Below are positions 1 to 64,000 of a stretch of 64,000 nucleotides of DNA, one piece after another. The stretch is taken from positions 37,934-101,933 of the forward strand of contig JBBTWP010000003.1 in NCBI GenBank assembly GCA_038062675.1, in the 5' to 3' direction. Made by a program: the position numbers and the translations under genes. The notes under the pieces were generated by a model. That model was not told where the DNA came from. It saw only the letters and a list, made by a program, of their open reading frames with translations, and did not search any database. Every line of letters begins with the position of its first letter. Position 1 is the first letter of the stretch. This DNA comes from Patescibacteria group bacterium. Its GTDB lineage: Bacteria; Patescibacteriota; Minisyncoccia; Phycocordibacterales; UBA1550.

Positions 1-101
1 GTTCCAAGGGAGACCCCAGACTTTTTCATTCAAAGCGATTTTCCCCGCTTCTTTTCCTTTTGTATTGTAAATAGTTGCTTCCATAATAGTAGTGATAGAG
101 A

Positions 102-719
102 TTATACTGTTTTGATCTCAAGGATTGCTCCCTTGATTCCCGGTACACAGCCCGACACGAGAATTTTCCCGTTCTGTGTATCAATGCCTAACACGCGAAG
201 ACCTTTGACCGACACTCGATCAGAGCCCATGCGGCCTGCCATGCGCATGCCTTTCGCCACACGACCACCGGCGCGTCCTCCGCCTCCGATTGATCCTGCT
301 TCGCGCTCGGAATGCTTTTGTCCGTGCGAACGAGGTCCTCCATGGAATCCATGGCGTTTAACCACACCTTGGAAACCCTTACCTTTTGAGATTCCCGTTA
401 TTGTCACCTCGTCGCCAATGACAAAAAGTGAAGCATCGAGTTTATCTCCTTTTTTCCAAGCAGATGAATCATCAACACGGAACTCACGAATCGCCGCAAA
501 AGAACCAAGGTCTTTGCTGTGACCCTGTACTGCTTTTGAAATATTTTTTACTGGACGCGTACCAAAACCAATCTGTACGGCATCGTACCCTTGCGTGCTT
601 TTATCCTTCACTTGAGTAACGACTGTAGTGCCAAGAACAATAAGCGTTGCCGCCGTACTCAGGCCGTCGTTACCCATAAAGGTAACCATATTTTCTTTTC
701 TTCCTAAGATAAATTTCAT
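102..719 (-). CDS. rplC: 50S ribosomal protein L3
   Basis: Translation shows the L3 signature 'KGKGFQGVVKRHGF'. The N-terminus 'MKFILGRKENMVTF' aligns to the E. coli L3 start. ATG at 719; the ORF-track start at 740 is a TTG. Confidence 0.9.
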   Translation of the reverse strand: MKFILGRKENMVTFMGNDGLSTAATLIVLGTTVVTQVKDKSTQGYDAVQIGFGTRPVKNISKAVQGHSKDLGSFAAIREFRVDDSSAWKKGDKLDASLFVIGDEVTITGISKGKGFQGVVKRHGFHGGPRSHGQKHSEREAGSIGGGGRAGGRVAKGMRMAGRMGSDRVSVKGLRVLGIDTQNGKILVSGCVPGIKGAILEIKTV

Positions 720-777
720 AACGGGAACCATTGCAACCAATTTTCAGGTTGTTGGCATTTTAGAGAAACCTAATAAA

Positions 778-1113
778 TTACATCATCTTCACGTCGATGT
801 TGACGCCGGATGGAAGGCTCATGTTGGTGAGCGCTTCGATCACTTTTGCGCCCGGATTCAAGATGTCAATCAAACGTTTGTGAATGCGCATCTCGAATTG
901 TTCGCGTGCATTTTTGTAAATGAATGCTGAGCGGTTGACAGTGTACTTCTTGATTTCTGTCGGCAAAGGCGTAGGTCCCTGCACTTCTGCATCGTACCGA
1001 AGTGCCGTGTCAATAATTTGTTTTACCGAATTATCGAGCACTTTGTTTTCGTAGGCACGAATACGAATGCGGAGCTTGTTCGTGACCTCTTTATCTTTTA
1101 CCGATTTTGTCAT
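778..1113 (-). CDS. rpsJ: 30S ribosomal protein S10
   Basis: 'LRIRIRAYE...KQIIDTA...GPTPLPT...HKRLIDIL' matches the S10 family. Start placed at the internal ATG 'MTKSVKDKEV' to give a typical ~110-aa length. Confidence 0.85.
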   Translation of the reverse strand: MTKSVKDKEVTNKLRIRIRAYENKVLDNSVKQIIDTALRYDAEVQGPTPLPTEIKKYTVNRSAFIYKNAREQFEMRIHKRLIDILNPGAKVIEALTNMSLPSGVNIDVKMM

Positions 1114-1137
1114 AGATGTAAAAATGAACGGGGTCAA

Positions 1138-2331
1138 TTAAGCGATGATTTTTGTTACCACGCCGGCACCTACAGTACGTCCACCCTCGCGAATAGCAAA
1201 GCGCTGTTCAGCTTCAAGAGCAACTGGAGCAATGAGCTTAACTTTAAGCTTCACCGTATCTCCCGGCATAACCATTTCGGTTCCTGCAGGAATAGTTGCG
1301 TCACCGGTTACGTCCGTTGTACGGATGTAGAACTGAGGTTTGTAACCATTAAAGAATGGCGTGTGGCGACCACCTTCCTCCTTTGTAAGGATGTATACCT
1401 CTGCCTCAAACTCAGTATGAGGAGTAACAGAACCCGGCTTGGTGAGCACCTGACCGCGCGTAATGTCTTCTTTCTTGATACCGCGAACAAGAATACCTGC
1501 ATTGTCGCCGGCGATACCTTCGTTCAAAGACTTGTTGAACATTTCGATACCGGTTACCGTTGTTTTTACCGTATCCTTGATACCAACGATTTCAATTTCT
1601 TCGCCTACTTTAATAGTACCGCGTTCAATACGACCGGTAACCACTGTTCCGCGTCCTTCGATTGAGAATACATCTTCAACAGGCATCAAGAATGGTTTCT
1701 TGATATCGCGTTCTGGAATAGGAATGTATGTGTCGAGAGCACTTGCGAGCTCAAGAATTTTCTTTGCCCATTCATCATCAGCTGACTTTGCCTCAAGAGC
1801 CTTGAGTGCCGAACCGCGGATAACTGGTGCGTTCTTGCCGTCAAAGTGGTATTTTGTCAAAAGATCGCGTACTTCCTCTTCAACGAGGTCGATAAGATCT
1901 TTGTCGTCAACCATGTCGCATTTATTGAGGAAAATGATGATTTTTGGAACACCAATCTGCTCTGCAAGAAGGATGTGCTCTCGTGTCTGAGGCATCACAC
2001 CGTCCGTTGCTGCAACTACGAGGATAGCGCCGTCCATTTGTGCGGCACCCGTAATCATGTTTTTAATGTAGTCGGCGTGGCCCGGAGCGTCGATGTGCGC
2101 GTAGTGACGAGCTGCTGTCGAGTACTCGTTGTGAGAAAGCGCAATAGTAATACCGCGCGCCTTTTCCTCGGGAGCTGAGTCAATCTGGTCAACTGACTTC
2201 ATTTTCACCTGCTGTCCTGAAAGGTGGAGCACGTTCAAAATTGCCGCGGTGAGGGTTGTCTTGCCGTGATCAACGTGACCAATGGTACCTACGTTGACGT
2301 GTGGCTTGGAACGATCAAATGCTTCTGCCAT
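1138..2331 (-). CDS. tuf: Elongation factor Tu
   Basis: '[31 protein letters not shown]' is a canonical EF-Tu G-domain with P-loop 'GHVDHGKTT'. 397 aa from the ATG at 2331. Confidence 0.95.
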
Positions 2332-2541
2332 AATATTGTTGTAGGTTGCGATCAAAAATCCTTACACGAGAGAATCCTCAAAGACTTTTTACCGCAACGC
2401 AAAATTAATAAACTTTAATAAATATGCGCCAAAATGGCACAAAACGAAACAAAAATACCGCACCACGCGATACAGAAGACATCTTACCAAATCGTCAAGA
2501 ATAGTCAAGGGGTGAAGTAGAAACAGGCAGTTCTCTAGATC

Positions 2542-2610
2542 AGAACCCTGCCCCAAAAAGATAAAACACCGCCCAATGGGCGGTGTTTTATCTTTTTGGG
2601 GCAGGGTTCT
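2542..2610. promoter_or_regulatory. 69-bp perfect palindrome in the fusA-tuf intergenic spacer (stem-loop; attenuator/terminator/processing site candidate)
   Basis: Read directly: 'agaaccctgccccaaaaagataaaacaccgccca a tgggcggtgttttatctttttggggcagggttct'. The arms are exact reverse complements (34-bp stem, 1-nt loop). Confidence 0.6.
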
Positions 2611-2622
2611 CTTTTCTAAAAA

Positions 2623-4767
2623 CTACTTCCTTGCCGCAATAATCGTCGTTGCCACGTTTTGGGGAACAATGTCATAGTGGTCAAACTCCATGGTGGATGA
2701 TGCGCGGCCTTCCGTCATGGAACGAAGTGCGGTAACATATCCAAACATTTCAGAAAGTGGAACTTTTGCAGTAATAACTTTCATACCACCTCGCTCTCCC
2801 ATGCCTTCGATTTGTGCGCGCTTTGAAGAAAGGTTGCCGGCAACGTCGCCCATGAATTGCTCTGGCATAACTACTTCTACTTTCATGATGGGTTCAAGGA
2901 TAACGGGACCTGCTTTTTGTGCAGCTTCCTTGAATGCCATGGATGCGGCGATTTTGAAGGCGATTTCTGAGGAGTCGACTTCGTGGAACGAACCGTCGTA
3001 GAGCTCGGCTGAGATGTCTACCACCTTGTACCCAGCTTGAATACCGCGATCCATTGCTTCACGAAGACCTTTTTCAATAGGACTGATGTATTCCTGAGGA
3101 ATGACGCCACCTCTAATCGCATTCACGAATTCGAAGTGATCGCCATCACGCTTGGTGTTCTTTGGAAGATCTTCCTTGTCCACTGTCTTGTCGATTGGTC
3201 GCAGGCGGATCTTTACGTGACCGTACTGACCGCGTCCACCTGTTTGTTTAATATATTTATAATCAGACTCCGCTTCGCGCGTAATAGTCTCTTTGTAAGC
3301 AACCTGTGGTTTTCCGACATTTGCTTCTACATTAAATTCACGCTTCATGCGATCAACGAGAATTTCCAAGTGAAGCTCTCCCATGCCTGAAATGATGGTC
3401 TCCAGTGTTTCCTCGTCAGTTGAGATACGGAATGTTGGATCCTCGTCAGCAAGCTTGCGGAGCGCAAGGCCAATCTTTTCCTGATCTGCTTTTGTTTTTG
3501 GCTCAATACGAAGGGAAATAACTGGCTCTGGAAATTTAATCTGCTCGAGGATAATTGGTTTTTCTTCACTACAAAGTGTGTGTGAGGTTTTGGTGTTTTT
3601 GAGTCCAACCATGGCAGCAATTTCTCCCGCGTATACCTTTTTTACTTCCTCGCGCTGATCAGCCTGAAGGCGCACCATACGGCCTACACGTTCGCGGTCA
3701 CCGGTGGTTGCATTATATACATACGAACCCGCTTCGATAGTACCTGAGTATACACGGAAGAAGGTAAGCTGTCCCACGAATGGGTCTGCTTGAAGCTTAA
3801 ATGCAAGCGCCGCAAATGGCTCTGCGTCTGAAGGAGAGCGTGTGATAGTCTCGCCAGTATGAGGATCGAGTCCGCTTACCGCCGCAATATCGAGCGGTGA
3901 AGGACAGAAATCAACCACAGCATCGAGCACAAGCTGGACACCTTTGTTTTTGAGCGCCGAACCTGCATACACAGGAAAAATCTCGTTTTTGATCACCGCC
4001 TTGCGCATCGTCGCTTTCAAAACATCCATCGGGACTTCCTTCCCGTCGAGATAATCCGCCATGAGTTTTTCGTCATTCTCAACAATGCGCTCAATCAATT
4101 CTGAGCGATATTTTTTTGCATCAGCAAGATATTTCTCAGGAATTTCTTTTTCAATAACTTTGATACCCATATCGCCTTCAAAGAAAAAGGCTTTCATTTT
4201 GAGAAGGTCGATAACACCCTCGAACTCATCTTCGAGTCCGATAGGAATTTGCATACGAACTGCCTTCTTGTTCAAACGATCCAAAATAGATGCGTACGAA
4301 CGCTCGAATGAAGCGCCGGTACGATCAAGCTTGTTAATGAAACAAATGCGAGGAACCTGTGCTTCGTCGGCATAGCGCCAGTTGGTTTCAGACTGTGGCT
4401 CTACTCCGGCAACACCGTCAAACACCACCACAGCACCATCGAGCACACGAAGACTGCGCTTCACTTCAACCGTAAAGTCGATGTGCCCCGGTGTATCAAT
4501 AATATTAAAACGATACATGTTTTCCTTTGCTTTTTCAACATCGGTCTTGTTCCAAAAACAGGTGATCGCGGCGGCAGTAATCGTAATGCCACGCTCACGC
4601 TCCTGCTCCATCCAGTCGGTCACTGTTCCTCCGTCATGCACTTCACCAATCTTATGCGTCATGCCCGTATAAAACAAAATGCGCTCAGACGTTGTCGTCT
4701 TACCGGCATCAATATGCGCAATGATTCCAAAGTTTCTTACTTTTTGAAGGGGGTAGTCTCGTTCCAT
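2623..4767 (-). CDS. fusA: Elongation factor G
   Basis: '[24 protein letters not shown]...[13 protein letters not shown]' is the EF-G G-domain. 714 aa full length. Confidence 0.95.
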
Positions 4768-4996
4768 AAATGTTTAATGAATAAATTATTTTTAAAAATG
4801 GGAAATTAGGGATTCGGTGCGGGGTAAAACTTCTATGAAGGCGGTGACTTGTATAGTACATTATTCTCATCAAAAATAGGTTATTTTTAATGTAGCACGA
4901 GGCGCAAAAATCGCGGAGTGGTGAGCCGTACAAAAGTACGGTGAACCAAAACGTGATTTTTTAGCAACAAAGTGCTACGCAAAAATTACGTATTTT

Positions 4997-5467
4997 TTAG
5001 AAGGCGAAGTGAGCAAAGGCTTTATTCGCCTCCGCCATCTTGTGCACATTCTCACGCTTTTTCACTGCCTCACCCTCATTCTTGCTTGCAGAGAGAATCT
5101 CGTCAGCAAGCTTCATGTGCATGGGGCGGCCCTTTTTGGATTTTGCAGCGTCGATAATCCAGCCCATTGACAATGCGAGGCGACGCTCTGGACGTACTTC
5201 GCGAGGCACTTGGTAGTTTGCACCACCAACGCGTCGTGAGCGCACTTCCATAAGCGGGCCTGTGTTTTTCATTGCCAAATCAAAAACTTCGAGAGCCTCG
5301 ATTTCCTTGTTCTTTTCCTTAATAATATCAAAAGCTCCGTACACGATAGTACGTGCAGTGTTTTTCTTGCCGGATTGCATGACATAGTTAATGAACTTCT
5401 CAACTTTGGTTGAGCCGTACACAAGGTCTGGTCCTACAATATTACGATTTTTTACTTTTCTACGCAT
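4997..5467 (-). CDS. rpsG: 30S ribosomal protein S7
   Basis: 156 aa; 'VMQSGKKNTARTIVYGAFD...MEVRSRRVGGANYQVP' is the S7 family. Confidence 0.9.
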   Translation of the reverse strand: MRRKVKNRNIVGPDLVYGSTKVEKFINYVMQSGKKNTARTIVYGAFDIIKEKNKEIEALEVFDLAMKNTGPLMEVRSRRVGGANYQVPREVRPERRLALSMGWIIDAAKSKKGRPMHMKLADEILSASKNEGEAVKKRENVHKMAEANKAFAHFAF

Positions 5468-5489
5468 GAATTAAATGGATATAAGGGAA

Positions 5490-5921
5490 TTATTTTTTTG
5501 CTGCACCTCCTGCCTTTGGACGCTTGTTACCGTAAAGACTGCGTCCCTTGCGACGACTTTCAACACCAGTAGCATCAAGCACACCACGAACAATGTGATA
5601 GCGTACACCGCCCAAGTCCTTTACGCGTCCTCCACGAATCATCACTACCGAGTGCTCCTGAAGTTTGTGTCCCATACCGGGAATATATGCCGTGACTTCC
5701 ATGCCGTTCGTCAAGCGCACACGGGCGATCTTGCGGAGCGCTGAGTTTGGTTTCTTTGGTGTCGTGGTGGTAACTTTGGTACAAACGCCGCGTTTAAATG
5801 GTGAATTGTGGTACACCGGACGATTTACGAGAGTATTAAAGCTTTTTCCGAGCGCAGCAGAACGAGACTTCTGAATAGGAGTCTTGCGAGCACGTTTTGT
5901 TAATTGACTGATGGTAGGCAT
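5490..5921 (-). CDS. rpsL: 30S ribosomal protein S12
   Basis: '[13 protein letters not shown]...KKPNSALRK...[18 protein letters not shown]'-like S12 signature. Confidence 0.95.
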
Positions 5922-6025
5922 AATTTAAATTAAAACTGTGTCGTCACGCGACAACACAAGGTGCTCCTACTCTACTATGAAGGCAAAAAAAATGCAAGCT
6001 GGTGGCTCGACACCCTCTTATTTTT

Positions 6026-6655
6026 TTACTGGCCGGTCACCGCGCTAAAAAATAAACCTGAAATTGGAAGAATAATATACTGCGCGAAAAAGAATACGAA
6101 AACAAGGAAAACAATCCAATTGCGTTCCATCGTGTCGTGAATAGCCTCAAAACGCTGAGGAAGCAACGAAAAAAGGACTTTTGCGCCATCAAGAGGTGGA
6201 ATAGGAATAAGGTTAAAGACTCCCAAAATAATATTAGTCCACACAATCGTCCCTAATATTTCATAAAATGCGCTTCCCCCAACAATCCCCAACTCCGCAT
6301 GAAAACGAATCATGAGCCCAAAAATAATAGCAATGAGAAAGTTTGCCGCAACTCCTGCCACCCCTACGAGAGTAACCCCAAGACGACCGTGCCGAAGATT
6401 GTACGGATTATACGGTACCGGCTTTGCCCATCCAAACGCAAACGGATGCCCAACAGCACTTGAACCCACAAGCATGAGAGCGGGAAGAATGATTGATCCC
6501 AATGGATCAATGTGGGGTACTGGGTTCAACGTAAGCCTTCCCGCCAAACGTGCCGTTGGATCACCAAGCTGGTCAGCGACAACCCCATGCGCGATCTCAT
6601 GAATAATGATCGAGAAAATAAGGATAACGAGAAAAAAAAGTGTTGCTATTTCCAT
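6026..6655 (-). CDS. Site-2 protease family (M50) zinc metalloprotease, membrane
   Basis: 'HEIAHG' HExxH motif in a TM helix plus downstream 'NLIPIPPLDG' (LDG motif). Multiple TM helices. Confidence 0.75.
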   Translation of the reverse strand: MEIATLFFLVILIFSIIIHEIAHGVVADQLGDPTARLAGRLTLNPVPHIDPLGSIILPALMLVGSSAVGHPFAFGWAKPVPYNPYNLRHGRLGVTLVGVAGVAANFLIAIIFGLMIRFHAELGIVGGSAFYEILGTIVWTNIILGVFNLIPIPPLDGAKVLFSLLPQRFEAIHDTMERNWIVFLVFVFFFAQYIILPISGLFFSAVTGQ

Positions 6656-6771
6656 ATAATATATACTGTATTTATTACGATCAAAGGGACAAAAATGAGT
6701 ATTTTTACTCCCCCGCTTGCATAATGTTCAATTTATGATAGCATAAGCCGACATAGATAAGAAATATCCGT

Positions 6772-6972
6772 ATGGCAAAATCATGTCCAATCTGTAATAA
6801 AGGCACCATCATCGCGGGAGGTTACTCCAACCGCGTGCGTGCAACCAAGTTCAATCCTGTCGGAAAGAACCGCAAATACCCAAATCTTCAGTGGGCACCG
6901 CTCGCCGACGGCTCACGCCTCAAAGTATGCACTCGTTGCATGAAGGCCGGAAAACACTTGGAAATTAAGTAG
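6772..6972 (+). CDS. rpmB: 50S ribosomal protein L28
   Basis: 66 aa; 'CPICNKG...TKFNPV...PNLQ...KVCTRCMKAGK' is the L28 family pattern. Confidence 0.85.
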   Translation: MAKSCPICNKGTIIAGGYSNRVRATKFNPVGKNRKYPNLQWAPLADGSRLKVCTRCMKAGKHLEIK

Positions 6973-7040
6973 TTTATCAACTGCCCCCACAAAGAAAAAG
7001 GAGGTTGCCCTTGGGCAACCTCCTTTTTCTTTGTGGGGGC
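6891..7040 (+). repeat. Direct repeat copy 1 (rpmB 3' end plus terminator, ~150 bp)
   Basis: Near-identical to 7792..7941, with a few substitutions. The substitutions include compensatory changes in the hairpin stem and an inverted loop ('cccttggg' versus 'cccaaggg'). Confidence 0.9.
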
Positions 7041-7042
7041 AG
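6981..7042 (+). terminator. Long GC-rich hairpin terminator after rpmB
   Basis: 'ctgcccccacaaagaaaaaggaggttgccc ttgg gcaacctcctttttctttgtgggggcag' has perfect ~29-bp arms. Confidence 0.6.
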
Positions 7043-7076
7043 TTACCGAGGATCGTCCTTGTCACCAGAAGTAAAA

Positions 7077-7364
7077 CTACGTCAACTGCACACTCTTTCC
7101 TAATGCATGCGCAACACGATTAAGCGTTCCGAGTGAGATGCTGTGCTTTCCGCTCTCAATACGTGCAACAACAGACTGGGGCATTTGCGCCTTTTTTGCA
7201 AAAGTTTCTTGGGTCAACTTCTTTTGAAGGCGGAGATGCTTTATCTCGCTTGCAATTTTTAACCTAAAAAATTCTTCGTCGTATGCTTCTCTAAATTTTG
7301 GAGACTTTAATTGTTTTTTAAGTATTTGTTCAAACGTTTTAGTTTTTGGAAGTTTTTGTGCCAT
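7077..7364 (-). CDS. HTH XRE-family antitoxin (HigA-like)
   Basis: 95 aa; C-terminal HTH 'LTQETFAKKAQMPQSVVARIESGKHSISLGTLNRVAHALG' is XRE type. Lies immediately downstream of the toxin-like ORF. Confidence 0.65.
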   Translation of the reverse strand: MAQKLPKTKTFEQILKKQLKSPKFREAYDEEFFRLKIASEIKHLRLQKKLTQETFAKKAQMPQSVVARIESGKHSISLGTLNRVAHALGKSVQLT

Positions 7365-7416
7365 ATATTTGTGTTCCTATAATTATGAACCTATATTGAA
7401 ATGCGCCTAAATATTT

Positions 7417-7719
7417 TTATTTCATCATTTTATAAACATTCACTGCTCTCTGTATTTCCTGTGGTGGCGTCTTTTGAGTTTTCTTGATAAACCCTGATAC
7501 AAAATAAATTGCATCTTTCTTTACAAAGAAGAGAATTCTGTACCTTTTTACAATCAACTCGCGAATGGGACTTTTAAGCAATTTTGTATAAACATTATCA
7601 AAATTTGTCTCCATCATTTTGATACTTGCTGAGACTTTCGCGCGATCTGTTTCAGGAATTTGCTCAAAAAAGCTCAGTGCGTCATCAAAGAACTTAATGT
7701 TAAATTTCTTCACAACCAT
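7417..7719 (-). CDS. RelE/ParE-superfamily toxin, phage Gp49/HigB-like (DUF891-type)
   Basis: 100 aa; '...RYRILFFVKKDAIYFVSGFIKKTQKTPPQEI' matches the conserved 'hhhhhGFiKKTQKTP' C-terminal signature of Gp49-like addiction-module killers. Toxin-first order with a downstream XRE HTH gives HigBA-like architecture. Confidence 0.55.
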   Translation of the reverse strand: MVVKKFNIKFFDDALSFFEQIPETDRAKVSASIKMMETNFDNVYTKLLKSPIRELIVKRYRILFFVKKDAIYFVSGFIKKTQKTPPQEIQRAVNVYKMMK

Positions 7720-7791
7720 TATTCCTGCAATAATTAATATAATCGACCCAAGTTGAGTATAGCAAAATTGCTATACTCATGTCAAACGAAT

Positions 7792-7941
7792 GTGGGCACC
7801 GCTCGCCGACGGCTCACGCCTCAAAGTATGCACTCGTTGCATGAAGGCCGGAAAACACTTGGAGATTAAATAATTTACCAACTGCCCCCACAAGGAAAAA
7901 GGAGGTTGCCCAAGGGCAACCTCCTTTTTCCTTGTGGGGGC
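7792..7941 (+). repeat. Direct repeat copy 2 (orphan duplicate of rpmB 3' end plus terminator hairpin)
   Basis: Encodes the same C-terminal peptide '...WAPLADGSRLKVCTRCMKAGKHLEIK*' as rpmB but lacks the 5' part of the gene. Hairpin at 7882..7943. Confidence 0.9.
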
Positions 7942-8031
7942 ACAAAACTATTTCAAAATTACACCACAAACCTTTTTCCCCAAGGTCTCACCTCGGGTGT
8001 CCACGAGGACGATCCTTACCATGGGCTATCT

Positions 8032-11000
8032 CTAATACACCTTAAAAATACCTTGAGTCCCATCGACGCCACCGTCGTCGCAATAATTTACAGCTGAGGA
8101 GGAAACGAGTTCAACTCTCTCTATTTTCTCTGTTTGCAACGTGCTGAGTCCTACTCGCTTTAAAATTGCCCTCATTAGTGGGAGTGACGGAACTGTCGGA
8201 TTTCCGGCATGTGCACAGTATCCACTTCCTGCGCCAGGCCATCCAGGGTAACCACTTCGCGCCCATTCACAATACTGACCTTCATATACTTCCGCAAGAT
8301 TGGCATTTTTAGCATAAGAGCACCTAAAATAGAGCGTAATAGGTGTCCGAATCGTCACCGTCACCGATTTTGACACGGTTCTATTATTGCCTCCCAAGCA
8401 TACTAATTTGTAAGTGTGGCTTGAGGTAAGGGACCCTGTATAATAAACCCCACCAGAACTAAACTTAACTCCATCCCAATCCCCCCCACCACCAGACCCT
8501 GTGCAGGAAATAACATCTTTTGACGACCACACGAGGGTTGTCTCCGCCCCAGCATAGGAAACATCGGGACTAGCGGAAGTCAACGTAACCGTCGGGTCCT
8601 TTATCTTTACCGTTATTTTCTTTTCCACAGAACCCGCGGCATTTGTACACGTTAGTGTATATGGAGTGTCCTTATTAATAGGGCTGAGTGTTTGTCCCGT
8701 AACGACAAAACTGGTAATATTTTGATTGTCATTCCACCCTGTAGCAGAGCAAGAATCCGCATTATAGACTGTCCATTCAATTTTTGGTGTCCCATTTAAT
8801 CCGATTTGAAAACAATCTCCATCTGAAGAACTGCAGGGGTTTAGTTTGTTTTCGTCAGCAACATATGTCGACTTGTCATGATTGGCGGTAAAGGATAGTA
8901 TCCCTGGTTTCACCTTTACGGTCACCGATTTCTCAACAAGACCACCGGGACCCGTACAGGTGAGAATGTAATTTGCCGTCTTTTGGAGTCCGGATATCGT
9001 CTGTTGCTTGCTCAATTCCGGCTTGTTTATGTCGTACACTACCCCACTCCACCCCCCAGACGCAGTACACGAAGTTGTGTCGGCAGAAGGATTCCAGAAA
9101 AGAGTGGCCGAGTTATTGTAATCCACGACAATACTAGGGTTACTGCCACTACCACTGCTTACATCAGTTGTGCCATTTACACCCTTTGCAATCAGCGTCC
9201 CCGTAGGAAGCGCAAGGAGCTTCACGGTGACAGGAGTGACAGATTTAGTCCCTCCGGGTCCTGTACAGCTCAAAGTATAAGTCTTGTAGGTGTTAGCAGG
9301 ACGCGTAATAGCCGCGACCGTACTGGTTCCAGAGACAGGCTTTGCTCCACTCCATCCACCACCTGCCGTACACTGTGTTGCATTTTCAATATTCCAGACA
9401 AGTTTGGGTTGTGTCCCAGAAACAATTTCTGTCGCCTCGGCATAAAAATCACCCTTAGGAAGAACTTTGATGGTCACTGACTGTGGTTTGGACTCCCCGC
9501 CGGCACCAGAGCAGGTAAGAACGAGTGCCTGCGTGGTGGTAAACGGACCCACAATCATCGTACCAGAAATCTCCTTTGTGCCACTCCAAGGTTTTGTCAA
9601 ATTCTCACCACCGGATGCAGTACATGAAGTGGCACCCTTTCCTGCTGTCCATGTGATATTGGTCGTCTCGCCGTCTGGCACCTGGTTCGGACTTGCACGC
9701 AAAGCACCTGCTGTCGGAAGGGCAACAACACTCACGCTGACTGATTTTGAAACTGAACCGCCCGCGCCCCGGCAATTTAGACTATACGTTGTTGCGCGAG
9801 TGGTAGGAGCCGGTGTTTCTGAGCCCGAAGATTCTTTCATGCCTGTCCACCCCCCAGATGCGGTACATGAACTCGTTCCCTCAGAAGACCATACGAGTGT
9901 AGGGCTTGTGCCATACGGGATTGATATTGACTCTGCAGAAAACTCCATTGTGGGCTTTACAGAAGGCGATCCCGCCAAAACTTGTGCTTCCACTCTTATG
10001 GTAACTGTCTGCGGAACAGAATCTCCCCCCGGTCCGGTGCAGGTTAAAATATACTTCTGTGTGGCAGTGAGTGGGCCAACAACTTCACTGCCTTCAGCTG
10101 TCTTCATGCCATTCCAAGCTCCGCTTGCCGTACACGAAGCTGCATTACCAGTAGCAGACCACGTGAGTGTTGCGTTGCCATTGTAGGGAACAATATTTGG
10201 CTCCGCAACCAGCGTCCCTTTTGGCACACCGAGCACTCTAACGGTTACCGACTTTGTCGTCACCCCTCCGCGCCCAGTACACTTTAGAACATACGTCTTC
10301 GAGGAGACAAGCGGACCAGTGGATTCCGTTCCTGTGGTTGCTTTTCTTCCACGCCAAGACCCAGAAGCATCACACACCGTCGCATCAGACGAAGACCATG
10401 CAAGGGTAGTGGTGCCTTTATAGGGCACAGGATTTGGCTCTGCAGTCAAACTCCCTGAAGGAAGAGGAATGACACTCACCGTCACCGAAGAAGTTACACT
10501 TCCACCCCGCCCTGTACATTTAAGAAGGTATGTCTTCGTTGACAACAATCCGCTTTCTTTTTGATTCCCCGCTATCTTTTTCTCTCCACTCCATCCCCCT
10601 GATGCGACACACGACTCGGTTTCATTCGACGAAGACCACGTAAGCATAGTGTTGCCATTGTAGGGAATAGGGTTTGGGCTTGCATCTAGTCTTCCTGTAG
10701 GAAGTGGGATAACATTCACCGTAAGAGACTCAACTAAAGACTCACCGTTTTCTCCGGTGCATTTCAGGTCATAGGTACGTGCGGAAGTAAGGGGACCAGT
10801 AGAGAATGTTCCTGAGGTTGCTTGCTTTCCTTCCCAACCGTCGAGAGCAAGACAAGAAGTACTGTTGACGGAAGACCATGAGAGAACTGCTTGGCCATTG
10901 TAAGGAACAATAGTTGAGTCGGCACTGAGCACGGCTTTGGGATAGAGAACCTCAGGTCGAGGTGCAAACGGTGTGGGAAACGGATCCACGAATGCGGTTG

Positions 11001-11112
11001 GTCCGTCTATGGGAGTTTTTGGGGTTGCCACCAAAACATAGGCAATGATTGCCCCCACAAGAACAATGACCACCAGTCCAATAATTTTAAATGCGAGAGG
11101 AATATCTTTCAT
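8032..11112 (-). CDS. Large cell-surface protein with N-terminal TM anchor and ~10 tandem ~85-aa Ig-like repeats
   Basis: Start at 'MKDIPLAFKIIGLVVIVLVGAIIAYVLVA' (hydrophobic anchor). Repeats follow the form 'PYNGxxxLxWSSxNATSCxASGGWSGxK...KTYxLxCTGxGG...VTVxV', each with two conserved Cys. The C-terminal ~100 aa is Cys/Trp-containing and non-repetitive. Confidence 0.7.
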   Translation of the reverse strand: MKDIPLAFKIIGLVVIVLVGAIIAYVLVATPKTPIDGPTAFVDPFPTPFAPRPEVLYPKAVLSADSTIVPYNGQAVLSWSSVNSTSCLALDGWEGKQATSGTFSTGPLTSARTYDLKCTGENGESLVESLTVNVIPLPTGRLDASPNPIPYNGNTMLTWSSSNETESCVASGGWSGEKKIAGNQKESGLLSTKTYLLKCTGRGGSVTSSVTVSVIPLPSGSLTAEPNPVPYKGTTTLAWSSSDATVCDASGSWRGRKATTGTESTGPLVSSKTYVLKCTGRGGVTTKSVTVRVLGVPKGTLVAEPNIVPYNGNATLTWSATGNAASCTASGAWNGMKTAEGSEVVGPLTATQKYILTCTGPGGDSVPQTVTIRVEAQVLAGSPSVKPTMEFSAESISIPYGTSPTLVWSSEGTSSCTASGGWTGMKESSGSETPAPTTRATTYSLNCRGAGGSVSKSVSVSVVALPTAGALRASPNQVPDGETTNITWTAGKGATSCTASGGENLTKPWSGTKEISGTMIVGPFTTTQALVLTCSGAGGESKPQSVTIKVLPKGDFYAEATEIVSGTQPKLVWNIENATQCTAGGGWSGAKPVSGTSTVAAITRPANTYKTYTLSCTGPGGTKSVTPVTVKLLALPTGTLIAKGVNGTTDVSSGSGSNPSIVVDYNNSATLFWNPSADTTSCTASGGWSGVVYDINKPELSKQQTISGLQKTANYILTCTGPGGLVEKSVTVKVKPGILSFTANHDKSTYVADENKLNPCSSSDGDCFQIGLNGTPKIEWTVYNADSCSATGWNDNQNITSFVVTGQTLSPINKDTPYTLTCTNAAGSVEKKITVKIKDPTVTLTSASPDVSYAGAETTLVWSSKDVISCTGSGGGGDWDGVKFSSGGVYYTGSLTSSHTYKLVCLGGNNRTVSKSVTVTIRTPITLYFRCSYAKNANLAEVYEGQYCEWARSGYPGWPGAGSGYCAHAGNPTVPSLPLMRAILKRVGLSTLQTEKIERVELVSSSAVNYCDDGGVDGTQGIFKVY

Positions 11113-11279
11113 GAAGTAATGTTCCGTGTTTACCGTCAATAACAATTGTCAGTAAACCTACCCCCTACAGTATACAAGCATCTTGATTTTTGGGCAATGC
11201 GAAATGTGCAAAACAAAAACCCCCCGAGGCAAAGCCTCGGGGGGTTTTTGTTTTGTTTGCATGCACAACTATATTATTT

Positions 11280-12623
11280 TTACTTCGAAGTAACTGTCTC
11301 AACTGTCTCGATACTTGGGAATCCTTTGCAGGTAAGGTTGAAAATGGCTATTCCAGAAAGTGAAACAGTTGAGAAACTAACCGCTTGTGTTCCTGAGAGA
11401 GCTTTTGCGCCACTCCAGTTGCCTGACGCCGCACATGAAACCGCGCCCACCGTTGACCATGTTACCGTCTTTGCTGGCCTGTTGATACTGAAGTTAACCA
11501 AAGGGGGTATCATGACCGAAGATGGAGCCGAGGTACCTCCAGGTCCAGAACATGTCAGAGAGAATGAAGTTGGGGAACTAATACCCGTGACACCCTGCTG
11601 TCCAGAGAGCCCTTTTCCTCCCGCCCATCCACCGGATGCAGCACAAGAAGTTGCGTTTGCAGATGACCAAGTAAGAGTTGCGTAGTATTTTGTAGTCAGC
11701 TTGCCCGCATTTTTGTACGAAAGGGATGCTGTTGGTGCAGAGATGGTAACGGTTACTGTTTTTGGAACACTTGCGCCGCCGACCCCATTGCACGTTATTG
11801 TGTAATCTCTTGGGGAAGTAGTTATGTTGGAAATCGTTTGATTCCCTGCAGTATCTATAGTTGTCCCCGCCCACGCACCACTAGTCGTGCATGAAGTTGC
11901 ATCAGTCGAGGTCCATGAAAGCACCGTGCTCCCCCCAAGAGAGACAGGGTTTGAACTTGCAGTGAATGATGTTACTGTTGGAACAGGAGGTGGGGAGACA
12001 AAGGGAGCGACAGTAATATTTATTACATCAATATCTATATCAGTAGGTTCAGTGCCCGCTCCTCTTGTACACGTTAAGGTATATGTGGCACTTGTCGTAA
12101 GAGTGCCAAGCGGTAAACTTCCTGAGAGTTCTTGTGGTCCCGACCAAGAAAGGGACTCTCCCCCAGACGCTACGCACAAATCTGCGTTTGTTGATGTCCA
12201 GCGGAGCGTAGTGGACTCTCCCCAAGCAACACTCGCAAGATCTGAATAAAATGTATCAATAGAGACAGGGGGAGAAGGAGGTGTGCCCCCGCCCACTGAT
12301 GGCGTCGTCCAACCTACCCCACTTGAAGTATACTCACCTTTTGCGTTTTGGGTTGGAGCGACAAACGTAAGCACTTGCCCCAGAGCCCCCCCAGGAACAA
12401 CAAGCCCTGTTGTAACCAAAACAGCGGGTTTTGAGGTGTCGCCACTATCAATGACCAAGTTTCCCTTCTTTGTCTGTTGTACACTTCCCGTCGTCAAAGG
12501 CGCATCCGCATTTCCATTGGGTGGTGCAGCAGTAGGAAGAACCCATGCTGAAGCAAAACTAATGCCAAACGATAGGATGACAGCAAGAGCAATGAGTTTA
12601 ACGTTTTGAGCGATGTTTTTCAT
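11280..12623 (-). CDS. Secreted protein with the same Ig-like repeat family (paralogue of 8032..11112)
   Basis: Signal peptide 'MKNIAQNVKLIALAVILSFGISFASA'. Repeats such as 'LxWxSTNAxxCxASGG...TLTC'. Confidence 0.65.
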   Translation of the reverse strand: MKNIAQNVKLIALAVILSFGISFASAWVLPTAAPPNGNADAPLTTGSVQQTKKGNLVIDSGDTSKPAVLVTTGLVVPGGALGQVLTFVAPTQNAKGEYTSSGVGWTTPSVGGGTPPSPPVSIDTFYSDLASVAWGESTTLRWTSTNADLCVASGGESLSWSGPQELSGSLPLGTLTTSATYTLTCTRGAGTEPTDIDIDVINITVAPFVSPPPVPTVTSFTASSNPVSLGGSTVLSWTSTDATSCTTSGAWAGTTIDTAGNQTISNITTSPRDYTITCNGVGGASVPKTVTVTISAPTASLSYKNAGKLTTKYYATLTWSSANATSCAASGGWAGGKGLSGQQGVTGISSPTSFSLTCSGPGGTSAPSSVMIPPLVNFSINRPAKTVTWSTVGAVSCAASGNWSGAKALSGTQAVSFSTVSLSGIAIFNLTCKGFPSIETVETVTSK

Positions 12624-12702
12624 AATATGATAAATGATGATTGATTAGATAATACTTCTTTAGTATATCAGTGTGGAAGCAGGAATACTATGTGGAGGTG
12701 TG

Positions 12703-12724
12703 GATAAGTGAGTTACCGAGGACG
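12703..12724. repeat. Palindromic motif 'TTACCGAGGACGGTCCTCGGTA' (copy A)
   Basis: Perfect palindrome. A near-identical palindrome 'TTACCTAGGACGGTCCTAGGTAA' occurs at 27760..27782. Degenerate halves occur at 7043..7059 and 8008..8025. Confidence 0.7.
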
Positions 12725-12731
12725 GTCCTCG

Positions 12732-12767
12732 GTATGTGGGTAAAAAGATAAGAGGCCTTGCGTGAGC
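12732..12767 (-). terminator. Rho-independent terminator after the lipoprotein gene
   Basis: The minus-strand read gives stem 'aagaggc...gcctctt' followed by a U-run (plus-strand 'aaaaaga'). Confidence 0.5.
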
Positions 12768-12798
12768 AAAGCCTCTTGAAATAAACAAATGTACAAAA

Positions 12799-14619
12799 CT
12801 AAGGGATGATTGCTTGAGTGTTAATGAAGGATCCCTCAAATTCCATTACTCTGATTTGGTTCCCTCCATCAGCATCAGCAATGGCAACCGGTGTATATGA
12901 AGAATCACGAAAGAATGAAGAGAAAAAGAAATCCTGTTGAAAAGATATCCTTCCATCTGATATCCACCGCGGACTGCTTCCCTCACCAATCTCCGTAAAG
13001 CCGGATCCATCTGTATTCACCGTAGCAAGGATTTCCTTTTCGTGCATAAAGGCGAAATCTTGCATCTTTGCAGGACTGCTGTAACCAAAAACCAACTTTT
13101 TTCCATCAGGTGACAGCGACATGCCAAGTTCCTGTCCACCCCAATTGACTATATGCCAATCTGCGCCCGTAATGACTTCCGTAATTGGACCCAGATCTCC
13201 CGTTGCCAGATCGATTGATCGCTTGAAGATACCGCACGCCGGACGACAAGAGGTAAAATATTCTTCCCTGCCATCACCAGAAAAGACCGCACTGTAGTCT
13301 TTGTAAGTATCATTGGTAACCGAACCGACCTGGTTAGGAGAGATGCGTGTAAGCAAAATATCTCTTGTTCCCTCAGAACTTACCCCACTGCAAGCGATTT
13401 CATTCTCACTGGGAGACAAACTCATACCTCCGCGACAATCATTACTTGAAACAATCTGCAACCCCTTGTTACATCCTGCAGACAAAGGAACAACTCCTGC
13501 CATATCGTCAGCTGTGCATCCTGCTCCATCTGTATCCAGAATACCCATCTTCTGGCTATTACTATCATTTGCCTTAAAGACAATCTTACCATTGCGCGAA
13601 ACAATTAAACCTTCACTGTAGCGACTAAGGTGAACAAGTGGCAAATAGGTCAAAATATCCTCTTTGCCTGTCTCCATGTCGAACCGGATGATTTCATCAT
13701 TTCTCACAAAAAACGCTTCCTCTGTTGCAATACGAGCAAAACCAACTTCCAAGGGAAACGTATTGGCAAAGACTATCCTCTGTTCCGTCGAAATATCCTT
13801 TACTTCAGAGATAGTAAAGACAACATCGCGGACGGCATCAGACACACCGAAAGGTGGTATTTCTGAAAAGCTTGCTTCCAAAATAATGGTCGCAACCTCC
13901 TGGTAAATGTAGGAACTAAAATCACCATCCACGCCACCAACTTGCCATAAAAAGCTGGAGACAGGATTACTAAGGATTAGTGATGCCTGTCCATTTACCA
14001 CGGTAGCTGTCACGTACTCCGTAGGATTTCCAAGGAAATCCCATTCATTTCGCGAAGTCCCTCTGGCTCTCACCTCTGTAACATACGGAGCAAGAGCACC
14101 ACTGACAGTCAGCACAACCCCTGAAGATGAAAATTTATTCTCAGGGAAAAAGTTGCACTGCCCAACCTTCACAAATCCTTGCGGTTTGCGAGAGATGAGC
14201 ACCCCAGGACCACACGAAGCAGCGACAGCAATAGGCGGAGGAATTGGCACTACAACAACAACTGACGCACTAACAATACCCTCACCAAGATCCATACACG
14301 TCAAATTAAGCGTATATGTTGTACCCGCATTTAGTCCAGACAAAGTGTAATTACTATTATTAACCGTGTAGCTTTTTTCCCACTCCCACCCGCTTGCTCC
14401 TGAAGCACTGCACGAGCTAACATTTGCTGTTGTCCAGGACAACTTTACACTTGCGGACGAACCAACAATAACTGGGGCACTTGCGACGAGCTCCAAGCTT
14501 GGTGTTGGCACTACTACCGGTGGCGGAGGCCCTGAATCAGACCCTCCCCCACTCTTACAACCAGCAACACCGAGAACCAGAACCGCGAAAAGACAGACTG
14601 CCTTTGAGAGCGTCTTCAT
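12799..14619 (-). CDS. Lipoprotein: one Ig-like repeat plus a TolB/PD40-like beta-propeller region
   Basis: Lipobox 'LVLGVAGC'. One 'LSWTTANVSSCSASGASGWEWEK...TYTLNLTC' repeat, then PD40-like 'SPDGKKLVFGYSS' and 'SVSPDG'-type blades. Confidence 0.6.
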   Translation of the reverse strand: MKTLSKAVCLFAVLVLGVAGCKSGGGSDSGPPPPVVVPTPSLELVASAPVIVGSSASVKLSWTTANVSSCSASGASGWEWEKSYTVNNSNYTLSGLNAGTTYTLNLTCMDLGEGIVSASVVVVVPIPPPIAVAASCGPGVLISRKPQGFVKVGQCNFFPENKFSSSGVVLTVSGALAPYVTEVRARGTSRNEWDFLGNPTEYVTATVVNGQASLILSNPVSSFLWQVGGVDGDFSSYIYQEVATIILEASFSEIPPFGVSDAVRDVVFTISEVKDISTEQRIVFANTFPLEVGFARIATEEAFFVRNDEIIRFDMETGKEDILTYLPLVHLSRYSEGLIVSRNGKIVFKANDSNSQKMGILDTDGAGCTADDMAGVVPLSAGCNKGLQIVSSNDCRGGMSLSPSENEIACSGVSSEGTRDILLTRISPNQVGSVTNDTYKDYSAVFSGDGREEYFTSCRPACGIFKRSIDLATGDLGPITEVITGADWHIVNWGGQELGMSLSPDGKKLVFGYSSPAKMQDFAFMHEKEILATVNTDGSGFTEIGEGSSPRWISDGRISFQQDFFFSSFFRDSSYTPVAIADADGGNQIRVMEFEGSFINTQAIIP

Positions 14620-14837
14620 AGTAAACCTCCAGACACATTGAGTTGAGATGGCACCGTGCCATCATTGATTGACAAGGTACTCTTTCTTCCATATAAGAAA
14701 ATTTCCTTTATGTAGTATATCCAATTACAGATTGTAATCTGAAAGATTATGTTTGTCAAGGGGGGGGTTATCCACAGTGGGGGCTACGCGCTATTTTTAA
14801 CAAACGATAGGGGCGCGACCGTGGGCCGCACCCCCTG

Positions 14838-15710
14838 TCATTTGTGCTCCCCACGCACCGTTTCCCCATCACTCTTAAAAATGAGTGTCCCTTGTTCGGC
14901 AGTGCTCCGCGCAGAAATCTTCAATTCTTCCAAAAGCGCAGTCACTTCTTTGTGTGGGTGCCCATACTTGTTGTCTTTGCCTGCGGAAATGATTGCGTAC
15001 TCTGGATTTACTGCCGAAAGGAATTCACACGAGCTCGATGTGCGCGAGCCGTGGTGCCCCAATTTCAAAACATCAGTTTTAAGTAGACCACCCTCCCTTC
15101 CCACCAGATACTTTTCGATAGCGATGGGCGAATCCCCCGTAAACAAAAAAGAGGTGTTGCCATACGAGAGTCGCGCAACAATTGAACCCATATTGGTTTC
15201 CCACCCTGCAGTACTTTGGGCAGGGAACAAAATTTCAAGCACCACACCCTCGTCGAGAATAATGCGTTCGCCAGTGCGTGCCAAAATCCGCTTCGCATGT
15301 TCGCGCTCGATGGCATTCTCAAACGCAGCATATGCTCCCGTATCCGATGTGTTCTCGGTCGTCACCACACCATCCACACTCAGACGGTCGAGCACTGACG
15401 GCAACCCACCAACATGATCTTGGTCAGGGTGCGTCGCCAGCACGAGATCAAGCGAACGATCAAAAAACGGCATGACACGCCCAAGCGGTCGCAAGATCGC
15501 CCCACTCGACACACCACCATCAATCAGCATTTGATTCCCGTTCGGCGCTTCTATATAAATAGCATCTCCCTGCCCCACACCCAGAAACGCCACCGTCAGC
15601 ACACCATGCCGATCCGCGCGCATCGTCGCAGTCCAAATAAAAATATTGAGTACCAACAAAATGCCGAGCACTGTCCACGATGCATAATGTTTTGAAATTG
15701 TGCGATTCAT
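14838..15710 (-). CDS. Membrane-anchored metallo-beta-lactamase fold protein, ComEC C-terminal-domain-like
   Basis: 'LATHPDQDHVGG' (HxHxDH-type) and 'LKLGHHGSRTSSS' are typical of the ComEC/Rec2 MBL domain. N-terminal TM helix. Start chosen at the 'MNRTIS' ATG to avoid overlap with the divergent gene. Confidence 0.6.
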   Translation of the reverse strand: MNRTISKHYASWTVLGILLVLNIFIWTATMRADRHGVLTVAFLGVGQGDAIYIEAPNGNQMLIDGGVSSGAILRPLGRVMPFFDRSLDLVLATHPDQDHVGGLPSVLDRLSVDGVVTTENTSDTGAYAAFENAIEREHAKRILARTGERIILDEGVVLEILFPAQSTAGWETNMGSIVARLSYGNTSFLFTGDSPIAIEKYLVGREGGLLKTDVLKLGHHGSRTSSSCEFLSAVNPEYAIISAGKDNKYGHPHKEVTALLEELKISARSTAEQGTLIFKSDGETVRGEHK

Positions 15711-15759
15711 AAATCCACCATACTGAATTCTGCCAACATGATATGATGGGTATATTACC

Positions 15760-16353
15760 ATGATTCCCGACACATCCATCGAAACCATTATCGCCTTCGC
15801 AGGTTATGCAGGAATTTTCCTGCTCATGATCGCAAACGGGGCGGTGTCATTTCCATCAAGCCAAATCCTCTACATCATTGTCGGGTACTTCATTGCACAG
15901 GGTGACCTCGCGCTCGTCCCCGCAGCGCTCGCTGGTTCGGCAGGAAACGCCGTGGGTAATGTCATCCTCTATGAACTCGTTCGTGCACGTGGTCGCGCAT
16001 TCGTCGAGCGCATGAAACTTTTCCCCGCACGCGAACTCGCAAAAGTCGAAATCGCATTCAAGAAAAAAGGTGCGTGGTTTGTTTTCATCGGCAAGCTCCT
16101 CCCTGCTATCAAAGTGTTTGTCCCCATTCCCGCCGGACTCGGCAAAATGCACCGCGGATGTTTTGCGAGCATCATGTTTGTCGCATCATTTATTTGGTCG
16201 CTCGGCTTCATCTCCATCGGCTACTTCTTTGGCAAGTCATCTGACCTCTTTGGCAAATACGCCATCGTCCTCGTCATCGTCGCCGCACTTGTCCTCCTCT
16301 TTTTCTACCGCTACATCAACAGCGAAGAAATCGTCCGCGAGGTGGAGAAATAA
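15760..16353 (+). CDS. DedA / VTT-domain (SNARE-associated) membrane protein
   Basis: 197 aa with multiple TM helices and a DedA-like core 'FIGKLLPAIKVFVPIPAGLGKM'. Confidence 0.6.
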   Translation: MIPDTSIETIIAFAGYAGIFLLMIANGAVSFPSSQILYIIVGYFIAQGDLALVPAALAGSAGNAVGNVILYELVRARGRAFVERMKLFPARELAKVEIAFKKKGAWFVFIGKLLPAIKVFVPIPAGLGKMHRGCFASIMFVASFIWSLGFISIGYFFGKSSDLFGKYAIVLVIVAALVLLFFYRYINSEEIVREVEK

Positions 16354-16370
16354 ATTCCACTCTCAAAATC

Positions 16371-18185
16371 CTAAACCTTCAAAACTGCATCCAAAAAATT
16401 TACAATCTTTGGGTATGCATCGAGGCGATTCTTTAATTTTTTCAACCCGTGCCCCTCGTCGGCATACACCAAAAGCTCTGATTTTTTTCCTGATTCAATA
16501 AGTTTTTTGTGCATCTGCTCCGCCTCAGAAAGTGGCACACGCGGATCATTTGCTCCGTGAACGATGAGGAGTGGCGCTTGAATGTCTTCAATAAAATTGA
16601 TGGGCGAGATTGATTGCAAAAATTCGCGGTCGGTCGCAAGTGAGCCGTATTCCGCCTCCCTATTCTCGCGCCGGTATGGCGATGTGTTTTCGAGGAATGA
16701 AACGAAATTTGAAATTCCCACAATATCAACACCCGCTGCCCACAACTCGGGACGAAACGTCAGCCCTGCGAGCACCATGTAGCCACCATAGCTAACGCCC
16801 AAAAGCGCAACCTTCTTCGCATCAAATCTCCCGTCTTGCTCCAAAAACTTGTGAAAATACTCAAGGTCTGTGACGGAGTCCATTCTTTTTTTTACATCAT
16901 CAAGCGCCATATAGGCCTTGCCGTACCCAGAACTCCCGCGTACGTTCGGCAAAACTACCGCATATCCATGATGCACAAAGTATTGAGCAAGAGCATTAAA
17001 CCTGGGGCGGGATTGATCAGTAGGACCACCATGAATGTCAACAATAACGGGAATTTTTTGCCCGCTCGATTGGACTTTTGGCGTATACACAAACACGGGA
17101 ACTTGCAACCCATCAAATGACGGATATTTCACGAGCTCGGGCTCCACAAAAACTTCCTCAGGAACGCGACGCGGACTATGAGTAATTTGCCAATATTTAT
17201 TTTCCTCCTTGGACCACACCCACACGTCGCCATTTTTTGCTCCACTTGCTAAAGAAAAGGCAATGTGGCTCCCATCAGACGACCATGTTGCTCCACTTAT
17301 CATCCCTTTAGGAAAGTTTTGCTTGCTGACCGGTTGCAAATTTTTTGTTTCATAAACCGTAAGCGTGTTGTATCCATCTTTATTGACCATCACCATCAGA
17401 TGTTCCCCATCTCTGGTTATACTAATGCCATCAATGTCATGCTCCGGCACCAGCACATACAAACTCTTTTTGGTGGCAAGATCAAAAAAAGATACTCCAC
17501 AAAAATCCCGACCTCTATTTTGCACAAAAAAGAAACCACGCTCATCAGGAAGCCACCTTGGTGGCCCAATGATACCTTTTTCGTCTTCAGGAGTGAGGAG
17601 CTCAGCAACACCACTTGCAACATCCACAAGGTGCAAATCATTTCTTCCTGCTCCATAATTTTTCGTCACCACCAACTTACTCCCCGTCGGTGAAAAACTA
17701 TAACTCCAACACGAGCCACCCTCACCATAGACCATCCGAGACACCCCCGTTTCAACATCCATTATGTACACATCGACATCTTTCCCGTTCCGAACATTAG
17801 AGTGGTAAGTAATAAATTTTCCATCACGGGACCAGCCACCAAAATTATGAAATGCTGTTGGCTCACTGGTGAGCATGCGCACCGACTTCGAGGCAACATC
17901 AAGTAGAAAAAGTTGCACATTTTCGTTTCCTCCTTTTGCCATACCGAACACAATTTCGTTGTTAATTGGGGAAAATGAAACAGACGAAACAGAATCCTCA
18001 TATGCAGTTAGCTGCTCGGGCTCACCTCCGGTACGAGGCACGACATAAAGCTGGAACACTCCCGTCACGTTGCTCAAAAACGCCACCGTGTTTCCATCAG
18101 GACTGAACGACGGAGCTACCGCAGACTTGATATCCAAAAAATCTTCAATAGTATATTGTGGTTGCATAAATGGTATTTTAATCAA
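16371..18185 (-). CDS. S9 family peptidase (prolyl oligopeptidase / acylaminoacyl-peptidase type): N-terminal beta-propeller plus alpha/beta hydrolase
   Basis: Nucleophile elbow 'GVSYGGYM' (GxSxGG), downstream 'HGANDPRVP' and 'DEGHG' (Asp and His of the triad). PD40-like propeller repeats in the N-terminal half. Confidence 0.75.
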   Translation of the reverse strand: MIKIPFMQPQYTIEDFLDIKSAVAPSFSPDGNTVAFLSNVTGVFQLYVVPRTGGEPEQLTAYEDSVSSVSFSPINNEIVFGMAKGGNENVQLFLLDVASKSVRMLTSEPTAFHNFGGWSRDGKFITYHSNVRNGKDVDVYIMDVETGVSRMVYGEGGSCWSYSFSPTGSKLVVTKNYGAGRNDLHLVDVASGVAELLTPEDEKGIIGPPRWLPDERGFFFVQNRGRDFCGVSFFDLATKKSLYVLVPEHDIDGISITRDGEHLMVMVNKDGYNTLTVYETKNLQPVSKQNFPKGMISGATWSSDGSHIAFSLASGAKNGDVWVWSKEENKYWQITHSPRRVPEEVFVEPELVKYPSFDGLQVPVFVYTPKVQSSGQKIPVIVDIHGGPTDQSRPRFNALAQYFVHHGYAVVLPNVRGSSGYGKAYMALDDVKKRMDSVTDLEYFHKFLEQDGRFDAKKVALLGVSYGGYMVLAGLTFRPELWAAGVDIVGISNFVSFLENTSPYRRENREAEYGSLATDREFLQSISPINFIEDIQAPLLIVHGANDPRVPLSEAEQMHKKLIESGKKSELLVYADEGHGLKKLKNRLDAYPKIVNFLDAVLKV

Positions 18186-18233
18186 GAAAACATTTTTTTG
18201 CTAATTGTTACAAAACTCAACTCACTCTCAAGT

Positions 18234-18263
18234 ATAAAAAATCCCCGCAAAATTCACGGGGAT
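18234..18263 (-). terminator. Rho-independent terminator closing the small-peptide cassette
   Basis: Minus-strand 'atccccg tgaatttt gcggggat' followed by 'tttttat'. Confidence 0.6.
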
Positions 18264-18286
18264 CTTGATCGCATAGTTAGTGTCTA

Positions 18287-18376
18287 CTAACCGTCGCAAT
18301 CACCATCACACCAACTACCGCCAGGACCGCAATCACCACCGCAGCTTTCGGCATACATCTTGTGTGTCGTTTCCAT
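18287..18376 (-). CDS. Small Cys/Gly/Asp-rich peptide 1 (29 aa) 'METTHKMYAESCGGDCGPGGSWCDGDCDG'
   Basis: Hand-translated; too short for the ORF track. SD 'AAGGAG' sits 7 nt upstream of the ATG, with the conserved 39-bp leader repeat immediately upstream. Confidence 0.45.
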   Translation of the reverse strand: METTHKMYAESCGGDCGPGGSWCDGDCDG

Positions 18377-18410
18377 AAAGAAACTCCTTCAGCAAGAAAC
18401 AAAACAAAAC

Positions 18411-18449
18411 AAAACATTAGCGTTATCGAGACCCTCTCGAAGTTGGGCC
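18411..18449. repeat. 39-bp conserved leader element, copy A
   Basis: 'aaaacattagcgttatcgagaccctctcgaagttgggcc' is an exact direct repeat of 18570..18608. It contains the internal hairpin 'cgagaccctctcg'. Confidence 0.85.
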
Positions 18450-18487
18450 GCTAGTGTCAGTAATATTTTTCATCGTCACGGAAGGGG

Positions 18488-18553
18488 TTAAGGGGTATCA
18501 CAACCGCCCTCACACCCATTCACGGGGCATTCACCCTCTGGATGATTACTCAT
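18488..18553 (-). CDS. Small Cys-rich peptide 2 (21 aa) 'MSNHPEGECPVNGCEGGCDTP'
   Basis: Hand-translated. SD 'GGAGG' 6 nt upstream of the ATG; preceded by the second copy of the 39-bp leader repeat. Confidence 0.45.
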   Translation of the reverse strand: MSNHPEGECPVNGCEGGCDTP

Positions 18554-18569
18554 ATCACACCTCCACAAG

Positions 18570-18608
18570 AAACATTAGCGTTATCGAGACCCTCTCGAAG
18601 TTGGGCCA
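18570..18608. repeat. 39-bp conserved leader element, copy B
   Basis: Same sequence as copy A. Each copy sits just 5' (on the minus strand) of a Cys-rich micro-ORF. Confidence 0.85.
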
Positions 18609-18646
18609 CTCATGCTTTCAAATAAAGTACCGCCACACGACTTTGA

Positions 18647-18706
18647 CTAAGGGATGCACCCATCGTCAACTTCGTTTCCACCCTCACAACCACCATCATC
18701 AGTCAT
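18647..18706 (-). CDS. Small Cys-containing peptide 3 (19 aa) 'MTDDGGCEGGNEVDDGCIP'
   Basis: Hand-translated. 'AGAGG' 5 nt upstream of the ATG. Confidence 0.35.
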   Translation of the reverse strand: MTDDGGCEGGNEVDDGCIP

Positions 18707-18734
18707 ATCAACCTCTGCTCGTGATTAACATTGA

Positions 18735-18869
18735 TTAAAACAAATCGCCATCAAATGCTGGCGCGTGCTCAAACTCGTCAAATGACGGTCCTGCACCTTG
18801 GTTACGCATCCCTGCTCGATCAATCTCGACCGGGGAACTCGTAGACCAAGGAAGTTCTGGCGTCTTCAT
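18735..18869 (-). CDS. Small ORF 4 (44 aa, no Cys) 'MKTPELPWSTSSPVEIDRAGMRNQGAGPSFDEFEHAPAFDGDLF'
   Basis: Hand-translated. SD 'GAGGAG' 8 nt upstream. First gene of the same-strand cassette. Confidence 0.35.
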   Translation of the reverse strand: MKTPELPWSTSSPVEIDRAGMRNQGAGPSFDEFEHAPAFDGDLF

Positions 18870-19139
18870 GGCAAAGAACTCCTCTCGTTGAACGAATGCC
18901 TGTAGTTATTGGGCCGATCCCAGAACCAACATTCGTTATTACCTATGCTCATCTTACAAACTACAAAAGTGTTGTCAAAGACTAACAACATGCACGCCAA
19001 ATTCCGCCATGGGTGTCAAAAATTGTCACGACAGGTTGTAAAATAATGCCCATATTTAAAGGTTTATGACTAAAATTAACGACCTGTTGTTGGCAGTTGA
19101 CAACAGTCTCTGTTCCTGTATTCTGTGCAGTAAGGCTAT

Positions 19140-19937
19140 TTGTTAAAAGCTGACAACATGGATATCAACAAAGTATTACAAAATTTTGAATTCTCCGACA
19201 AGGAAATTGCCGTGTATCTTGGCCTGCTTGAGCTCGAAACAGGAACCGCGACACAGATTGCCGACCAGTCACAAATAAACAGAAGCACGGTATATGTCAT
19301 CATTGAAGCACTTCAAAAGAGGGGACTTATTAGCATCAACAAAGAAGAAGCGAGTATCACAAAATACGTCGCATCTCCCCCTGAGCGTCTCTTGCAACTT
19401 GCCGAAGAGGAAACGAAGCGATATCAGACCCTAGTCGGGCAAATTCATTCAGTTCTTCCTGAACTCAAATCTCGCTATCGGGGAAACAAACCTCGACCCA
19501 AAGTAAGACTTTACGAAGGGAAAGAGGGACTAATAAGTGCGTACGAAGACACTCTAACATCAAGTGAGCCAATACGTGCCTACGCATCAATTGAAAACAT
19601 GCACAAAGCTCTCCCTGGATATTTCCCAGATTACTACAAACGACGTGCTGAAAAAGGGATCGCTATACGTTCCGTTCATCCCGACACTGAAGAAGCTCGT
19701 AAAAGAACAATTCACAACTCGGAAGAGCGTCGCGACTCGGCGCTTGTCCCACCAAGCGAGTATAGCTTCTCTCCTGAGATAAATATTTACGATAACAAAA
19801 TTGTCTTTATGTCACTCATCGAAAAATTTTCACTCATCATAGAAAGCAAAGAACTTGCAGATGCACTTAAAAAAGTATTCGAACTTTCGTGGAAGGAGGC
19901 GGTACGACTTGATAATCTCTCAAAAAAGAAAAAATGA
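19140..19937 (+). CDS. TrmB-family transcriptional regulator
   Basis: N-terminal winged HTH 'FSDKEIAVYLGLLELETGTATQIADQSQINRSTVYVIIEALQKRGLI' plus a TrmB-like C-terminal domain. Start is uncertain: TTG at 19140 or ATG at 19158. Confidence 0.6.
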   Translation: MLKADNMDINKVLQNFEFSDKEIAVYLGLLELETGTATQIADQSQINRSTVYVIIEALQKRGLISINKEEASITKYVASPPERLLQLAEEETKRYQTLVGQIHSVLPELKSRYRGNKPRPKVRLYEGKEGLISAYEDTLTSSEPIRAYASIENMHKALPGYFPDYYKRRAEKGIAIRSVHPDTEEARKRTIHNSEERRDSALVPPSEYSFSPEINIYDNKIVFMSLIEKFSLIIESKELADALKKVFELSWKEAVRLDNLSKKKK

Positions 19938-20779
19938 ACACTCCAACACCCATCATAAAAATTGATGCGCTCTCATCCAAATACCCCGATATTCGCATGT
20001 ATATTAAGGACGAGAGTGTAAACCCTTACGGAACAATTAAGGACCGTCGCAATGCACACATCGCAAAAGAGGCTCTTCGCCTTGGTGTCGACAAACTAGC
20101 AATGATCACTTCTGGGAACAACGGGTATAGTCTTTCAAGGCTTGCGAGTGAAACCAATATCAAAGTCACTTGCATTGTAGACAAGACGGTTAGCGAAGAT
20201 GTTCACAAGAAACTTTCTGAGGTTGCATATCAAGTGATTAAAATAAATCTTCAAGATAAAATTTTGCGTACTGAAGAAATTATTTCCTTTGCGCGCGATC
20301 GCGACGATGAGGTCATTTGGGATGTCACCAATGGGTATGAAGAATCGTACGGCATTGTGGTAAACGAAATTCTTGCGCAACTACCACATGTTGATTACAT
20401 TGTAGTCCCCTTGGGGAGCGGTGGGATCTTTGTGGGCATTGCAGAGCAACTTTCCAAATCTAATCACATTGCAAAAGTAATCGGCGTTGGACCCAAAGCA
20501 AACTATCGGAGCTTTGCTGATAAACTTTCGACACCATGGTCCCCATACACGAAAGCAATCGAAGGGTATGAGAAGCGCGGGCACACTGTTATTCGCCTAT
20601 CCGAATCAGAAATACAAAAAACTTATTTACATTGTCGCAACATCTGCAACTGCGAACCTTCGGCGTCGATTGTTTTTGCAGCACTTGAACATTTTAATTT
20701 CAAAAAAGAAGATACGGTTGTTTTTATAAACTCCGGCAATTCTGAGGCGACAAATTTTTTACATCGATCAATTTCCTAA
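19934..20779 (+). CDS. PLP-dependent fold-type II enzyme (threonine synthase / cysteine synthase superfamily)
   Basis: 'KDESVNPYGTIKDRRNAHI' matches the PALP lysine motif (K-x-E-x-x-N-P-x-G-S/T-x-K-D-R). Glycine-rich 'VVPLGSGG'. Start overlaps the TrmB stop (ATGA). Confidence 0.6.
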   Translation: MNTPTPIIKIDALSSKYPDIRMYIKDESVNPYGTIKDRRNAHIAKEALRLGVDKLAMITSGNNGYSLSRLASETNIKVTCIVDKTVSEDVHKKLSEVAYQVIKINLQDKILRTEEIISFARDRDDEVIWDVTNGYEESYGIVVNEILAQLPHVDYIVVPLGSGGIFVGIAEQLSKSNHIAKVIGVGPKANYRSFADKLSTPWSPYTKAIEGYEKRGHTVIRLSESEIQKTYLHCRNICNCEPSASIVFAALEHFNFKKEDTVVFINSGNSEATNFLHRSIS

Positions 20780-22329
20780 AACTCGTGCTCAGATATTTTT
20801 TTGTTTGGTGAAGTTGTGGTGCGGGGGAAATTTTTTACGACGATGTAGCCGAGGGCGACGTATGACAAAATGAGGAGTGTGAGCGGAAATGTTTTCAAGT
20901 GAAGTGAGCCGTACGGAACTTTTGCAAAAAGTTCGACGATGGAAATAATGTACGCAAGAATGATGTAAGAAATGTATCCGAGCATCGCACCCAAGAGCGG
21001 CACCCATGCGAAGCACGCAACAAGAAGTGCAGCGAGCATCGCAAGTGGGACAGCGGGTAAGACAATGAGGTTGGTGATGAGCCCAACCACCGACGCACTG
21101 CCCATGTGGTAGAGAAGAAGTGGCAGTACAAAAATTTGTGTGGCGACAGTGGCAAGAAAAATCTCGCGCATCATGCTTGGTGTCCGTGAGCGTGAAACAC
21201 CAAAAAAATATTTCTCGAGAATAGGGACCAACACAACAAGCGCGAGTGTAGCCACAAACGAGAGTTGAAATGAAACATCATGAAAAAGAATCATGGGGTT
21301 GTGAAGCACCATGAGTGTACCTGCGAGGACGAGTACACGAAGCGCACTACTCTCGCGACCAAGTGCGCGCGCAATGATGACGACGAGCACCATGATGGTC
21401 GCGCGCACCACCGTGGCCCCACCACCGACAAGCATAGCAAACATCACAATGCCGAACGCGCTCATCACAAGGCGAAGCGTAAACGAAAGCGACCCAGCGA
21501 CGCGCGCGAGCGCGCTCGCAACAATGGCGATGTTGTATCCCGAAAGCACGACAATGTGCACCACTCCCGTTTCACGAAATTTCTGTAACAGCTCTTCGCC
21601 GAGTGATTGTTTGGCACCAAGCAAGACTCCGCCCGCAAGCGACGCCTCAGGCTCGGGAATGACGCGGTTAATATTCTTGAGTAGCACATCTTTCAATGCA
21701 AACAATTTCTCATACACCATGTTTCCTTTATGTTGTGAAGCAACCTCAACTACTGGATAGAGCATCTGATAGAAGATATCGTCGCGTGCAAGATATGAAC
21801 GATAGTCGAACATGCGCGTCTCGGTTTCGCTTGTGAAATTTTTTGGCACCAACATCTTGCCCTGCACGCGCACAACATCACCATACTGAAGTCGCGGGTA
21901 CTCTGCCGTACGCACGAGCACGCGCACACGCTCGTCAAGGACATGGATCGACGGTTGTCCAATAGAACTGACCGATACAACTTCAAAGACAACGTTCGTG
22001 TAGGCGTCGCGAGCATCCACTTCGCGCACTACCAATCCCTCGAGCGTCACGGATTTTCCCACCAGCGAATCCAACACGTGCATGTTTCTCAACAGGCGCT
22101 CGTTGTTAAACTCCTGCCGAAAAACTCCGAGAGCACACGATATCAAGATGCATGAAACAAAGAAACGCTTTCGCGCCTCTCGACCAACGCCGTGCATCAC
22201 CAACAACATGCACGCAAGAAGAAGCAAGAAAAAAATGAACGCCGACCCAAAACGAAAGAGTGACTCGAGAGCCACCCCAACAACGAAACTTATTGTGAAA
22301 CCGTAAAAATAATTGTTCCCCATACTCAC
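20776..22329 (-). CDS. comEC: ComEC/Rec2-family DNA internalization channel protein (transmembrane competence domain, no MBL domain)
   Basis: 517 aa polytopic membrane protein with an N-terminal OB-fold-like region 'YGDVVRVQGKMLVPKNFTSETETRMFDYRSYLARDDIFYQM' characteristic of ComEC (DUF4131 plus competence domain). Confidence 0.65.
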   Translation of the reverse strand: MSMGNNYFYGFTISFVVGVALESLFRFGSAFIFFLLLLACMLLVMHGVGREARKRFFVSCILISCALGVFRQEFNNERLLRNMHVLDSLVGKSVTLEGLVVREVDARDAYTNVVFEVVSVSSIGQPSIHVLDERVRVLVRTAEYPRLQYGDVVRVQGKMLVPKNFTSETETRMFDYRSYLARDDIFYQMLYPVVEVASQHKGNMVYEKLFALKDVLLKNINRVIPEPEASLAGGVLLGAKQSLGEELLQKFRETGVVHIVVLSGYNIAIVASALARVAGSLSFTLRLVMSAFGIVMFAMLVGGGATVVRATIMVLVVIIARALGRESSALRVLVLAGTLMVLHNPMILFHDVSFQLSFVATLALVVLVPILEKYFFGVSRSRTPSMMREIFLATVATQIFVLPLLLYHMGSASVVGLITNLIVLPAVPLAMLAALLVACFAWVPLLGAMLGYISYIILAYIISIVELFAKVPYGSLHLKTFPLTLLILSYVALGYIVVKNFPRTTTSPNKKISEHEF

Positions 22330-22351
22330 TTATTCCATCAAAAGGACATGC

Positions 22352-23095
22352 CTATCGGACACCCCATGCGCTCATAATCGCTCGCTCGTCGTCCGCACTC
22401 GTCGACTTTTTGAACTTCGTTCCCGGCACTCCCTTCACCCGCTTCTCACACTCCGCCCACGTAGCATGCTTCATGAGTTTGCCACCGACGAGACTCAAGT
22501 ATGAATATGCCTTCACTCCGGATTTCGATTTTGATTTTGTTTTCTTTGCGGCAAGTTTTTTTGCGTCACCTTCGACTGGAGTGAGGTCAACTTCATACGT
22601 ACTCCGCGCTCCGTCAAAAAGCTGTGGGAACATTTTGTCCGCACACATCGTCGCAATCTCGTCCGCGCGTTCGTTTCCCGGAATGCCCGCGTGTCCCGGT
22701 GCATAGTTCCATGCGATTGTGCATCCACTCATTTTGAGATCAGCTACCGCGAGTACAAGTTCTTCCCACAAGTCGCGATTGATTACGTCTTCTTTTTTAC
22801 TATTTACCCATCCGTTTTTTTGCCACCCAAACACCCACTTCGTGATGCCATTCAAAACATAGCTCGAGTCTGCACGCACATCGATTGAAAATTCGCTCCC
22901 AAGGTCGCGCACAAATGAGAGTCCCGCGATCGCGGCGCGAAGTTCCATGCGATTGTTTGTCGTGCGCTCTTCACCACCGCCGAGCTCGACGACACGCTCA
23001 CGTGTTGCAACAATCGTTCCCCATCCACCCGGCCCCGGATTCCCGCGCGATGACCCATCCGTGTATATTAAAATTTCTGGTTTCTTCATCATCAC
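22352..23095 (-). CDS. rnhA: Ribonuclease HI with a C-terminal hybrid-binding-like extension
   Basis: 'ILIYTDGSSRGNPGPGGWG...TNNRMELRAAI...WVNSKKEDVINRDLWEEL...NERADEIA' is the RNase H catalytic core. The C-terminal 'KAYSYLSLVGGKLMKHATWAECEKRVKGVPGTKFKKSTSADDE' resembles the RNase H1 hybrid-binding (viroplasmin-like) domain. Confidence 0.75.
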   Translation of the reverse strand: MMMKKPEILIYTDGSSRGNPGPGGWGTIVATRERVVELGGGEERTTNNRMELRAAIAGLSFVRDLGSEFSIDVRADSSYVLNGITKWVFGWQKNGWVNSKKEDVINRDLWEELVLAVADLKMSGCTIAWNYAPGHAGIPGNERADEIATMCADKMFPQLFDGARSTYEVDLTPVEGDAKKLAAKKTKSKSKSGVKAYSYLSLVGGKLMKHATWAECEKRVKGVPGTKFKKSTSADDERAIMSAWGVR

Positions 23096-23098
23096 AGT

Positions 23099-24784
23099 TT
23101 AGCTTTTTTTCATCACGTTCACAATTCGAAGTCGAAGCTCGCGCTTCCCACGAAATGTGTTGAGGTCGAATGTTGCAACAAGGTCGACCTTGTCACCCGA
23201 GACCAACGCTTCATATTTTTTATCCGTCGCAAAAAATAAAATGGCGAGCACGCGAACACCACGTGAGTTTTCGAATGCGAGCTCGAGATGCGCGCGCTCT
23301 TTTCCAAAACGTCGCACGTCGGCAAGATGCACCCCCTCGAACAAAAATGTTGGCTTGGGATTTCCAATTCCGAACGGCGCAAACTGTTCGATGATTTTCC
23401 ATGTCGACCAATTCACGTCGTCGAACGAAAGTGTCGCGTCGATAGTCCACTCCGCTTTTTCTTTTTCAAAACGCACCTTCTGGTACGCACGTACAAGCTC
23501 GTCTTCCATCGTGTGCACACCATCTTGAAGAAGCGAAAAACCTCCCGCGAGTGCGTGACCTCCCACGTTCACAAAAAAACCTTCCGTCACACTCGTCATG
23601 AGTTCAACAAGATTCACCGTACCATCGGAACGACACGAACCTTTGATCGTTCCGTCTTCCGCGCGACCCCACACAAACACCGGACGCGCGTACGCTTCGA
23701 CCAAAGATGACGCAACGAGTCCCGCGAGTCCGGGTCGCCACTCTGGATTACCGATCACGATCACTCCGCGCAAATCTTCATTCGTGTTCCGATGCTCGAT
23801 GTGCTTGCGTGCCTCCTTCACCATACTCGCCACCAAACCTTTTCGTGTTTCGTTTAAGTGCGTGAGGTGGTCCGCAAATTCTTCTGCCTCGCGTTCGTCG
23901 GTTGATGCGAGCAGACGAAACGCGTCGATGGGATTTCCCATGCGGCTTGCGGCGTTGATGCGCGGACCGATCATGAACCCAACATCGTCCTCTACAATAT
24001 TCGCCTGTGGCATGTCCATCTTTGCGAGAAGTTTTTTGAGCCCGAGTCGTGGTGACTTGCGGAGCACTTTGAGACCAAAATACGCAATCGCACGATTTTC
24101 ATTTTTGAGTGGCACCATGTCTGCGATTGTTGAGAGACCCGCCATGTCGAGGAGCCATTTCTCCCAACCCACGGGGACACTCCACGCCTCGCGCCTTCGT
24201 GCAAGAAGCGCACACGAAAGTTTCCATGCTACCCCTGCCCCGCAGAGCATGTTGTCGGGATAGGGATCCGTCGCCTGTTTTGAATTGAGAATCGTGTATG
24301 CCCGTGGCACCACGTCTTGTGGCAAGTGGTGGTCGGTAATGATGACATCCATACCGAGTTCATTTGCACGTGCCACTTCATGTACGTCCGTGATACCACA
24401 ATCCACGGTAATCATGAGGGTCACCCCCTCCCCTGCGAGTTTTTCCACTGCCCCCACATTGAGCCCATACCCTTCGTTGTGCCGATGAGGAATGTAGTTT
24501 TGAAAATGTGCGTAGCTTATCTTTTTGAAAAAATCATGAAGCACCACGGAGCCCGGAATCCCATCGCAATCGTAATCGCCATAAATGACGATTTTTTCGT
24601 TCGCGTCCATCGCCTGCAAAATGCGCTCGACTGCCCGCTCCATATTAAGCATAAGAAATGGATCGTAGATATCGCGCTCATAACTTGGATTCAAAAACTT
24701 TTCCGCCGCCTCTTCCGTCAAAATCCCCCTGTTTTTGAGGAGCGTTTGCGCAAGGAGTGGATATTTCGCCAATTCAGGTGACAT
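23099..24784 (-). CDS. recJ: Single-stranded-DNA-specific exonuclease RecJ (DHH/DHHA1)
   Basis: 'IVIYGDYDCDGIPGSVVL' and 'ITDHHLP' are DHH motifs. Start placed at 'MSPELAKYPLL' (ATG 24784) rather than the extended ORF start at 24907. Confidence 0.8.
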   Translation of the reverse strand: MSPELAKYPLLAQTLLKNRGILTEEAAEKFLNPSYERDIYDPFLMLNMERAVERILQAMDANEKIVIYGDYDCDGIPGSVVLHDFFKKISYAHFQNYIPHRHNEGYGLNVGAVEKLAGEGVTLMITVDCGITDVHEVARANELGMDVIITDHHLPQDVVPRAYTILNSKQATDPYPDNMLCGAGVAWKLSCALLARRREAWSVPVGWEKWLLDMAGLSTIADMVPLKNENRAIAYFGLKVLRKSPRLGLKKLLAKMDMPQANIVEDDVGFMIGPRINAASRMGNPIDAFRLLASTDEREAEEFADHLTHLNETRKGLVASMVKEARKHIEHRNTNEDLRGVIVIGNPEWRPGLAGLVASSLVEAYARPVFVWGRAEDGTIKGSCRSDGTVNLVELMTSVTEGFFVNVGGHALAGGFSLLQDGVHTMEDELVRAYQKVRFEKEKAEWTIDATLSFDDVNWSTWKIIEQFAPFGIGNPKPTFLFEGVHLADVRRFGKERAHLELAFENSRGVRVLAILFFATDKKYEALVSGDKVDLVATFDLNTFRGKRELRLRIVNVMKKS

Positions 24785-24812
24785 AATGGGCATTCTACCA
24801 TATACTGTAAAG

Positions 24813-25631
24813 ATGACTGATTGTCTATTTTGCAAAATCATTGCAGGGAACATTCCCACCGAAAAAGTGTACGAGGATGCAGAGTGTTTTGCATTTCTTG
24901 ACATCAACCCCGTAAATATTGGTCATACACTTCTTGTCCCGAAAGCACACCATGCAAACCTCTATGAAACACCGGATGAAATCCTCGCTCACCTAGCACC
25001 CATCATCAAAAAACTTGCCATCGTGGTCAAAAAAGCCGTACTCGCCGACGGCATCAACATCGAAATGAACAACGACTCTGCGGCAAGCCAGCTCATTTTT
25101 CACACCCACATCCACATTATTCCTCGTTTTTTGAATGACGAGGCGCACTACTGGAAACACAAAGGAAAGTATCATGACGGGGAGATGGCAAGCATAGGGA
25201 AAAAGATGCAAGAAAATTTTAAAATTTTTGAGAATCCCCCATTGGACAGATTTGACACATGGAACATGGCCAAGAAAAAACTCCACGAAGAGACAGATGT
25301 TCCTGACAGATTCCCAAAGGAAGGCGAGGTGTGGATGAGCGTGCTCGGGAAAAATATTGGCTACGAACAAAATGGCGGAGGTGATAATTTCTCGAGACCT
25401 TTATTGATTATCAAAAAGTTTAACAATCACATGTTTTGGGCAATACCACTTTCTACCACACAAAAAAGTCTAGATTTTTATTACAACTTTATTGACCCTA
25501 ACCAGAATTCTGTTTCTGCAATCATCGCACAGCTAAAACTTGTGAGCCTAAAAAGGTTAAAAAGAAAACTTTACGACATGCCTCAAGAAAAACTAGAGGA
25601 CATAAAACGTAAAACGACAGAGCTCTTCTAA
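24813..25631 (+). CDS. HIT (histidine triad) domain fused to a C-terminal MazF/PemK-like domain
   Basis: N-terminus 'MTDCLFCKIIAGNIPTEKVYED...HTHIHIIPRF' is a HIT domain with the HxHxHxx triad. C-terminal ~110 aa 'PKEGEVWMSVLGKNIGYEQNGGGDNFSRPLLIIKKFNNHMFWAIPLSTTQKS...' aligns to the MazF/PemK pattern 'GxhhxVxhxPxxGxEQxGxRPxhVhSxxxxNxxxxxhhhhPhTS'. Single uninterrupted frame. Confidence 0.55.
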   Translation: MTDCLFCKIIAGNIPTEKVYEDAECFAFLDINPVNIGHTLLVPKAHHANLYETPDEILAHLAPIIKKLAIVVKKAVLADGINIEMNNDSAASQLIFHTHIHIIPRFLNDEAHYWKHKGKYHDGEMASIGKKMQENFKIFENPPLDRFDTWNMAKKKLHEETDVPDRFPKEGEVWMSVLGKNIGYEQNGGGDNFSRPLLIIKKFNNHMFWAIPLSTTQKSLDFYYNFIDPNQNSVSAIIAQLKLVSLKRLKRKLYDMPQEKLEDIKRKTTELF

Positions 25632-25784
25632 AACTCGAAACCCCGCCAATTGGCGGGGTTTCTCGGAGCCTTACGGCACTTTATAATTTCATCTTATACC
25701 CAACTGTTGAGTAAGTCAAGTTTTTCTGCAATATGTAATACCAAAGCGAAAAGTGCACCCCTTCCATTATTCTGCCCCACCATC

Positions 25785-26933
25785 CTACCTCTTCTTACAC
25801 TTCAAAATCGCGTCAATCCCCGGAAGCTTACCGTCAGCAAGAAAATCGAGTGTTGCACCACCGCCAGTTGAAACAAATGAGAATTTTGCATCCAAACCGA
25901 GTTTGCCCACGACTGCCGCTGTGTCGCCACCACCAATGATTGATGTTGCGCGGGTTTCTGAGATTGCTTTCAAAAGTGAGATTGTTCCTTTATCAAACCC
26001 TTGCTCGTAGTAGCCAAGTGGACCATTCCACACAATAAGTTTTGCTTTCTTTAGAAGCGGTCCAAGGTTACGAATCGTCTCGGGACCGACATCCATAATG
26101 CTTTCACCTGCCCCAACTTCATCTACATTTTTTACGACCGTCTTCTTTGCGCCACCCTGCACCACGACATCTGTTGGTAATATAATCTTGCCGCCTTTCA
26201 AAAGGCGCGTGAGATCTACTTTATGCTTATCCACAAAAGATTTTCCCACTTCAAGTCCCTCATCTTGAAAGAAATCGTTGGCAAGAATACCCCCCACAAA
26301 CACATGGTCAGCAATTTTCAAAAACTTTTTCATAAGTGGCATCTTGGTCTCAAATTTTGCTCCGCCCAAAATAAACAAGAAGGGATGTTTTGGATTGAGT
26401 GCAAGCGAGAGGTTCTTCACTTCGTCGGCAATCAAAAACCCTGCATAGCTCGGCAAATATTTCGTAATTCCTACCACGGAGGCGTGTGCACGGTGCGACA
26501 CAGCAAACGCATCATTCACATAAATATCTCCAAATGAGGCGAGATGTTTTGCAAATGCAGGGTCATTTTGTGTTTCGCGTTCATCCAGACGCAAATTTTC
26601 AAACAAAACTACACCGCCTTCTGGTAAACCATTCACAATGGCTTGTGCGTTCTCAGAACGAAAATCGGGTGCGAATCCAATATCCATAGTCTTGCTTAGG
26701 TAGCGCGCAATCGGTTTAAGAGACGAGGTTGCGTCCTTGCCAATGTGTGAAAAAATAACAATACGCGCTTTTTTCTTGCGTAAATATTCGATAGTAGGAA
26801 TCACGCGATCAATTCGCATCGTTTCCATGATTTTTCCATTTTTCATTGGAACGTTGAAGTCGAGGCGAAGCACCACCCGCTTCCCTTTGATGTTTTTCAA
26901 ATCTTTAATTGTTGGCAGTATTTGTTTGCTCAT
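25785..26933 (-). CDS. pgk: Phosphoglycerate kinase
   Basis: 'RLDFNVPMKNGKI', 'GGGDTAAVV' and 'STGGGA' are PGK signatures. 382 aa. Confidence 0.9.
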   Translation of the reverse strand: MSKQILPTIKDLKNIKGKRVVLRLDFNVPMKNGKIMETMRIDRVIPTIEYLRKKKARIVIFSHIGKDATSSLKPIARYLSKTMDIGFAPDFRSENAQAIVNGLPEGGVVLFENLRLDERETQNDPAFAKHLASFGDIYVNDAFAVSHRAHASVVGITKYLPSYAGFLIADEVKNLSLALNPKHPFLFILGGAKFETKMPLMKKFLKIADHVFVGGILANDFFQDEGLEVGKSFVDKHKVDLTRLLKGGKIILPTDVVVQGGAKKTVVKNVDEVGAGESIMDVGPETIRNLGPLLKKAKLIVWNGPLGYYEQGFDKGTISLLKAISETRATSIIGGGDTAAVVGKLGLDAKFSFVSTGGGATLDFLADGKLPGIDAILKCKKR

Positions 26934-26952
26934 AAATTTATGATATCACACC

Positions 26953-27717
26953 TTAACGAGCCGTCTTCTCCGCACTTTTTAAAATTGCCGCAAACACCTT
27001 CGGGTCCAAACTCGAACGCCCAACGAGAAGCCCTTGTACTTGAGATTTCGCAAGAAAATCTCCTGCGTTTTGTGCATCAACTGAGCCACCGTACAAAACA
27101 GGAATGTTGAAACTCCCTTGCCCATACAAATCGGCAAGTGTTTTGCGGATAAGAATAGTGACTTCAAGTGCGTCGTCTGTTGATGCAGCACGTACAGCAT
27201 TTTTACCAATAGCCCAAATGGGCTCGTAGGCAATTACCACGTTTGCCAAATCCTTTTTAGAAACTCCCTTCAATGCAAAAAGAATTTGTTCACCAATATA
27301 TTTCAAATATTCACCATCAGCGTCCCGAGTGCGTTCTCCCACGCAAAGCACTGCCGTGAGACCGGCTTTGATCGCAGCGTGGACTTTCCTATTTACCAAT
27401 TCATCCGTTTCGCCGAGTGCACGTCGTTCAGAATGTCCGATAATAACGTATGAAACTCCCAATGACATCAACATGTCGGGGGAAACTTCCCCTGTGTATG
27501 CGCCACTTTCTTCAGTCCACGCATTTTGAGCCCCCAAGACGCATCGATGCCCCGTTACCAGCTTTTTCAAATCACCCATATACACAAAGGGCGGGCAAAC
27601 AACTGTTTGTACATTACGAAGAGCCGCCGCTTCTTTTTTGATTGCTGTGAATTTATCGCGCGCCTCTTTTGCACTCACGGGGAACATTTTCCAATTACCA
27701 ATAATCAGTTTCTTCAT
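26953..27717 (-). CDS. tpiA: Triosephosphate isomerase
   Basis: 'VIAYEPIWAIGKN' (AYEPxWAIGTG-type active-site motif) and 'IGHSERR'. 254 aa. Confidence 0.9.
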   Translation of the reverse strand: MKKLIIGNWKMFPVSAKEARDKFTAIKKEAAALRNVQTVVCPPFVYMGDLKKLVTGHRCVLGAQNAWTEESGAYTGEVSPDMLMSLGVSYVIIGHSERRALGETDELVNRKVHAAIKAGLTAVLCVGERTRDADGEYLKYIGEQILFALKGVSKKDLANVVIAYEPIWAIGKNAVRAASTDDALEVTILIRKTLADLYGQGSFNIPVLYGGSVDAQNAGDFLAKSQVQGLLVGRSSLDPKVFAAILKSAEKTAR

Positions 27718-27759
27718 AGCCGTATTGTAGCATACGACACACAGAGGGCAGAAATGAAA

Positions 27760-27782
27760 TTACCTAGGACGGTCCTAGGTAA
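27760..27782. repeat. Palindromic motif 'TTACCTAGGACGGTCCTAGGTAA' (copy B)
   Basis: Perfect palindrome. Differs from copy A (12703) only by compensating A/T versus G/C changes at symmetric positions. Confidence 0.7.
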
Positions 27783-27783
27783 C

Positions 27784-27845
27784 ACGACCCATGGGGTGAG
27801 AAAATGCGCGGGCATGCCCGCGCATTTTCTCACCCCATGGGTCGT
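27784..27845. terminator. 62-bp perfect palindrome (bidirectional terminator / cruciform candidate)
   Basis: 'acgacccatggggtgagaaaatgcgcgggcatg|catgcccgcgcattttctcaccccatgggtcgt' has no loop and is centred on 'GCATGC'. Lies between the pilus cluster 3' end and the tpiA start. Confidence 0.55.
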
Positions 27846-27869
27846 ACTCATTACTGATTTCACCAACAC

Positions 27870-29222
27870 TCACAGAGCCTCGCGCCAATCATACACCACC
27901 CAAGGGGTTAGCACCGCAGGAGGTCCCGCATAAATAAGCATATTTTGGAGATTATTGGTATAATTAATCTTGGCACGATCCTCCATGGTAACTTTATATC
28001 CAACCATATCCGTCATCTGAGCATCGTCTTTTAATTTAACTTCACCATAGGGCGCATACACAATAAGATTTCCAAGCGTGTCATCTTCCACCTCAATCGC
28101 GGTGTTACCACCCCCCGTCGAGGCGCTCGTGTTCCATGAAGCAAGTATGACCTGCGCAAAAGGATTTTGCCCCACATTAAACTCCGCGTCTTGCTCAATA
28201 GTAATTTTCCCTTTTGTCAGACGCAAAAGAGCGGTTCCGGGATCCGCGAGTATTGGCACGCTCTGTGCGCCAAGCGCCAGATCAACATTTACCGAGCCAC
28301 CCGCTTTAATTTCAACATCACCCGTCACCCACACTACTGCACCAAGTGTCAAAGTACTACCGCCATTTATTCGCAAATCGCAATCTATCTTTGTTGGCAC
28401 TGAAATTGTTTCTGATGAACTTACTTGGTATTTCCCTCCTGTGCAGGCTTTCGTGGCTCCGTTCGTGATGACAACGTCTTTCCAACCACCCGAGCCGACC
28501 ATTTGCGTATCTGTTATTGGAAACGCCCTATCTGCAACAGGAGTGAGCAGACTGCACACAGCAGTGACAAGAGGAGACCCCATCTGTGAACTTGGAGCAG
28601 ACCAACAATATGGAACCCCTGTTATAGTTGAATTTGAAATTGTTCCCGCACGCATACTATTAGTCCCCTGATTAATAATTCGAGTAATACTCCCATTCAA
28701 CCCCGTCGTTCCACGAGAAGTCACACTTCCGGTAATAATTGAATTATTTCCCAAAATAGAGCCCCGCGAAAAGACACTCCCATCAATATTCGTACTGCCG
28801 CTCATCGTAAGACCTCCTGCGCCAACATATCCACCGTAGTCAAAAGAAGCTATTGTTGATTGCGTAAGTATCGCAGACGCCTTTCGCACAACATTCCCTG
28901 CAGTTGTCGCCACAGAAGAAACGAGTTTCCCTTCAGGGACATCGGTGATGGTAGTCACCACAGTGTTACCATCAAGGGTGATGGTCTCAGTAGGTCCAAC
29001 CGGAGGTGCGGGTGATTGTTTCAGGCGATACATTGCGTCTTCGAGTCCTGCTTCCGCCAAGTAGTATGCATTTTTTGAAGTCTGGAAATCTCGATATGAC
29101 AAATAGTCACGCATAAATGAAGAGGATGTCCCTAAGACTAAAATCATTGATATGATAACAAAAAAAAGAACGGCAATGAGGACTGCAGCACCACGTTTTT
29201 TTAATATAATATTTTTTTTCAT
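27870..29222 (-). CDS. Type IV pilus-associated large protein, PilX-like N-terminus
   Basis: N-terminal TM 'AAVLIAVLFFVIISMILVLGTSSSF' then 'AYYLAEAGLEDAMYRL' typical of the PilX N-terminal domain. Long Gly/Thr/Ser-rich body. First gene of the minus-strand pilus operon's distal end. Confidence 0.5.
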   Translation of the reverse strand: MKKNIILKKRGAAVLIAVLFFVIISMILVLGTSSSFMRDYLSYRDFQTSKNAYYLAEAGLEDAMYRLKQSPAPPVGPTETITLDGNTVVTTITDVPEGKLVSSVATTAGNVVRKASAILTQSTIASFDYGGYVGAGGLTMSGSTNIDGSVFSRGSILGNNSIITGSVTSRGTTGLNGSITRIINQGTNSMRAGTISNSTITGVPYCWSAPSSQMGSPLVTAVCSLLTPVADRAFPITDTQMVGSGGWKDVVITNGATKACTGGKYQVSSSETISVPTKIDCDLRINGGSTLTLGAVVWVTGDVEIKAGGSVNVDLALGAQSVPILADPGTALLRLTKGKITIEQDAEFNVGQNPFAQVILASWNTSASTGGGNTAIEVEDDTLGNLIVYAPYGEVKLKDDAQMTDMVGYKVTMEDRAKINYTNNLQNMLIYAGPPAVLTPWVVYDWREAL

Positions 29223-29238
29223 AAAATAGATTTAATAA

Positions 29239-29757
29239 TTAATGCGATTGACCCCGCAGTGCAACAATGCCTTGAACTACCGATGTTCCGGTTTCTGGGG
29301 AATATAATCTAAGAGACACTTGGACTGTAAGGATGGTATTACTCAAAACAATAACAGAAAGAGCAACTACCTGCACACCATTCCCCACCAAAACCCCTTT
29401 ATCAACCCCACCCTCTTTCACAATAAGTTCTCCCGCACTGTTCACCGAGAATTCAATGGTGGTGTTTGTCCCTGTTGCTAGATCTTTCTTTAAAAGTACT
29501 AGTTTATGGGGAGGAATATGAAAGTTGCTGTTTGCGTAATCAATACCGTAGGCGTTTCTTGTTTCACGAAGAATACGCTCAATGGCAGTATTCGCAGAAT
29601 GATTGAGTGCGCGCTGGGCGCGGAGTGTATAAAAACCATTAGTAAGAACGAGAAGTGATTGAACTACGAGACCAGAAAAAATAACCATGAACGCAATGTA
29701 AATGAGCGTCTCAACCAATGTAAACCCCTTTTTATTCCCAATGTGTTTTATGAACAT
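29239..29757 (-). CDS. Prepilin-type minor pilin/pseudopilin
   Basis: Class III signal 'KKGFTLVETLIYIAFMVIF' (G|FTLxE cleavage/methylation motif). Confidence 0.65.
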   Translation of the reverse strand: MFIKHIGNKKGFTLVETLIYIAFMVIFSGLVVQSLLVLTNGFYTLRAQRALNHSANTAIERILRETRNAYGIDYANSNFHIPPHKLVLLKKDLATGTNTTIEFSVNSAGELIVKEGGVDKGVLVGNGVQVVALSVIVLSNTILTVQVSLRLYSPETGTSVVQGIVALRGQSH

Positions 29758-29772
29758 GTTTGTACAAAAAAA

Positions 29773-30297
29773 TTACTGGACATTCCAAAAGTTAGTCATA
29801 TAGGTCACCACTGACTTTGTGGTAGTGCCATTTTTGCCAGCCCATGACACTGAAATCGTTACTTTTCGGGTATTTGGGTCATCCGCACCACCCGCAGTCA
29901 CAATGTCTTTTGTTGCCGCATCACGATTCACATAAGCAGTAACGACCTTCCGTTCAAATCTATATCCATCTAAGGTGTACGGCGCGACAATAGACCATCT
30001 GGAACCACTGAAAGAGAGGTAATACGAAACTCCCGGAGTTAACCCAGCAAGACAAAGACCGTTGCAAAGGGAAGTCCACCCCTCTGCGCGCAAAAGCCCA
30101 ACAATTTCAACGCTCGAAGTGAGGGCCAAGTCCGCTTCAACTATTTTTCGATTGAAATTTGAAAGTTCAAGCGTTTTTTGAAAGAAGAAGAAGACGCTCA
30201 GCATGACAAGAGAGATAATCCCCGCGCCGGTAATAATTTCGATTAAACCAAACCCTCGGTTCTGTGGTGCTTGCGAAGATTTAAAGAGTGGCGACAT
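29773..30297 (-). CDS. Prepilin-type minor pilin/pseudopilin
   Basis: 'NRGFGLIEIITGAGIISLVML' prepilin leader motif. Confidence 0.6.
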   Translation of the reverse strand: MSPLFKSSQAPQNRGFGLIEIITGAGIISLVMLSVFFFFQKTLELSNFNRKIVEADLALTSSVEIVGLLRAEGWTSLCNGLCLAGLTPGVSYYLSFSGSRWSIVAPYTLDGYRFERKVVTAYVNRDAATKDIVTAGGADDPNTRKVTISVSWAGKNGTTTKSVVTYMTNFWNVQ

Positions 30298-30339
30298 AGG
30301 AAAATTATACCATATTATAAACTTTTGTTTGCAAAAAAA

Positions 30340-30831
30340 TTAATCCAAATATACAACTCCCGATGGTCGTACTACAATTGTCGAACTTGCCTGAGGTCGC
30401 CCGACGACACTCAGAGTTGTCGTTGCATTGTTTGATGTCGCGCCGGTGAAAAAATCAAACAAAATATCACTTCCGCCACCATTAACCACAATAGAAGAGA
30501 GTGTTAAATGAGAGTCAAGCAAACGCACTTCATTAGTAACAGCTGTCGAACTATAAGATGCTCCCTGAAAAAGGACAATTCTGTCATCCTGCAAATGTAC
30601 ACCATACTGAAGTCCTCCCTTGGAAGCCATGGTTCCGAGGCGTGCCTTATTCAAAGTAGTCACAATATCTTCCGCACCAACACCCAACAATGTCTGTTGT
30701 CGAAATGTCAAAAAAGGAAGTGTGATCACTGACGCAATAATACCAATAATGCCAGCAACAATAACCAACTCGAGCAATGTAAACCCTCGAGAGAGTCTCT
30801 TGCGCTGACACAAATGAGAAAGTGATTGCAT
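30340..30831 (-). CDS. Prepilin-type minor pilin (GspH/FimT-like)
   Basis: 'SRGFTLLELVIVAGIIGIIASV' prepilin leader motif. Confidence 0.65.
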   Translation of the reverse strand: MQSLSHLCQRKRLSRGFTLLELVIVAGIIGIIASVITLPFLTFRQQTLLGVGAEDIVTTLNKARLGTMASKGGLQYGVHLQDDRIVLFQGASYSSTAVTNEVRLLDSHLTLSSIVVNGGGSDILFDFFTGATSNNATTTLSVVGRPQASSTIVVRPSGVVYLD

Positions 30832-30835
30832 ACTA

Positions 30836-32056
30836 TTAAATACCGCTCAAGAGCGAGTACATCGGCGTAATCATCGAGACTGCAAAAAATCCAACGCCAC
30901 CACCGACCACCACCATGAGGAGCGGTTCAATGATTGTGGTCATGTTTTTTGTCGCCGAATCAACTTCATCCTCATAAAAAAGTGCCACATTCATAAGCAT
31001 GTCCGACAATTTCCCCGTTTCTTCGCCCACTTCCACCATTTCTCCCACGAAAAGCGGGTAGATATGTTCGTACTCGGCAAACACCGACGACAGGGTAATA
31101 CCCTTCTGCACACGCTCCCCTGCAACCTTGAGCGCGTCCTTGTAAAAAGAATTCTGAAGCACGTCACGCGTAATCGTAATCGCTTCAAGCATATCGACAC
31201 CCGAAGACAGGAGTGACGAAAGCGTACGTGTGGTGCGTGCCGAATTCGATTGGCGCACCAACGACCCAACTATAGGAAGGTGGAAAAGGGCTTTTTCAAA
31301 AAGACGATGCCCTGTTTTGGTCCCCAGCCACATTTTTACCGCAATAACAGATGCTATCAACAGCACGACACCAAGCAACGCATGATTGTTTAGAAAATCA
31401 CTAATCCAAATGATGACCTTGGTGCTCGTAGGCAACGCAACATTAAGCTCTTTGAAAGTCGCCGTGAGTGTTGGCACCACATACACAAACATCAAAAGAC
31501 CGATGAGTATCATGACGGAAATCACCACCACGGGATAGATAAGCGCGCCTTTTATTTTCTTTTTAAGTAAGTAACTTTTTTCAAGCTGATCTCCCACCAC
31601 TTTGAGCACCTCGGAAAGATTCCCCGACTCTTCTCCTGCACGCACCATTGATACAACAAGGGGTTCAAACACCGTGGGATGCTTCCCCATGCCACTCGAA
31701 AGCGTGTTACCACGATTGATCTCTTGCGCCAAACCCAAAATGGTCTCTTTGAATTTTTTGTTTTTTGTTTGTCGTTCCAAAATAGAGAGCACGCGCGACA
31801 GCGAAAGTCCAGCACTCATCATGATGCTCAGGTTGTGATAGAACACGATAAGCTCGTGCATTTTTACACGTCCAAGAAAGTTGTCGATAAAATCAAGTCC
31901 GGGGATGGTGATGGATTTTGATTCTTCTATAGAGATGATAAATTTCCCCGACCCCTTGAGCTCGGCGGCAAGCGAAAAACGATCGACAGCGGCGGCGATA
32001 CCCGATGTCTCTTCGCCCGTTGCCCCTGCACGAACTTTATATTTAAATTTAGGCAT
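30836..32056 (-). CDS. pilC: Type IV pilus / T2SS inner-membrane platform protein (PilC/GspF family)
   Basis: 406 aa with two GspF-type repeats and three TM segments. Positioned between pilB and the pilins. Confidence 0.75.
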   Translation of the reverse strand: MPKFKYKVRAGATGEETSGIAAAVDRFSLAAELKGSGKFIISIEESKSITIPGLDFIDNFLGRVKMHELIVFYHNLSIMMSAGLSLSRVLSILERQTKNKKFKETILGLAQEINRGNTLSSGMGKHPTVFEPLVVSMVRAGEESGNLSEVLKVVGDQLEKSYLLKKKIKGALIYPVVVISVMILIGLLMFVYVVPTLTATFKELNVALPTSTKVIIWISDFLNNHALLGVVLLIASVIAVKMWLGTKTGHRLFEKALFHLPIVGSLVRQSNSARTTRTLSSLLSSGVDMLEAITITRDVLQNSFYKDALKVAGERVQKGITLSSVFAEYEHIYPLFVGEMVEVGEETGKLSDMLMNVALFYEDEVDSATKNMTTIIEPLLMVVVGGGVGFFAVSMITPMYSLLSGI

Positions 32057-32099
32057 TACTCATTCTATTATCGCGCATTATTTACCAGTCTGCAAGAAA

Positions 32100-33851
32100 T
32101 TATTCAGAAACCACGCGCAACACTTCTTCAATGGTTGTGATTCCTTGTGTCGCCTTCATGATTCCATCTTCAAGCATCGTTGTCATCCCTTCTTTTTTTG
32201 CCTGCTCTTCAATGGCGGAGGCAGTAGCCCCACCAAGAATGAGTGCACGAATCGTTGGTGTCATCTTCAACACTTCATGAATTCCCACACGACCTTTGTA
32301 ACCATCTTCAGACTCGGCCGATTTCTTTGGTCGGAAAAATGGCACTTCGCTCCACGTTGTTCCGGGGCCAACAACTGCCTCGTCTTTCAAAACCTTCATC
32401 ACGCGATCAAGGTCAATTGTCTTCTTGAGCGTCTCAATTTCCGTCTTTGTGAGGAAATATTTTTCTTTCGCCGCCGACAAACGACGCACCAAGCGCTGAC
32501 CAATCATGACATTGACTGTTGATACAATAAGAAACGGTTCAATTCCCATATCGATCAAGCGAGGCATGGTCGCCGCAGCGGAGTTGGTGTGGAGGGTTGA
32601 AAGAACAAGGTGTCCCGTGAGCGCCGCATTCACCGCAAGAGATGCTGTTTCAGTATCACGAATTTCTCCCACCATAATAATATCCGGATCCTGACGCACC
32701 AACGAGCGCATACCGCTCGCAAACGTGAGTCCAATTTCCGGCTTTACTTGCGTTTGATTGACGCGCACCATTTGATATTCAACAGGGTCCTCGATGGTAG
32801 AAATATTTACATCTGGCTGATTTAAAATTTCAAGAATCGTGTAAAGGGTTGTTGATTTACCCGACCCGGTTGGTCCTGTGGTTAAAATCATTCCCACGCG
32901 TTGTTTTGTCGCCGCATAAATGCGCTCGAGCCCAACACCATGAAAGCCAAGTGCTTCGAGCGTAAATCCCTCCACCGCTTCACGAAGTAAGCGCATAACA
33001 GTCTTTTCCCCGTAATACACAGGAAGTGTCGAAACGCGAAATGCAACGTTTTCTCCGCCTTGCTGGACCTTAAAGCGACCGTCCTGTGGCAATCGTTTTT
33101 CATCGAGCTTTAAATTGGCGAGCACTTTAATACGAGCCACAATTCCCGCCGCCGCCGTTTTTGGTAAAATCATCGCATCATGCAAAAGTCCGTCGATACG
33201 ATAACGAATCACCACCTGGGTATCCATCGGTTCAATATGAATATCGGATGCACCTTGCAAAATAGCATGATTGAGGAGCGTATCGACAATTTTTACCACG
33301 GGCAAATCCTCGGCTAACTTCTTGAGCTCTTCTGCACTTTGAGCCTCTCCCCCTCCCTCTCCGACCATCTTGAGTGCCGATGCTTCTTTTTCAATAATAT
33401 CTCCAAACTCCGCCTTGAGACTTTTTTGATATTGGACGAGCGCCGACTTCATTGAATCTTTGTCGGTCAGGCGGGGTAAAATCCTTAATCCAACTTTTTT
33501 CTTTATAAACTCAATGGCTTCAAGATTGTTGGTGTCGAGCATGGCAACCTCAAGTACGGTTGGTGTTTTCTTGAATGCGATAACATTGTACTTGCGCGCG
33601 ATAGGCTCAGGAATCAATGAGAGTACTTCGAAATCAATCTTTTGTCCCTTAAGCCCGATAAAGGGTATGCCCATAATATACGCTTCGGTTCGACGGAGAT
33701 CGTCTTCGGTGAGTTTTCCTTCAGCAACCAACAAATCGCCGAGATAAGATTTCTTTTCTCCTGCACGTTTATTCGCGTCATCAACATCAGCGCGAGCAAT
33801 AAGCTCTGAGTCAACGAGAAATTCTTTCAGCTGTTCATTGTTAATGGTCAT
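32100..33851 (-). CDS. pilB: Type IV pilus assembly ATPase (PilB/GspE family)
   Basis: Walker A 'TGPTGSGKSTTL', Asp box and His box region 'MVGEIRD...STLHTNSAA'. N-terminal GSPII_E_N-like domain. Confidence 0.85.
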   Translation of the reverse strand: MTINNEQLKEFLVDSELIARADVDDANKRAGEKKSYLGDLLVAEGKLTEDDLRRTEAYIMGIPFIGLKGQKIDFEVLSLIPEPIARKYNVIAFKKTPTVLEVAMLDTNNLEAIEFIKKKVGLRILPRLTDKDSMKSALVQYQKSLKAEFGDIIEKEASALKMVGEGGGEAQSAEELKKLAEDLPVVKIVDTLLNHAILQGASDIHIEPMDTQVVIRYRIDGLLHDAMILPKTAAAGIVARIKVLANLKLDEKRLPQDGRFKVQQGGENVAFRVSTLPVYYGEKTVMRLLREAVEGFTLEALGFHGVGLERIYAATKQRVGMILTTGPTGSGKSTTLYTILEILNQPDVNISTIEDPVEYQMVRVNQTQVKPEIGLTFASGMRSLVRQDPDIIMVGEIRDTETASLAVNAALTGHLVLSTLHTNSAAATMPRLIDMGIEPFLIVSTVNVMIGQRLVRRLSAAKEKYFLTKTEIETLKKTIDLDRVMKVLKDEAVVGPGTTWSEVPFFRPKKSAESEDGYKGRVGIHEVLKMTPTIRALILGGATASAIEEQAKKEGMTTMLEDGIMKATQGITTIEEVLRVVSE

Positions 33852-34100
33852 AGGATTTCAAATGTTCTCTATCAGTATACCAAACAGATGACCAGAAAAG
33901 AATGTGTATAACATTTTCTCTGCATTAAAATGATTTACAAACCTTGAATTATAAAACTCGTCGAGGCGCACCATTTTAAGGGGGTTTCGAGCGTGACGAC
34001 GCGAGAACTTCAGGATTTTTTAAGCTTCAAAAAATCCGTACCCTTAAAATGATGTGTCGAGTAAGGAGTTTTGTAATTCAAAGTACAATAACTATCTGCA

Positions 34101-34134
34101 AAAAATACCCTGTGCAAAGGCAGGGTATTTTTTG
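34101..34134. terminator. Bidirectional rho-independent terminator after the major pilin gene
   Basis: 'aaaaaataccctg tgcaaagg cagggtattttttg' has an A-run and a T-run flanking a 9-bp stem. Confidence 0.6.
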
Positions 34135-34328
34135 TTTACTATTTATGTTTGCTTAATCAAGCAGAGGGTTCCGTTCGTCAAAAGAAATTTTTTGTTGCTC
34201 TATTCTACGTTCTTCTTTCATTTCATTCAATTCTCCCATAAGAGTCTCTCCTCTTGGTTGAACAAAAAAACAACTTCTGTGTATTAGTGTACTGCTCATG
34301 GTAGAGAAGTCAAGAAATAGCAAAGATG

Positions 34329-34883
34329 TTATGTAGAAATCTTTATCACCCCCTCCCCTCCTGCTGTTGGCCAAGAGCCATCTCCCCGCATGTTTCCCGT
34401 CGTCAAATCTCCATCATCAAGAATTTTGTCGATCGCCAACAAAACGTCCCGTGGTATTCGTCCACCATTATCACTATCTCCAAGACCTGGTCGATCATCG
34501 TTAAGCACAATTATTGAATCATTTATCCCATCCCCGTCAATATCATACCCGTCGTCTATGCCAAAATGTCCACCCCACGAATGGGCATTATTATAAAGAG
34601 ATCCATAGGGACCTTCCCACCCAGCAACGCCGAGATCAGCAACAAAAGGGTCAGTTAGAATAGTACATACATCCCTGCATGTTGCCGGATAAGTTCCTGT
34701 GTCTGCGTAGTACTTAGCAATAATCTTACTAATTTCCTTTACCTCCAAAACAACTTTTGCAATCTGCGCCCTTTCTCGAGCTTTTGTGACACTCGCCAAA
34801 ACAATCCCCGCCAAAATACCAACAATCGCAATAATAAGAAGGAGCTCAATAAGCGAAAATCCGCGCTGGTAATGTAACTTCAT
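34329..34883 (-). CDS. Type IV major pilin-like protein
   Basis: 'MKLHYQRGFSLIELLLIIAIVGILAGIVL' is a class III prepilin leader plus N-terminal helix. Start placed at this ATG (34883) rather than the longer ORF-track start. Confidence 0.65.
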   Translation of the reverse strand: MKLHYQRGFSLIELLLIIAIVGILAGIVLASVTKARERAQIAKVVLEVKEISKIIAKYYADTGTYPATCRDVCTILTDPFVADLGVAGWEGPYGSLYNNAHSWGGHFGIDDGYDIDGDGINDSIIVLNDDRPGLGDSDNGGRIPRDVLLAIDKILDDGDLTTGNMRGDGSWPTAGGEGVIKIST

Positions 34884-35000
34884 ATTTACATAATCATACC
34901 TTATGCTCGTCGAATCACAAAATAGAAAAACATATACTCTTGCTAACGAAAGAAGCTGCCTGAGAGACAAATCGCTCTAATACGCCATACCACATTCAAT

Positions 35001-35030
35001 TTGACACACCTACCCCAACTTTGGTATACT
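35001..35030 (+). promoter_or_regulatory. Sigma70-like promoter upstream of nusA
   Basis: 'TTGACA' (35001-06), 18-bp spacer, 'TATACT' (35025-30). Confidence 0.45.
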
Positions 35031-35177
35031 TAAAAAGTTAATGTCCGTCTCGAAAACGGGCAATTTTTATTAGCGACGTAGGGCTCGGAACAAGAAAAGA
35101 GCACTTTTCATGTTCCGAGCCGAGGAGCTAATATAAGAATTAGTATCGCTTTTATTAAAAAATCGAAAAAAAACAAC

Positions 35178-36380
35178 ATGTTGGACCTAAAAACCATGGG
35201 CTCGGCGCTTGACCAGCTCGAAGCAGAACGCGGAATTCCCCGCGCAAAAATCATCGAGGCAATAGAGCAGGCGCTCGCTGCCGCCTACAAAAAAGACTAC
35301 GGCAAAAAAGGACAAATTGTTCGTGCGGTTTTTGATATTAACTCCGGAAAAACTGAATTCGTACAGGTCAAAATCGTTGTTGACGAAAAGGCAGTACGCA
35401 TGCCCGAAGACAGCGACGAAGACGCAGAAGCGAAAGAGGAGGAGCTTAACGAAGATGTTCCCGAGGGAGAAGAGGTGACTCTTCGCCGTTTCAATCCTGA
35501 GCACGACCTCATCCTCACCGATGCACGCCGTATTAAAAAAGACGCAGTGTCCGGAGACGAAATCGTCTTTCCTCTTGAAGCGCACGACAACTATGGCCGT
35601 ATTGCTGCACAAACCGCAAAGCAAGTGATCATCCAGCGTATCCGTGAAGCCGAGAAAGTTTCTATTATTGGAGAGTATGGCAAACGCCAAGGTGAAATCG
35701 TTCAAGGAACCGTTCAACGTATGGAGCGCGGCAATATCTTTGTCGACCTCGACAAAACGACAGGGCTCCTCGGTTACGAAGACCAGATCCCGGGCGAACG
35801 CTACAAGCAGGGTGAACGTATTCGCGCATATCTCTACAAAGTAGAAGAAACTCCACGTGGAATCGACGTGCGCCTTTCACGTTCACATCCAAAAATGATC
35901 GAGAAACTTTTCGCACAAGAAGCACCCGAGGTTGCCGCAGGAACCGTCATTATTAAAATGGTTGCGCGCGAAGCAGGATCCCGCTCAAAAGTTGCCGTTG
36001 CTTCATCCGACTCGCACATCGACCCAATCGGCTCATGCGTAGGACAGCGCGGTGTGCGTGTTTCAACGGTCATGAGTGAACTCGGTGGAGAAAAAATTGA
36101 CCTTATTCTCTGGTCTGAAAATACCAAAAAATTCATTGAGGACTCACTCTCTCCTGCAAATGTTATGAGTGTTGAACTCGACGAAGCAAAACACCAAGCA
36201 ACAGTAACCGTTGCCGCCGACCAGCAGTCTCTCGCCATCGGACGCGGCGGACAAAATGTGCGCCTCGCTGCAAAACTCACCGGATGGAAGCTCGACATTG
36301 TAAGCGCAGCGGGCGAAACACTCGCAGAAGCAACCACCGACGGCACCGTCGCAACACCGACAGAGCCAGCAAAAGAGTAA
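35178..36380 (+). CDS. nusA: Transcription termination/antitermination factor NusA
   Basis: NusA N-terminal domain 'LEAERGIPRAKIIEAIEQALAAAYKK', S1-like domain and two KH domains ('GSRSKVAV...DPIGSCVGQRG', 'LAIGRGGQNVRLAAKLTGW'). Acidic insertion near residues 70-100. Confidence 0.85.
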   Translation: MLDLKTMGSALDQLEAERGIPRAKIIEAIEQALAAAYKKDYGKKGQIVRAVFDINSGKTEFVQVKIVVDEKAVRMPEDSDEDAEAKEEELNEDVPEGEEVTLRRFNPEHDLILTDARRIKKDAVSGDEIVFPLEAHDNYGRIAAQTAKQVIIQRIREAEKVSIIGEYGKRQGEIVQGTVQRMERGNIFVDLDKTTGLLGYEDQIPGERYKQGERIRAYLYKVEETPRGIDVRLSRSHPKMIEKLFAQEAPEVAAGTVIIKMVAREAGSRSKVAVASSDSHIDPIGSCVGQRGVRVSTVMSELGGEKIDLILWSENTKKFIEDSLSPANVMSVELDEAKHQATVTVAADQQSLAIGRGGQNVRLAAKLTGWKLDIVSAAGETLAEATTDGTVATPTEPAKE

Positions 36381-36522
36381 CGTTTGATTTAACTCAGGCT
36401 ACGAAACAATTTTGAGGCTGGTCATTTTTGTGGGGCTGGGTAAGGTTTGGCAAGCAAAAATGACCACCGAAAAAAATGTTTCGCAATTCAACATTATCCA
36501 ATCATCTAACTTAAAAAACACC

Positions 36523-37053
36523 ATGAACCTTTGGCATGATATTCCTTTAAGCAAAAAAAGTCCTGCAGAAATCAACGTGATTGTTGAGATTAACAAGGGC
36601 TCAAAAAACAAATACGAAATTGACAAAGAAACCGGTCTCATTGCCCTTGACCGCGCAATGCACACTTCCCAAGACTACCCATTTGACTATGGCTTTGTGC
36701 CACAAACACTCTGGGACGACAACGATGCGCTTGATGTTGTACTCCTCACCACGTACCCGCTTTTCCCTGGTATTCTCGTCTCAGCGCGCCCTGTTGCCAT
36801 CATGCACATGACCGACTGTGGCGAAGACGACGACAAAATAATCGCCGTACCGGTCGGCGACCCGCGCTGGGAAGATGTCAAAGATTTAAAAGACATCAAT
36901 AAGCACACCCTCAAAGAAATCGAGCACTTTTTCATGACCTACAAGAAGATTCAGAAGAAAGAAGTGCATGTTTCGGGCTTTGAGGGAATGGTTGCCGCAC
37001 AAGAAGCAGTCACGCGCAGCATAAAACTCTACAACGAAAAATTCGAGAAGTAG
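36523..37053 (+). CDS. ppa: Inorganic pyrophosphatase (family I)
   Basis: 'DYPFDYGFVPQTLWDDNDALDVVLL' and 'DDKIIAV' are PPase active-site motifs. Start at 'MNLWHDIPL'. Confidence 0.85.
   Translation: MNLWHDIPLSKKSPAEINVIVEINKGSKNKYEIDKETGLIALDRAMHTSQDYPFDYGFVPQTLWDDNDALDVVLLTTYPLFPGILVSARPVAIMHMTDCGEDDDKIIAVPVGDPRWEDVKDLKDINKHTLKEIEHFFMTYKKIQKKEVHVSGFEGMVAAQEAVTRSIKLYNEKFEK
37003..37053 (+). repeat. Direct repeat copy 1 (ppa 3' end, ~51 bp)
   Basis: 'gaagcagtcacgcgcagcataaaactctacaacgaaaaattcgagaagtag' is ~46/51 identical to 48236..48287. Confidence 0.8.
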
Positions 37054-37207
37054 GGAAAAACACCCAGTGATTCACTAGCCCTACTAATTTAACCAGTACC
37101 ACACTGGAATAATTCAATCCCGTGACAAGATGGGTGCAGGTGAATCAAAATCCATGCGACAAAACCCACAGAAAATCGAGTTATAAGAAAAAACCTAATA
37201 TTGGATT

Positions 37208-37660
37208 ATGAAAATTAAACTGCTTTCACGGGTGGTAACCTACGACAAAAATCTTGGAAAAATCCTCCTTGTGAAAAACAAGGGGATGAATTTTTGGTAT
37301 GCTCCAGGCGGTGGTTGGGAGTATGAGAGTGAAAATATTTTAGAGTGCGCAAAACGAGAAGTTCATGAGGAAACAGGCTTACATGTGGATATCAAGAAAA
37401 TGCTTTATGTTCAAGAGTTCCATGAATCATCCGAGTCAATTTTCTTCGAAACATTTTGGCTTGCTGAACCTAGCCATGATCAATCGCTGAACCAAAACCA
37501 TGTCGACCTTGACCCAAATGGAAACGTTGAGGCTGCGCAATGGTTTAATAAAGAAGAACTGCAAGAACTTAAAGTGTTCCCCAAGCGACTAAAAAATACT
37601 TTCTGGGATAACATTGCCTCAGTGCTTGATAGCGAAGATTCATTTATCGGGGTGAATTAG
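37208..37660 (+). CDS. NUDIX hydrolase
   Basis: Nudix box 'GGGWEYESENILECAKREVHEETGL' (Gx5Ex7REUxEExGU). Confidence 0.75.
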   Translation: MKIKLLSRVVTYDKNLGKILLVKNKGMNFWYAPGGGWEYESENILECAKREVHEETGLHVDIKKMLYVQEFHESSESIFFETFWLAEPSHDQSLNQNHVDLDPNGNVEAAQWFNKEELQELKVFPKRLKNTFWDNIASVLDSEDSFIGVN

Positions 37661-37680
37661 CGTTGGTCATATTTTTAATG

Positions 37681-37718
37681 AAAAAGCCTTCTTTGCGTTT
37701 TCGCAAGAAGGCTTTTTG
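37681..37718. terminator. Bidirectional terminator between the NUDIX gene and the converging DUF45 gene
   Basis: 'aaaaagccttctttgcg tttt cgcaagaaggcttttt'. Confidence 0.55.
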
Positions 37719-37894
37719 CAACTAAAGTCCGAGCACCTGTAGTATTCTTCTGTGAATCTCAAGGGGTGACTTGGCGCCGTCAATTACGACCCAATTCCTA
37801 GAAGTGGCAATGGCTACATTCAACTCTGAAATGCAATTTCTCTTTTTGGCAATCAAAGAGATGGCGAGACTGTTGCAGGTTGAAGACTTTATAT

Positions 37895-38617
37895 TTACAC
37901 AGCATACATCTCTAGTTTGTCCTTCACTTTTTCCCATTTTGGGTATTTTTCATCCAAAAATTGTAAGAACTTTTTATCATGGTTTTTATATTTTACATGA
38001 CACAATTCATGAGTAATAACGTAATCAATACAATCTTTAGGCACGTGTATTAATTTGGGGTTAAGGATAATCTTATCCTTATTCACAAAGCTCCCCCACC
38101 GACGTTTCATGTCTAGAAGTTCGAGTTTCGGCATATTTTTGTACTCAAAATTCTCCATTACTTCTTCAAATCGCTCTTGGAATACTCGAGTCGCTTTCTC
38201 TTTGTACCACTCAGAAATAAGTTTCTTAGTATGGTTGCTGTCCGACACAGCTCTTGTTGTGCGCACCAACAACACTCCCCTCAAAAGCGAGACCTCCTCC
38301 TCAAGCGCACGCTTCACAACAAGCTGGTGTTGTCGACCTAGGTAATAAAAACTTTCCCCGGAAACATACTCTTTTTTATGCTCTTTCCGCTGATATTTTC
38401 CAAAAAAAGCTAGTTGTTTTTGCATCCAGAACCACTTTTTTTTTAAAAAAATTTCTATACGATCCTCGCTTGCGCGATAAGGACATTTTACGCATATCCG
38501 CAAGTCTGGCATAATCGTAAGGCTCAATGTTTTTCTATTTTGTTTTACGAGATCATAACAATAGACAAAAGAGCCGTATATAAATTCTTTTCTTTCTGAA
38601 CTAGGAAAAGATTTCAT
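37895..38617 (-). CDS. DUF45/YgjP-like M48-family zinc metallopeptidase (R-M-associated)
   Basis: 'YVITHELCHVKYKNH' HExxH motif in a ~240-aa protein. This family is classically located directly downstream of hsdR. Confidence 0.65.
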   Translation of the reverse strand: MKSFPSSERKEFIYGSFVYCYDLVKQNRKTLSLTIMPDLRICVKCPYRASEDRIEIFLKKKWFWMQKQLAFFGKYQRKEHKKEYVSGESFYYLGRQHQLVVKRALEEEVSLLRGVLLVRTTRAVSDSNHTKKLISEWYKEKATRVFQERFEEVMENFEYKNMPKLELLDMKRRWGSFVNKDKIILNPKLIHVPKDCIDYVITHELCHVKYKNHDKKFLQFLDEKYPKWEKVKDKLEMYAV

Positions 38618-41600
38618 AATTATTTTCAGATAATAACATTACATTAGCGATGATTTTTTTCATATCCTCGTCGGAAAGTTCAATGCCTTTTTGTTTTTTC
38701 ACAACATCATACAGGTAATCATCAATTGTATTTATTATTCGCCTTTTAACATCAGCATTTTTATGCCAATCAACGATCGCTTCATGTTTTACAATGTTGA
38801 AAGTATCAATGATAACAGAAACAAAAACTTCTTCCTTTATTTCGAAACCTTTAAAGTTTCCACGAAGATTGCGGTAGAAAATATCAGATCCTTTGTTTTC
38901 TTGAATAAGTACAGGGATGCTATCGTCTTTCTTTTGAACAACATCATCCTTAGCTAACTTCATTTGCCGTAACGCTTCGACGTCCGCGAGTTTCCCGTCG
39001 CGCATTCTCTGCAATATCTCAGAAATTTTCTTTGAAAAACGATCGTAGAACTCAGGGTCAGTATCCATTTTCTCAGTGATTGTTTTTTGGGTTTGTGCAG
39101 CAATTGCCTCAGCTTTAGATTTATCGGACCCAAGGTCTTCAATTGCCTGTTCGAATTGCTTACGGTCAGTGATATTGATTTGCTTGGTTAAAAGCTCCAC
39201 TCCGCGTGCATCAACATATTTATCAAGAATATTTACAAGCGACTGTTTGTACTCAGAGAGATTAACCCGGTCTGCATATTTAAGGCTGGCGGTCTTGCGA
39301 AGTTCCATAAATTTCTTGAGCTCCATCTTATACATATCAAGATGCTTAAACTCATGCACAAAATCCTGAAGCACGAAACATTCATTAAGATTTCTTATAA
39401 ATGAGTTGAGTGACTTATAAAAAATCTCACGCTTTGGGGCATCATTAAGAAGTCGCAAAAATGCTTCGTCATCAGATGACCCCTTGATCTCCTTGAAAAC
39501 ATCGTGCACTAAGCTATAACTCTGTTCGAGTTCCTGCACCTTTTCAGCAACATCAATAAGTGCCCCCTTAACATCACTTTCATCATAATTCCCAAAAAGC
39601 TTCATCGCCATATTGATGTTCTTTGCATTCTCCGAGTAGTCAACAATATACCCCACCGTCTTTGGAAGTTTTTTATTTTCATAAAGACGATTCACCCTCG
39701 CAATTGCTTGGAGTAAATTGTGATCTTTTAAATCTTTGGCAAGATAAAGGACTGTGTTGCGCGGGGCGTCAAAGCCAGTTAAAAGTTTATCGACGACAAT
39801 AATCATCTCAATACCGTCCTCGTTGTGCTTAAAGCTGTCAATAACATCCTTCTCGTACTTCGCGACACTGCTGTGATGTTTGCGAACCCCATCAAGATAC
39901 CCCACAACTTCCTTTTTGTGTGTGTCTTCTTCGTCACCATCATCATGTTCATCAGAAATAACTACAGCAGTACGAACATTCCCTCGAGTTTCAAAAAACT
40001 TTTGAAACAATATGGCTGAGTATTTAGATGGTGCGACAATCTGCGCCTTGAGCCCGGTATTTTGGAAGTATTCAATGAAATGATTCTCAATATCATACGA
40101 AATTTCAATGATTCGTTGTGGATTATTCTTAATAATCTTCGTCCCCGCATATCTCTGCAATTCTTTTTTCTGCTTATCATTCAAATCCTGAGTAATACGC
40201 TCCATGTGCCGATCAATCTGTTCTTCATTTTGCGTCAAATCAACATATCTCCCTTCATAAATAAGTGGCAAAACAATTTTATCTGCAAGTGCATCGTCAA
40301 TCGTGTATGTATCAATATATCCACCGAACTTTCTCCAGCTTTCTTTCTCGCCTTTCATGAGAGGAGTGCCAGTAAAGCCTATGTAGCACGCATTTGGGAT
40401 AATACGATTCATTTCCAGGCTCGCAATACCACCCTGACTGCGGTGTGCCTCATCTATCAAAACAAATATATTTTGATCAGTATCAACAAGCCCTGTTTTC
40501 TTTTTTGCGGCAGACTCAAATTTATGCACAAGAGTAGTTATCACCGCAAGATTTTTTTCTTTAATAAGATCAAGGAGTTCCTGTCCGCTCATGGCCTGCA
40601 CCACCTCTTTTTTCAAATTACAATTCTTAAAGGTGTCTTTAATCTGTTTATCCAAGTCCTTACGATCAGTGACAATGATTACGCGCGGATTACTAATGTG
40701 TGGATTTTCAATAAGCGCCTTAACAAACATCACCATCGTGAGAGATTTACCAGACCCCTGTGTGTGCCAAACGAGCCCGCCGCGACGGCGAGGGGCACCC
40801 CTAACAACCTCTTTTTCTCCAATCCGCTCCATCATCTTATGAATTGCAAAATACTGTTGATAGCGCGACAGTTTTTTCACTCCTGCATCAAAAAGCGTGT
40901 AGTTTTTAACAAGGTCAAGAAGACGAGCAGGTTCAAAAAGCGCAACGATTCCCCTATCCTGCTCTGTCGGAAGTCGTTCAGTTTTTTGTACATGCCCTTC
41001 CGTATATCCGTTGAGATCAGTCAAAATCTGTTCGTAAACAGACCCATCAATCTTCTTCGCGATTAAAGCAATTACTCGCTTGTTTACGTCTTCCTCCGAA
41101 GTCCCTTTTTCCTTCCATCCCGCATAAAATTTATTCAGCGTCCCTGTTGTCCCATACAGTAGTTCTTTACTATTAGTCCCCACAAGAAGCTGTGCGTAAG
41201 TAAAGAGCTTTGGACAAAATTCGGAACCTTGGTTGCGATTCATTTGGTTCAAAGCTTCAACAACATCAACGCTTGATTTCTTGTTCTCAATAATCGCGAA
41301 CGGAATACCGTTCACAAAACACACAACATCGGGACGAATGTTCTGCTTCCCACTAACAGCAAACTCCGCCGTCACATGAAAAGCGTTGCTTTGGGGATTC
41401 TCAAAATCGATAAAACGGAAATTTTTTGACATTGTTTTTCCTCCCGCACTCACTTTAATGGTCTTGCCTCCGCTTGTCGGCATAATGATGTTAAAAATTT
41501 TCTGCGCGGTATCAATAAGCCCCTCGTATTGAATATGTTCGAGCTCATCAATTGCATCGCGCACATCTTTCTCACTAAATTTATATTCTCTCCCGCGAAC

Positions 41601-41783
41601 CTCATACCCATTGATATCCATGAGCTTTTTCTCGGCAATATCAGCAAGAATGAAATTGCTTGTGTCTCCACCACGCTGACGCAACGTCTCTTCAGCAGAA
41701 ATATATTTGTACCCCATTGCCAAAAGAAGCTCCAGTGCCGGAAGTTGAGATTGTTTTGCTTCGTCGAAGTGTACTTTTTCCAT
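38601..41783 (-). CDS. hsdR: Type I restriction enzyme R subunit
   Basis: 1060 aa with an HsdR_N nuclease region ('VVCFVNGIPFAIIENKKSS'). SF2 helicase motifs 'VWHTQGSGKSLTM' (Walker A) and 'VLIDEAHRSQ' (DEAH). Confidence 0.85.
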   Translation of the reverse strand: MEKVHFDEAKQSQLPALELLLAMGYKYISAEETLRQRGGDTSNFILADIAEKKLMDINGYEVRGREYKFSEKDVRDAIDELEHIQYEGLIDTAQKIFNIIMPTSGGKTIKVSAGGKTMSKNFRFIDFENPQSNAFHVTAEFAVSGKQNIRPDVVCFVNGIPFAIIENKKSSVDVVEALNQMNRNQGSEFCPKLFTYAQLLVGTNSKELLYGTTGTLNKFYAGWKEKGTSEEDVNKRVIALIAKKIDGSVYEQILTDLNGYTEGHVQKTERLPTEQDRGIVALFEPARLLDLVKNYTLFDAGVKKLSRYQQYFAIHKMMERIGEKEVVRGAPRRRGGLVWHTQGSGKSLTMVMFVKALIENPHISNPRVIIVTDRKDLDKQIKDTFKNCNLKKEVVQAMSGQELLDLIKEKNLAVITTLVHKFESAAKKKTGLVDTDQNIFVLIDEAHRSQGGIASLEMNRIIPNACYIGFTGTPLMKGEKESWRKFGGYIDTYTIDDALADKIVLPLIYEGRYVDLTQNEEQIDRHMERITQDLNDKQKKELQRYAGTKIIKNNPQRIIEISYDIENHFIEYFQNTGLKAQIVAPSKYSAILFQKFFETRGNVRTAVVISDEHDDGDEEDTHKKEVVGYLDGVRKHHSSVAKYEKDVIDSFKHNEDGIEMIIVVDKLLTGFDAPRNTVLYLAKDLKDHNLLQAIARVNRLYENKKLPKTVGYIVDYSENAKNINMAMKLFGNYDESDVKGALIDVAEKVQELEQSYSLVHDVFKEIKGSSDDEAFLRLLNDAPKREIFYKSLNSFIRNLNECFVLQDFVHEFKHLDMYKMELKKFMELRKTASLKYADRVNLSEYKQSLVNILDKYVDARGVELLTKQINITDRKQFEQAIEDLGSDKSKAEAIAAQTQKTITEKMDTDPEFYDRFSKKISEILQRMRDGKLADVEALRQMKLAKDDVVQKKDDSIPVLIQENKGSDIFYRNLRGNFKGFEIKEEVFVSVIIDTFNIVKHEAIVDWHKNADVKRRIINTIDDYLYDVVKKQKGIELSDEDMKKIIANVMLLSENNYEIFS

Positions 41784-41787
41784 ACAA

Positions 41788-42627
41788 TTATATTAATTTT
41801 TTCTTGCTTGGTGGTAAATAATTATCACCCGTCACGACCTTTTTACCCGTTTTTTCTTCTAATGCCACCCGCGCGTCTTTTGCAATTTTTCCGCCACGCT
41901 TTGCGGGTATCTTATTTTCCTCAAGACCTTTTGCTTCCATATTCTCCGCAATCTGGCGAGTAGAGAGCTCAGCGAGTGCGGTAAAGATGAGTTCAGCTTC
42001 TGACATATGATCACGTAAATTTGTAGACTTGCCCAAACCTTTTACTTTCTTATGATCTTGCACACCCAGATCGCTCCATTCGTGATGAATAATATTTGTA
42101 AGAATTGCATATCCTTTACCTTCTTCTACTCCGGCATCTTTCCAATAATCGGTAAGCTTGTTGCGAGTTTCCTGCCCCATCATTCTCTGCTGTATCCATT
42201 TATCACTTCGTCCGTGCTTCTTCCAATACTCGCGTGAACGATTGAGGGCAAGCTCTGGGTTCATCATTTCATCGATTCGTTCTTGCCCCACCTTTGCAAG
42301 CCATTGTTTAAACGGTTCTGCTTTTGGTGACGGAATAGATTGAATAATACGAAAAATACTCTGTAGATTAGCCACATCGGTAAGATAGCTTTTACCATCA
42401 AGAGACATCAGTTTCAGTTGTCCGATTTTCTCGGACAACTGACTTCCCTCGTCCTTAAGCTTTCTTTTGAGATCATCCCAGTATTTTCTAGGCCTTTCAC
42501 TTCCTGACAGGACTGCAACAACATCAATCACAGAAAAATACCACTGCTCGTGATGCCATGTTCTACGGACATCTTTTTCTTCAAAAATCGCTGGCGTAAT
42601 ATTCCTTTTTGTTTGTGGTTTTTTCAT
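41788..42627 (-). CDS. DinD / Bro-N-domain family protein (DNA-damage-inducible protein D-like)
   Basis: 'FEEKDVRRTWHHEQWYFSVIDVVAVLSGSERPRKYW...' plus C-terminal '...LRDHMSEAELIFTALAELSTRQ' parallel E. coli DinD ('FEEIRHY...EFWSARELAPLLGY' and 'DHMGSTELAANLFRATQ'). Start set at 'MKKPQTKRNIT' (42627) to avoid overlap with hsdS. Confidence 0.5.
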   Translation of the reverse strand: MKKPQTKRNITPAIFEEKDVRRTWHHEQWYFSVIDVVAVLSGSERPRKYWDDLKRKLKDEGSQLSEKIGQLKLMSLDGKSYLTDVANLQSIFRIIQSIPSPKAEPFKQWLAKVGQERIDEMMNPELALNRSREYWKKHGRSDKWIQQRMMGQETRNKLTDYWKDAGVEEGKGYAILTNIIHHEWSDLGVQDHKKVKGLGKSTNLRDHMSEAELIFTALAELSTRQIAENMEAKGLEENKIPAKRGGKIAKDARVALEEKTGKKVVTGDNYLPPSKKKLI

Positions 42628-42631
42628 AAAG

Positions 42632-43864
42632 TTATTTGTTAATTGATAATGTTTCAGGGGTTCTAATGGTGCCAGTGATGAGATTGTTGAGGAGGTACTT
42701 TTTCTGGTCCTTGAGGAGGGAGAGTTTATTTTCGAGTTTGGAGATTTCATTGTCTGCGGTAGTGAGGATGGTGGCAACTGCGGTTTGTTCCTCTTTTGAC
42801 GTTGGGATTACTATTTCAATTTCTGATAAATCAGTGCAATTTATCGCTGGGTAGTTTGAACCCGTGCACCTATCTATAACTTTATTAACAAATTCATCTG
42901 TATGTAATAAATAATATAAATAACGAGCAGAACCTTTTGCCCTGATTTGCGCATAGCCAGTCGATGCAACATAATCTCCTTTTTTATCAAAAAATAAATT
43001 ATTCTTCTGATAGGGCCTGACCACCTGAAAAATAATGTCTTCGTGCCTCAAAAGCCTCTGGGCTCGGCTAGGAGCTCCGGTTAAATTTATTATATTTTCT
43101 TTTAAAAGATTGCCGCGCTCAACACTTTCAAGGTCAATATATACAAAAGTATTCGGCAAGCTTTCACTTTTAGGATTCATTTCGCAAGCATCACCCAATC
43201 GAATACTCTCCCACTTATCCTTAAGCCAACCCAATCGCTTTTTCCCAGTAAGCAAATCCTGCATCAAACCTTTTTTGATTTCCTTTTTGATTTCAATTTT
43301 CTTCCTCAATTTTTCAATCGCCTTATCCCAAGCCTCCAGCACCGCCACAATCCGATTTTGTTCAGGCGTTGAAGGGAGTTTAATATTTACATGATTAAGT
43401 GAAGTGCCGCTAGTTAACGCTCTTGTTGTATATGAGCTTTTTTCTATTATTTCTTTACGTGCTAAATGAGTTTTGAAGTAATACTTAGAGTAACCAAGAG
43501 TCAGTGACTTTCCTTTTGGTCTTGCACGAAGAACAAAACCGCTAAAAACTGTGTCTTTGAAATCATCAAGTGCTACCGCGGAGAATCCTATTTCTTTAAG
43601 AGTTTCGGAAGTTCTAGTAAAGAACACATCTCCTTTTTTTACATTAAACCTATCGAGCTCGGATTTATTCACGTCAACTCTACCTAGAATAGTATTTGTG
43701 TATAAACCTCCACCTTTATAAACATCCGTATAATTAATTATTGGAGTACCGTGACCAAAGTAGTGTTTCTCTTTATTTAGTCCATTTTTAAATTCAAAAA
43801 TACTCGCAAGTTTTAATTCTTGCCACCCTTCAGGAATATTTTTTTGTAGTTGATTATTTTTCAT
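42632..43864 (-). CDS. hsdS: Type I restriction-modification specificity subunit (two TRDs)
   Basis: 410 aa; N-terminus 'IPEGWQELKLASIFEFKNG' and two TRD plus conserved-repeat units typical of HsdS. Confidence 0.8.
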   Translation of the reverse strand: MKNNQLQKNIPEGWQELKLASIFEFKNGLNKEKHYFGHGTPIINYTDVYKGGGLYTNTILGRVDVNKSELDRFNVKKGDVFFTRTSETLKEIGFSAVALDDFKDTVFSGFVLRARPKGKSLTLGYSKYYFKTHLARKEIIEKSSYTTRALTSGTSLNHVNIKLPSTPEQNRIVAVLEAWDKAIEKLRKKIEIKKEIKKGLMQDLLTGKKRLGWLKDKWESIRLGDACEMNPKSESLPNTFVYIDLESVERGNLLKENIINLTGAPSRAQRLLRHEDIIFQVVRPYQKNNLFFDKKGDYVASTGYAQIRAKGSARYLYYLLHTDEFVNKVIDRCTGSNYPAINCTDLSEIEIVIPTSKEEQTAVATILTTADNEISKLENKLSLLKDQKKYLLNNLITGTIRTPETLSINK

Positions 43865-44468
43865 GTTTTAGTCTCAATCTTTCTGGCAGAAACCAGTCAA
43901 TCTCTTCATCCGACAAAGTAAATTCTTCTCCTTGGACCTCTCCTCTTTTATTTAGTCTTTTCTGTGCTTCGGTATATTCTTTGGGTCCAGTTTGTGGAGC
44001 AAGATCACTGATGACCTGGTACTCTCTTTGCAACAAGTCTCTTCGAGAGATAATTTGGTCCGTGGGGACTGATTCACTCATAACATCTGCAATTAATGAA
44101 CGATAAGCATCTCTAAGTCCCATATACTTAAGAGCTGAGTTTTTATGCATAACTACTCGTTGTTCAAAGCTGAATGTAAGCTGGATGATAAGAAAAATTA
44201 CTTCAGCAACAGTAATCCCAGCACCTATATATGAAAACAAAAGAACTTCTGGCTTAGTAGCTTGGATGATCAATAAAATTAAAACAATAGAAACTAATAC
44301 AATGTTTACTATCTTAATAGTGAATACATTTTTTTCTTGATTTTCTGCAGCAACTTCTTGTACTTTGTGAGTAAAGACTGTACTTGCAAATGATTGTCTA
44401 ATGATTGAAAGATTTTCTTTGTTCATATATTTAAAATTTAGATCCATAAATTTCTCTCCACTTGCCAT
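43854..44468 (-). CDS. SLATT-like 2TM effector protein
   Basis: ~200 aa with exactly two adjacent TM helices ('FTIKIVNIVLVSIVLILLII', 'LLFSYIGAGITVAEVIFLIIQLTF') after a short N-terminal region. Polar C-terminal tail. Sits directly downstream of, and overlapping, the SMODS-like NTase. Start may be an internal ATG (44447 or 44426). Confidence 0.5.
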   Translation of the reverse strand: MASGEKFMDLNFKYMNKENLSIIRQSFASTVFTHKVQEVAAENQEKNVFTIKIVNIVLVSIVLILLIIQATKPEVLLFSYIGAGITVAEVIFLIIQLTFSFEQRVVMHKNSALKYMGLRDAYRSLIADVMSESVPTDQIISRRDLLQREYQVISDLAPQTGPKEYTEAQKRLNKRGEVQGEEFTLSDEEIDWFLPERLRLKHEK

Positions 44469-45321
44469 TAGCTGAGGAAGGCATTTCTCTCACCTCGTAA
44501 TCTATTGCCTCATTTGCAATATTAAAACCACGCAGTGCTTTGAATTGAAAATCTCCTTTCTTGTAAACATATTGACCACTACCTACTGCAAGCCAGTATG
44601 TTTTATCTTTGTCTTGGTTTTTAAGATATTCAAAAAAATCACGAGTCATCCAATCATAATAAAGATAAGAGTCATTTCTCTGAGCCCATGTTTTCAAGAA
44701 CTGGTATGCAAGAGTATCTATCAGTAAACCTCCCATTGGAACATCCCACTTATCTTTCCACGCTCTTGCCATTCTACATAAGTTCTTTAAATTTCCATTG
44801 AGTGTTTCGTTTGTTTTTCGAACCTCTTCAATTTCTGGTTTTGGGTTTGTTGTTTTCCAACTACCGCCATTATTTGAATCAGGATAAGTATAACTTCCAT
44901 TGTCATTCATGAAACAAGGAACAATTTCAAAACTGACACCATCTTCAAATTTAATTGCGACAATTTGTCCATCACCACTTATATGAGTTGTTGAGTAAGT
45001 ATTTTTTAATGAGTCTCTAACTTCCGAAAGCAGGGCAGATTGACCATTCCCTGAATGCTTATTGATTCTTTCATATACGGAATATGGGAGTTGAAATAAA
45101 ACATCAATATCACTAACATGGATATCAGTGTCTCTACCGTAAGATCCGACATACAGACTGTGAGCCGTATTTGATTCTGTGCTCCAAAAATCTTTATTCA
45201 ATTGTTTTGTGATTCTTTTATAGCGATACGAAATATCACCAGCAACACTTGAAGTGATACGGATGCTTGAACAAAAATTTTGGAATTTAGTTGATACACT
45301 CATAATCTTATTTTGAATCAC
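44431..45321 (-). CDS. SMODS / CD-NTase-like nucleotidyltransferase (pol-beta fold)
   Basis: 'LYVGSYGRDTDIHVSDIDVLF' is the [GS]-x(9-13)-DhD nucleotidyltransferase motif. A further acidic 'FEIVPC' strand lies downstream. ~296 aa. Confidence 0.6.
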   Translation of the reverse strand: MIQNKIMSVSTKFQNFCSSIRITSSVAGDISYRYKRITKQLNKDFWSTESNTAHSLYVGSYGRDTDIHVSDIDVLFQLPYSVYERINKHSGNGQSALLSEVRDSLKNTYSTTHISGDGQIVAIKFEDGVSFEIVPCFMNDNGSYTYPDSNNGGSWKTTNPKPEIEEVRKTNETLNGNLKNLCRMARAWKDKWDVPMGGLLIDTLAYQFLKTWAQRNDSYLYYDWMTRDFFEYLKNQDKDKTYWLAVGSGQYVYKKGDFQFKALRGFNIANEAIDYEVREMPSSANGKWREIYGSKF

Positions 45322-46006
45322 GCTTTTCTACCGCATCCTTTGCGCCACCAGGAAGACCATCATAAAAGGAATCTATTTCTTTCAACTCTGTTATCATCTT
45401 TTCAGCAATAAAATTGATGAGGCTGAATAACTTTATTACTCGATCCGTATCCTCGGTCAGATCTAACTCACCTGGGTGGACAGCGTTGTTCCCTGCGATA
45501 CGGAGTGCATCGAGAGATTTCTGAATAGCAGGATTCAATCCCTTCTTTACCAATGAAGCAATATCATCATTTATATTTTGTCCCTTTTCCCCAAGTTGAA
45601 CGCAGAGTTTCTGGAGAGCGAGACGCAAAATAGCAGCCGCTGAGCGAGGCGAATCACTAAGCACATTTGCTGCTTCTAAATAGTCATTCTGAATATCCTC
45701 GTTGAGATCGTTGTTCGGTTGAGCAACTTGAATTGTTCTCGGATAGACAATTGATGTTGCCAACCAGATGACATTACGACCACAATGCTCGCACTTTGAT
45801 ACAGACCATTCTTCATTAAAGTTTCCACTAAATGTGGTCATTCCGTAGATGTTTGACTGACGATTTACACCATACTGATTTCTCTCCGTATAAATATCAT
45901 CCACAGCGCTCAGGTGTGACCATCGCTGTTTTGCATAGACACCACAACGCGGACAGTGGAATTGCCCTTTTGCGTGTATTGGTGGAAAATGTTGTTCTTT
46001 GTTCAT
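45308..46006 (-). CDS. Zn-ribbon plus DUF4145 domain protein (R-M/Abi-associated)
   Basis: N-terminal 'CPRCG...CEHCG' zinc ribbon. C-terminal 'SAAAILRLALQKL...LRIAGNNAVHPGE' matches the DUF4145 helical module commonly appended to or beside type I R-M genes. Confidence 0.55.
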   Translation of the reverse strand: MNKEQHFPPIHAKGQFHCPRCGVYAKQRWSHLSAVDDIYTERNQYGVNRQSNIYGMTTFSGNFNEEWSVSKCEHCGRNVIWLATSIVYPRTIQVAQPNNDLNEDIQNDYLEAANVLSDSPRSAAAILRLALQKLCVQLGEKGQNINDDIASLVKKGLNPAIQKSLDALRIAGNNAVHPGELDLTEDTDRVIKLFSLINFIAEKMITELKEIDSFYDGLPGGAKDAVEKRDSK

Positions 46007-46010
46007 ATAT

Positions 46011-47525
46011 TTATTTAATCCCTAATTCCTTTAAATATTCGACCATTTGTTTTTCGAGTTTCTGAAGCTCGGGTTCGAGAGCTGCAAGCTCCTTTAGATT
46101 TGCTTGAATATCAACAGGAGCTTCCTCCTCGAAAGTATCCACATAGCGAGTGATGTTGAGGTTAAAATCGTTTTCTTCAATTTCTTTGAAATCTACTTTG
46201 CGTGAAAACTTTTCAACATCTTTACGCTTTTTGTAGGTGTCAAAAATCTTGGCAATATTTTCTTCAGTGAGGGTGTTCTTTGCCTTGCCAGATTTGAACT
46301 CTTTTGATGCTTCAATAAAAAGCACGTCCTTTTTCTTCTCGTTCGCACCGCCCTTTTCACGCGAGCGATCAATCACGAGGATAGCGACAGGAATACCTGT
46401 CGTCTGAAAGAGTCCCGCAGGTAGTCCAATCACTGTGTCAATAATATTCTCTTTAAGAAGCTGTGTGCGGATTTTCCCTTCTGAACCACCGCGGAAAAGC
46501 ACGCCGTGCGGTACAATCACCGCGACCCTGCCCGTCTTTGGTTTTGCGGTTTCAATCATGTGCGTAATAAAAGCAAAATCCCCTTTATCCTTTGGCGGAA
46601 CTCCGCGCCAAAAGCGATTGTACTTATCAGCCTCGGCATTTTCTGCACCCCACTTTTTCAAGGAAAATGGAGGGTTCGCCACGATTGTGTCGAAGTGCAT
46701 GAGCTGGTCATTTTCTACCAACCGCGGACTGTTAAGAGTGTCTCCCCATTCAATACGTGCGGAGTCCTTGCCGTGGAGAAACATATTCATACGAGCAAGC
46801 TGAAATGTTGAGCCTGTGGACTCTTGCCCGTAGAGTGCGTAGTTTTTTGAGCCCTGCTTTTCTACTTCTTCCCCAGCGAGGAGAAGGAGGTTCGCCGACC
46901 CGCAACACGGATCACAAATACGATCCCCTTCTTTAGGCTCAGCAAGTTTTGCAACCAATCGCGCAACACTCGTCACCGTGAAGAACTCTCCAGCTTTTTT
47001 ACCAGCATCCGAACCAAACTTTTCAATCATGTACATGTACGCATTTCCAATGACATCATCGCCAACATCCGAGAGGTCTATTTTGGCAAAGTCATTGATG
47101 AGGTGGCGAAGCATCTTGTTGCGTTGCTCAAGTTTCCCAAGTATTGATTCGGAGTTGAAGTCAACACTGAATACCCCTTCAAGCTTTTCTTTGTTCGCAT
47201 CTTCAATACGATGGAGCGCTTTGTTTATTTCCTCACCAATATTGTCTTCTTCAACTTTGCCATATAGATAGTCAAACGATGACTTTGGAGGAAGGTAAAA
47301 GCGGTCGAGCTTCATCTTTTCCTCAATACGCTTTTCGTCATCACCAAAACGCTCTTTGTATTCAGCATGTCTCTTTTTATTTAAATCGCTGAGATACTTC
47401 ATGAAAAGCATCGTCAACGCATAGTCTTTGTAGACACCACCATCCACACTACTACGAGAAGAATCAGCCGCTGCCCAGAGCGTCTTGTTGAGTTCTTCTT
47501 GTGTGTATTTTTTTTGAGTAGGCAT
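46011..47525 (-). CDS. hsdM: Type I restriction-modification N6-adenine DNA methyltransferase subunit
   Basis: Motif I 'DPCCGSANLLL' and motif IV 'IVANPPF'. N-terminal HsdM_N region. Confidence 0.85.
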   Translation of the reverse strand: MPTQKKYTQEELNKTLWAAADSSRSSVDGGVYKDYALTMLFMKYLSDLNKKRHAEYKERFGDDEKRIEEKMKLDRFYLPPKSSFDYLYGKVEEDNIGEEINKALHRIEDANKEKLEGVFSVDFNSESILGKLEQRNKMLRHLINDFAKIDLSDVGDDVIGNAYMYMIEKFGSDAGKKAGEFFTVTSVARLVAKLAEPKEGDRICDPCCGSANLLLLAGEEVEKQGSKNYALYGQESTGSTFQLARMNMFLHGKDSARIEWGDTLNSPRLVENDQLMHFDTIVANPPFSLKKWGAENAEADKYNRFWRGVPPKDKGDFAFITHMIETAKPKTGRVAVIVPHGVLFRGGSEGKIRTQLLKENIIDTVIGLPAGLFQTTGIPVAILVIDRSREKGGANEKKKDVLFIEASKEFKSGKAKNTLTEENIAKIFDTYKKRKDVEKFSRKVDFKEIEENDFNLNITRYVDTFEEEAPVDIQANLKELAALEPELQKLEKQMVEYLKELGIK

Positions 47526-47529
47526 GGAT

Positions 47530-48117
47530 TTATTTGGTGGTTAAATTTTTAAAAGTTGCGCTGATAATGTTTTTTTTGAGGTAGCTTTTTCGCTCAAGTA
47601 TCTCTTCTTGCCTTTTGATATTTTCGTGTAATGCGATGATTGATTTTTGTTTTATCATTGGCGGTATTGGGATATCTATGTCCTCTAAATTCTTTCGGAG
47701 GATACTTTGTATATATGACCCGCCCGTGACAACCTGTGAAATCTTTTTTTGCCCATCATCTGAGTTCAGATACAAAGAAATGTATTTGGGTAATACGGTC
47801 ACATCTTTGATGCGGATAATGTGTACTGATGACGAAGCGATAACATTCGTTTCGTCGAGCGCAAAAACAGTTGCACGAAAAGAGCCCAATCCTGAACCCC
47901 TAGAAACAAGGAGTACGTCGTTGTATTCCAAATATGACATAGCTCGAGGGGGTTCCGAAGAAATCCGAGCGAACTCGCCGGTCTCTGTAATATCCCGCGC
48001 ACTATCCACATTCGTTGCTTGCAGTACGAAAACCTTGCCGTTTGGGTCCTTTTCGACAGGACTGCGGAAAGTGTACCCCGAAATGACCTGAGCGATATCC
48101 TGTACTTTCTTTTGCAT
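47530..48117 (-). CDS. Half-size HsdS-like specificity protein (single TRD)
   Basis: 195 aa; 'IAQVISGYTF' TRD start and the conserved HsdS central/C-terminal helix 'IIALHENIKRQEEILERK'. First gene of the operon. Confidence 0.55.
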   Translation of the reverse strand: MQKKVQDIAQVISGYTFRSPVEKDPNGKVFVLQATNVDSARDITETGEFARISSEPPRAMSYLEYNDVLLVSRGSGLGSFRATVFALDETNVIASSSVHIIRIKDVTVLPKYISLYLNSDDGQKKISQVVTGGSYIQSILRKNLEDIDIPIPPMIKQKSIIALHENIKRQEEILERKSYLKKNIISATFKNLTTK

Positions 48118-48235
48118 GTAGAGAGTATACTGTGTTTTATGTAAAATTGCAACAAGCTGGCGACTTTGAGCAACAAAAAGGGCGAGTGTGTCAATTTTTT
48201 TCTATAGCTCAAGTGTATAAAGTATTCTGTGATTA

Positions 48236-48287
48236 GAAGCCGTCACCCGCAGCATAAAACTCTACAACGAAAAGTTTGGGAAGTAAA
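48236..48287 (+). repeat. Direct repeat copy 2 (orphan remnant of ppa 3' end)
   Basis: 'gaagccgtcacccgcagcataaaactctacaacgaaaagtttgggaagtaa' would encode 'AVTRSIKLYNEKFGK*', against the ppa C-terminus 'AVTRSIKLYNEKFEK*'. Confidence 0.8.
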
Positions 48288-48504
48288 TATTTTTCAAAAT
48301 AGCAAAAAAATACTTAAAACAAAGGGTAAATGGCGCCAAGGATTCGATCCTTGGCGCCATTTATTATTACACCACACCAACCCCCTGTACTCCCAACCTC
48401 ATTGCGATATACTCAATTAAGAGCCTGTCTCGACAGGCTCTTAATTGCAAAAGGCATCATTATGTTTCTTTTGCTACATAACACATTCTAGAATAATAAA
48501 TCTT

Positions 48505-49260
48505 ATGAAAAAAATTATCATCTCAGGTATTGCAGTCGGTATTATGGCAACGTCGTCAGTTGTTTTTGCAACCACTACGGTTGCGACGTCGACTGCAACA
48601 ACCACACCACAAGCGAACACGTGGAAAGATACGCGTGACGAACAAAAAGATTTCCGCAAGGATCTCAAAAACGAAAAGAAGGAACTCCAAAAGGATTTCC
48701 GTAAGGAAGACAAGGAAATGAAGAGGGACGACCGCGAAGACAGAAAAGAACTTCGAGGAGTACTCAAAGAGGAGCGGAAGGAGGCCCGTGAGGGTAAGCG
48801 CTTCCGCACCGCAACAACTACAAGCACGTCTACTGCACAAAGACGAAATGACGCCAATGAGCGAATGGAGGAACGCCGCAAAAAGGCTGGCATTATGCGA
48901 GCAGAATACCTTGTGAAACGCCTCGAGCGCAATGTCGCAATGCTTGAAAACTATGCAGTGAGAATTGAAACGAGACTCGCCACACTCTTTGGGAAGGGTT
49001 TTGACGTCACCAAGGCGCGCACAAACCTTGCCCTTGCACGCACCAAGATTGCTGATGCAAAGAATAAAGTTGCTATCGTAAAGACAGGTGTCACAGCAGC
49101 CACAACAGCACCGAATGTTAACGAGGCACTCAAAGCACTTAAGCCGAAAATAAAAGCTGCTGAGAATGCGACAAAAGACGCACAGCACGCACTCAAAAGC
49201 GCAATGAATCTTCGCTTTGCAGGAATTGCAACTTCAACCGCAACCACGACAGCTCAATAG
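48505..49260 (+). CDS. Secreted Lys/Arg/Glu-rich coiled-coil protein, hypothetical
   Basis: Signal peptide 'MKKIIISGIAVGIMATSSVVFA'. Thr-rich linker then charged repeats 'KDFRKDLKNEKKELQKDFRKEDKEMKRDDREDRKELR'. Confidence 0.5.
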   Translation: MKKIIISGIAVGIMATSSVVFATTTVATSTATTTPQANTWKDTRDEQKDFRKDLKNEKKELQKDFRKEDKEMKRDDREDRKELRGVLKEERKEAREGKRFRTATTTSTSTAQRRNDANERMEERRKKAGIMRAEYLVKRLERNVAMLENYAVRIETRLATLFGKGFDVTKARTNLALARTKIADAKNKVAIVKTGVTAATTAPNVNEALKALKPKIKAAENATKDAQHALKSAMNLRFAGIATSTATTTAQ

Positions 49261-49379
49261 TCAAAAGAAAAAGCTAAAAATATGCAACAAAAAGACGCGC
49301 GGGCGAAGCCCGCGCGTCTTTTTGTCCTACCTTTGCCCCGCCTTGCAAAACACTCTCCAAAACGCTACACTGTGAAACT

Positions 49380-50396
49380 ATGAATGACATCAAAACATCG
49401 TTAAAAAATATCTCAGAAAACGAGATTGAAATTACCTGCGAAATCGCAACTGAAACATTCGAAAAACATCGCGCAAAGGCACTTGAGCGCGTCGCGGAAG
49501 AAGTTTCTCTCCCCGGTTTTCGCAAGGGGCACGTTCCCGAAAATATCCTCATCCAAAAATTCGGCGAGGCCCTTATCCTCGAAGAAATGGCAAATCTCGC
49601 CATTGATAGCGCATACTCGGGCATCATCAAGGAACACAGCATCCGCGCAATCACCACACCTACAGTAACCATCAAGAAGCTCGCCAAGGGAAATCCTTTT
49701 GAATTTACTCTTCTCTACTCGGTCATGCCGGAAATCAAACTCCCTGATTATAAAAAGATTGCGAAGGACGTCATGAAACAAGAAGACATGCTCGAAGTGT
49801 CCGAAGACGACATTACAAAAGCAGTCGACCGCGTACGATCACAGTTCGCAACCAAGGACGCGGATGGCAAAGAAGTGCTCCCTGACCTCACGCTCGAGTT
49901 TGTGGTGAAATTTGGCGCATTCAAAACAGTCGCTGAATTCACCGACAAGGTTCGCGAATCATTGGTGCAAGAAAAGAAGGATCGCGCGCGTGAAAAAAAG
50001 CGAAAAGAAATCGTGGACAACATCGCAAATGAAATCAGCGTAAAACTTCCCCGCATGCTCATCGACGGCGAACTCGAGCACATGAGCAGAGTATTCAAAC
50101 AAGACGTTGAGCGTATGGGCATGAAATTTGAAGACTATCTCACCGCTAGCAAGAAAACTCTCGAGGATATGAAGAAAGAATGGGAAACCGATGCTGAAAA
50201 AAGTGTGAAAATTCAAATCGCATTGAATGAGATTGCAACGGAGGAAAAACTTAAAGTTGAACCCGAAGCCATTGAGCGTGAAACTGCATACCTCCTTGAA
50301 AATGCTAAAGGTGCTGATCCTGCACGTGCGCGTCTCCATGTGGAAAACCTCCTCATGAACGACGCAACCTTCAAATTCTTGGAGGAACAAAAATAG
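49380..50396 (+). CDS. tig: Trigger factor lacking the PPIase domain
   Basis: 'GFRKGHVP' is the TF ribosome-binding signature. The N domain then runs directly into C-domain-like sequence ('LTLEFVVKFGAFKTVAEFTDKVRESL'). 338 aa versus ~430 aa typical. Confidence 0.7.
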   Translation: MNDIKTSLKNISENEIEITCEIATETFEKHRAKALERVAEEVSLPGFRKGHVPENILIQKFGEALILEEMANLAIDSAYSGIIKEHSIRAITTPTVTIKKLAKGNPFEFTLLYSVMPEIKLPDYKKIAKDVMKQEDMLEVSEDDITKAVDRVRSQFATKDADGKEVLPDLTLEFVVKFGAFKTVAEFTDKVRESLVQEKKDRAREKKRKEIVDNIANEISVKLPRMLIDGELEHMSRVFKQDVERMGMKFEDYLTASKKTLEDMKKEWETDAEKSVKIQIALNEIATEEKLKVEPEAIERETAYLLENAKGADPARARLHVENLLMNDATFKFLEEQK

Positions 50397-50529
50397 TATA
50401 GGCGTTGCTGTAATTCAGGCTTGAAAAACTCAGGAACTATTGTTGACATTGCACCCTCTTTCCCCCATACTTCCCTACTAGAAGTATTCTTATCGTTGAC
50501 ATACCAACACAACAAGCATCGGAGGTTTT

Positions 50530-50988
50530 ATGTCCGAAGAATCAGGCACATTATCAACAACTCCCGCCCCCGGAACAAGCACAATGATCGTCGGGATGTT
50601 CTTCATCCTGATATTTGACTTCCAACTCCTTGCGCTGATCACCTCGCTCAACATGAGTAGAGAAGAAGCACTCTCAAGCACTTTTATGTGTGTTGTTCTC
50701 TGGGCAAACACTGCTTGTTGCGCAGTCCTTGCCCTCGAGGGAATTTGGGACTCGCTTACCAACACAGGAATCAAAGCGGACAACAAAGACATCGTCACAT
50801 TCTCTCTAAACAAAAAGGAAGATGACGCCGACTCCAACATTGGCGAGATTTTCGTATTCGTCTTTCTTGCCATGTTTTCAATCCTTGGATTAAATAGTGT
50901 CGCCATAATGTCTTTCTCCCTTTTGATCAGCACCGTGCTATGGGCAGTTGCATGCTTCATTCCCTTCATTCCCACCGAAAAAGAGTAG
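50530..50988 (+). CDS. Small polytopic membrane protein, hypothetical
   Basis: 152 aa, ~4 TM helices. 'GGAGG' SD 5 nt before the ATG. Possible promoter 'TTGACA'-17-'CATACT' at 50444..50472. Confidence 0.5.
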   Translation: MSEESGTLSTTPAPGTSTMIVGMFFILIFDFQLLALITSLNMSREEALSSTFMCVVLWANTACCAVLALEGIWDSLTNTGIKADNKDIVTFSLNKKEDDADSNIGEIFVFVFLAMFSILGLNSVAIMSFSLLISTVLWAVACFIPFIPTEKE

Positions 50989-51128
50989 CATCGCAACATA
51001 CATGGCGCTATCAACCTGATAGCGCCATTTCTTTTGCAAGCAATTGATAAACAACGAGCAATTTGCTATGCTCACAAAAGACGCTGGCTCCCCAACCAAC
51101 AAGCTCACGCTGAAACTGGAGACATATT

Positions 51129-51584
51129 ATGAATGCACCGACCGTCAAAGAGTTGGTATATGTTGCAACATCCCTAAATTTCGCCTCTCGTGCCCTGCTC
51201 ATCATCATGACAGGAACCGGAGCAGTACTGATCCTTTCGCTCATCTCTGAAATGCTGGCGGGGGTAGGCCGCGCGATGATTGTCGCAACCTTTGTGTCTG
51301 CTCCATTCTTTTGGGCATTTCTCACCATCGACAGTTGGAGAGAAGCAACAAAACAGGGCGCCTCGGGTCATACATGGCGACTCTTTTTGTTTCTTGCCAC
51401 ACTCACACTCCTCTCAGCAATCAGTTTGATGCCAGCAAAAAGCACATCGTACACCTACTACATCCCCTTGGGATTTACATTCTTTTTAAGTGTAATAGCT
51501 CCCGTGATACTGTTCTTTGTGCTTGGTGTCGCCTTGTTTAAAGTAGGGGCTCTCAAAAAGTATTTTGGCTTGACGGATGACTGA
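51129..51584 (+). CDS. Small polytopic membrane protein, hypothetical
   Basis: 151 aa, ~4 TM helices. Confidence 0.45.
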   Translation: MNAPTVKELVYVATSLNFASRALLIIMTGTGAVLILSLISEMLAGVGRAMIVATFVSAPFFWAFLTIDSWREATKQGASGHTWRLFLFLATLTLLSAISLMPAKSTSYTYYIPLGFTFFLSVIAPVILFFVLGVALFKVGALKKYFGLTDD

Positions 51585-51756
51585 CCAATCTGTGTAGCGG
51601 AACCAACGCGCGCCTTCCCTCTTGCTCCCAGAAGAGGGAAGGCGCGCGTTTTCTTTTATACTTTATACACATTGTGAAACAACGAAAAACCTGTTAGTCT
51701 AAGCACGGGACGAAGCGTAGTACATTTTAAAAAATCCACAAAAGGAGGAGGTTGGA

Positions 51757-52152
51757 ATGGGTATAGATAATAAAATCTATGGAATTTTCTGGAGAAGCAT
51801 CGTCAGCATCGGGCATACCTTGGTTATTATCCTGTATTTACTACTAATGATACTGGAGGTACGTCTTCCCTTCGCAAACTATTCACCAACGACCGTCGAC
51901 CTACTCATGGGGATTGGCGCACTTCTGTGGGTAATTTTTGTGTTTGACCCACTCGTCACGCAAACAAAACACTGGGCAGCACCAATATATCTATCGGTGA
52001 TAATCTTGACGCTCATTTCAGTTGTGGCAGTATTCCTCGACGACACTAACCCACTAACCCAGTTGGCACGTTGGCTAAACGCAGGAATATCGGTCGTTCT
52101 TTTCTTCATCTGTTCGTACCGAATCCACAAAAGTCAAATGGAGTATCTATAA
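51757..52152 (+). CDS. Small polytopic membrane protein, hypothetical
   Basis: 131 aa, ~4 TM helices. Preceded by 'aaaaggaggagg' SD. Confidence 0.5.
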   Translation: MGIDNKIYGIFWRSIVSIGHTLVIILYLLLMILEVRLPFANYSPTTVDLLMGIGALLWVIFVFDPLVTQTKHWAAPIYLSVIILTLISVVAVFLDDTNPLTQLARWLNAGISVVLFFICSYRIHKSQMEYL

Positions 52153-52160
52153 AACTCAAA

Positions 52161-52190
52161 CCGGCACCCCTTACAAGGTGCCGGTTTTTT
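52161..52190 (+). terminator. Rho-independent terminator
   Basis: 'ccggcacc ccttacaa ggtgccgg tttttt'. Confidence 0.7.
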
Positions 52191-52302
52191 AATGTCACAA
52201 GACTACTCTTCAAAAAATCCTCGCAATAATGACGCTTTCTTCCCTGCACAATTTTTACATCCGCGTTGTGGAGCGAGCTTGCCTTGCGTGAACAGATCAA
52301 CA

Positions 52303-53550
52303 TTAAAACGACGCCGAACCTGGCATTGCCTCTATTTCTACTACTACTACCGGCTTCTCCATAACTTCGCCTGACAAGGCGTAGATGTAATACGTTTGTG
52401 CCGTCTTGCGCATCCCCGGAATGCGCAAAAGATCTAAAGCGAAATGACCTCGCACTGCGCCGTCACTGCCTACTGCGCTGTAGCTCGGCGCGTACACCGT
52501 AAAGCGAGTGACAAATCCGTCGATGCTTCCAAGTATTACCAGCGTAATTGGGATCACTGAGCTTGGTGCAGCCTCAAGTTGTTTTAACTTCTCGTCACGA
52601 TTCGTTTGCAGCCAAGCTTGTACATTTTTGTCGTCACGACTCTGCGCCTCGATGCGCGCGCGCCAGGCATCCGGCGTTAACTGCTCGGATACGAGTGGTT
52701 TCAAACAAAACGCGCCGTAAAGCGGAATAGCCGTATCGTTGCGTAGTGTGTTTGTGAGTGCGACGGTGAGCGCAATGCCAAGCGCGCTCGGCGATGATGG
52801 AGATTCCTTCAACGCCCGGTAATTCGGCAGCGGATCACCCGGCAATGGACTCATGAGTTGCGACATTGCTCCCGCATTTGCCGCACGTCCAGATTGGTCC
52901 GCACCCGTTCCTTTCGGAAAAGTGATTTCCGTGTTGAGCGGACCAAATATCTGGTCCTGCAGCGCAACGTAAAATGAATAGCGACCGGCCCGCCAGGGAA
53001 AGCCCAATCGAGTGCGAGCGTCGAAGACCTCGTACTTGGCATAACTCCCCTCGGGAGTCTCCAGCGGTTCACCCGGCAATGATACCGGTGCTCTCGCGAC
53101 ATAGTTGTCCTCTTGTTCGATCGCTTTATTCGCATAGGCAATATTTCGTTCGTGATCGATACCGATCACCGTCGCATGTTTTGCGAAATTCGCTTTGCCG
53201 CCCTGGTCGAAGGTTCTGTGTTCAACCGCAAGTATCGGCAAACGGTCACGCAAAACACCGTCAACTTTTTTTGGTGCGTCGATGAAAATTCCGAGTATAT
53301 TTTTGTCCGACAATACATCTCCTATTGCTTCGGCTTCATCCGAGAAATCTCGATAGTATTGATCGTCGGAGATGTTGATAATTTTGCTCGTCATGGGTGT
53401 ATTGCCTCCTGCATCGGCAAATTCGTTTTTATCTGCTCTGTTCTCACACACACTCCACGCTGCGCCCAAAACAAGAATGCTCGTAAGCACAATTCCGCGC
53501 CACAGACGCAATCGCACTGGTTTTTGTTGCAAGCTCAGCTGAATTCGCAT
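52303..53550 (-). CDS. Secreted hypothetical protein (GC-richer than surroundings)
   Basis: 415 aa with an N-terminal signal/TM 'LRLWRGIVLTSILVLGAAWSV'. No motif I recognise. Sequence is visibly more GC-rich than neighbours. Confidence 0.45.
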   Translation of the reverse strand: MRIQLSLQQKPVRLRLWRGIVLTSILVLGAAWSVCENRADKNEFADAGGNTPMTSKIINISDDQYYRDFSDEAEAIGDVLSDKNILGIFIDAPKKVDGVLRDRLPILAVEHRTFDQGGKANFAKHATVIGIDHERNIAYANKAIEQEDNYVARAPVSLPGEPLETPEGSYAKYEVFDARTRLGFPWRAGRYSFYVALQDQIFGPLNTEITFPKGTGADQSGRAANAGAMSQLMSPLPGDPLPNYRALKESPSSPSALGIALTVALTNTLRNDTAIPLYGAFCLKPLVSEQLTPDAWRARIEAQSRDDKNVQAWLQTNRDEKLKQLEAAPSSVIPITLVILGSIDGFVTRFTVYAPSYSAVGSDGAVRGHFALDLLRIPGMRKTAQTYYIYALSGEVMEKPVVVVEIEAMPGSASF

Positions 53551-53861
53551 TGTGATGGTTCTTACGCATCTTTAGCATCACAACCATCCACCCGGGCACT
53601 CCGTTGACATAGTACGCCCCTGACAGCATATGATAAGTAGTGATTGGTTAAATAATACTCTTTAGTATTATAACAGAGGGAGTAAGTGATTACCATGGAA
53701 GAATGTTGATAAGTGGAGCGCAGAGGGTCATCCTCGGCGCTCTGGGTAAAATTCATTCCAAAAAATTCTTCTAAACTAAGAAAGCTCTGTATGGAAAACA
53801 TATGTTTGCAAACCCTCAAAAATCTGCTACGATACGAACATCACGTAACCAATACAATTTT

Positions 53862-54458
53862 ATGTCATATCTTATACCAACCGTTATTGAGAAATCCCAG
53901 TCAGGTGAGCGCGCCTACGATATTTACTCGCGCCTTTTGAAGGAGCGCATTATTTTCCTATCAGGAACCATCGACGACGATACAGCAAACATCACCATCG
54001 CACAGCTCCTCTTCCTTGAATCCGAAGACCCAAAGAAAGATATTTATTTGTATATCAACTCCCCGGGTGGATCTGTATCCGCTGGAATGGCACTCTACGA
54101 CACCATGCAACACGTGAAGCCCGATGTCTCAACCATCTGTGTGGGTATGGCAGCGTCAATGGGTGCAGTACTCCTCTCTGCGGGTGCAAAAGGTAAACGC
54201 TTCATTCTCCCCAACGCCGAGGTGATGATTCACCAACCACTCGGTGGAACCGAAGGACAAGCATCCGACATTGCCATCACCGCAAAGCATATTTTGAAAA
54301 TAAAAGAGAACCTCAACAAGATTCTCGCAAAGAACACCGGCAAACCTTTGGCGCAAATAGAAAAAGACACTGACCGCGACTTCTTTATGTCCGCCGACGA
54401 GGCAAAAAAATACGGCATCATCGACGAAATCTACAAACCAAAGAATCCGAGAAGTTAG
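53862..54458 (+). CDS. clpP: ATP-dependent Clp protease proteolytic subunit
   Basis: '[18 protein letters not shown]', '[19 protein letters not shown]' and '[11 protein letters not shown]' (Ser) / 'MIHQP' (His) are catalytic motifs. Start at 'MSYLIPTV'. Confidence 0.9.
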
Positions 54459-54654
54459 CCAAACCCTACTTAAAACAAAGCCTCCGCAAAAATCCGCCCG
54501 CAAGGCGGATTTTGGCTAGAGCTCGACAGAACCCAAAATCAAAGGTAGTATGAGAGTGGTTCACATTACATTATATTTGACACATTATTATAGAGGCTAG
54601 TCACCCTTTTGATTCGGAGAAAATGCTTGATTTTCAAGAATTACTGGGTTTTAT

Positions 54655-56187
54655 ATGGACATAAATATTGCACTTACGCTTGGAGGCGTGATGGCGATTC
54701 TGGTTGGCGCAACTCTTGGCTACTTGTTACGTTGGTTCATTTCTGTGAGCCAGCGCGGGTCAGTCGAGATTGAAATAAAGCAAATGCTGCTCTCTGCGAA
54801 AGAGGAAGCACAAAAAATTATTGAAAATGCCGACAAGAAAGCCGCAACGCGAGAAAAAGAACTTAAAGAAGAGGAAAAAGAAAGCGAGGAACGATTCAAG
54901 AAAACAGAAAACCGCCTTATAAAAAAGGAAGAGTTGTTGGACAATCGACAGCTCGACATCGACCACGAGAGCGAGCGATTGAAAGAAAAAGAAGAGGAAG
55001 TAAAAACCATTCGAGAGCAGACTCTCAAAGAGAAAAATTCTGCAATAGAGGAACTGGAGCGAATCGCACGTCTCAATGAATCAGCTGCGAAAGAAGAGTT
55101 GCTTAAACATGTTGAAAAAAATCATGCTGAGGATTTTTTGGTGCGCATGAGAAAACTTGAACTTGAAGGAGTAGCGCGTCTCGACCGCACCGCGCGCGAC
55201 ATCCTCGCAACGTCAATTCAACGCCTTGCCACATCAACCGCATCTGAAATGATGGCCACAACGGTTCCTATCCCCTCAGATGAAGTTAAGGGGAAAATTA
55301 TCGGCAAAGAAGGGAGAAATATCCGAGCATTTGAACGCGCGGCAGGAGTCGAAGTAGTTATCGACGACACACCGGGATCAATTCTGATATCTTCATTCGA
55401 CCCGATTCGCCGACAAATCGCCCGTGTAGCACTTGAAGCCCTCATCACCGACGGACGTATCCAACCGCTCAAAATAGAAGAGGCTGTCGCAAAGGCAACG
55501 GAGGATATTGGGAAAATTACCAAGGAAAAAGGCGAGCAAGCGGCATATGAATGTGGCGTGTTCAACCTCGACCCGCGCATCATCGCCATTCTCGGCAGAC
55601 TCCATTTTCGTACGAGCTACGGTCAAAATGTTCTCCAGCATTCTATCGAAATGGCACACATTTCCGGAATCATCGCCGAGGAACTTGGCGCAAATGTTGC
55701 GGTTGCAAAAGCGGGAGCACTTCTCCACGACCTCGGCAAAGCGGTTGACCACGAAGTCGAGGGAACGCATGTGGAAATCGGTCGCCGAATCCTCCAAAAG
55801 TTTGGTGTGGACACCCAGATCATCCAAGCGATGCAATCGCACCACGAAGAATATCCGTACGAAACACTCGAATCGATTATTGTACAGACAGCGGACTCGA
55901 TTTCTGGCGGTCGCCCCGGCGCACGTCGCGATTCAGTCGAGAGCTATGTAAAACGCTTAAAAGATCTTGAGGGGATTGCTAAATCTTTCTCCGCAGTCGA
56001 GAAAACCTATGCAATTCAGGCAGGGCGAGAGCTTCGTGTGTTTGTAAAACCTCAGGAAATTACGGATATAGAGGCACAACATCTTGCACGTGAAATCGCC
56101 GTCCGAATCGAGAAAGAGCTAAAATACCCAGGAGAAATAAGGGTTGCGGTCATTCGTGAGTCTCGCGCTATTGAATACGCACGTTAA
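54655..56187 (+). CDS. rny: Ribonuclease Y
   Basis: N-terminal TM, coiled coil, KH domain 'KGKIIGKEGRNIRAFE', HD domain 'LLHDLGKAVDHE...H'. Confidence 0.85.
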   Translation: MDINIALTLGGVMAILVGATLGYLLRWFISVSQRGSVEIEIKQMLLSAKEEAQKIIENADKKAATREKELKEEEKESEERFKKTENRLIKKEELLDNRQLDIDHESERLKEKEEEVKTIREQTLKEKNSAIEELERIARLNESAAKEELLKHVEKNHAEDFLVRMRKLELEGVARLDRTARDILATSIQRLATSTASEMMATTVPIPSDEVKGKIIGKEGRNIRAFERAAGVEVVIDDTPGSILISSFDPIRRQIARVALEALITDGRIQPLKIEEAVAKATEDIGKITKEKGEQAAYECGVFNLDPRIIAILGRLHFRTSYGQNVLQHSIEMAHISGIIAEELGANVAVAKAGALLHDLGKAVDHEVEGTHVEIGRRILQKFGVDTQIIQAMQSHHEEYPYETLESIIVQTADSISGGRPGARRDSVESYVKRLKDLEGIAKSFSAVEKTYAIQAGRELRVFVKPQEITDIEAQHLAREIAVRIEKELKYPGEIRVAVIRESRAIEYAR

Positions 56188-56423
56188 AAATCGTTCTTTT
56201 GTAGCATGCCGGAGAAAATACAAAAAATAGGGTTGTAATTATGCAACATGTTAAATTCTTTTGCAAATTACTTAAATACCCTTATTGCTATTGCGTAAAA
56301 AATACCATGGGGTATAATACTCAACAAGGGGGTCTGGGCGATTAAAGACTTCGCAGGAAGGCCGCAAGGTCACAACAAGAGGTAATCTTGTTTTCGTATT
56401 AAAAGGTTAATTAGATAATTATT

Positions 56424-56696
56424 ATGAATAAATCAGCTATCGTTGAAGTTCTCCACGAGAAAGTAGGTGGCACCAAAGTAGGAGCAGAGCAAGCATTTGA
56501 CGCAATCCTCGAAGCAATGGTAAACACATTGAAGAAAGGTGAAGAAGTTTCAATCGCAGGACTCGGCATCTTTTCTGTAAAACCTCGCGCAGCTCGCACA
56601 GCTCGCAACCCAAAGACTGGCGAAGCAATTCAGGTTCCTGCTACCAAGGTTCCTAAATTCCGCGCAGCGAAGGCACTCAAAGACGCAGTAAAATAA
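56424..56696 (+). CDS. hup: HU-family DNA-binding protein
   Basis: 90 aa; '...AGLGIFSVKPRAARTARNPKTGEAIQVPATKVPKFRAAKALKDAV' is the HU/IHF arm. Confidence 0.9.
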   Translation: MNKSAIVEVLHEKVGGTKVGAEQAFDAILEAMVNTLKKGEEVSIAGLGIFSVKPRAARTARNPKTGEAIQVPATKVPKFRAAKALKDAVK

Positions 56697-56707
56697 TTCG
56701 CGCAAGT

Positions 56708-56765
56708 GTAACACCAGCAAAAGAAAATCGCCCCGTAGGGGGCGATTTTCTTTTGCTGGTGTTAC
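56708..56765. terminator. 58-bp perfect palindrome shared by converging hup and PAS genes
   Basis: 'gtaacaccagcaaaagaaaatcgcccc gtag ggggcgattttcttttgctggtgttac'. Confidence 0.65.
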
Positions 56766-57310
56766 GCCTTATGTCCAGATTTACATTCCGCAAGCTCAAC
56801 CTCCATCTTTTTCATTTTCTCTTTGATCTCCACCATCTTCAACTCTCGGTCAACCATAAGCCTGTTCAATTTTTCTGTTTCTTCGATGCGATTATTTATT
56901 TCTTTTTCAGCCAACTTCTTTTCCGTTATCAGCAACCGAACCGCGACATATTTTTCTATTTTCCCATCAGCATCAAAAATCGGAGAGATTGTTGCATCCA
57001 CCCAATACGGTGTTCCATCTTTAGCTCTATTCTTCACATCCCCTCTCCACATCCTTCCTTCCGAGATTGTTTTCCACATATCGGCATACAGCTCACGAAA
57101 TTCATCTCCCCATTTTAAGATACGGTGATTTTGCCCCAAAAGTTCATAAAAAGAATATTGAGAGACCTCAACAAATTTTTTATTAACATAAATAATATCC
57201 CCCTTAGCGTCTGTTATAGCGACAAGTGCACTTTGATCAAGTGCGGCTAAAAGCGCGTTGAGGTCATTCTCCGTAAGTTTATAGAGTGTTTGTTGGTTTG
57301 TATCATTCAT
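56762..57310 (-). CDS. PAS-domain protein with C-terminal coiled coil
   Basis: 'LVAITDAKGDIIYVNKKFVEVSQYSFYELLGQNHRILKWG...DGTPYWVDATISPIFDADGKIEKYVAV' is the PAS fold. The start at 'MNDTNQQ' overlaps the upstream gene by 8 nt. Confidence 0.65.
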   Translation of the reverse strand: MNDTNQQTLYKLTENDLNALLAALDQSALVAITDAKGDIIYVNKKFVEVSQYSFYELLGQNHRILKWGDEFRELYADMWKTISEGRMWRGDVKNRAKDGTPYWVDATISPIFDADGKIEKYVAVRLLITEKKLAEKEINNRIEETEKLNRLMVDRELKMVEIKEKMKKMEVELAECKSGHKA

Positions 57311-57995
57311 AGCCAGTAAATTCTTCTGCGCGCACCTGTGCATCCAGTATACCAAGATTATGCAATTCTTGCATTACGCGAGAAACCATCCCCGGCGGTC
57401 CTGCAACATAATAAAGTGCTTCCTTTGAGTTTTCTCCATCAACTATCAAGTGCTTTTGCTCCACTGAACCCAAAATATAACGCACTGAAATAAGATTATT
57501 TTGTCGCGAAAGTTCATCGAGCGCTCCACGATATGCCGTACTTTCTAAGGTGCTGTTAAAGTATACAAACGTAATGTGATAAGGGGTCTGGTTTTCCACA
57601 GCAAAACGCATCATGCTTAAAAATGGAGCAACGCCAACACCACCGGCAATAAGCACCAAAGAAGCTGGGATGGGCTCAGGAAGAGTAAATACACCCTTTG
57701 GCCCCTCTATGGTGACCATAGCGCCCACAGGGAGACTTATCAATGCTGTCTTAAAAATACTTTTTGAAACACGAAAAACAATCGCAATACTATCTTTGTA
57801 GCTTGGTGAAGATGCGATTGAGAAATCATGAAATTTATCCATAATACGCTCCCCTTCAAGCCCTGGGAGTGTAATGCTCACATATTGTCCAGCGGTGAAG
57901 GAAAAATTGCTTTCAGGAATACCAAAGACGACCTCAAGAGTATTTTCTGCAACGATTATTTTGGCCAAGATTGGCGCATGAATAGTGTGTCTCAT
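57303..57995 (-). CDS. FAD/NAD(P)-binding oxidoreductase (ferredoxin-NADP reductase-like)
   Basis: FAD-binding beta-barrel 'FTAGQYVSITLP...FSIASSP' and NAD-binding 'LVLIAGGVGVAPFLSMM' (GGxGxxP). Confidence 0.65.
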   Translation of the reverse strand: MRHTIHAPILAKIIVAENTLEVVFGIPESNFSFTAGQYVSITLPGLEGERIMDKFHDFSIASSPSYKDSIAIVFRVSKSIFKTALISLPVGAMVTIEGPKGVFTLPEPIPASLVLIAGGVGVAPFLSMMRFAVENQTPYHITFVYFNSTLESTAYRGALDELSRQNNLISVRYILGSVEQKHLIVDGENSKEALYYVAGPPGMVSRVMQELHNLGILDAQVRAEEFTGYE

Positions 57996-58041
57996 CTCGC
58001 AATCTTAACACCTTGCAGGCTGTCGCGCAAAAGAAAAGAAA

Positions 58042-58085
58042 GGCGCCTTGCTCATCCCGCATTCGCTCGCTTTGTGCGGGATGGG
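58042..58085. repeat. Partial duplicate of the region spanning the tRNA-Gly 3' end
   Basis: 'ggcgccttgctcatcccgca' and 'tgtgcgggatgggag' recur at 58219..58238 and 58271..58285. The second block is the tRNA-Gly 3' acceptor/T-stem. Confidence 0.7.
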
Positions 58086-58227
58086 AGTTCGGTCACGAGT
58101 TACTAGGTGTGCTCGGGCGGTTACACCCTGCGCGCGCCAAGTACTCTCGACCCCGCCTCATAGTTTTTGAGTACAAAAACATATTCCGGCTTTCGATTCC
58201 CCACGCAAGGCGCGCAGGCGCCTTGCT

Positions 58228-58285
58228 CATCCCGCACAAAATGAAAACTCCCAAGCCGAAAGGCTTGGGAGTTTTCATTTTGTGC
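58228..58285 (-). terminator. Perfect 28-bp stem / GAAA-tetraloop hairpin immediately 3' of tRNA-Gly
   Basis: 'tcccgcacaaaatgaaaactcccaagcc gaaa ggcttgggagttttcattttgtgcggga'. The outer part of the stem is formed by the tRNA 3' end itself. Confidence 0.5.
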
Positions 58286-58343
58286 GGGATGGGAGAATCG
58301 AACTCCCGATTTCAGTTTGGAAAACTGAAGTTATACCATTTAA
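58273..58343 (-). tRNA. tRNA-Gly (anticodon TCC)
   Basis: Hand-folded: acceptor GCGGGAT/ATCCCGC, D-arm GTTA-AATGGTA-TAAC, anticodon arm TCAGT-TTTCCAA-ACTGA, T-arm GGGAG-TTCGATT-CTCCC, discriminator A. CCA is not encoded. Confidence 0.8.
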
Positions 58344-58530
58344 CTAATCCCGCCCCATATATGCCTCACGAGAAGCAAGACCTATACTTCGGCCCTAAAG
58401 TGGGGTGTGCAGGAAAACCCGCTCACCTTATCCACTCCGGAGCAAAAAAGAACGTCTTGGGCTATCATAGCAGGACTGCGAATATTTCGCAATTCAAAAT
58501 ATCCAAAAATAAAGATTGAATTAGTTCACT

Positions 58531-59409
58531 CTAGCCGACAACCGAATGTACCTTCTCCACAATTTCATCAAGTGTAAAGTTTGCCTTGACCATGAAGTCT
58601 TGAGCACCAAGTGATTTTGCACGATCTACGTCTTCTTTTTGCCCCAAATTACTCAAAATAATAACGGGGATATCGGCGGTTGCCTGATCAGCCTTAACGC
58701 GTGCAAGGATATCGAAGCCACTTACTCCCGGCAAAATAAGATCCAAAAGAATGATGTCTGGTTTTTTGTCTTTCAAAATAGCAAAAGCTCCTTCAGCGTC
58801 AATGGCACTTTCAACGGTAAATTTTTCTGCCAAAAGTTTTCTTACCAAAAGTTCACGCAAAAATTTATCGTCCTCAACCACCAATACGAAAATATTTGCA
58901 CCTGTTGAAACAACAACCTTAGGAGATGGAGCCTTCTCCTCCACTGGAGGAAGTCCAACTTTTTGCACCATATCTCCTCCCGGCAAAATTCCTGCCCCGC
59001 TATCCAAAACCCATTTCAACTTTTCAATCACTTCATCAGGATTAAAAAGTTCTTTAATCAAAAACTCTTGAACACCCATTTCCTTTGCGCGATCAATCTC
59101 ACTTGCCTGACTTGAACTTGCAATCATAACCACGGGAATCTTTTTGAGTTCAGGATCTAGGGCAAGTTCTTCGAGAATTTCTATGCCACTTTTTCTTGGA
59201 GTAAGGAGCTCAAGAAGAATTACCTGCGGTTTGGTAACCCGAATTTTCTCCATAGCCACAACTCCGTTTCCCGCATAGTCAACATGGTAACCTCCCGACT
59301 CAATCTTTCTAACAAGGATGTCCCGAAGGGTCGTGTCATGCTCAACCACCATGATTCTCTTTTTGTCATCCATAAGTATTTTTATTATATCACAAACATT
59401 TTTATCCAT
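58531..59409 (-). CDS. Response regulator with two tandem receiver domains and no output domain
   Basis: REC1 'RIMVVEHDTTLRD...PQVILLELLTPRKSG', REC2 'IFVLVVEDDKFLRE...PDIILLDLILPGVSG'. Both carry the phospho-acceptor Asp context. Confidence 0.75.
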   Translation of the reverse strand: MDKNVCDIIKILMDDKKRIMVVEHDTTLRDILVRKIESGGYHVDYAGNGVVAMEKIRVTKPQVILLELLTPRKSGIEILEELALDPELKKIPVVMIASSSQASEIDRAKEMGVQEFLIKELFNPDEVIEKLKWVLDSGAGILPGGDMVQKVGLPPVEEKAPSPKVVVSTGANIFVLVVEDDKFLRELLVRKLLAEKFTVESAIDAEGAFAILKDKKPDIILLDLILPGVSGFDILARVKADQATADIPVIILSNLGQKEDVDRAKSLGAQDFMVKANFTLDEIVEKVHSVVG

Positions 59410-59442
59410 CCACCTATATCGTGCAAACGCCCCGAACGAATT

Positions 59443-61356
59443 TTAAATAACAGTCCCCACTGCATGACCCAAGCCACCCACACCCCCTTTCCACCCACCC
59501 TCTTCTTTGGGGATTAGGTTCTCAAGAAGTGGTACGGTCATAGTGAACGTAGTCCCTTTTCCTTCAACAGAACTCACGGATATTTGTCCTCCATGGCGCA
59601 AAATAATGCTTTTTGCGATAAACAGACCCAATCCCGACCCTTCGGTTTGAAGATGTATTACATTCACCGCGCGGAAGAATTTTGCAAAAAGTTTTGGTAT
59701 CTCATCTTTAGGAATGCCGACTCCGGTATCACTCACCTTTACTTCAAGATAATCTCCTTGCTGCTCCATAGTAACGATGACGCTCCCTCCGGGAAGGGTG
59801 TATTTTATTGCATTATCGACAATATTCTGAAACGCAATAAGGAGTTTTTCGGCATCAAAAACAAATGGTGCAACTCCGCGAGCACGGTTATCGAAACGTA
59901 AATTGATATTATGTTCCTTGCAAGTAAGCTCTGAATTATATATTAGCGTTTCCATGAATTTTTGTATGTCATTACGCTCAAGCTTGTATCCAAACTTTCC
60001 ATTCTCGATACGTGATACGTTCAAAAGTCCGTCTACCAGTTCTGCCATTTTCTCACTGGTCTCATGTCCGCGCTTAAGCATCTCGCGTTGATCTTCGGAC
60101 AGCTGCCCCAAATCCTCATCAAGCAAGAGCTTGAACACCCACCGGATCCCCGAGAGTGGCGTACGCAGCTGGTGTGCCGCCACGGAAAGGAACCCTGATT
60201 TCATACGATCAAATTCACGCAAGTTTGCCAGCATGGAATTGAAGACGTCACCAAAGCGACCGATTTCATCATTTGAGACATGCTCCACTGTTTGATTAAA
60301 GTCTCCATCAGCAACACGTTGTGCAATGAGAGAATATTTCTTGATGGGATCGGTAACTTTTTTACGCAAAACAATAGCGAGAATGATGACGATGAGTATC
60401 GTAAAAACAACCTGAATAATCGCGAGGCGCATCTTGAGTGTTTCTATTTTGTCCTTATATGCAGAAGTTGAGACCTGTGTTTCAAAAACCCCAATATGCT
60501 TCACCTTGCCTCCGGAGGCTATGCTGAGTGGCAATACACGAACAAGCACCTCCTGCTCGCCATCAATGCGCGAATAAGTAGCATCAGGGATTTTACCCGA
60601 AAGCACATCTTCGCGATACTGTTGGTATTCAGATACGACCTCCTGCGTCTTACCCTCTAATGGTTCGTTGCTTGCCAACATCCCCAAACGACTGTTAAAA
60701 ACAGTGGCTGTACGAAGAAAACCTATATTTTGTATGTTCGCCATTGTGCCAACTACCGTATCAAAATTTTTCTGAATATCTTCCACGAGTGGCCGGATAT
60801 TTTGATTTACACTTGCCACTACTAAATTTAAAATCTCTTGAGCCTGTCGCAAATCATTGGGTTCTTTTGAATTTGTCGTCACTTGCACCTTGGCAACATT
60901 CACTGAATCAGGTCGACCATCCTCTCCTTTCACGATAACGGGAATACGTTCTTCAAACTCGAAAAAAGTTTTTTGATTATTCACCGCGGACGCCTTCCCA
61001 TTTTTTATCGCCGAGAGAAGTAAAGCATTTTCTTTCTCCGTAGCTCGCGTCCCCACAAGTGCAGTTCTGGAGGAAGTCACATAAAAACCAGTTGAGCTCA
61101 GCACGCTCACCTCGGTAACATTGCTGATTTTTGCAAGTTCAGCAACTGCAATACGAAGACGCTCCTGCTTTGGGTACGCTTGCCCAAGAGTTCGTTCAAT
61201 ATCAGAACGCAAGATATCAGTGACCGCATCAGCGTCAGTTAAAATCTGTCGTTCAATCCCCCGAGAATCCACAAGCGTTGAAACAAAGAAGCCCAGCGAG
61301 AGAACCACTGCCGTGATTGCAACAAGCATCAGATTAATCTTCGTGCCAAGATTCAT
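59443..61356 (-). CDS. Sensor histidine kinase (TM, extracytoplasmic domain, HAMP, HisKA, HATPase_c)
   Basis: H-box 'SVAAHQLRTPLSGI', N-box 'FQNIVDNAIKYT', G-boxes 'DTGVGIPKDE' and 'GSGLGLFIAKSII'. Two TM helices flank a ~270-aa external domain. Confidence 0.8.
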   Translation of the reverse strand: MNLGTKINLMLVAITAVVLSLGFFVSTLVDSRGIERQILTDADAVTDILRSDIERTLGQAYPKQERLRIAVAELAKISNVTEVSVLSSTGFYVTSSRTALVGTRATEKENALLLSAIKNGKASAVNNQKTFFEFEERIPVIVKGEDGRPDSVNVAKVQVTTNSKEPNDLRQAQEILNLVVASVNQNIRPLVEDIQKNFDTVVGTMANIQNIGFLRTATVFNSRLGMLASNEPLEGKTQEVVSEYQQYREDVLSGKIPDATYSRIDGEQEVLVRVLPLSIASGGKVKHIGVFETQVSTSAYKDKIETLKMRLAIIQVVFTILIVIILAIVLRKKVTDPIKKYSLIAQRVADGDFNQTVEHVSNDEIGRFGDVFNSMLANLREFDRMKSGFLSVAAHQLRTPLSGIRWVFKLLLDEDLGQLSEDQREMLKRGHETSEKMAELVDGLLNVSRIENGKFGYKLERNDIQKFMETLIYNSELTCKEHNINLRFDNRARGVAPFVFDAEKLLIAFQNIVDNAIKYTLPGGSVIVTMEQQGDYLEVKVSDTGVGIPKDEIPKLFAKFFRAVNVIHLQTEGSGLGLFIAKSIILRHGGQISVSSVEGKGTTFTMTVPLLENLIPKEEGGWKGGVGGLGHAVGTVI

Positions 61357-61416
61357 ATCTTCTTATTATACACTGAAATAAACAAAATTGAGATAGCAAA
61401 AACTGCGCGTTCCGTA

Positions 61417-62250
61417 CTACACAAGAAAAACAATACCGACAACCATCAATACAAACGCAACAACTTTTACAATGAAACGTTTTTCCTTAAAAAATACATT
61501 TCCTGAAAGAATTGACCACAGCACCTCCCCAGATCGTTTAATAGTGGTGATAATCGAAGCTGACGCAAGGTTGTAGGCGAAACTTACCAACACCCCGCCC
61601 GCGCCACGCAGAACTGACTGAGCAAGTAGTTTTTTATTCCCAAATGCACGAAATGGGTTTTCTTTGCTTATAAATATCGCCATAAACAGGAAGTACGCTA
61701 CAAGAATTACGAATACTCCGATTTGCTCTGCTGCAACTGAATTGTAATGTGTAATATCGTATTTGTAGAGCGAAATTGTTGCAACAGCGTTTATAGCACC
61801 AAAAAGCACGAGACCACTCCCCTTTTTCCTAATCCCGTGATTTATAAACAAGAAAATAAACGCAAAGACAATAAAACCAACGCCGATCACTTGGTGTACG
61901 GTGAGCGCATAACCCAAGATTGCGTCGACCAAAAGGAGGAGTGGTAGTGTCAACACACGAAGAAAACCCTGTGTACTCCTATCTGCTTCAGAAAGTGCCA
62001 TCATGGCGGCGTAAGCCTGCAATATCTCCAAAAACGAACGCAGTGCAAACGTAGGGAGCGACGCGGAAGAAAAAATAAACTCTTGGTTAAAGAAAATGAC
62101 CGAACCGCACAAAATAAGTGCGCCAAACAACGTGTTGAGGAAGCCAATAGTATAAACACTCGCAACCCGAGCAAGAATATGCTGCTTTGCAAACGATGCA
62201 CCCAGTTCTTCAAAAAACCCACCAATTACAGTTACTAACAAGGGAATCAT
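61417..62250 (-). CDS. Polytopic membrane protein (DMT/EamA-like, tentative)
   Basis: 277 aa with ~8-9 TM helices. Weak resemblance to EamA-type duplicated 4-5 TM units. Confidence 0.35.
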   Translation of the reverse strand: MIPLLVTVIGGFFEELGASFAKQHILARVASVYTIGFLNTLFGALILCGSVIFFNQEFIFSSASLPTFALRSFLEILQAYAAMMALSEADRSTQGFLRVLTLPLLLLVDAILGYALTVHQVIGVGFIVFAFIFLFINHGIRKKGSGLVLFGAINAVATISLYKYDITHYNSVAAEQIGVFVILVAYFLFMAIFISKENPFRAFGNKKLLAQSVLRGAGGVLVSFAYNLASASIITTIKRSGEVLWSILSGNVFFKEKRFIVKVVAFVLMVVGIVFLV

Positions 62251-62309
62251 AGGTTTTTACAGTATATCACGCAACTAAAAACTTGCCGAAAAAGAATATT
62301 GCTCGTTTG

Positions 62310-62381
62310 TGCGCCCGCGAGGAATTGAACCTCGATCTCAGCCTTCGGAGGGCTGTGTTCTATCCGTTGTACTACGGGCGC
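62310..62381 (-). tRNA. tRNA-Arg (anticodon CCG)
   Basis: Hand-folded: acceptor GCGCCCG/CGGGCGC, anticodon arm CAGCC-CTCCGAA-GGCTG, T-arm CGAGG-TTCAATT-CCTCG, discriminator A. One D-stem mismatch. Confidence 0.75.
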
Positions 62382-62399
62382 AATTTTTCAAAAATAACC

Positions 62400-63443
62400 T
62401 TAATTGATTTCGATATCAATATGCCGCACCGTGGGCATATCTTTTTTAATACGCGCTTCAAGCTCATCAATGCGTGTACCTATTACACGTGGCACACGAT
62501 CAGTAAACTCAACACAAAAACGCACAAATTCACTATAATCCCCTTTTACCGCCTCATAATCATCCTTTAGCATTGCTCCATTAGAAACTTCCTTAAAGAG
62601 TGCCGAGCCGTTTACTTCTACTTCACATTTTGCACGATATTTCCCCAGCTCCACCACTGATGACTTAAAATCATAGACGCGCTCTATCATGGGATCGGCC
62701 AAAAGTAGCTCTATAATTCGCTCTTTCACATCCTCTGGTATCGACTTTTCAACCAAAAAACGCTTATTTTTCAATATCAAAACTATAGCAACCCACGCCA
62801 AGAGTACGCCAATAACAATAGAACCTATTGAATCCCAAACGGGGTTTCCGGTTAGGTATGAAAGCCCCACAGACATCAATGCAACAAGCACACCAAACAC
62901 AGCAACCCCATCCTCGTACACCACTGCTAAAACGGTTGGGTCCCCGTCTCGAAGGGTTTCACTAAGACTTGCACCAACTTCCCTCCCGCTCCAAAGCTCA
63001 CGAAACGCGATTGAAAGCGTAGCAAACTCAACAACAAAGGAAATAATGAGGATAATGAATACTTCTGGCCTGAAGATGAGCTCCCCCGGATGAAGAAGTG
63101 TTGTAACTCCATGATAGACAGTAACACCCGCACCAACAAAAAACACGCCACATGCAGAAATTAAGGCCCAAAAAAATCGTTCGAGCCCATAACCATATGA
63201 AGAATCTTCGTCAGGAGCTCGCCGACTTTTCATAATGCCCACCATAAGGAGTGCCTGATTCGCCGTATCAGCAAGACTATGTATCGCCTCGGAAAAAAGT
63301 GAACTTGAACCCGAAAGTATAAATCCGATGGTTTTTAAGATCGTAATAGCAAAGTTCCCTGCAAGTGCTGAAACGACTGAAACAAAACCAGGCTCGCGTT
63401 TGCGGGCAAATACCTTGCTGTCAAATTTTTCTATGTTGTTCAT
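62400..63443 (-). CDS. Cation diffusion facilitator family transporter
   Basis: 'ALAGNFAITILKTIGFILSGSSSLFSEAIHSLADT' is the CDF signature in TM1-2. Six TM helices plus a cytoplasmic C-terminal domain. Confidence 0.8.
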   Translation of the reverse strand: MNNIEKFDSKVFARKREPGFVSVVSALAGNFAITILKTIGFILSGSSSLFSEAIHSLADTANQALLMVGIMKSRRAPDEDSSYGYGLERFFWALISACGVFFVGAGVTVYHGVTTLLHPGELIFRPEVFIILIISFVVEFATLSIAFRELWSGREVGASLSETLRDGDPTVLAVVYEDGVAVFGVLVALMSVGLSYLTGNPVWDSIGSIVIGVLLAWVAIVLILKNKRFLVEKSIPEDVKERIIELLLADPMIERVYDFKSSVVELGKYRAKCEVEVNGSALFKEVSNGAMLKDDYEAVKGDYSEFVRFCVEFTDRVPRVIGTRIDELEARIKKDMPTVRHIDIEIN

Positions 63444-63479
63444 AAAGCGCTCTTCTGTAGAGCTTTAATCAAAAACTAT

Positions 63480-63513
63480 GTCGGGGCGCCGAGAATCGAA
63501 CTCGGTCTATCTA
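63480..63513 (-). repeat. Duplicated 3' half of tRNA-Pro (T-arm plus acceptor), att-like fragment
   Basis: 'gtcggggcgccgagaatcgaactcggtctatct' is identical to 63568..63600, as is the preceding 'agcttta'. A further fragment of the tRNA 5' end ('tactacgccccgac') recurs at 63686..63699. Confidence 0.7.
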
Positions 63514-63569
63514 AATTTCTTATTGAAATTTCCACGGAAGTGTTTAGACACTTCCGGTTAAAGCTTTAG

Positions 63570-63640
63570 TCGGGGCGCCGAGAATCGAACTCGGTCTATC
63601 TGCTCCCAAAGCAGACGTACTACCGGTATACTACGCCCCG
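63570..63640 (-). tRNA. tRNA-Pro (anticodon TGG)
   Basis: Hand-folded: C1-G72 acceptor (CGGGGCG/CGCCCCG, typical of bacterial tRNA-Pro), anticodon arm TCTGC-TTTGGGA-GCAGA, T-arm CCGAG-TTCGATT-CTCGG, discriminator A. Confidence 0.75.
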
Positions 63641-64000
63641 ACTAAAGCTTCAACCCCACGCAGATGTACCACCACAGCATACTACGCCCCGACATAAATT
63701 TCGACAAACCAACAACACCCCCCCCACTCACATTACTCAAACAACGTTTCATGCGAAACAATAAAAGAATAGTAGCACAACGAATGATTTTTACAAAATA
63801 AGGTTTTCAAGAAACTTTACTCGTGCCCGCCTTGTAGTTATGTTGATTTGCACGGTTATGGCGTGGAATTCCCAAATAGGCTCATTCAGGGGAAACTTTT
63901 CCAATAAATACGCTTGAATTGTTCGTGCTAGCCGTTTAAGCTTTTGTGGGTGAATATTGTCCTCTGGACGATGATCATCCGTTACACGGGAAACATTTTC

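Follow-up and report, generated by a model that had tools for sequence, protein, structure and literature searches.

RiPP pathways use S9 and M16 enzymes as leader peptidases: class III lanthipeptide clusters adjoin an S9 prolyl oligopeptidase gene, and the PQQ and subtilosin clusters carry M16 peptidases. Among regulatory peptides, arrest peptides such as TnaC are conserved near the stop codon. In Excalibur and thrombospondin type-3 repeats, a calcium motif is bracketed by cysteines.

Here we describe a cassette of four tandem micro-ORFs on the minus strand of a 64,000-nt stretch of Patescibacteria DNA, referred to as the window (Table 1), and compare it with such systems. Patescibacteria (candidate phyla radiation, CPR) have tiny genomes, and their regulation and small-molecule biology are barely charted; standard annotation misses genes shorter than 30 codons. 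Conservation across loci indicates that at least two of the four tiny genes belong to an unannotated conserved family and to a new conserved peptide–protease module. That the region forms a small operon whose micro-protein genes are genuinely translated, with an oligopeptidase-linked peptide product, is a reading to which we give about even weight.

The arrangement resembles RiPP and bacteriocin precursor arrays in its very short tandem genes, degenerate paralogues, strong SDs and terminator before an enzyme gene, in the adjacent S9 or M16 oligopeptidase and, at some loci, in ABC exporters, methyltransferases and histidine kinases. It differs from them in lacking a class-defining modifying enzyme at the loci examined, in its many apparently leaderless members, in the strongly acidic character of the peptides and in having no homologue among the precursor families of NCBIfam or Pfam. 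As in the cyanobacterial smtB–smtA metallothionein divergon, a small cysteine peptide gene and a repressor-type gene diverge from a common promoter region that contains palindromes. Unlike smtB–smtA, the regulator is TrmB-like rather than ArsR/SmtB, nothing there corresponds to the conserved downstream peptidase, and the peptides have only 4 cysteines in CX3C spacing, compared with the CxC/CxxC clusters of metallothioneins, with which they share no sequence homology. No Pfam or NCBIfam hit, at E values up to 10, places them among SmtA/BmtA-type metallothioneins.

The succession of a short SD-preceded ORF, a terminator and a gene recalls trpL, hisL, TnaC and ermCL, as do the conservation near the stop codon and the presence of the same ORF upstream of non-homologous, functionally similar genes. 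Unlike these attenuators, the family has stand-alone and arrayed copies and a conserved N-terminal motif, and no antiterminator was found at the three loci folded. Finally, in streptococcal Rgg/SHP and ComR/ComS systems, as here, regulator and short peptide gene are divergent, targets lie downstream of the peptide gene, and conservation, and presumably activity, resides in the peptide C terminus. Unlike the hydrophobic SHP peptides, those described here are acidic and Cys-rich, and the regulator matches only the TrmB HTH in Pfam, setting it apart from Rgg/RRNPP pheromone systems.

Micro-ORFs and a local repeat

The original prediction described four SD-preceded micro-ORFs on the minus strand, and its translations, SDs and terminator-like hairpin are borne out; all four ORFs, the hairpin and the repeat can be read from the sequence of the window. 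The SDs are GAGGAG for ORF4 (9 nt before the ATG), AGAGG for pep1 (5 nt), GGAGG for pep2 (6 nt) and AAGGAG for pep3 (7 nt). The two strands of the window together hold 57 SD-preceded ATG ORFs of 15–60 aa. Of these, pep1 and pep3 are alone in having both 2 or more cysteines and a Gly/Asp/Glu content of at least 40% (pep2 stands at 38%), and the Cys/Gly/Asp/Glu-rich micro-ORF set exceeds chance in the window.

Table 1. Features of the micro-ORF locus and its flanks in the window
Feature	Coordinates	Strand	Description
S9C-like (acylaminoacyl-peptidase-like) oligopeptidase	16371..18167	-	PF00326 E 9.9e-43; PDB 5l8s E 6e-58
Terminator-like hairpin	18238..18266	-	Intrinsic type, then T run; between pep3 and peptidase gene
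pep3	18287..18376	-	29 aa, METTHKMYAESCGGDCGPGGSWCDGDCDG; canonical member of conserved peptide family
Repeat copy 2	18412..18452	-	41 nt, upstream of pep3
pep2	18488..18553	-	21 aa, MSNHPEGECPVNGCEGGCDTP, 3 Cys; apparent degenerate paralogue
Repeat copy 1	18570..18610	-	41 nt, upstream of pep2
pep1	18647..18706	-	19 aa, MTDDGGCEGGNEVDDGCIP, 2 Cys; apparent degenerate paralogue
ORF4	18735..18869	-	44 aa, Cys-free, N-terminal motif ELPWSTSSP; first gene of the putative operon
Promoter-like site of micro-ORF operon	18951..18978	-	TTGACA-16-TAAGAT, score 10/12
Palindrome	18970..18990	.	TGTTGTCAAAGACTAACAACA; overlaps -35 box of peptide promoter; putative TrmB-like operator
Second palindrome	19085..19105	.	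TGTTGTTGGCAGTTGACAACA; overlaps promoter-like site of TrmB-like gene; conserved in L008 and L019
TrmB-like winged-helix regulator	19158..19937	+	259 aa; divergent from peptide operon; Pfam TrmB HTH
Fold-type II PLP enzyme (PALP)	19934..20779	+	Weakly SbnA- or CysK-like; overlaps stop codon of TrmB-like gene

The two shorter genes look like degenerate local copies of pep3 in which one or two of the cysteines are missing. The DNA of pep1 is 84% similar to the CDGDC-coding segment of pep3 and that of pep2 79% similar to a pep3 segment, with CEGGCD in pep2 corresponding to CDGDCD; neither gene was found outside its own species, and both may be in decay. Variation among strains includes P5T in pep2 of L003, which by-eye alignment places at the position of the first cysteine of pep3, and the apparent absence of the pep2 cassette from L005. 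ORF4 is annotated as a gene in 8 contigs. The segment AACCCCTTCC that follows pep2 is a possible terminator relic.

Such a cassette might simply be an evolutionary by-product of local duplication, in which the peptide genes are real, the peptidases are mere neighbours, and pep1, pep2 and perhaps ORF4 are functionless, decaying duplicates. The cysteine losses and species restriction of pep1 and pep2, the possible terminator relic and the L005 variant would fit this account, as would ORF4, which, used by itself as the query of a word-based search through 5.8 billion proteins, matched nothing but itself. We nevertheless consider this account very unlikely. Every strain variant keeps the SDs and open frames of the micro-ORFs, and the SD of pep1 is improved by one SNP; degenerate second copies recur beside canonical ones elsewhere (L008b, L009a and the second micro-ORF of L017); other species share the N-terminal motif of ORF4; and the peptide–peptidase adjacency recurs with three peptidase types.

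The repeat that had been described as an identical 39-bp element is present, but it is really 41 nt long, with 40/41 identity and an exact core of 38 nt (two copies in the window, where shuffled sequence gives an expectation of 0.00). Its small hairpin, mentioned in the original prediction, is thermodynamically ordinary (z of -0.45 to -1.5), and the proposed search for further copies found none across other loci and genomes, both copies being confined to the locus of their own species. Rfam searches of the region at E ≤1 and of the whole window at the gathering score returned only three distant tRNAs. Structured RNA is thus unsupported by fold and Rfam alike, a dispersed element is rejected by the confinement to one locus of one species, and an integron cassette was dropped, there being no integrase among the annotated flanking genes. 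The notion of duplicated small-peptide genes holds, with frames conserved elsewhere, whereas that of a shared, conserved leader or regulatory repeat does not, as the element is species-restricted and ordinarily folded.

The repeat looks like a duplication or gene-conversion tract. Many short assemblies end at copy 1, and strain variants extend or recombine the element; in L003 the identity between the two copies is longer. It would be a by-product of local tandem duplication whose copies are kept identical by gene conversion, and it may mediate gain and loss of the cassette between strains.

A conserved Cys- and Asp-rich peptide family

Relatives of pep3 were gathered by position upstream of S9 orthologues, by profile searches and by a degenerate DNA pattern. 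The pattern, 57 nt long and limited to the class with a 2-residue spacer, marks at least eight loci over genome contigs and gave 0 matches on viral contigs. The 27 members tabulated are unannotated Cys/Asp/Gly-rich peptides of 22–46 aa, almost exclusive to Patescibacteria, that end in C-x-G-x-C-G-P-G-G-x(2 or 4)-C-D-G-D-C-(D/N)-G-stop. Invariant in all 27 are C, G, C, GG and CDGDC, with the four cysteines arranged as two CX3C pairs. Scans of seven peptides against Pfam and NCBIfam at E values up to 10 returned no family, a profile search of the PDB found no relative, and a literature search for the family motif and, within Patescibacteria/CPR, for RiPPs or Cys-rich small proteins turned up nothing relevant.

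The original prediction had staked itself on conservation of the reading frames. Those of pep3 and ORF4 are kept at homologous loci in other species, so the observation stands on this point. The proposed Ka/Ks comparison agrees: over 14 core codons at six loci, pN is 0–0.06 and pS 0.43–1.29, and the cysteines are invariant. The pep3 core is, on these substitution patterns, under purifying selection, with synonymous sites saturated and non-synonymous change near zero.

The same comparison bears on the coding strand. A 94-aa plus-strand ORF (18454–18738) overlaps both pep1 and pep2, and at L008 the peptide genes are covered by an antisense ORF of 136 aa set by the gene caller, so that the plus strand might be the one that codes, or the region might be a non-coding RNA, with the minus-strand micro-ORFs arising by chance. 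Several lines of evidence make this extremely improbable. At the six loci, variation falls at third codon positions of the minus frame while its amino acids are invariant; the family always stops right after CDGDC(D/N)G; SDs and terminators sit on the minus strand; and there is neither an Rfam match nor a recorded Pfam match for the antisense ORFs. Public data wrongly annotate family peptides, either as ORFs on the antisense strand or within a read-through fusion.

Upstream of the core, 8 of the 27 members carry an N-terminal [PL]W[SY][ST] motif and the conserved C-terminal core in one ORF. At three loci (the window, L015 and L019), the PW motif is instead on an ORF separate from the Cys module; relatives of the ORF4 motif, recognized by eye, are LELPWYTNHP in L015, PEHPWSSCNP in L019 and EYPWYTNYP in L009. 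The serine codon after the tryptophan of the motif is TCT in ORF4 of the window and AGT in L019, and in position ORF4 corresponds to L008a, a peptide of the fused form. These similarities indicate that ORF4 belongs to a "PW(S/Y)(S/T)" small-protein family related to that of pep3 and fused to the Cys core elsewhere. At least five members (L015b, L017a, L019b, L022 and P0139) have only 4–8 residues before the first cysteine. The family also occurs in arrays with their own terminators between copies, such as L008, and as a stand-alone copy on a mobile element, L026, with no co-directional gene downstream.

The C-terminal tail, CDGDCDG in 17 of the 27 members and CDGDCNG in 7, contains DxDxDG or DxDxNG, respectively, and so matches Dx[DN]xDG, which PMC3123361 gives as a calcium-binding loop motif (EF-hand, Excalibur and others). 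In contrast to those loops, the family motif stands at the extreme C terminus of a very short peptide with no flanking fold: an AlphaFold2 model of one member, built on a 16-sequence alignment, is unstructured, with a pLDDT of 52 and no secondary structure. The four invariant cysteines and the DxDx[DN]G tail are motifs that suggest possible metal binding; the unstructured model and the lack of PDB, Pfam or NCBIfam relatives weigh against it.

Linkage to peptidases

The gene downstream of pep3 had been predicted to encode an S9 prolyl oligopeptidase starting at 18185. The S9 domain and the adjacency hold, the latter being conserved; the prolyl type and the start do not. The start is most likely 18167 (598 aa, as called in L003), and the best solved relatives are aminoacyl and acylaminoacyl peptidases (5l8s, 1ve6). 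PF02897, the POP-type propeller, reaches 1e-08 here compared with 8.7e-77 in the true S9A enzyme of L017, and an S9A identity was rejected on this weak score and on the closest structures. Inspection shows no obvious N-terminal signal peptide, and the enzyme appears to be cytoplasmic. The link drawn from peptides ending in proline to a prolyl peptidase likewise falls away: canonical members end in DG or NG, the window enzyme is S9C-like and M16 replaces S9 at three loci.

The gene next downstream of the peptide is S9C-like in the window, L007, L008, L009, L011, L019 and L025, S9A in L017, and M16 in L013, L016 and L022. Counting loci found through the peptide alone, a peptidase gene is next downstream in 7 of 11. 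L018, L020 and L023 have methyltransferase or ABC-exporter genes downstream. In L009 the module lies between HIT and RecJ, in the window between two ComEC halves; these different flanks indicate that the module, regulator and oligopeptidase included, travels as a unit. On the other hand, the S9 family is widespread in Parcubacteria, and L010, a close S9 orthologue (60% identity), has no such peptide upstream, so the peptidase gene may have a housekeeping role and no tie to the peptide beyond a common transcript. Nor is co-transcription required, since promoter-like sites lie between terminator and S9 gene in the window.

Peptide ORF, terminator and gene follow one another in the window, L007, L011, L013, L018 and L022, and a hairpin with T run is visible at the same position 3′ of the peptide gene in several other loci. 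This layout would suit cis-regulatory leader or arrest peptides that set expression of the downstream peptidase, with a charged tRNA or an exit-tunnel ligand sensed during translation and transcription termination or SD exposure as the outcome; Patescibacteria probably obtain their amino acids from peptides that they import. In every case the ORF shares the strand of the downstream gene and directly precedes it, the terminator lying between the two; a single upstream ORF common to three non-homologous peptidase types is typical of cis-regulators; conservation is focused on the last 17–19 codons before the stop; and the terminators of L011 and L018 hold, in their 3′ arm, the SD-like sequence of the downstream gene, whose ATG follows 4 nt past the T run.

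We regard a purely regulatory role as rather unlikely all the same. When a stalled-ribosome footprint is placed on the last cysteine codon, the terminator stays the minimum-energy fold and no antiterminator appears at the three loci folded (window, L007 and L008a), so constrained folding leaves classical attenuation unsupported there. The N-terminal PWSS motif is conserved in both split and fused forms. Further, upstream array copies have their own terminators and lie away from the peptidase (L008a is followed by another peptide gene), L026 stands alone, and the genes downstream at three loci are for methyltransferases or ABC exporters, which together argue that the peptide is a product with a role beyond that of a leader.

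Divergent regulator and possible roles of the peptide

Five loci have, upstream and in divergent orientation, a gene for a TrmB-like regulator accompanied by conserved TGTTG-N11-CAACA palindromes, and the regulator keeps its divergent position in L008, L016 and L019. The palindrome pattern matches four times in the window, compared with 0.76 expected, and recurs between the regulator and peptide genes of L008, L015, L016 and L019. Position and sequence of the promoter-like site of the micro-ORFs are conserved in L008, L015 and L019.

Our best reading is that the peptide is a translated product that possibly binds metal, and that the co-transcribed oligopeptidase matures it or turns it over. 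The TrmB-like protein would repress both divergent promoters through the palindromes. The peptide genes would be highly expressed, with partial read-through of the terminator giving lower amounts of peptidase. Such oligopeptidases accept only short peptides, and the one encoded here may mature or degrade the peptide. The released Cys4/Asp-rich C-terminal module could then bind a metal ion through four thiolates and the DxDx(D/N)G carboxylate loop and serve as a buffer, chelator or signal; in some lineages nearby ABC transporters may export it.

A more familiar fate would be that of RiPP precursors, with a PWSS-type leader, a Cys-rich core and a maturase encoded elsewhere or of an unrecognized type; the adjacent oligopeptidase would then remove the leader, and the ABC transporters would see to export. 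The two-part architecture, the multi-copy arrays with degenerate paralogues and the focus of strain-level variation on the cassette are consistent with this, as are the neighbouring S9 and M16 peptidases, methyltransferases, ABC exporters, histidine kinases and a CAAX protease. We hold it to be unlikely. By Pfam annotation of the neighbours, in the window and roughly 4–8 kb around 15 loci, no RiPP maturase is present, whether radical-SAM, YcaO, Lan, ATP-grasp or otherwise class-defining, and the members with only 4–8 residues before the first cysteine, at least five, would offer no leader for an enzyme to recognize.

Beyond the product reading, a bolder and doubtful proposal is that TrmB-like regulator, Cys/Asp-rich micro-peptide(s) and oligopeptidase form a new peptide circuit of Patescibacteria, or a new class of RiPP. 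In one version, the circuit would serve cell–cell or host–symbiont signalling or metal scavenging, with the peptidase making or quenching the active C-terminal module and the C-terminal domain of the TrmB-like protein, or nearby 7TM histidine kinases, as the sensor. In another, the split and fused forms would reflect a 'PWSS' recognition element that a separate ORF can supply in trans. Should the peptide turn out to bind metal, to act as a signal or to be processed in a new way, it would be among the first lineage-specific peptide systems defined in CPR.

On the divergent side, the placement of the cassette opposite a TrmB-like regulator/PLP-enzyme operon, noted in the original prediction, is an arrangement conserved in other loci; the PLP enzyme gene is also found in L009 and L019.

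A conserved micro-peptide gene family

On the minus strand of 18234–18869, all four micro-ORFs (ORF4, pep1, pep2 and pep3, in operon order), their Shine–Dalgarno (SD) sequences and the terminator are present as the original prediction described. Counting both strands, the window has 57 short ATG ORFs that follow an SD, and only those of this locus have Cys together with a composition rich in Gly/Asp/Glu. The source of the window is Patescibacteria assembled from Hainich groundwater.

Features of the micro-ORF cassette (window coordinates)
Feature	Position	Strand	Detail
ORF4	18735–18869	−	44 aa; SD 5–9 nt upstream
pep1	18647–18706	−	MTDDGGCEGGNEVDDGCIP; SD 5–9 nt upstream
Repeat copy 1	18570–18610	−	upstream of pep2
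pep2	18488–18553	−	MSNHPEGECPVNGCEGGCDTP; SD 5–9 nt upstream
Repeat copy 2	18412–18452	−	upstream of pep3
pep3	18287–18376	−	METTHKMYAESCGGDCGPGGSWCDGDCDG; SD 5–9 nt upstream
Terminator-like hairpin and T run	18266–18238	−	
Strain-variable positions	18541, 18568, 18569, 18716		from variant contigs L003 and L005

Homologues of the S9 peptidase encoded downstream of pep3 are numerous in Parcubacteria, and three of the four closest relatives inspected (61–67% identity) are preceded by same-strand, SD-preceded micro-ORFs with the same C-terminal sequence as pep3, for example MSTKHALWSSSGAGPDDGCDGDCGAGGSPCDGDC and MSVKNMPWSSNESGVIPQYCGGDGCDGACGPGGADGSCDGDCDG in loci L007 and L008 (L007–L026 lie in other contigs or species). 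Additional members were recovered by profile searches, and a degenerate 57-nt DNA pattern, covering only the class with a two-residue spacer, identified eight loci in 185,579 species genomes (by record title, seven Patescibacteria MAGs and one uncultured bacterium). In total, 27 distinct members of 22–46 aa have the common ending C-x-G-x-C-G-P-G-G-x(2 or 4)-C-D-G-D-C-(D/N)-G-stop. All 27 agree at the C, G, C, GG and CDGDC positions; the DNA search pattern forced some of this agreement, but it placed no such constraint on the HMM matches. Pfam, NCBIfam and the PDB yielded no relative of the peptides, and a word-based search of proteins with ORF4 returned nothing but ORF4. The micro-peptides form a real, conserved family in Patescibacteria that had not been annotated before; their operon is akin to those of small Cys-rich or precursor-like peptides.

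The coding character of the family, for which cross-species conservation and Ka/Ks had been proposed as checks, is borne out by both: the frame and Cys core of pep3 are kept across species, and 14 core codons compared over six loci are nearly unchanged in amino acid, with differences almost all synonymous (pN 0–0.06 versus pS 0.43–1.29). ORF4 has a positional counterpart of 44 aa in L008 (L008a) and its N-terminal motif, E-x-P-W-(S/Y)-(S/T)-x-x-P, recurs in small ORFs of L015, L019 and L009; the Ser codon after the motif Trp is TCT in the window, whereas L019 uses AGT. A single ORF encodes both the motif and the Cys module in eight family members, and in the window, L015 and L019 they occupy adjacent ORFs, so both split and fused forms exist.

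Some database annotations of such loci are misleading. The 83-aa protein P0129 (L015, 187–438) is an artefact that reads through a TAG stop, joining an ORF4-like 49-aa ORF to a 23-aa Cys peptide with its own SD, and automated gene calling on L008 annotated a 136-aa antisense ORF on top of the peptide genes. The plus-strand 94-aa ORF at 18454–18738 of the window is an antisense artefact of the same kind. Separately, the 461-aa protein P0126, in which no Pfam domain was found, has by inspection a hydrophobic N-terminal segment, a C-terminal hydrophobic anchor and six repeats containing NCGPGGNTWQCDT, close to the CGPGGSWCD stretch of the peptides; this hints that CGPGG-x-W-x-CD may form a disulfide-closed loop in extracellular proteins.

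Local expansion and the direct repeat

In the window, the family has expanded locally into an array that is partly degenerate. The DNA of pep1 and pep2 is 79–84% like that of the Cys module (matched segment pairs D2 and D6), CEGGCD of pep2 resembles CDGDCD of the module at the protein level, and only two and three cysteines, respectively, are kept. No counterparts of pep1 or pep2 were found in other species; in L008, L009 and L017, too, a canonical copy has a similarly degenerate second copy beside it. Directly 3′ of the pep2 stop codon (18478–18487, minus strand) lies AACCCCTTCC, which matches the 5′ arm of the post-peptide terminators in L007 and L008 (AAACCCCTTCCTTG...); the 3′ arm is absent here, and the sequence may be what is left of an ancestral terminator behind pep2.

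The original prediction also reported an identical 39-bp element before two of the peptide genes. Both copies exist (two observed versus 0.00 expected from shuffles), but they are 41 nt long with 40/41 identity. A conserved leader or regulatory unit is not what they appear to be: the repeat is absent from every homologous locus of other species, its predicted stem-loop folds no better than shuffles, and Rfam contains nothing for it. A search of the metagenome collection for further copies returned its 22-nt core in only one other contig, from the same organism, with the same two copies. In our reading, the repeat is instead a tract of local duplication and gene conversion that destabilises the array; it could conceivably also serve as a promoter within the operon or as a site of RNA processing. 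Short assemblies end at the repeat. Contig L003 differs from the window by three SNPs in 19.7 kb, all adjoining or inside pep2; two flank repeat copy 1 and lengthen the identity between copies, and the third is pep2 P5T. In L005, a SNP changes the pep1 SD from AGAGG to GGAGG, and copy 1 is joined straight to the pep3 leader sequence that follows copy 2, which reflects either loss of the pep2 cassette from that strain or a jump by the assembler. Strain-level variation in these contigs is concentrated in the micro-ORF cassette.

Linkage to peptidases and a regulator

The next gene downstream encodes an S9C-like enzyme in the window, L007, L008, L009, L011/L012, L019 and L025. At this position L017 has a genuine S9A prolyl oligopeptidase; L013, L016 and L022 have an M16 peptidase, L018 and L020 a methyltransferase and L023 an ABC exporter; nothing is co-directional in L026. 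When only loci found via the peptide itself are counted, a peptidase is directly next in 7 of 11. Upstream of the peptide genes, the window, L008, L016 and L019 have a divergent gene for a TrmB-like regulator, with TGTTG-N11-CAACA palindromes conserved in the intergenic region and overlapping promoter-like hexamers. This partnership of peptidase and regulator with the micro-peptide family is conserved in Patescibacteria. Since the flanking genes differ between L009 and the window, the PALP–TrmB–peptides–S9 block behaves as a module.

ComEC appears split in the window, into separate minus-strand genes for metallo-beta-lactamase (14838–15788; 316 aa) and DUF4131 plus Competence (20776–22329; 517 aa) parts, the ~5 kb between them containing the PALP–TrmB–peptide–S9–DedA block. 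In L009, HIT and RecJ flank this block instead. Other neighbours, given as raw locus counts, include sensor histidine kinases only a few genes away from the peptide gene in four loci (L014, L016, L017 and L020; the L016 kinase is a match to the 7TM type) and ABC-transporter genes in four (L019 and L023 have full exporters, L007 and L017 just the ATPase component). GNAT acetyltransferases occur in L020 and L022, and L021 has a CAAX/Rce1-like protease.

Possible roles of the peptides

The overall interpretation in the original prediction holds for real, conserved small-peptide genes, but not for the regulatory repeat or for the proposed match between C-terminal Pro and a prolyl peptidase. The latter fails because the solved structures closest to the window S9 enzyme are acylaminoacyl peptidases; canonical peptides, moreover, end in DG or NG.

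Leader-peptide attenuation, in which the micro-ORF controls the downstream gene, fits the order of ORF, terminator and gene, and also the exchange of one peptidase type for another downstream. This reading is weakened by the lack of an antiterminator in constrained folds of three loci, by terminators between the L008 copies, by the stand-alone copy in L026 and by conservation of the N-terminal motif. A role as RiPP precursors agrees with the architecture and neighbours, but none of the loci examined has a maturase gene of the radical-SAM, YcaO, Lan or ATP-grasp kind, and several members have no leader. On these grounds the reading we prefer is that the peptide is itself the translated product: its promoter would be under control of the TrmB-like regulator, presumably by repression, and the co-transcribed oligopeptidase would mature it or turn it over; the peptide may also be exported. 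Its Cys4 and DxDx(D/N)G module, the latter a motif described in PMC3123361, plausibly binds metal. The gene family, the selection acting on it and its linkage are established; the remainder (processing, metal binding, export and repression) is inference. AlphaFold2 gave no fold for a family member (pLDDT 52).

The L026 copy (6001–6117) is the canonical member MDYPNSYVDEPLAMFAGGDGCDGNCGTGGSACDGDCDG, a peptide identical on nine contigs. Its contig has 57–64% GC, with TraG/T4SS coupling protein, resolvase and restriction-modification genes nearby; this suggests that a mobile element transferred the gene horizontally, perhaps, to judge by the GC content, outside Patescibacteria. In L011 (890–950) and L018, the downstream gene has its SD-like sequence within the 3′ arm of the terminator, and its ATG follows the T run by 4 nt; the hairpin could therefore both end transcription and mask the translation start of the S9 peptidase or methyltransferase gene.

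What the first reader, a model, noticed from the sequence alone, without database searches (positions are those of the whole stretch)
24813..25631. Single ORF fusing a HIT (histidine-triad) nucleotide hydrolase domain to a MazF/PemK-like endoribonuclease toxin domain
Residues ~1-110 form a standard HIT domain ending in 'HTHIHIIPRF'. Residues ~180-298 align position-by-position with MazF ('GEVWMSV..GYEQNGGG..RPLLIIK...FWAIPLSTTQKS' against 'GDLIWVDF..GSEQAGH.RPAVVLS...CLCVPCTTQSK'). No MazE-like antitoxin gene is adjacent; the upstream gene is divergent recJ. A covalently attached HIT domain, which binds nucleotides or adenylylates, could be a built-in regulator of, or substitute for, an antitoxin. 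Alternatively the MazF fold may be repurposed here. I am not aware of this domain architecture as a described family.
Basis: partly seen in the sequence, partly recalled or inferred. Interest (0 to 1): 0.65.

Follow-up and report, generated by a model that had tools for sequence, protein, structure and literature searches.

The report
HIT–MazF fusion with hidden RNA partner
The HIT–MazF fusion gene is real, but it looks like an accident: a small mobile module (a MazF-like RNA-cutting toxin gene plus a previously unnoticed small RNA gene, which is probably its missing antidote) landed behind a housekeeping HIT gene and fused to it.

Summary
Observation confirmed. ORF 24813-25631 (+), 272 aa, is one polypeptide with an intact HIT/HINT domain and a MazF/PemK-fold domain (PF02452 just above Pfam's gathering score; predicted fold matches MazF; catalytic Arg and Ser/Thr positions conserved). 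Five diverged relatives from independent assemblies show the same fusion, so it is not an assembly error.

The idea that HIT replaces an antitoxin is not supported. A syntenic relative has a plain 150-aa HIT gene between recJ and pgk. The MazF part belongs to a large family of stand-alone ~130-aa proteins (about 1,400 clusters at 50% identity), mostly from Patescibacteria, in variable contexts. These are occasionally fused to unrelated enzymes (NUDIX, RpiB, RPE, GNAT and others).

No conserved protein neighbour exists. Instead, every complete locus, including this window, carries a conserved convergent small-RNA gene abutting the stop codon: a σ70-type promoter, then a ~55-nt two-hairpin RNA with GNRA/UUCG loops and strong covariation, matching no Rfam family. 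I found no description of it in the papers searched.

Best reading: a resident HIT gene fused to a MazF-like/sRNA two-part module whose RNA is the toxin's partner, probably an RNA antitoxin. Transcription and function of the RNA are inferred, not shown.

The parts
24813..25631 (+). HIT-MazF fusion ORF (272 aa plus stop)
   Evidence: It is identical to P0001, which NCBI names 'HIT domain-containing protein [Patescibacteria group bacterium]'.
24813..25142 (+). HIT/HINT domain (residues 1-110), with the histidine triad H97-x-H99-x-H101 at 25101-25115 and an N-terminal CxxC
   Evidence: PF01230 E=7.9e-24. NCBIfam HinT 96.8 bits, below the 130-bit cut-off. Foldseek hits to 3lb5 and 3o0m.
25143..25238 (+). 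HIT C-terminal tail (helix at residues 124-136) plus a short variable junction. It corresponds to the end of stand-alone 150-aa HIT proteins.
   Evidence: It is the least conserved segment among the fusions (18-70% identity).
25239..25628 (+). MazF-like module (residues 143-272). It has an N-terminal helix with the FDxWNxxKK motif, then a MazF barrel (residues 169-269) and a C-terminal helix. Arg195 (25395-25397) aligns with E. coli MazF R29 and B. subtilis R25. Ser214/Thr215 (25452-25457) align with E. coli T52/T53.
   Evidence: GC content is 38.8%, against 43-51% in the flanking genes.
25630..25684 (-). Predicted ~55-nt small RNA, convergent to the ORF: 5'-AUAAAG, hairpin A (25668-25677, GUAA loop), UCCGAG, hairpin B (25637-25662), CGAG-UUUU-3'. 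Its 3' end overlaps the ORF's stop codon.
   Evidence: Covariance model R1 scores 84.1 bits, E=4.8e-17, at 25626-25690 on the minus strand, the only strong hit in 64 kb. Alignment and covariation. Folding z-score -5.97. The ends are inferred, not mapped.
25691..25719 (-). σ70-type promoter of the small RNA: -35 TTGACT, 17-nt spacer, -10 TAAGAT
   Evidence: The same promoter at the same distance is found in 82 of 83 unique family elements. The spacer varies in sequence, and in my first-match scan it was 16-17 nt in 62 of 82, with the rest at 15-19 nt.
24778..24806 (+). Promoter-like site for the fusion gene (GTGACA-17-TATACT), ending 6 nt before the ATG. This would give a leaderless or nearly leaderless mRNA.
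   Evidence: It is a consensus match only.

Best explanation
The ORF is a lineage-specific, in-frame fusion of two originally separate genes.

The N-terminal half is the resident housekeeping HIT/HINT nucleotide hydrolase, which sits between recJ and pgk in this group of Patescibacteria.

The C-terminal half comes from a self-contained accessory module of about 0.5 kb. The module has two parts:
- A MazF-family endoribonuclease-like protein of about 129 aa with an extra N-terminal helix. In many loci it has its own extended -10 promoter just before the ATG.
- A convergently transcribed, structured small RNA of about 55 nt. Its promoter, two hairpins and terminator abut the protein's stop codon.

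The module landed directly behind HIT and lost its own promoter and start codon, so it is now translated as a C-terminal extension of HIT.

Both halves look functional. HIT and MazF are each homodimeric folds, so a dimer of the fusion is geometrically plausible (this rests on general knowledge of the two folds, not on a test here).

The MazF moiety is most likely controlled, as in every other family member, by the small RNA rather than by HIT. I consider it most likely that the RNA is an antitoxin that binds the protein (type III-like). Its invariant single-stranded 5'-(U)AYAMAG and CYGAG segments would act as a pseudo-substrate or docking site. Cis-antisense overlap with the mRNA's 3' end may contribute.

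Shown here: domain identities, recurrence of the fusion, synteny, the strict gene-RNA linkage, RNA structure covariation and promoter conservation.

Inferred: transcription of the RNA, toxicity of the protein, and neutralisation by the RNA.

The confidence given (0.6) is for the whole statement. I would put the anatomy and origin of the fusion at about 0.85, the RNA being a real transcribed partner at about 0.85, and its being an antitoxin by any mechanism at about 0.55.
For: Fusion and domains.

The catalytic Arg and Ser/Thr positions align with MazF R29/T52 and are conserved in the family.

Synteny: L011 and L012 have recJ | 150-aa HIT | pgk-tpiA with no MazF. Fusion relatives L008 and L009 share the recJ context.

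The module is normally stand-alone. Most of the 80 GTDB species loci have ORFs of 129-135 aa, and 538 close proteins were found. The profile search finds 2,188 clusters at 50% identity at E<=1e-3 and 1,400 at E<=1e-10.

Contexts are variable and no protein neighbour is conserved.

The RNA element is present 3-6 nt after the stop in most loci. The minus-strand promoter TTGAC[AT]-N(mostly 16-17)-(TG)nTATACT occurs in 82 of 83 unique elements.

RNAalifold and pair counts: 13 pairs, 99.1% paired, 9 pairs with compensatory changes, and 55 double-change cells against 4.4 in shuffles (0 of 500 shuffles reach it).

Strand assignment to the minus strand rests on three things. Loops interchange between GNRA and UUCG on that strand. 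One-sided changes give G·U 16 times on the minus strand, against 4 that would give G·U on the plus strand. The promoter lies on that strand.

Model R1 hits once, on the minus strand, directly after the gene in 79 of 80 GTDB loci, with one further hit in 542 kb of flanks, beside a paralogue in L062. The HIT fusions score highest (84-86 bits).

Synonymous sites in the ORF are saturated while the RNA sequence stays conserved, so the RNA is under its own constraint.

A distant subfamily (33-52% identical to its reference member P0264 in alignments A4/A5) has the same convergent promoter plus two-hairpin RNA. R1 gives a full-length minus-strand hit at the expected spot in 30 of 80 loci at E<=0.01, and in roughly 65 of 80 at E<=5. 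Covariation is again strong.

In L062 a 31%-identical paralogue has its own diverged RNA copy in a co-directional arrangement. This argues for a protein-RNA partnership rather than mere antisense overlap.
Against: There are no expression data. The RNA's ends and its existence as a transcript are inferred from promoter and terminator features.

No test of toxicity, RNase activity or RNA binding was possible.

PF02452 is only just above threshold, and sequence similarity to solved MazF proteins is weak (E about 0.1-0.3).

The almost universal convergent arrangement could mean that the overlap itself matters (type I-like), not protein binding.

The window's copy has Thr instead of the nearly invariant Lys in the STKQK motif. 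One relative (L015) has an in-frame stop between the halves. The toxin half may therefore be decaying in this lineage.

The direction of events (insertion then fusion, versus an ancestral fusion later lost) is inferred by parsimony.
Confidence: 0.6

Rival explanations
1. The covalently attached HIT domain is a built-in regulator of the MazF domain, or replaces the antitoxin, for example through nucleotide-dependent autoinhibition as in the fused toxin-antitoxin proteins EzeT or CapRelSJ46.
For: There is no protein antitoxin gene nearby. The fusion has persisted through 31-36% amino-acid divergence with both halves conserved. A second nucleotide-hydrolase family, NUDIX, is also found fused to the module.
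Against: HIT is the resident gene at this syntenic site without MazF in a relative. More than 95% of family members are stand-alone and have no HIT neighbour. Fusion partners are heterogeneous: RpiB, RPE, GNAT, an exonuclease, YdjC, HNH. The fusions keep the family's small-RNA gene at full score. No confident interdomain packing is predicted (pTM 0.58).
Confidence: 0.07
2. The small RNA acts purely as a cis-encoded antisense regulator (type I-like, as in par RNAI/RNAII or bsrG/SR4). It would pair with the complementary 3' end of the toxin mRNA to trigger decay or block expression, without binding the protein.
For: The convergent arrangement with a shared hairpin at the stop codon is almost universal. 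On the plus strand hairpin B lacks a good U-tract, so the mRNA may read through and become fully complementary to the RNA.
Against: Pure cis-antisense pairing imposes no constraint on primary sequence. Yet single-stranded segments are invariant across lineages whose synonymous sites are saturated, and stable tetraloops and stem covariation are maintained. The L062 paralogue has its RNA co-directional, not antisense. Known type I toxins are small membrane peptides, not RNases.
Confidence: 0.2
3. The module is not a toxin-antitoxin pair. The MazF-fold protein and the small RNA form a ribonucleoprotein, or an enzyme-substrate pair, with a non-toxic role such as RNA processing. The HIT fusion is then simply a bifunctional enzyme.
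For: The fusion to a housekeeping gene under its promoter is tolerated. Protein conservation is very strong (30 invariant residues). No defence-system model matches the module (PADLOC).
Against: Distribution is patchy, with 107 confirmed hits among 185,579 species genomes. Contexts vary and some loci lie next to serine recombinases. Relatives occur in prophages as 'morons' (PHROG 9567). The module has lower GC than its surroundings. These are traits of accessory, selfish modules, not housekeeping genes.
Confidence: 0.15
4. The fusion is a neutral accident on its way to decay. The MazF half is inactive in this genome and only HIT matters.
For: The window's copy has Thr at a nearly invariant Lys position (STTQK instead of STKQK). 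Relative L015 carries an in-frame TAA between the halves.
Against: The MazF half is the better conserved half among the six fusions (73-88% identity). The catalytic Arg and Ser/Thr positions are intact. The RNA gene and its promoter are intact.
Confidence: 0.1

Closest known systems
MazF/PemK/Kid endoribonuclease toxins of type II toxin-antitoxin systems (Pfam PF02452; solved examples are B. subtilis MazF/YdcE 1ne8 and 4mdx, S. aureus MazF 4mzp, E. coli MazF 5cr2)
   Same: The Pfam model is matched above threshold. The predicted fold (SH3-like barrel plus C-terminal helix) matches. The catalytic Arg and Ser/Thr positions are conserved in alignment.
   Different: There is no MazE/PemI-type protein antitoxin in any of about 160 loci examined. 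The protein has an extra conserved N-terminal helix (FDxWNxxKK) and a 5-residue insertion in the β1-β2 loop. It is strictly linked to a convergent small-RNA gene. Many stand-alone genes have a promoter directly before the ATG.
Type III toxin-antitoxin systems (ToxIN, CptIN, TenpIN, AbiQ/antiQ)
   Same: The toxin is an endoRNase with a Kid/MazF-like fold (CptN 4rmo is among the Foldseek hits). An RNA rather than a protein is the proposed partner.
   Different: Type III antitoxins are tandem repeat arrays upstream of the toxin, co-transcribed with it and cut by it. Here the RNA is single-copy, non-repetitive, downstream and convergent, with its own promoter and terminator. The protein is a sequence-level member of PF02452, which ToxN-type toxins, as far as I know, are not.
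Type I systems with convergent overlapping RNAs (E. faecalis par RNAI/RNAII; B. subtilis bsrG/SR4 and txpA/RatA)
   Same: A small RNA is transcribed convergently to the toxin gene and shares a terminator or 3' region with it.
   Different: Those toxins are small hydrophobic peptides. Their RNAs are not conserved in sequence across phylum-level distances.
HIT/HINT family (PF01230; HinT-type purine nucleoside phosphoramidases)
   Same: The N-terminal half has the HxHxHxx triad, the CxxC motif and the HIT fold. It occupies the same syntenic position as stand-alone HIT genes.
   Different: It carries a 130-residue C-terminal MazF-like extension. It scores below NCBIfam's HinT equivalog cut-off (96.8 against 130 bits).
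Solitary MazF of Myxococcus xanthus (MazF-mx), and single-chain toxin-antitoxin fusions (EzeT, CapRelSJ46)
   Same: These are precedents for a MazF without an adjacent MazE (mentioned in PMC2701414) and for toxins regulated by a covalently attached domain (the latter from my own knowledge).
   Different: MazF-mx is reported to be controlled by a transcription factor, not an RNA (my own knowledge). In EzeT and CapRel the attached domain is a dedicated antitoxin domain, whereas here the attached HIT is a resident housekeeping enzyme.

Membership tests
MazF/PemK toxin family (PF02452) | Match to the family HMM above the curated threshold | tested here: met
   24.9 bits for the whole protein and 27.0 bits for the C-terminal half, against a gathering score of 23.1. 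Family relatives score 24-37 bits.
MazF/PemK toxin family (PF02452) | MazF/Kid fold (β-barrel plus C-terminal helix) | tested here: met
   The top Foldseek hits of the module model are MazF structures, probability 1.0, TM by target 0.57-0.75.
MazF/PemK toxin family (PF02452) | Catalytic Arg (Ec R29 / Bs R25) and Thr/Ser (Ec T52) present | tested here: met
   hhalign places SRP on HRP/VRP and LSTT on CTTQ. The Arg is nearly invariant, and the Ser/Thr positions are nearly invariant, in the family.
MazF/PemK toxin family (PF02452) | Sequence-specific endoribonuclease activity and growth inhibition | not testable with these tools
   This needs expression and cleavage assays.
Type II MazEF toxin-antitoxin system | Adjacent co-transcribed protein antitoxin (MazE/PemI, AbrB or RHH type) | tested here: not met
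   No such ORF is present in the window. No protein neighbour is conserved in 80 loci. Small ORFs downstream in L008 and L009 have no antitoxin-like Pfam match.
HIT superfamily (PF01230) | HMM match, HxHxHxx motif and HIT fold | tested here: met
   E=7.9e-24. HTHIHII lies at residues 97-103. 3lb5 and 3o0m match with TM about 0.9.
HinT equivalog (NCBIfam NF045834 / PRK10687) | Score above the curated equivalog cut-off | tested here: not met
   96.8 against 130 bits, and 41.5 against 206 bits. It is a HIT family member of HINT type, not a named equivalog.
Type III toxin-antitoxin systems | Antitoxin is a tandem array of RNA repeats upstream of, and co-transcribed with, the toxin | tested here: not met
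   Tandem Repeats Finder reports no array. The conserved RNA is single-copy, downstream and convergent.
Type III toxin-antitoxin systems | The RNA binds and inhibits the protein toxin | not testable with these tools
   This is inferred only, from strict co-occurrence and from sequence constraint on the RNA.
Type I toxin-antitoxin systems | Small hydrophobic peptide toxin repressed by an antisense RNA | tested here: not met
   The toxin candidate is a 129-aa soluble MazF-fold protein. Only the convergent RNA arrangement resembles type I.
Known RNA families (Rfam 15) | The 3' element matches a curated covariance model | tested here: not met
   Only sub-threshold, terminator-like hits were found (best is rnk_pseudo at 30.4 bits against a gathering score of 55).

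The most novel reading that the evidence does not exclude
This window carries one copy of a previously undescribed, widespread class of two-part module. The class comprises about 1,400 protein clusters at 50% identity, mostly in Patescibacteria and groundwater metagenomes, possibly with relatives in Campylobacter prophages. In it, a genuine MazF-family endoribonuclease has no protein antitoxin. Instead it is partnered with a dedicated, convergently transcribed, non-repetitive structured small RNA of about 55 nt that binds and neutralises it. That would be a new architecture of RNA-antitoxin system for the archetypal type II toxin fold. More speculatively, the recurrent fusions to 5'-end and nucleotide hydrolases (HIT, NUDIX) might reflect chemistry at the RNA's 5' end.
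Probability: 0.4. Interest if true: 0.8.

Novelty: new variant of a known kind. Interest (0 to 1): 0.68.

Why it matters
1. Annotation. The public record names this protein only 'HIT domain-containing protein', which hides a toxin-like RNase domain and an unannotated RNA gene.

2. Biology. MazF is the textbook type II toxin. A large MazF subfamily that never has a protein antitoxin, but always has a conserved structured small RNA, would extend RNA-based toxin control to this fold. It would also give a compact, experimentally tractable protein-RNA pair.

3. Host organisms. It occurs in Patescibacteria, ultra-small organisms with reduced genomes whose defence and addiction systems are poorly known.

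4. Evolution. The varied fusions (HIT, NUDIX, RpiB, RPE, GNAT and others) show how a selfish module can become welded onto housekeeping genes in densely packed genomes. This is a caution against reading every 'Rosetta-stone' fusion as a functional link.

Tried and rejected
- phmmer of the C-terminal half against PDB sequences found nothing meaningful. A family profile against PDB gave only weak MazF hits (E 0.1-0.3). The fold comparison was needed instead.
- PADLOC had no defence-system model for the MazF part. HIT matched ThsC, which simply reflects the HIT family.
- Protein antitoxin candidates: clustering all ORFs within 1.5 kb of 80 loci gave no conserved protein neighbour. The two small ORFs downstream in L008 and L009 look like membrane or unknown proteins and are absent from the window.
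- P0121 (141 aa, 99% identical) looked like a split version of the gene, but it is a gene cut by a contig end.
- Trans pairing of the small RNA with the toxin mRNA's 5' end: the 5' window was never the best duplex. The apparent peak over the EGEVWM codons is scattered G-rich pairing with freely varying wobble positions.
- The 'TTTCTCGAGA' in the FSRP codons is not a conserved RNA target, because those codons vary freely.
- Rfam gave no family at E<=10 beyond terminator-like noise.
- An exact pattern of the RNA in IMG/VR viral contigs gave 0 hits.
- A first, too-diverse alignment (A4) could not seed the metagenome scan. A narrower one (A5) worked.
- My hand-trimming of the distant RNA sequences was untidy, so I used the model-based alignment A6 instead. 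That alignment leans towards the model's structure.
- Literature searches for MazF with Patescibacteria/CPR, pemK RNA, RNA antitoxin or a HIT fusion found no description.
Full report
THE OBSERVATION

A single ORF runs from ATG 24813 to the stop at 25629-25631 (272 aa). Homologues start at the ATG.

Pfam finds HIT (PF01230, residues 12-106, E=7.9e-24) and PemK_toxin (PF02452, residues 169-269). The PemK match scores 24.9 bits against a gathering score of 23.1, and 27.0 bits for the C-terminal half alone. NCBIfam places the N-terminal half nearest HinT but below the equivalog cut-off.

An AlphaFold2 model built on 67 sequences has mean pLDDT 88.3, with most blocks of both domains above 90. Its pTM is only 0.58, so the domains are well defined but no fixed orientation between them is predicted. 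The HIT half superposes on solved HIT proteins.

A separate model of the C-terminal module (mean pLDDT 76.8) retrieves MazF structures as its top hits: S. aureus, B. subtilis, M. tuberculosis and E. coli MazF, probability 1.0, TM by target up to 0.75.

Profile alignments place the family's SRP arginine on E. coli R29 and B. subtilis R25. They place the LS(T) positions on E. coli T52/T53. Both are invariant or nearly so in the family.

IS THE FUSION REAL?

The exact protein is in public databases as 'HIT domain-containing protein [Patescibacteria group bacterium]' on a 385-kb contig (P0001). Five further clusters (P0002-P0006, 64-69% identical, 272-289 aa) have the same HIT+PemK architecture and come from independent assemblies.

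Two of them could be placed on contigs, and they share the divergent recJ neighbour. Among the six, the HIT core is 64-79% identical and the MazF core 73-88%. Only the junction is variable.

One relative (L015) has a single in-frame TAA between the halves. A 141-aa 'split' protein (P0121) turned out to be a gene cut by a contig end.

WHERE THE TWO HALVES COME FROM

A syntenic relative (L011) has ComEC, RNase H, recJ | HIT (150 aa) | TusA, pgk, tpiA, with no MazF module. Shorter contigs carrying the same HIT protein (L012-L014) show it next to the same divergent upstream gene. This is the same gene order as the window (ComEC 20776-22329, RNase H 22352-23095, recJ, HIT-MazF, pgk, tpiA). HIT is therefore the resident gene.

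The C-terminal half belongs to a very conserved family. Its usual form is a stand-alone protein of about 129 aa beginning M..FDxWNxxKK. I found 538 close relatives. Most of the 80 GTDB species loci have ORFs of 129-135 aa. Nearly all of those are labelled Patescibacteria: Nomura-, Vogel-, Kaiser-, Uhr-, Wolfe-, Zambryski- and Gracilibacteria among others.

A profile search of 1.84 billion representatives finds 2,188 clusters at 50% identity at E<=1e-3 and 1,400 at E<=1e-10. Most are about 130 aa and cover the N-terminal helix too.

Genomic contexts differ from locus to locus. Some loci lie beside serine recombinases. The module's GC content is lower than that of its neighbours in the window. 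PHROGs holds a matching 'MazF-like growth inhibitor' family, and Campylobacter CJIE4 prophages carry a homologue between the terminase and portal genes.

Fusions are rare and heterogeneous: HIT, NUDIX, ribulose-phosphate epimerase, RpiB, GNAT, a DnaQ-like exonuclease, a YdjC-like domain, HNH and unknown domains.

The simplest reading is that the module inserted behind HIT and lost its stop-to-start junction. It does not suggest that HIT and MazF are functionally coupled.

THE MISSING PARTNER

Clustering every ORF within 1.5 kb of the gene in 80 loci revealed no conserved protein neighbour. It did reveal a 'cluster' of antisense pseudo-ORFs just past the stop codon in 42 loci, which points to conserved DNA.

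Printing the downstream sequence showed the same element of about 95 nt in essentially all loci. That includes the window and the other HIT fusions.

Read on the minus strand, the element consists of:
- A σ70-type promoter: -35 TTGAC[A/T], then a spacer that varies in sequence, then a -10 TATACT often preceded by TG. It is found in 82 of 83 unique elements. In my first-match scan the spacer was 16 nt in 52 elements and 17 nt in 10, with the rest at 15-19 nt.
- About 7 nt later, the RNA itself: 5'-(U)ACAAAG, hairpin A, UC-CGAG, hairpin B, CGA(G/U)-UUUU-3'. It ends at the toxin's stop codon.

RNAalifold predicts 13 pairs, and 9 of them show compensatory changes. Overall 99.1% of cells are paired. 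There are 55 double-change cells against 4.4 in shuffles (0 of 500 shuffles reach this), and the signal collapses when the partners are slid.

Three independent features assign the RNA to the minus strand:
- The promoter lies on that strand.
- Hairpin loops on that strand are GNRA or UUCG tetraloops that replace one another. On the plus strand they would be unremarkable.
- One-sided changes give G·U 16 times on the minus strand, against 4 that would give G·U on the plus strand.

A covariance model (R1) finds one strong hit in the 64-kb window, at 25626-25690 on the minus strand (84 bits). It finds exactly one hit, at the same place and strand, in 79 of 80 GTDB loci; the 80th is cut by its contig end. 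In 542 kb of flanks there is only one other hit, next to a 31%-identical paralogue in L062. The three HIT-fusion loci score 83-86 bits.

Synonymous sites of the ORF are saturated: every conserved Gly, Pro, Leu, Ser or Arg uses all its codons. The RNA's primary-sequence conservation (14 invariant columns) is therefore an independent constraint.

Rfam has no matching family. There is no tandem-repeat array. The window's RNA folds with a z-score of -5.97.

GENERALITY

I took a distant subfamily with the 'EREIWWC' motif. Its members are 33-52% identical to their reference member P0264 in alignments A4 and A5. I fetched 80 metagenome loci for it.

They show the same design: TTGAC-N17-TATACT, then UACAAAUGG, hairpin A, AACCGAG, hairpin B with a GCAA or GAAA loop, then CGUUYGUUUU, again abutting the stop codon on the opposite strand.

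R1 was built only from the close family. It still gives a full-length minus-strand hit at the expected position in 30 of 80 loci at E<=0.01, and in roughly 65 of 80 at E<=5. Covariation is again far above the controls. That alignment is fitted to the model, so it leans towards the model's structure.

Many distant proteins end in short tails such as ..IETPP..KSKPRTGRGFS or ..NETPPFRRGISE. I read these as translations of the RNA gene where the stop codon has been lost.

The Campylobacter prophage homologue also has a convergent TGATATAAT promoter and a CCCCGC hairpin touching its stop codon. I saw this by eye only.

MECHANISM

Shown:
- A MazF-fold protein with its catalytic positions intact.
- Strict one-to-one linkage with a structured RNA element that carries a promoter.
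- Independent purifying selection on that RNA's sequence and structure.
- Accessory-element behaviour of the pair.

Inferred:
- The RNA is transcribed.
- The protein is a toxic RNase.
- The RNA neutralises it.

I favour protein binding (type III-like) for three reasons. Pure cis-antisense pairing would not conserve single-stranded sequence. The conserved 5' AYAMAG resembles the short ACA-type motifs that MazF enzymes recognise (from general knowledge of the family). And the L062 paralogue keeps an RNA copy in a non-antisense orientation.

The near-universal convergent layout leaves room for a type I-like contribution. I found no support for pairing of the RNA with the mRNA's 5' end.

For the fusion itself, the module's own promoter and start codon are gone, so the MazF moiety is made from the HIT promoter (a candidate site is at 24778-24806). 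The RNA gene and its promoter are intact.

The window's copy has Thr in place of the nearly invariant Lys of STKQK, which might attenuate it.

COMPARISON AND NOVELTY

By sequence and fold the protein is a member of PF02452. The system fails the defining feature of type II MazEF, which is an adjacent protein antitoxin. It also fails the defining architecture of type III (an upstream repeat array) and of type I (a peptide toxin).

It works most like a type III system and looks most like a type I locus. I found no description of it in Rfam or in the papers searched. A solitary MazF is known from Myxococcus (PMC2701414).

I rate the HIT-MazF fusion itself as a minor, lineage-specific variant. The MazF-like/small-RNA module is a new variant of a known kind with real experimental promise.

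CAVEATS

- All evidence is comparative.
- The literature library is incomplete.
- Taxon labels of metagenome-assembled genomes are as deposited. Three of the GTDB loci carry non-Patescibacteria labels (L049, L077, L082).
- E-values from R1 are rough.

Noticed in passing
window 25626-25719 (minus strand): Unannotated convergent small-RNA gene (promoter, two hairpins, terminator) abutting the stop codon of the HIT-MazF ORF. It is conserved in every complete family locus I could check and has no Rfam match.
   Followed up: yes
L062 3267-3331 (-), next to paralogue gene 3448-3840 (-): A second, diverged copy of the small RNA (47 bits) accompanies a 31%-identical MazF-like paralogue. It lies co-directionally downstream, after the gene's own terminator, not convergently. 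The two protein genes are divergent neighbours.
   Followed up: partly
L016 (Campylobacter phage CJIE4-3, KF751795.1) 2917-3077: The prophage MazF-like gene between terminase and portal has no annotated antitoxin next to it. It shows a convergent TGATATAAT promoter and a CCCCGC/GCGGGG hairpin touching its stop codon, reminiscent of the Patescibacteria element.
   Followed up: partly
P0043, P0047, P0061, P0073, P0278, P0359 and others: In several homologues the stop codon is lost and the RNA gene appears to be translated as a tail such as 'KSKPRTGRGFS.P' or 'ETPP'. In P0061 the ORF continues beyond such a tail into a downstream ribulose-phosphate epimerase domain.
   Followed up: partly
window 27784-27845: A 62-bp perfect palindrome (two 31-nt arms, no spacer) lies between tpiA and the next gene. 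It produces mirror-image ORFs on both strands. It could be a bidirectional terminator, a recombination site or an assembly artefact.
   Followed up: partly
window 24778-24813 and 24783-24811: recJ (start at 24796 or 24787) and the HIT-MazF gene (start at 24813) are divergent with only about 16-25 bp between their start codons. The promoter-like hexamers lie inside the neighbour's coding region and end about 6 nt before the ATG, suggesting leaderless mRNAs. In my scan, 28 of 67 stand-alone MazF-like genes likewise have TGnTAnnnT 3-11 nt before their ATG.
   Followed up: partly
window 25458-25460 (residue 216): The window's protein, and its near-identical twin P0121, has Thr where at least 90% of the aligned family has Lys (STTQK instead of STKQK), next to the putative catalytic Ser/Thr.
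   Followed up: no
L015 535-540: A relative of the fusion carries a single in-frame TAA in the linker helix, which splits the ORF into HIT (159 aa) and a truncated PemK ORF. It could be a recent inactivation, a reversion to two genes, or a sequencing error.
   Followed up: partly
L001 544-2130; L018 579-2231; L024 1734-3299; L032; also L019, L026, L062, L090, L093: Large serine recombinase genes lie within about 2 kb of the module in several loci. Predicted proteins that look like NYN/LabA-type RNases (judged by eye from an 'IDG.NL' motif, not tested against Pfam) lie near it in five loci. These hint at carriage on integrative elements and possible RNase partners.
   Followed up: no
L049, L077, L082: Three loci with the module come from MAGs labelled Saprospiraceae, Gammaproteobacteria and Ignavibacteriaceae. 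This could be horizontal transfer or bin contamination.
   Followed up: no

What the first reader, a model, noticed from the sequence alone, without database searches (positions are those of the whole stretch)
37003..48287. 11-kb AT-rich defence island inserted after ppa and bounded by direct repeats of the ppa 3' end
The last ~51 bp of ppa (37003..37053) recur, about 90% identical, at 48236..48287, where they would encode '...KLYNEKFGK*' with no gene body attached. Everything between the two copies is accessory and visibly lower in GC than the flanking nusA/ppa/tig genes. The cargo comprises a NUDIX hydrolase, a DUF45 metallopeptidase, hsdR, a DinD/Bro-N-like protein, hsdS, SLATT, SMODS, DUF4145, hsdM and a half-hsdS. 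This is the footprint of site-specific integration into a gene 3' end, as with tRNA/tmRNA-targeting elements, but here the target is a protein-coding gene. No integrase remains, so the island looks domesticated or decayed.
Basis: seen in the sequence. Interest (0 to 1): 0.7.

Follow-up and report, generated by a model that had tools for sequence, protein, structure and literature searches.

The report
Integrase-less defence island at ppa end
An 11.2-kb block of foreign anti-phage genes has been spliced into the last 51 bases of the pyrophosphatase gene of an uncultured groundwater bacterium; it supplied a replacement gene end and left the original end stranded downstream, which is a clear but ordinary kind of genomic island in a little-studied lineage.

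Summary
The last 51 nt of ppa (37002-37052) recur at 48235-48285 with 46/51 identity. This is the only such pair in the window, and about 5e-16 would be expected by chance.

The 11.2 kb between the copies has 39.6% GC against 45.9% elsewhere. It holds a NUDIX gene and one intact minus-strand operon. That operon is a Type I R-M system (half-hsdS, hsdM, hsdS, hsdR, YgjP peptidase) with embedded PD-T7-4, a CBASS cyclase with a SLATT effector, and a Bro-N/PDC-S13 gene.

Two congeners (L092, L093) have the empty site, which equals window[..37001] joined to window[48235..]. None of 80 related species carries island genes or a ppa-end duplicate.

All four close ppa variants end ...EKFGK like the orphan. 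So the orphan is the native end and the present ppa end (FEK) came with the element. Four of the five coding differences are synonymous (P=0.005).

No recombinase or remnant lies in the island or anywhere in the 64 kb. Relatives of the same R-M backbone carry other embedded defence genes, and two sit beside a large serine recombinase next to a tRNA gene.

Verdict: a real, att-flanked, integrase-less (CIME-like) defence island. It is a new member of a known kind, and the recombinase is unidentified.

The parts
36523..37053 (+). ppa (family I inorganic pyrophosphatase, 176 aa). It is a chimeric gene: native body, with at least its last ~11 nt (TTC GAG AAG TAG) supplied by the island.
   Evidence: Pfam PF00719 in the gene table. 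It is 84% identical in aa to Yonathbacteria ppa. The C-terminus FEK is unique among close relatives, which all end FGK.
37002..37052 (+). Left direct repeat (attL-like), which is the present 3' end of ppa.
   Evidence: 46/51 identity with 48235-48285. Sites 37043 and 37045 differ from all three congeners.
37054..37180 (.). Left arm of the island, unique sequence. It has no homologue in the loci fetched and no coding remnant.
   Evidence: Homology to NUDIX-bearing contigs starts only at 37181. Six-frame pieces have no Pfam hit. No terminal inverted repeat with the right arm.
37208..37660 (+). NUDIX hydrolase (150 aa), a passenger gene on the ppa strand. It now lies 154 nt downstream of the ppa stop and is followed by a hairpin at 37681-37716.
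   Evidence: PF00293, E=2e-14. Homologues of 60-86% identity are widespread and sit elsewhere, next to an HSP70-like gene rather than ppa. The homologous module spans 37181-37811.
37895..38617 (-). YgjP-like (DUF45) metallopeptidase, the last gene of the R-M operon.
   Evidence: PF01863, E=3e-52. It is conserved after hsdR in all backbone relatives L095-L100.
38601..41783 (-). hsdR, Type I restriction subunit (1060 aa).
   Evidence: HSDR_N, SWI2_SNF2 and T1R_D3 domains. TIGR00348 at 487 bits. 80-83% identical in aa to L095-L098 and L100.
41788..42627 (-). Bro-N domain protein (PADLOC PDC-S13), embedded between hsdS and hsdR. None of the backbone relatives has it there.
   Evidence: PF02498, E=4e-10. 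PDC-S13, E=5e-119. In L095, L096 and L098 hsdS abuts hsdR.
42632..43864 (-). hsdS, a full-length specificity subunit with two target-recognition domains.
   Evidence: PF01420 twice. Only the conserved C-terminal ~120 nt match the relatives; the TRDs are 30-32% identical in aa.
43854..44468 (-). SLATT_4 two-transmembrane effector of the CBASS pair.
   Evidence: PF18186, E=7e-31. PADLOC 2TM effector, E=4e-38.
44431..45321 (-). SMODS / CD-NTase (CBASS oligonucleotide cyclase).
   Evidence: PF18144, E=1e-51. PADLOC cyclase, E=3e-137 over 291/293 profile positions.
45308..46006 (-). DUF4145 protein (PD-T7-4), the first gene in the hsdM-hsdS slot.
   Evidence: PF13643, E=2e-16. PADLOC PD-T7-4, E=6e-81.
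46011..47525 (-). hsdM, Type I methyltransferase.
   Evidence: N6_Mtase, E=7e-101. TIGR00497 at 276 bits. 85-90% identical in aa to L096-L098 and L100, and 74% over the partial L099.
47530..48117 (-). Half-hsdS (single TRD, 195 aa), the first gene of the operon.
   Evidence: PF01420, E=2e-8. Present at the same place in L096-L098 and L100 (47-51% aa).
48118..48234 (.). Right arm of the island, unique sequence. It holds a promoter-like site (48152-48124, minus strand) for the R-M operon.
   Evidence: No coding remnant. In L096 and L097 a large serine recombinase gene occupies the equivalent position.
48235..48286 (+). Right direct repeat (attR-like). This is the orphaned native 3' end of ppa, with 16 codons plus TAA.
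   Evidence: It encodes ...EKFGK* like all close relatives. It is 48/51 identical to the L093 ppa end, and BLAST reports a 47-nt match at 98% to the L086 ppa end. The downstream alignment of empty-site loci starts exactly here.
48327..48363 (.). 17-bp-stem palindrome, the presumed native ppa terminator, now stranded behind the orphan.
   Evidence: It is conserved as a palindrome downstream of ppa in L092 and L093.
48505..49260 (+). Lys/Arg-rich protein with no family match, the native right-hand neighbour of ppa.
   Evidence: No Pfam hit. It is syntenic after ppa in L001, L004, L005, L007 and L009, and a homologous region follows ppa in L092 and L093.

Best explanation
A circular foreign element of about 11.2 kb carried a 51-nt imitation of the 3' end of a ppa gene. 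It recombined once with the chromosomal ppa of a Yonathbacteria-like (Parcubacteria/CPR) groundwater bacterium, in a Campbell-type integration.

The crossover fell inside the shared 51 nt, somewhere between 37002 and 37042. As a result ppa kept its body but now ends in element-borne codons (...EKFEK*). The native end (...EKFGK*), its terminator and the downstream KR-protein/tig genes were pushed 11.2 kb away.

These steps are shown: the insertion itself, its polarity, and the foreign origin of the present gene end.

These steps are inferred. The event was probably catalysed by a site-specific integrase that recognises the ppa 3' end. A tyrosine recombinase is the most likely type, because an att segment running from the crossover to the stop codon and restoring the gene is their hallmark. 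That integrase is not encoded in the island, so it was either lost afterwards or acted in trans. What remains is an att-flanked, recombinase-less island, comparable to a cis-mobilizable element (CIME).

The payload is one intact operon with its own promoter-like site. It is a Type I R-M system into which three further anti-phage modules are embedded: PD-T7-4, a two-gene CBASS (cyclase plus SLATT pore-type effector), and a Bro-N/PDC-S13 gene. The likely result is layered restriction plus abortive-infection immunity. A NUDIX hydrolase travels as a passenger.
For: - The repeat is real, unique in the window and far beyond chance.
- Empty sites exist in congeners L092 and L093. Their ppa aligns to 36497-37052 (86.5-88% nt). 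The block starting at their last 51 ppa bases aligns to 48235/6-49328 (76-79%), so the 51 nt are shared by both alignments.
- In 80 species-level relatives nusA-ppa-(KR)-tig is conserved, with no island gene and no ppa-end duplicate.
- The orphan is native-like. P0001, P0243, P0244 and P0245 (96-98% aa) all end FGK. At the six differing sites, L093 and L086 each match the orphan at five, and L092 matches it at the three 3'-most. TTC GAG is unique to the window.
- Four of the five sense-codon differences are synonymous (P=0.005 under random substitution). So each copy evolved as the coding end of a working ppa gene, not as a decaying duplicate.
- The island has foreign composition.
- Both junctions are reproduced in independent assemblies.
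- The same R-M backbone (hsdR 80-83% aa, hsdM 85-90% aa) occurs in four other genomic contexts. In two of them a large serine recombinase sits at its end next to a tRNA gene, so the backbone does move on integrative elements.
- No transposon features: no terminal inverted repeats and no transposase.
- There is precedent for integrase-less att-flanked elements in the 3' ends of housekeeping protein genes (PMC7563491).
Against: - No integrase, excisionase or remnant lies in the island or in the 64-kb window. The catalytic step is therefore unsupported by any gene.
- No second ppa-targeting element was found in 80 species, in viral contigs, or near relatives of the cargo. So there is no evidence that ppa is a recurrent att site.
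- The only recombinases seen with related backbones are large serine recombinases. These normally leave repeats of a few bases, not 51 nt.
- The 26-nt perfect core (37015-37040) is about the minimum length for RecA-dependent recombination, so a homologous crossover cannot be excluded.
- No same-species genome with an empty site, and no circular form, was available to show current mobility.
Confidence: 0.65

Rival explanations
1. Homologous (RecA-dependent) Campbell integration. A circular DNA that happened to carry a ppa 3' fragment, for instance an imprecisely excised or circularised piece from a related donor taken up by natural transformation, recombined with the resident ppa through the 26-nt identical core. 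No dedicated integrase was ever involved.
For: - The footprint is identical to that of site-specific integration.
- No integrase is found anywhere.
- A 26-nt perfect core lies inside a 51-nt 90% match.
- The host encodes ComEC, RecJ and type IV pilus genes in the same window, so DNA uptake is plausible.
- The mimic is as similar to congeneric ppa genes as those genes are to each other, as expected if it came from a sister lineage's chromosome.
Against: - The homology ends exactly at the stop codon and begins abruptly 51 nt upstream. That is expected of an evolved gene-restoring att site, but would be a coincidence for a random chromosomal fragment.
- Neither arm (37054-37180, 48118-48234) resembles any ppa neighbourhood in 80+ relatives.
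- NUDIX relatives never follow ppa in the five contexts examined.
- 51 nt at 90% identity is a very poor RecA substrate.
Confidence: 0.2
2. Large-serine-recombinase element. The island arrived as an LSR-borne element like its relatives L096 and L097, with the LSR gene next to half-hsdS. That gene was later deleted between half-hsdS and the orphan ppa end.
For: L096 and L097 carry an LSR (Resolvase + Recombinase + Zn_ribbon_recom domains, 80% identical to each other) directly beside half-hsdS of the same backbone. A tRNA gene lies just outside it. In the window, only 118 nt of unique sequence occupy that position.
Against: - LSR attL and attR normally share only the 2-nt crossover plus a few bases, not a 51-nt gene-restoring repeat (established knowledge of phiC31/Bxb1-type enzymes).
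- No LSR remnant is found by tblastn (best E=0.24).
- L096 and L097 show no long repeat of their neighbouring tRNA.
- The orientation of the orphan relative to half-hsdS differs from that of the tRNA in L096 and L097.
Confidence: 0.08
3. Not an insertion at all. Either an in-situ partial duplication of the ppa end with later filling-in, an ancestral locus that all relatives lost, or an assembly chimera.
For: Recombination between the direct repeats would delete the island cleanly, so absence in relatives does not formally prove gain.
Against: - The excess of synonymous differences (P=0.005) argues against a decaying duplicate.
- The orphan rather than the in-gene copy matches relatives.
- 83 loci lack any island gene.
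- Island GC is 6 points below the genome, with cargo GC3 down to 0.25.
- The junctions are identical in independent assemblies of several samples.
Confidence: 0.03

Closest known systems
Cis-mobilizable elements (CIMEs) and ICE/IME islands in the 3' ends of housekeeping protein genes (fda, rpsI, rpmG, rplL) of streptococci (PMC7563491)
   Same: It is inserted in the 3' end of an essential protein-coding gene whose reading frame is preserved. It is flanked by direct repeats that contain the gene end. It has no integrase, relaxase or conjugation genes. Its size (11.2 kb) lies within the 1.2-13 kb range reported for classical CIMEs. It carries adaptive cargo.
   Different: The target gene (ppa) and the host phylum (CPR/Patescibacteria) differ. 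No partner ICE or IME lies in tandem or anywhere in the window. Derivation from an ICE or IME is unproven. CPR bacteria are not known to conjugate, so the transfer route is unknown, with transformation as one possibility.
tRNA/tmRNA-targeting genomic islands with tyrosine integrases
   Same: The att segment runs from the crossover point to the end of the target gene and restores it. The displaced native end stays as an orphan at the far junction. The element has deviant composition.
   Different: The target is an mRNA-coding sequence, so the mimic has to preserve codons: four of the five sense-codon differences are synonymous. The integrase gene usually found next to the target is absent.
Type I R-M operons with embedded defence genes (PrrC in EcoprrI, PMC12707154; TgvAB in V. 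cholerae VPI-2, PMC11411939; 'guilt-by-embedding', bioRxiv 10.1101/2024.01.29.577857)
   Same: Extra anti-phage genes sit between hsdM, hsdS and hsdR inside one operon. The slot content is swapped between otherwise conserved backbones. The window has PD-T7-4 plus CBASS, L098 has a Shedu-like gene, L096 has a DUF3800 gene, and L097 has an AAA_15/21 ATPase.
   Different: This backbone holds three embedded modules in two slots, including a complete two-gene CBASS. It also has a leading half-hsdS and a trailing YgjP peptidase. None of the modules has been tested functionally.
SCCmec at the 3' end of rlmH (orfX) (own knowledge)
   Same: It is an island inserted in the last codons of a housekeeping gene with the frame preserved, and it is bounded by direct repeats.
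   Different: SCCmec repeats are about 15-18 bp, and the element carries its own Ccr serine recombinases. Here the repeat is 51 nt and there is no recombinase.

Membership tests
Site-specifically integrated genomic island | Present or absent relative to an otherwise collinear empty site in relatives | tested here: met
   L092 and L093 have ppa followed directly by the sequence that starts at 48235. 80 species lack all island genes.
Site-specifically integrated genomic island | Flanking direct repeats that duplicate the target (att core plus gene end) | tested here: met
   51 nt, 46/51 identical, ending at the stop codon and unique in the window.
Site-specifically integrated genomic island | Encodes its own integrase or recombinase | tested here: not met
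   No recombinase domain in any island gene or any large ORF of the window. No remnant in the intergenic pieces. tblastn with related LSRs was negative.
Site-specifically integrated genomic island | Composition deviating from the host | tested here: met
   GC 0.396 against 0.459. GC3 0.25-0.45 against 0.46-0.56.
Site-specifically integrated genomic island | Excision to a circular form, or a same-species empty attB | not testable with these tools
   This needs read-level data. Every contig with the exact ppa or tig protein carries the island.
CIME (cis-mobilizable element) | Retains both att sites but has no recombination, mobilization or conjugation genes | tested here: met
CIME (cis-mobilizable element) | Derived by deletion from an ICE or IME, or found in tandem with one that can mobilise it | tested here: inconclusive
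   No ICE or IME lies in the 64-kb window. Related backbones with LSRs exist elsewhere, but descent is not shown. The rest of the genome was not available.
Type I restriction-modification system | hsdR, hsdM and hsdS genes, full length, in one operon | tested here: met
   TIGR00348 at 487 bits, TIGR00497 at 276 bits, and Methylase_S twice. All genes are on the minus strand with overlaps or gaps of a few bases.
CBASS (type I, minimal two-gene) | CD-NTase/SMODS cyclase adjacent to an effector, without Cap2/Cap3 or other ancillary genes | tested here: met
   PADLOC cyclase E=3e-137. 2TM effector E=4e-38. The two genes overlap by 38 nt. Enzymatic activity was not tested.
PD-T7-4 | Match to the family profile over its whole length | tested here: met
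   PADLOC PDLC04109, E=6e-81, profile positions 3-208 of 211.
Transposon / insertion sequence | Transposase, terminal inverted repeats, and a short identical target-site duplication | tested here: not met
   No transposase. The arms show no significant inverted match (41 of 500 shuffles score as high). The repeat is 51 nt and imperfect.
Large-serine-recombinase islands (as in L096 and L097) | LSR gene at the element end | tested here: not met
   Absent from the window, although the cargo backbone is homologous.

The most novel reading that the evidence does not exclude
Yonathbacteria-like CPR bacteria host a family of integrative elements whose integrase, encoded elsewhere in the genome or on a partner element, specifically targets the last 51 nt of ppa and can mobilise integrase-less defence islands in trans. 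On this reading the conserved half-hsdS-hsdM-[slot]-hsdS-hsdR-YgjP backbone is a portable cassette carrier. It swaps embedded immune modules and also swaps integration modules: LSR plus tRNA in some hosts, a ppa mimic here. This would be the first defined att system and mobile defence island in this phylum of ultra-small, largely CRISPR-less bacteria.
Probability: 0.2. Interest if true: 0.5.

Novelty: new member of a known kind. Interest (0 to 1): 0.35.

Why it matters
CPR/Patescibacteria have tiny genomes, and I found no paper in the held library describing defined genomic islands or att sites for them.

This locus gives a base-precise example of recent gene gain in such a genome. It has an identifiable attB in congeners from the same aquifer and a reconstructible attP. 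It shows that these bacteria can acquire multilayered immunity (Type I R-M, CBASS, PD-T7-4 and PDC-S13) as a single block.

It also adds natural examples of cassette exchange inside a Type I R-M backbone, which supports the 'guilt-by-embedding' approach. The ORFs of unknown function in the same slot of relatives (L098 8282-8749, L096 4124-4477) become candidate defence genes.

The general phenomena are well known: islands in the 3' ends of housekeeping genes, integrase-less att-flanked elements, and embedded defence genes. A specialist would not be surprised.

Tried and rejected
- **Second ppa-end duplicate in 80 related genomes:** none. The best local scores were at noise level.
- **Recurrent hotspot between ppa and tig:** no. 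The only large gap (L079, 6 kb) holds an ABC-F ATPase, a TfoX-like gene and an Ig-domain surface protein, not a defence island.
- **L086 as a second island at the same site:** L086 has the closest ppa protein (98% aa) but different downstream genes. Its post-ppa sequence shows no significant similarity to the island's left arm, so it is not evidence for another island.
- **ppa-NUDIX as a natural neighbourhood in a donor genome:** five contexts of the closest NUDIX homologues show no such arrangement, and there is no ppa-like C-terminal motif near them.
- **Degenerate ppa-end pattern in viral contigs:** 0 hits.
- **SMODS in viral contigs:** one hit at 55% identity (L094), with no link to this island.
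- **Integrase remnants:** tblastn with LSRs and an IS30 transposase from related islands, and Pfam on all stop-free pieces of at least 20 aa in the three intergenic gaps, were all negative.
- **Rfam on the island:** nothing below E=0.3.
- **Terminal inverted or direct repeats in the arms:** not significant.
- **Plasmid origin:** hsdM is at most 60% identical to any PLSDB plasmid.
- **Literature on ppa as an att target:** nothing relevant.
- **Which half of the repeat is element-derived:** this could only be narrowed down. The three left-hand variable sites are polymorphic among congeners (L092 carries the attL states), so the crossover may lie anywhere from 37002 to 37042.

Full report
**1. 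The observation**

The last 51 nt of the ppa gene (37002-37052; the gene is 36523-37053, plus strand) recur at 48235-48285. The match is 46/51 with no gaps. A repeat search over the whole window finds this pair and no third copy. About 5e-16 matches of this quality would be expected by chance in 64 kb.

In frame, the downstream copy reads EAVTRSIKLYNEKFGK followed by TAA (48284-48286). The gene itself ends EAVTRSIKLYNEKFEK followed by TAG. Upstream of 48235 there is no similarity to ppa, so the copy is an orphan gene end.

**2. What lies between the copies**

Positions 37054-48234 have 39.6% GC, against 45.9% for the rest of the window. Third-position GC falls to 0.25 in the CBASS genes, against 0.46-0.56 in ppa, the KR-rich gene and tig.

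A NUDIX hydrolase lies on the plus strand at 37208-37660. The rest is one tightly packed minus-strand operon running from 48117 to 37895, in this order:
- half-hsdS
- hsdM
- DUF4145 (PADLOC PD-T7-4, E=6e-81)
- SMODS cyclase (E=3e-137)
- SLATT_4 two-transmembrane effector
- full-length hsdS
- a Bro-N protein (PDC-S13, E=5e-119)
- hsdR
- a YgjP/DUF45 metallopeptidase

All profile matches are full length, so the cargo is intact. A promoter-like site for the operon lies in the 118-nt right arm (48152-48124, minus strand).

**3. The host and the empty site**

A scan of species-representative genomes with the ppa protein places the window in the Parcubacteria, closest to Candidatus Yonathbacteria (84% aa). 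Exact-protein look-ups show that it comes from groundwater well H41 of the Hainich observatory. Both island junctions are present base-for-base in independent assemblies of several samples, which excludes a chimera.

Across 80 related species the gene order T2SS-ATPase / nusA / ppa / (KR-rich protein) / tig / clpP / RNase Y is conserved. None of the ten island genes has a homologue within 10 kb of ppa. None of those loci has a second copy of its own ppa end.

The 90% protein cluster of ppa contains four close variants (96-98% aa). Two of them could be traced to contigs that extend downstream: L092 from Hainich well H32, and L093. In both, ppa aligns to window 36497-37052 (86.5-88% nt). The sequence beginning with the last 51 nt of their ppa aligns to window 48235/6-49328 (76-79% nt), including the long palindromic terminator and the KR-rich gene. 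The empty site is therefore exactly window[..37001] joined to window[48235..].

**4. Which copy is native**

All four close ppa variants end ...KLYNEKFGK, like the orphan. Only the window's gene ends FEK.

At the six nucleotide positions where the two copies differ:
- L093 carries the orphan state at five and a third base at the sixth.
- L086 carries the orphan state at five.
- L092 carries the orphan state at the three 3'-most positions and the in-gene state at the three 5'-most.

The states TTC and GAG at 37041-37046 occur in no congener. The 45 nt after the orphan's stop codon are almost identical to those after the L093 stop codon.

So the orphan plus everything downstream is the native ppa end. 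At least the last ~11 nt of the present ppa came with the element. The crossover lies somewhere between 37002 and 37042; the left-hand sites are polymorphic among congeners and cannot place it more precisely.

Four of the five differences in sense codons are synonymous. Only 0.5% of random five-substitution sets reach that. Both copies therefore evolved as the coding end of a working ppa gene. The element carried a gene-restoring imitation of the target, as integrative elements that land in the 3' ends of genes do.

**5. The mobility machinery is missing**

None of the island genes has a recombinase domain. The only non-coding stretches (37054-37207, 37661-37894, 48118-48234) contain no recognisable coding remnant and no Rfam family. 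The two arms share no terminal inverted or direct repeat above shuffled controls.

The rest of the window is housekeeping, with no integrase or transposase. It encodes ribosomal proteins, EF-Tu and EF-G, ComEC, RecJ, RNase H, PGK, TIM, type IV pilus genes, NusA, Tig, ClpP, RNase Y and a two-component system.

**6. Relatives of the cargo**

A metagenome scan with HsdR found six loci carrying the same backbone: half-hsdS, hsdM, a slot, hsdS, hsdR and YgjP. HsdR is 80-83% identical and HsdM 85-90% identical in five of the six loci; the sixth, L099, is more distant at 61% and 74%.

The conserved parts stop at the hsdM stop codon and resume in the last ~120 nt of hsdS. Between them the content differs:
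- the window has PD-T7-4 plus CBASS
- L098 and L100 have a Shedu-like SduA_C protein plus an unknown 155-aa ORF
- L096 has a DUF3800 protein plus an unknown ORF
- L097 has a 603-aa AAA_15/AAA_21 ATPase

The Bro-N/PDC-S13 gene between hsdS and hsdR is present only in the window. This is the pattern of defence genes embedded in Type I R-M operons. It is known from PrrC (PMC12707154) and TgvAB (PMC11411939), and was generalised as 'guilt by embedding' (bioRxiv 10.1101/2024.01.29.577857).

In L096 and L097 a large serine recombinase sits directly beside half-hsdS, with a tRNA gene (Arg-CCT and Val-CAC respectively) just outside it. The two recombinases are 80% identical to each other. L096 has a second such recombinase beyond the YgjP gene. 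L098 instead has RadC on one side and an IS30-like transposase on the other.

The backbone thus travels on different integration modules. In the window the position of the recombinase is occupied by 118 nt of unique sequence followed by the orphan ppa end, and tblastn finds no trace of such a recombinase.

**7. The NUDIX gene**

Homologues at 60-86% identity are numerous in Patescibacteria-like contigs. In the five contexts examined they lie in NUDIX-rich neighbourhoods next to an HSP70-like gene. They never lie downstream of ppa in the window's arrangement.

Nucleotide homology to these contigs covers 37181-37811 only. So the 127 nt between the ppa stop and this module are element-specific. 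This argues against the left end being a slab of donor chromosome in which ppa and NUDIX were natural neighbours.

After the insertion no terminator-like site lies between ppa and NUDIX on the plus strand, so the two may be co-transcribed. This is inference.

**8. Mechanism**

Shown:
- a foreign 11.2-kb segment was inserted by a single reciprocal exchange within the last 51 nt of ppa
- the element supplied the new gene end
- the native end, terminator and downstream genes were displaced

Inferred: the exchange was catalysed by a site-specific integrase that is no longer, or never was, encoded in the island. I put this at about 0.55-0.65. A tyrosine recombinase is the most likely type. The reason is that an att segment which begins at the crossover, runs to the stop codon and conserves the coding sense is the signature of such systems at tRNA genes and at fda, rpsI, rpmG and rplL in streptococci. 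Integrase-less att-flanked derivatives (CIMEs) are common there (PMC7563491).

The main rival is a RecA-dependent single crossover through the 26-nt identical core, at about 0.2. It leaves the same scar and cannot be excluded from sequence alone. An LSR-mediated event followed by loss of the LSR gene is less likely (about 0.08), because LSR products share only a few bases. In-situ duplication, ancestral presence or an artefact are contradicted by the results in sections 3 and 4.

Inferred from family annotations only, with no function tested here: the operon gives layered immunity. The Type I enzyme restricts unmethylated DNA with two specificities, from the full and the half HsdS. The CBASS cyclase signals to a membrane effector for abortive infection. 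PD-T7-4 and PDC-S13 add further defence activities whose mechanisms were not examined here.

**9. Comparison, novelty and score**

The island meets the tests for an inserted island: an empty site, target-duplicating repeats and deviant composition. It meets the descriptive definition of a CIME, with att sites and no recombination genes. It fails the test of encoding its own integrase. Its descent from an ICE or IME, and its mobility, could not be tested.

I found no paper in the held library naming ppa as an integration target, or describing att-bounded islands in CPR bacteria. No second ppa-targeting element turned up in 80 species, in viral contigs or near cargo relatives.

This is a new member of a known kind. 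It is well documented and useful as an entry point to mobile elements and immunity in CPR bacteria, but not surprising in principle. Interest: 0.35.

Noticed in passing
window 63480-63705 (minus strand): An intact tRNA-Pro(UGG) (63569-63640) is bracketed by fragments of a tRNA-Pro. A 5'-half-like piece reaching the anticodon loop (anticodon GGG) lies at about 63655-63705. A perfect 33-nt copy of the 3' half (T arm plus acceptor) lies at 63480-63512, 56 nt beyond the intact gene. It looks like a gene-less att scar (a 'microCIME') or a broken tandem tRNA array, and it hints that integrases have acted in this genome. ARAGORN, even with introns allowed, calls only the one tRNA.
   Followed up: partly
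L096 230-1669 and 11997-13427; L097 2962-4485: Large serine recombinases lie directly beside the half-hsdS of a Type I R-M backbone homologous to the window's. A tRNA gene lies just outside (tRNA-Arg CCT at L096 40-112; tRNA-Val CAC at L097 2741-2813). L096 has a second LSR at the other end, 48% identical to the first. The element boundaries and att sites were not determined.
   Followed up: partly
L098 7188-8749; L096 4124-5571; L097 6568-8379: The hsdM-hsdS slot of the same backbone holds different genes in each relative: a Shedu-like SduA_C protein plus a 155-aa ORF with no Pfam match (L098), a 117-aa ORF with no match plus a DUF3800 protein (L096), and an AAA_15/AAA_21 ATPase (L097). The unmatched ORFs are candidate defence genes by embedding.
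   Followed up: partly
window 8032-12623 (minus strand): Two very large ORFs (1037 and 447 aa) have no Pfam match. They are built from diverged ~240-nt periodic repeats (repeat families D1, D3 and D4). They are probably a repetitive surface protein pair.
   Followed up: no
window 6891-7041 and 7792-7942: Two 151-nt direct repeats (95% identical) each contain a perfect 29-32-nt palindrome (terminator-like). They bracket about 750 nt of sequence between the S7/M50-peptidase genes and the giant repeat protein.
   Followed up: no
window 44408-44433 and 45988-46013: A 26-nt motif (88% identical; reverse complement TAAATATATGAACAAAG...) recurs at the starts of the SLATT and DUF4145 genes, that is, at two gene junctions of the embedded cassettes. 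It may be a shared translational-coupling signal or a cassette boundary.
   Followed up: no
L090 3183-3941; L091 5544-5888: In contigs carrying the closest NUDIX homologues, a pyrophosphatase-NUDIX fusion gene (252 aa) or a short pyrophosphatase ORF (114 aa) lies next to a cluster of several NUDIX genes. This suggests a functional link between NUDIX hydrolases and PPase in these organisms.
   Followed up: no
window 24735-25631: One ORF as listed joins a HIT-family domain (residues 38-132) and a PemK/MazF-like toxin domain (195-295). These are probably two adjacent genes, one of them a type II toxin, in an otherwise housekeeping region.
   Followed up: no
L084 and L085 (window 35039/35594-37359): Two Logan contigs from different runs both stop at window position 37359, inside the NUDIX gene. 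The likely cause is k-mers shared with NUDIX paralogues of other community members rather than structural variation.
   Followed up: no
L094 10001-11435 (IMGVR_UViG_3300021604_000016): A viral contig carries a SMODS cyclase (55% aa) followed by a SLATT effector (30% aa) in the same order as the window's CBASS pair.
   Followed up: no
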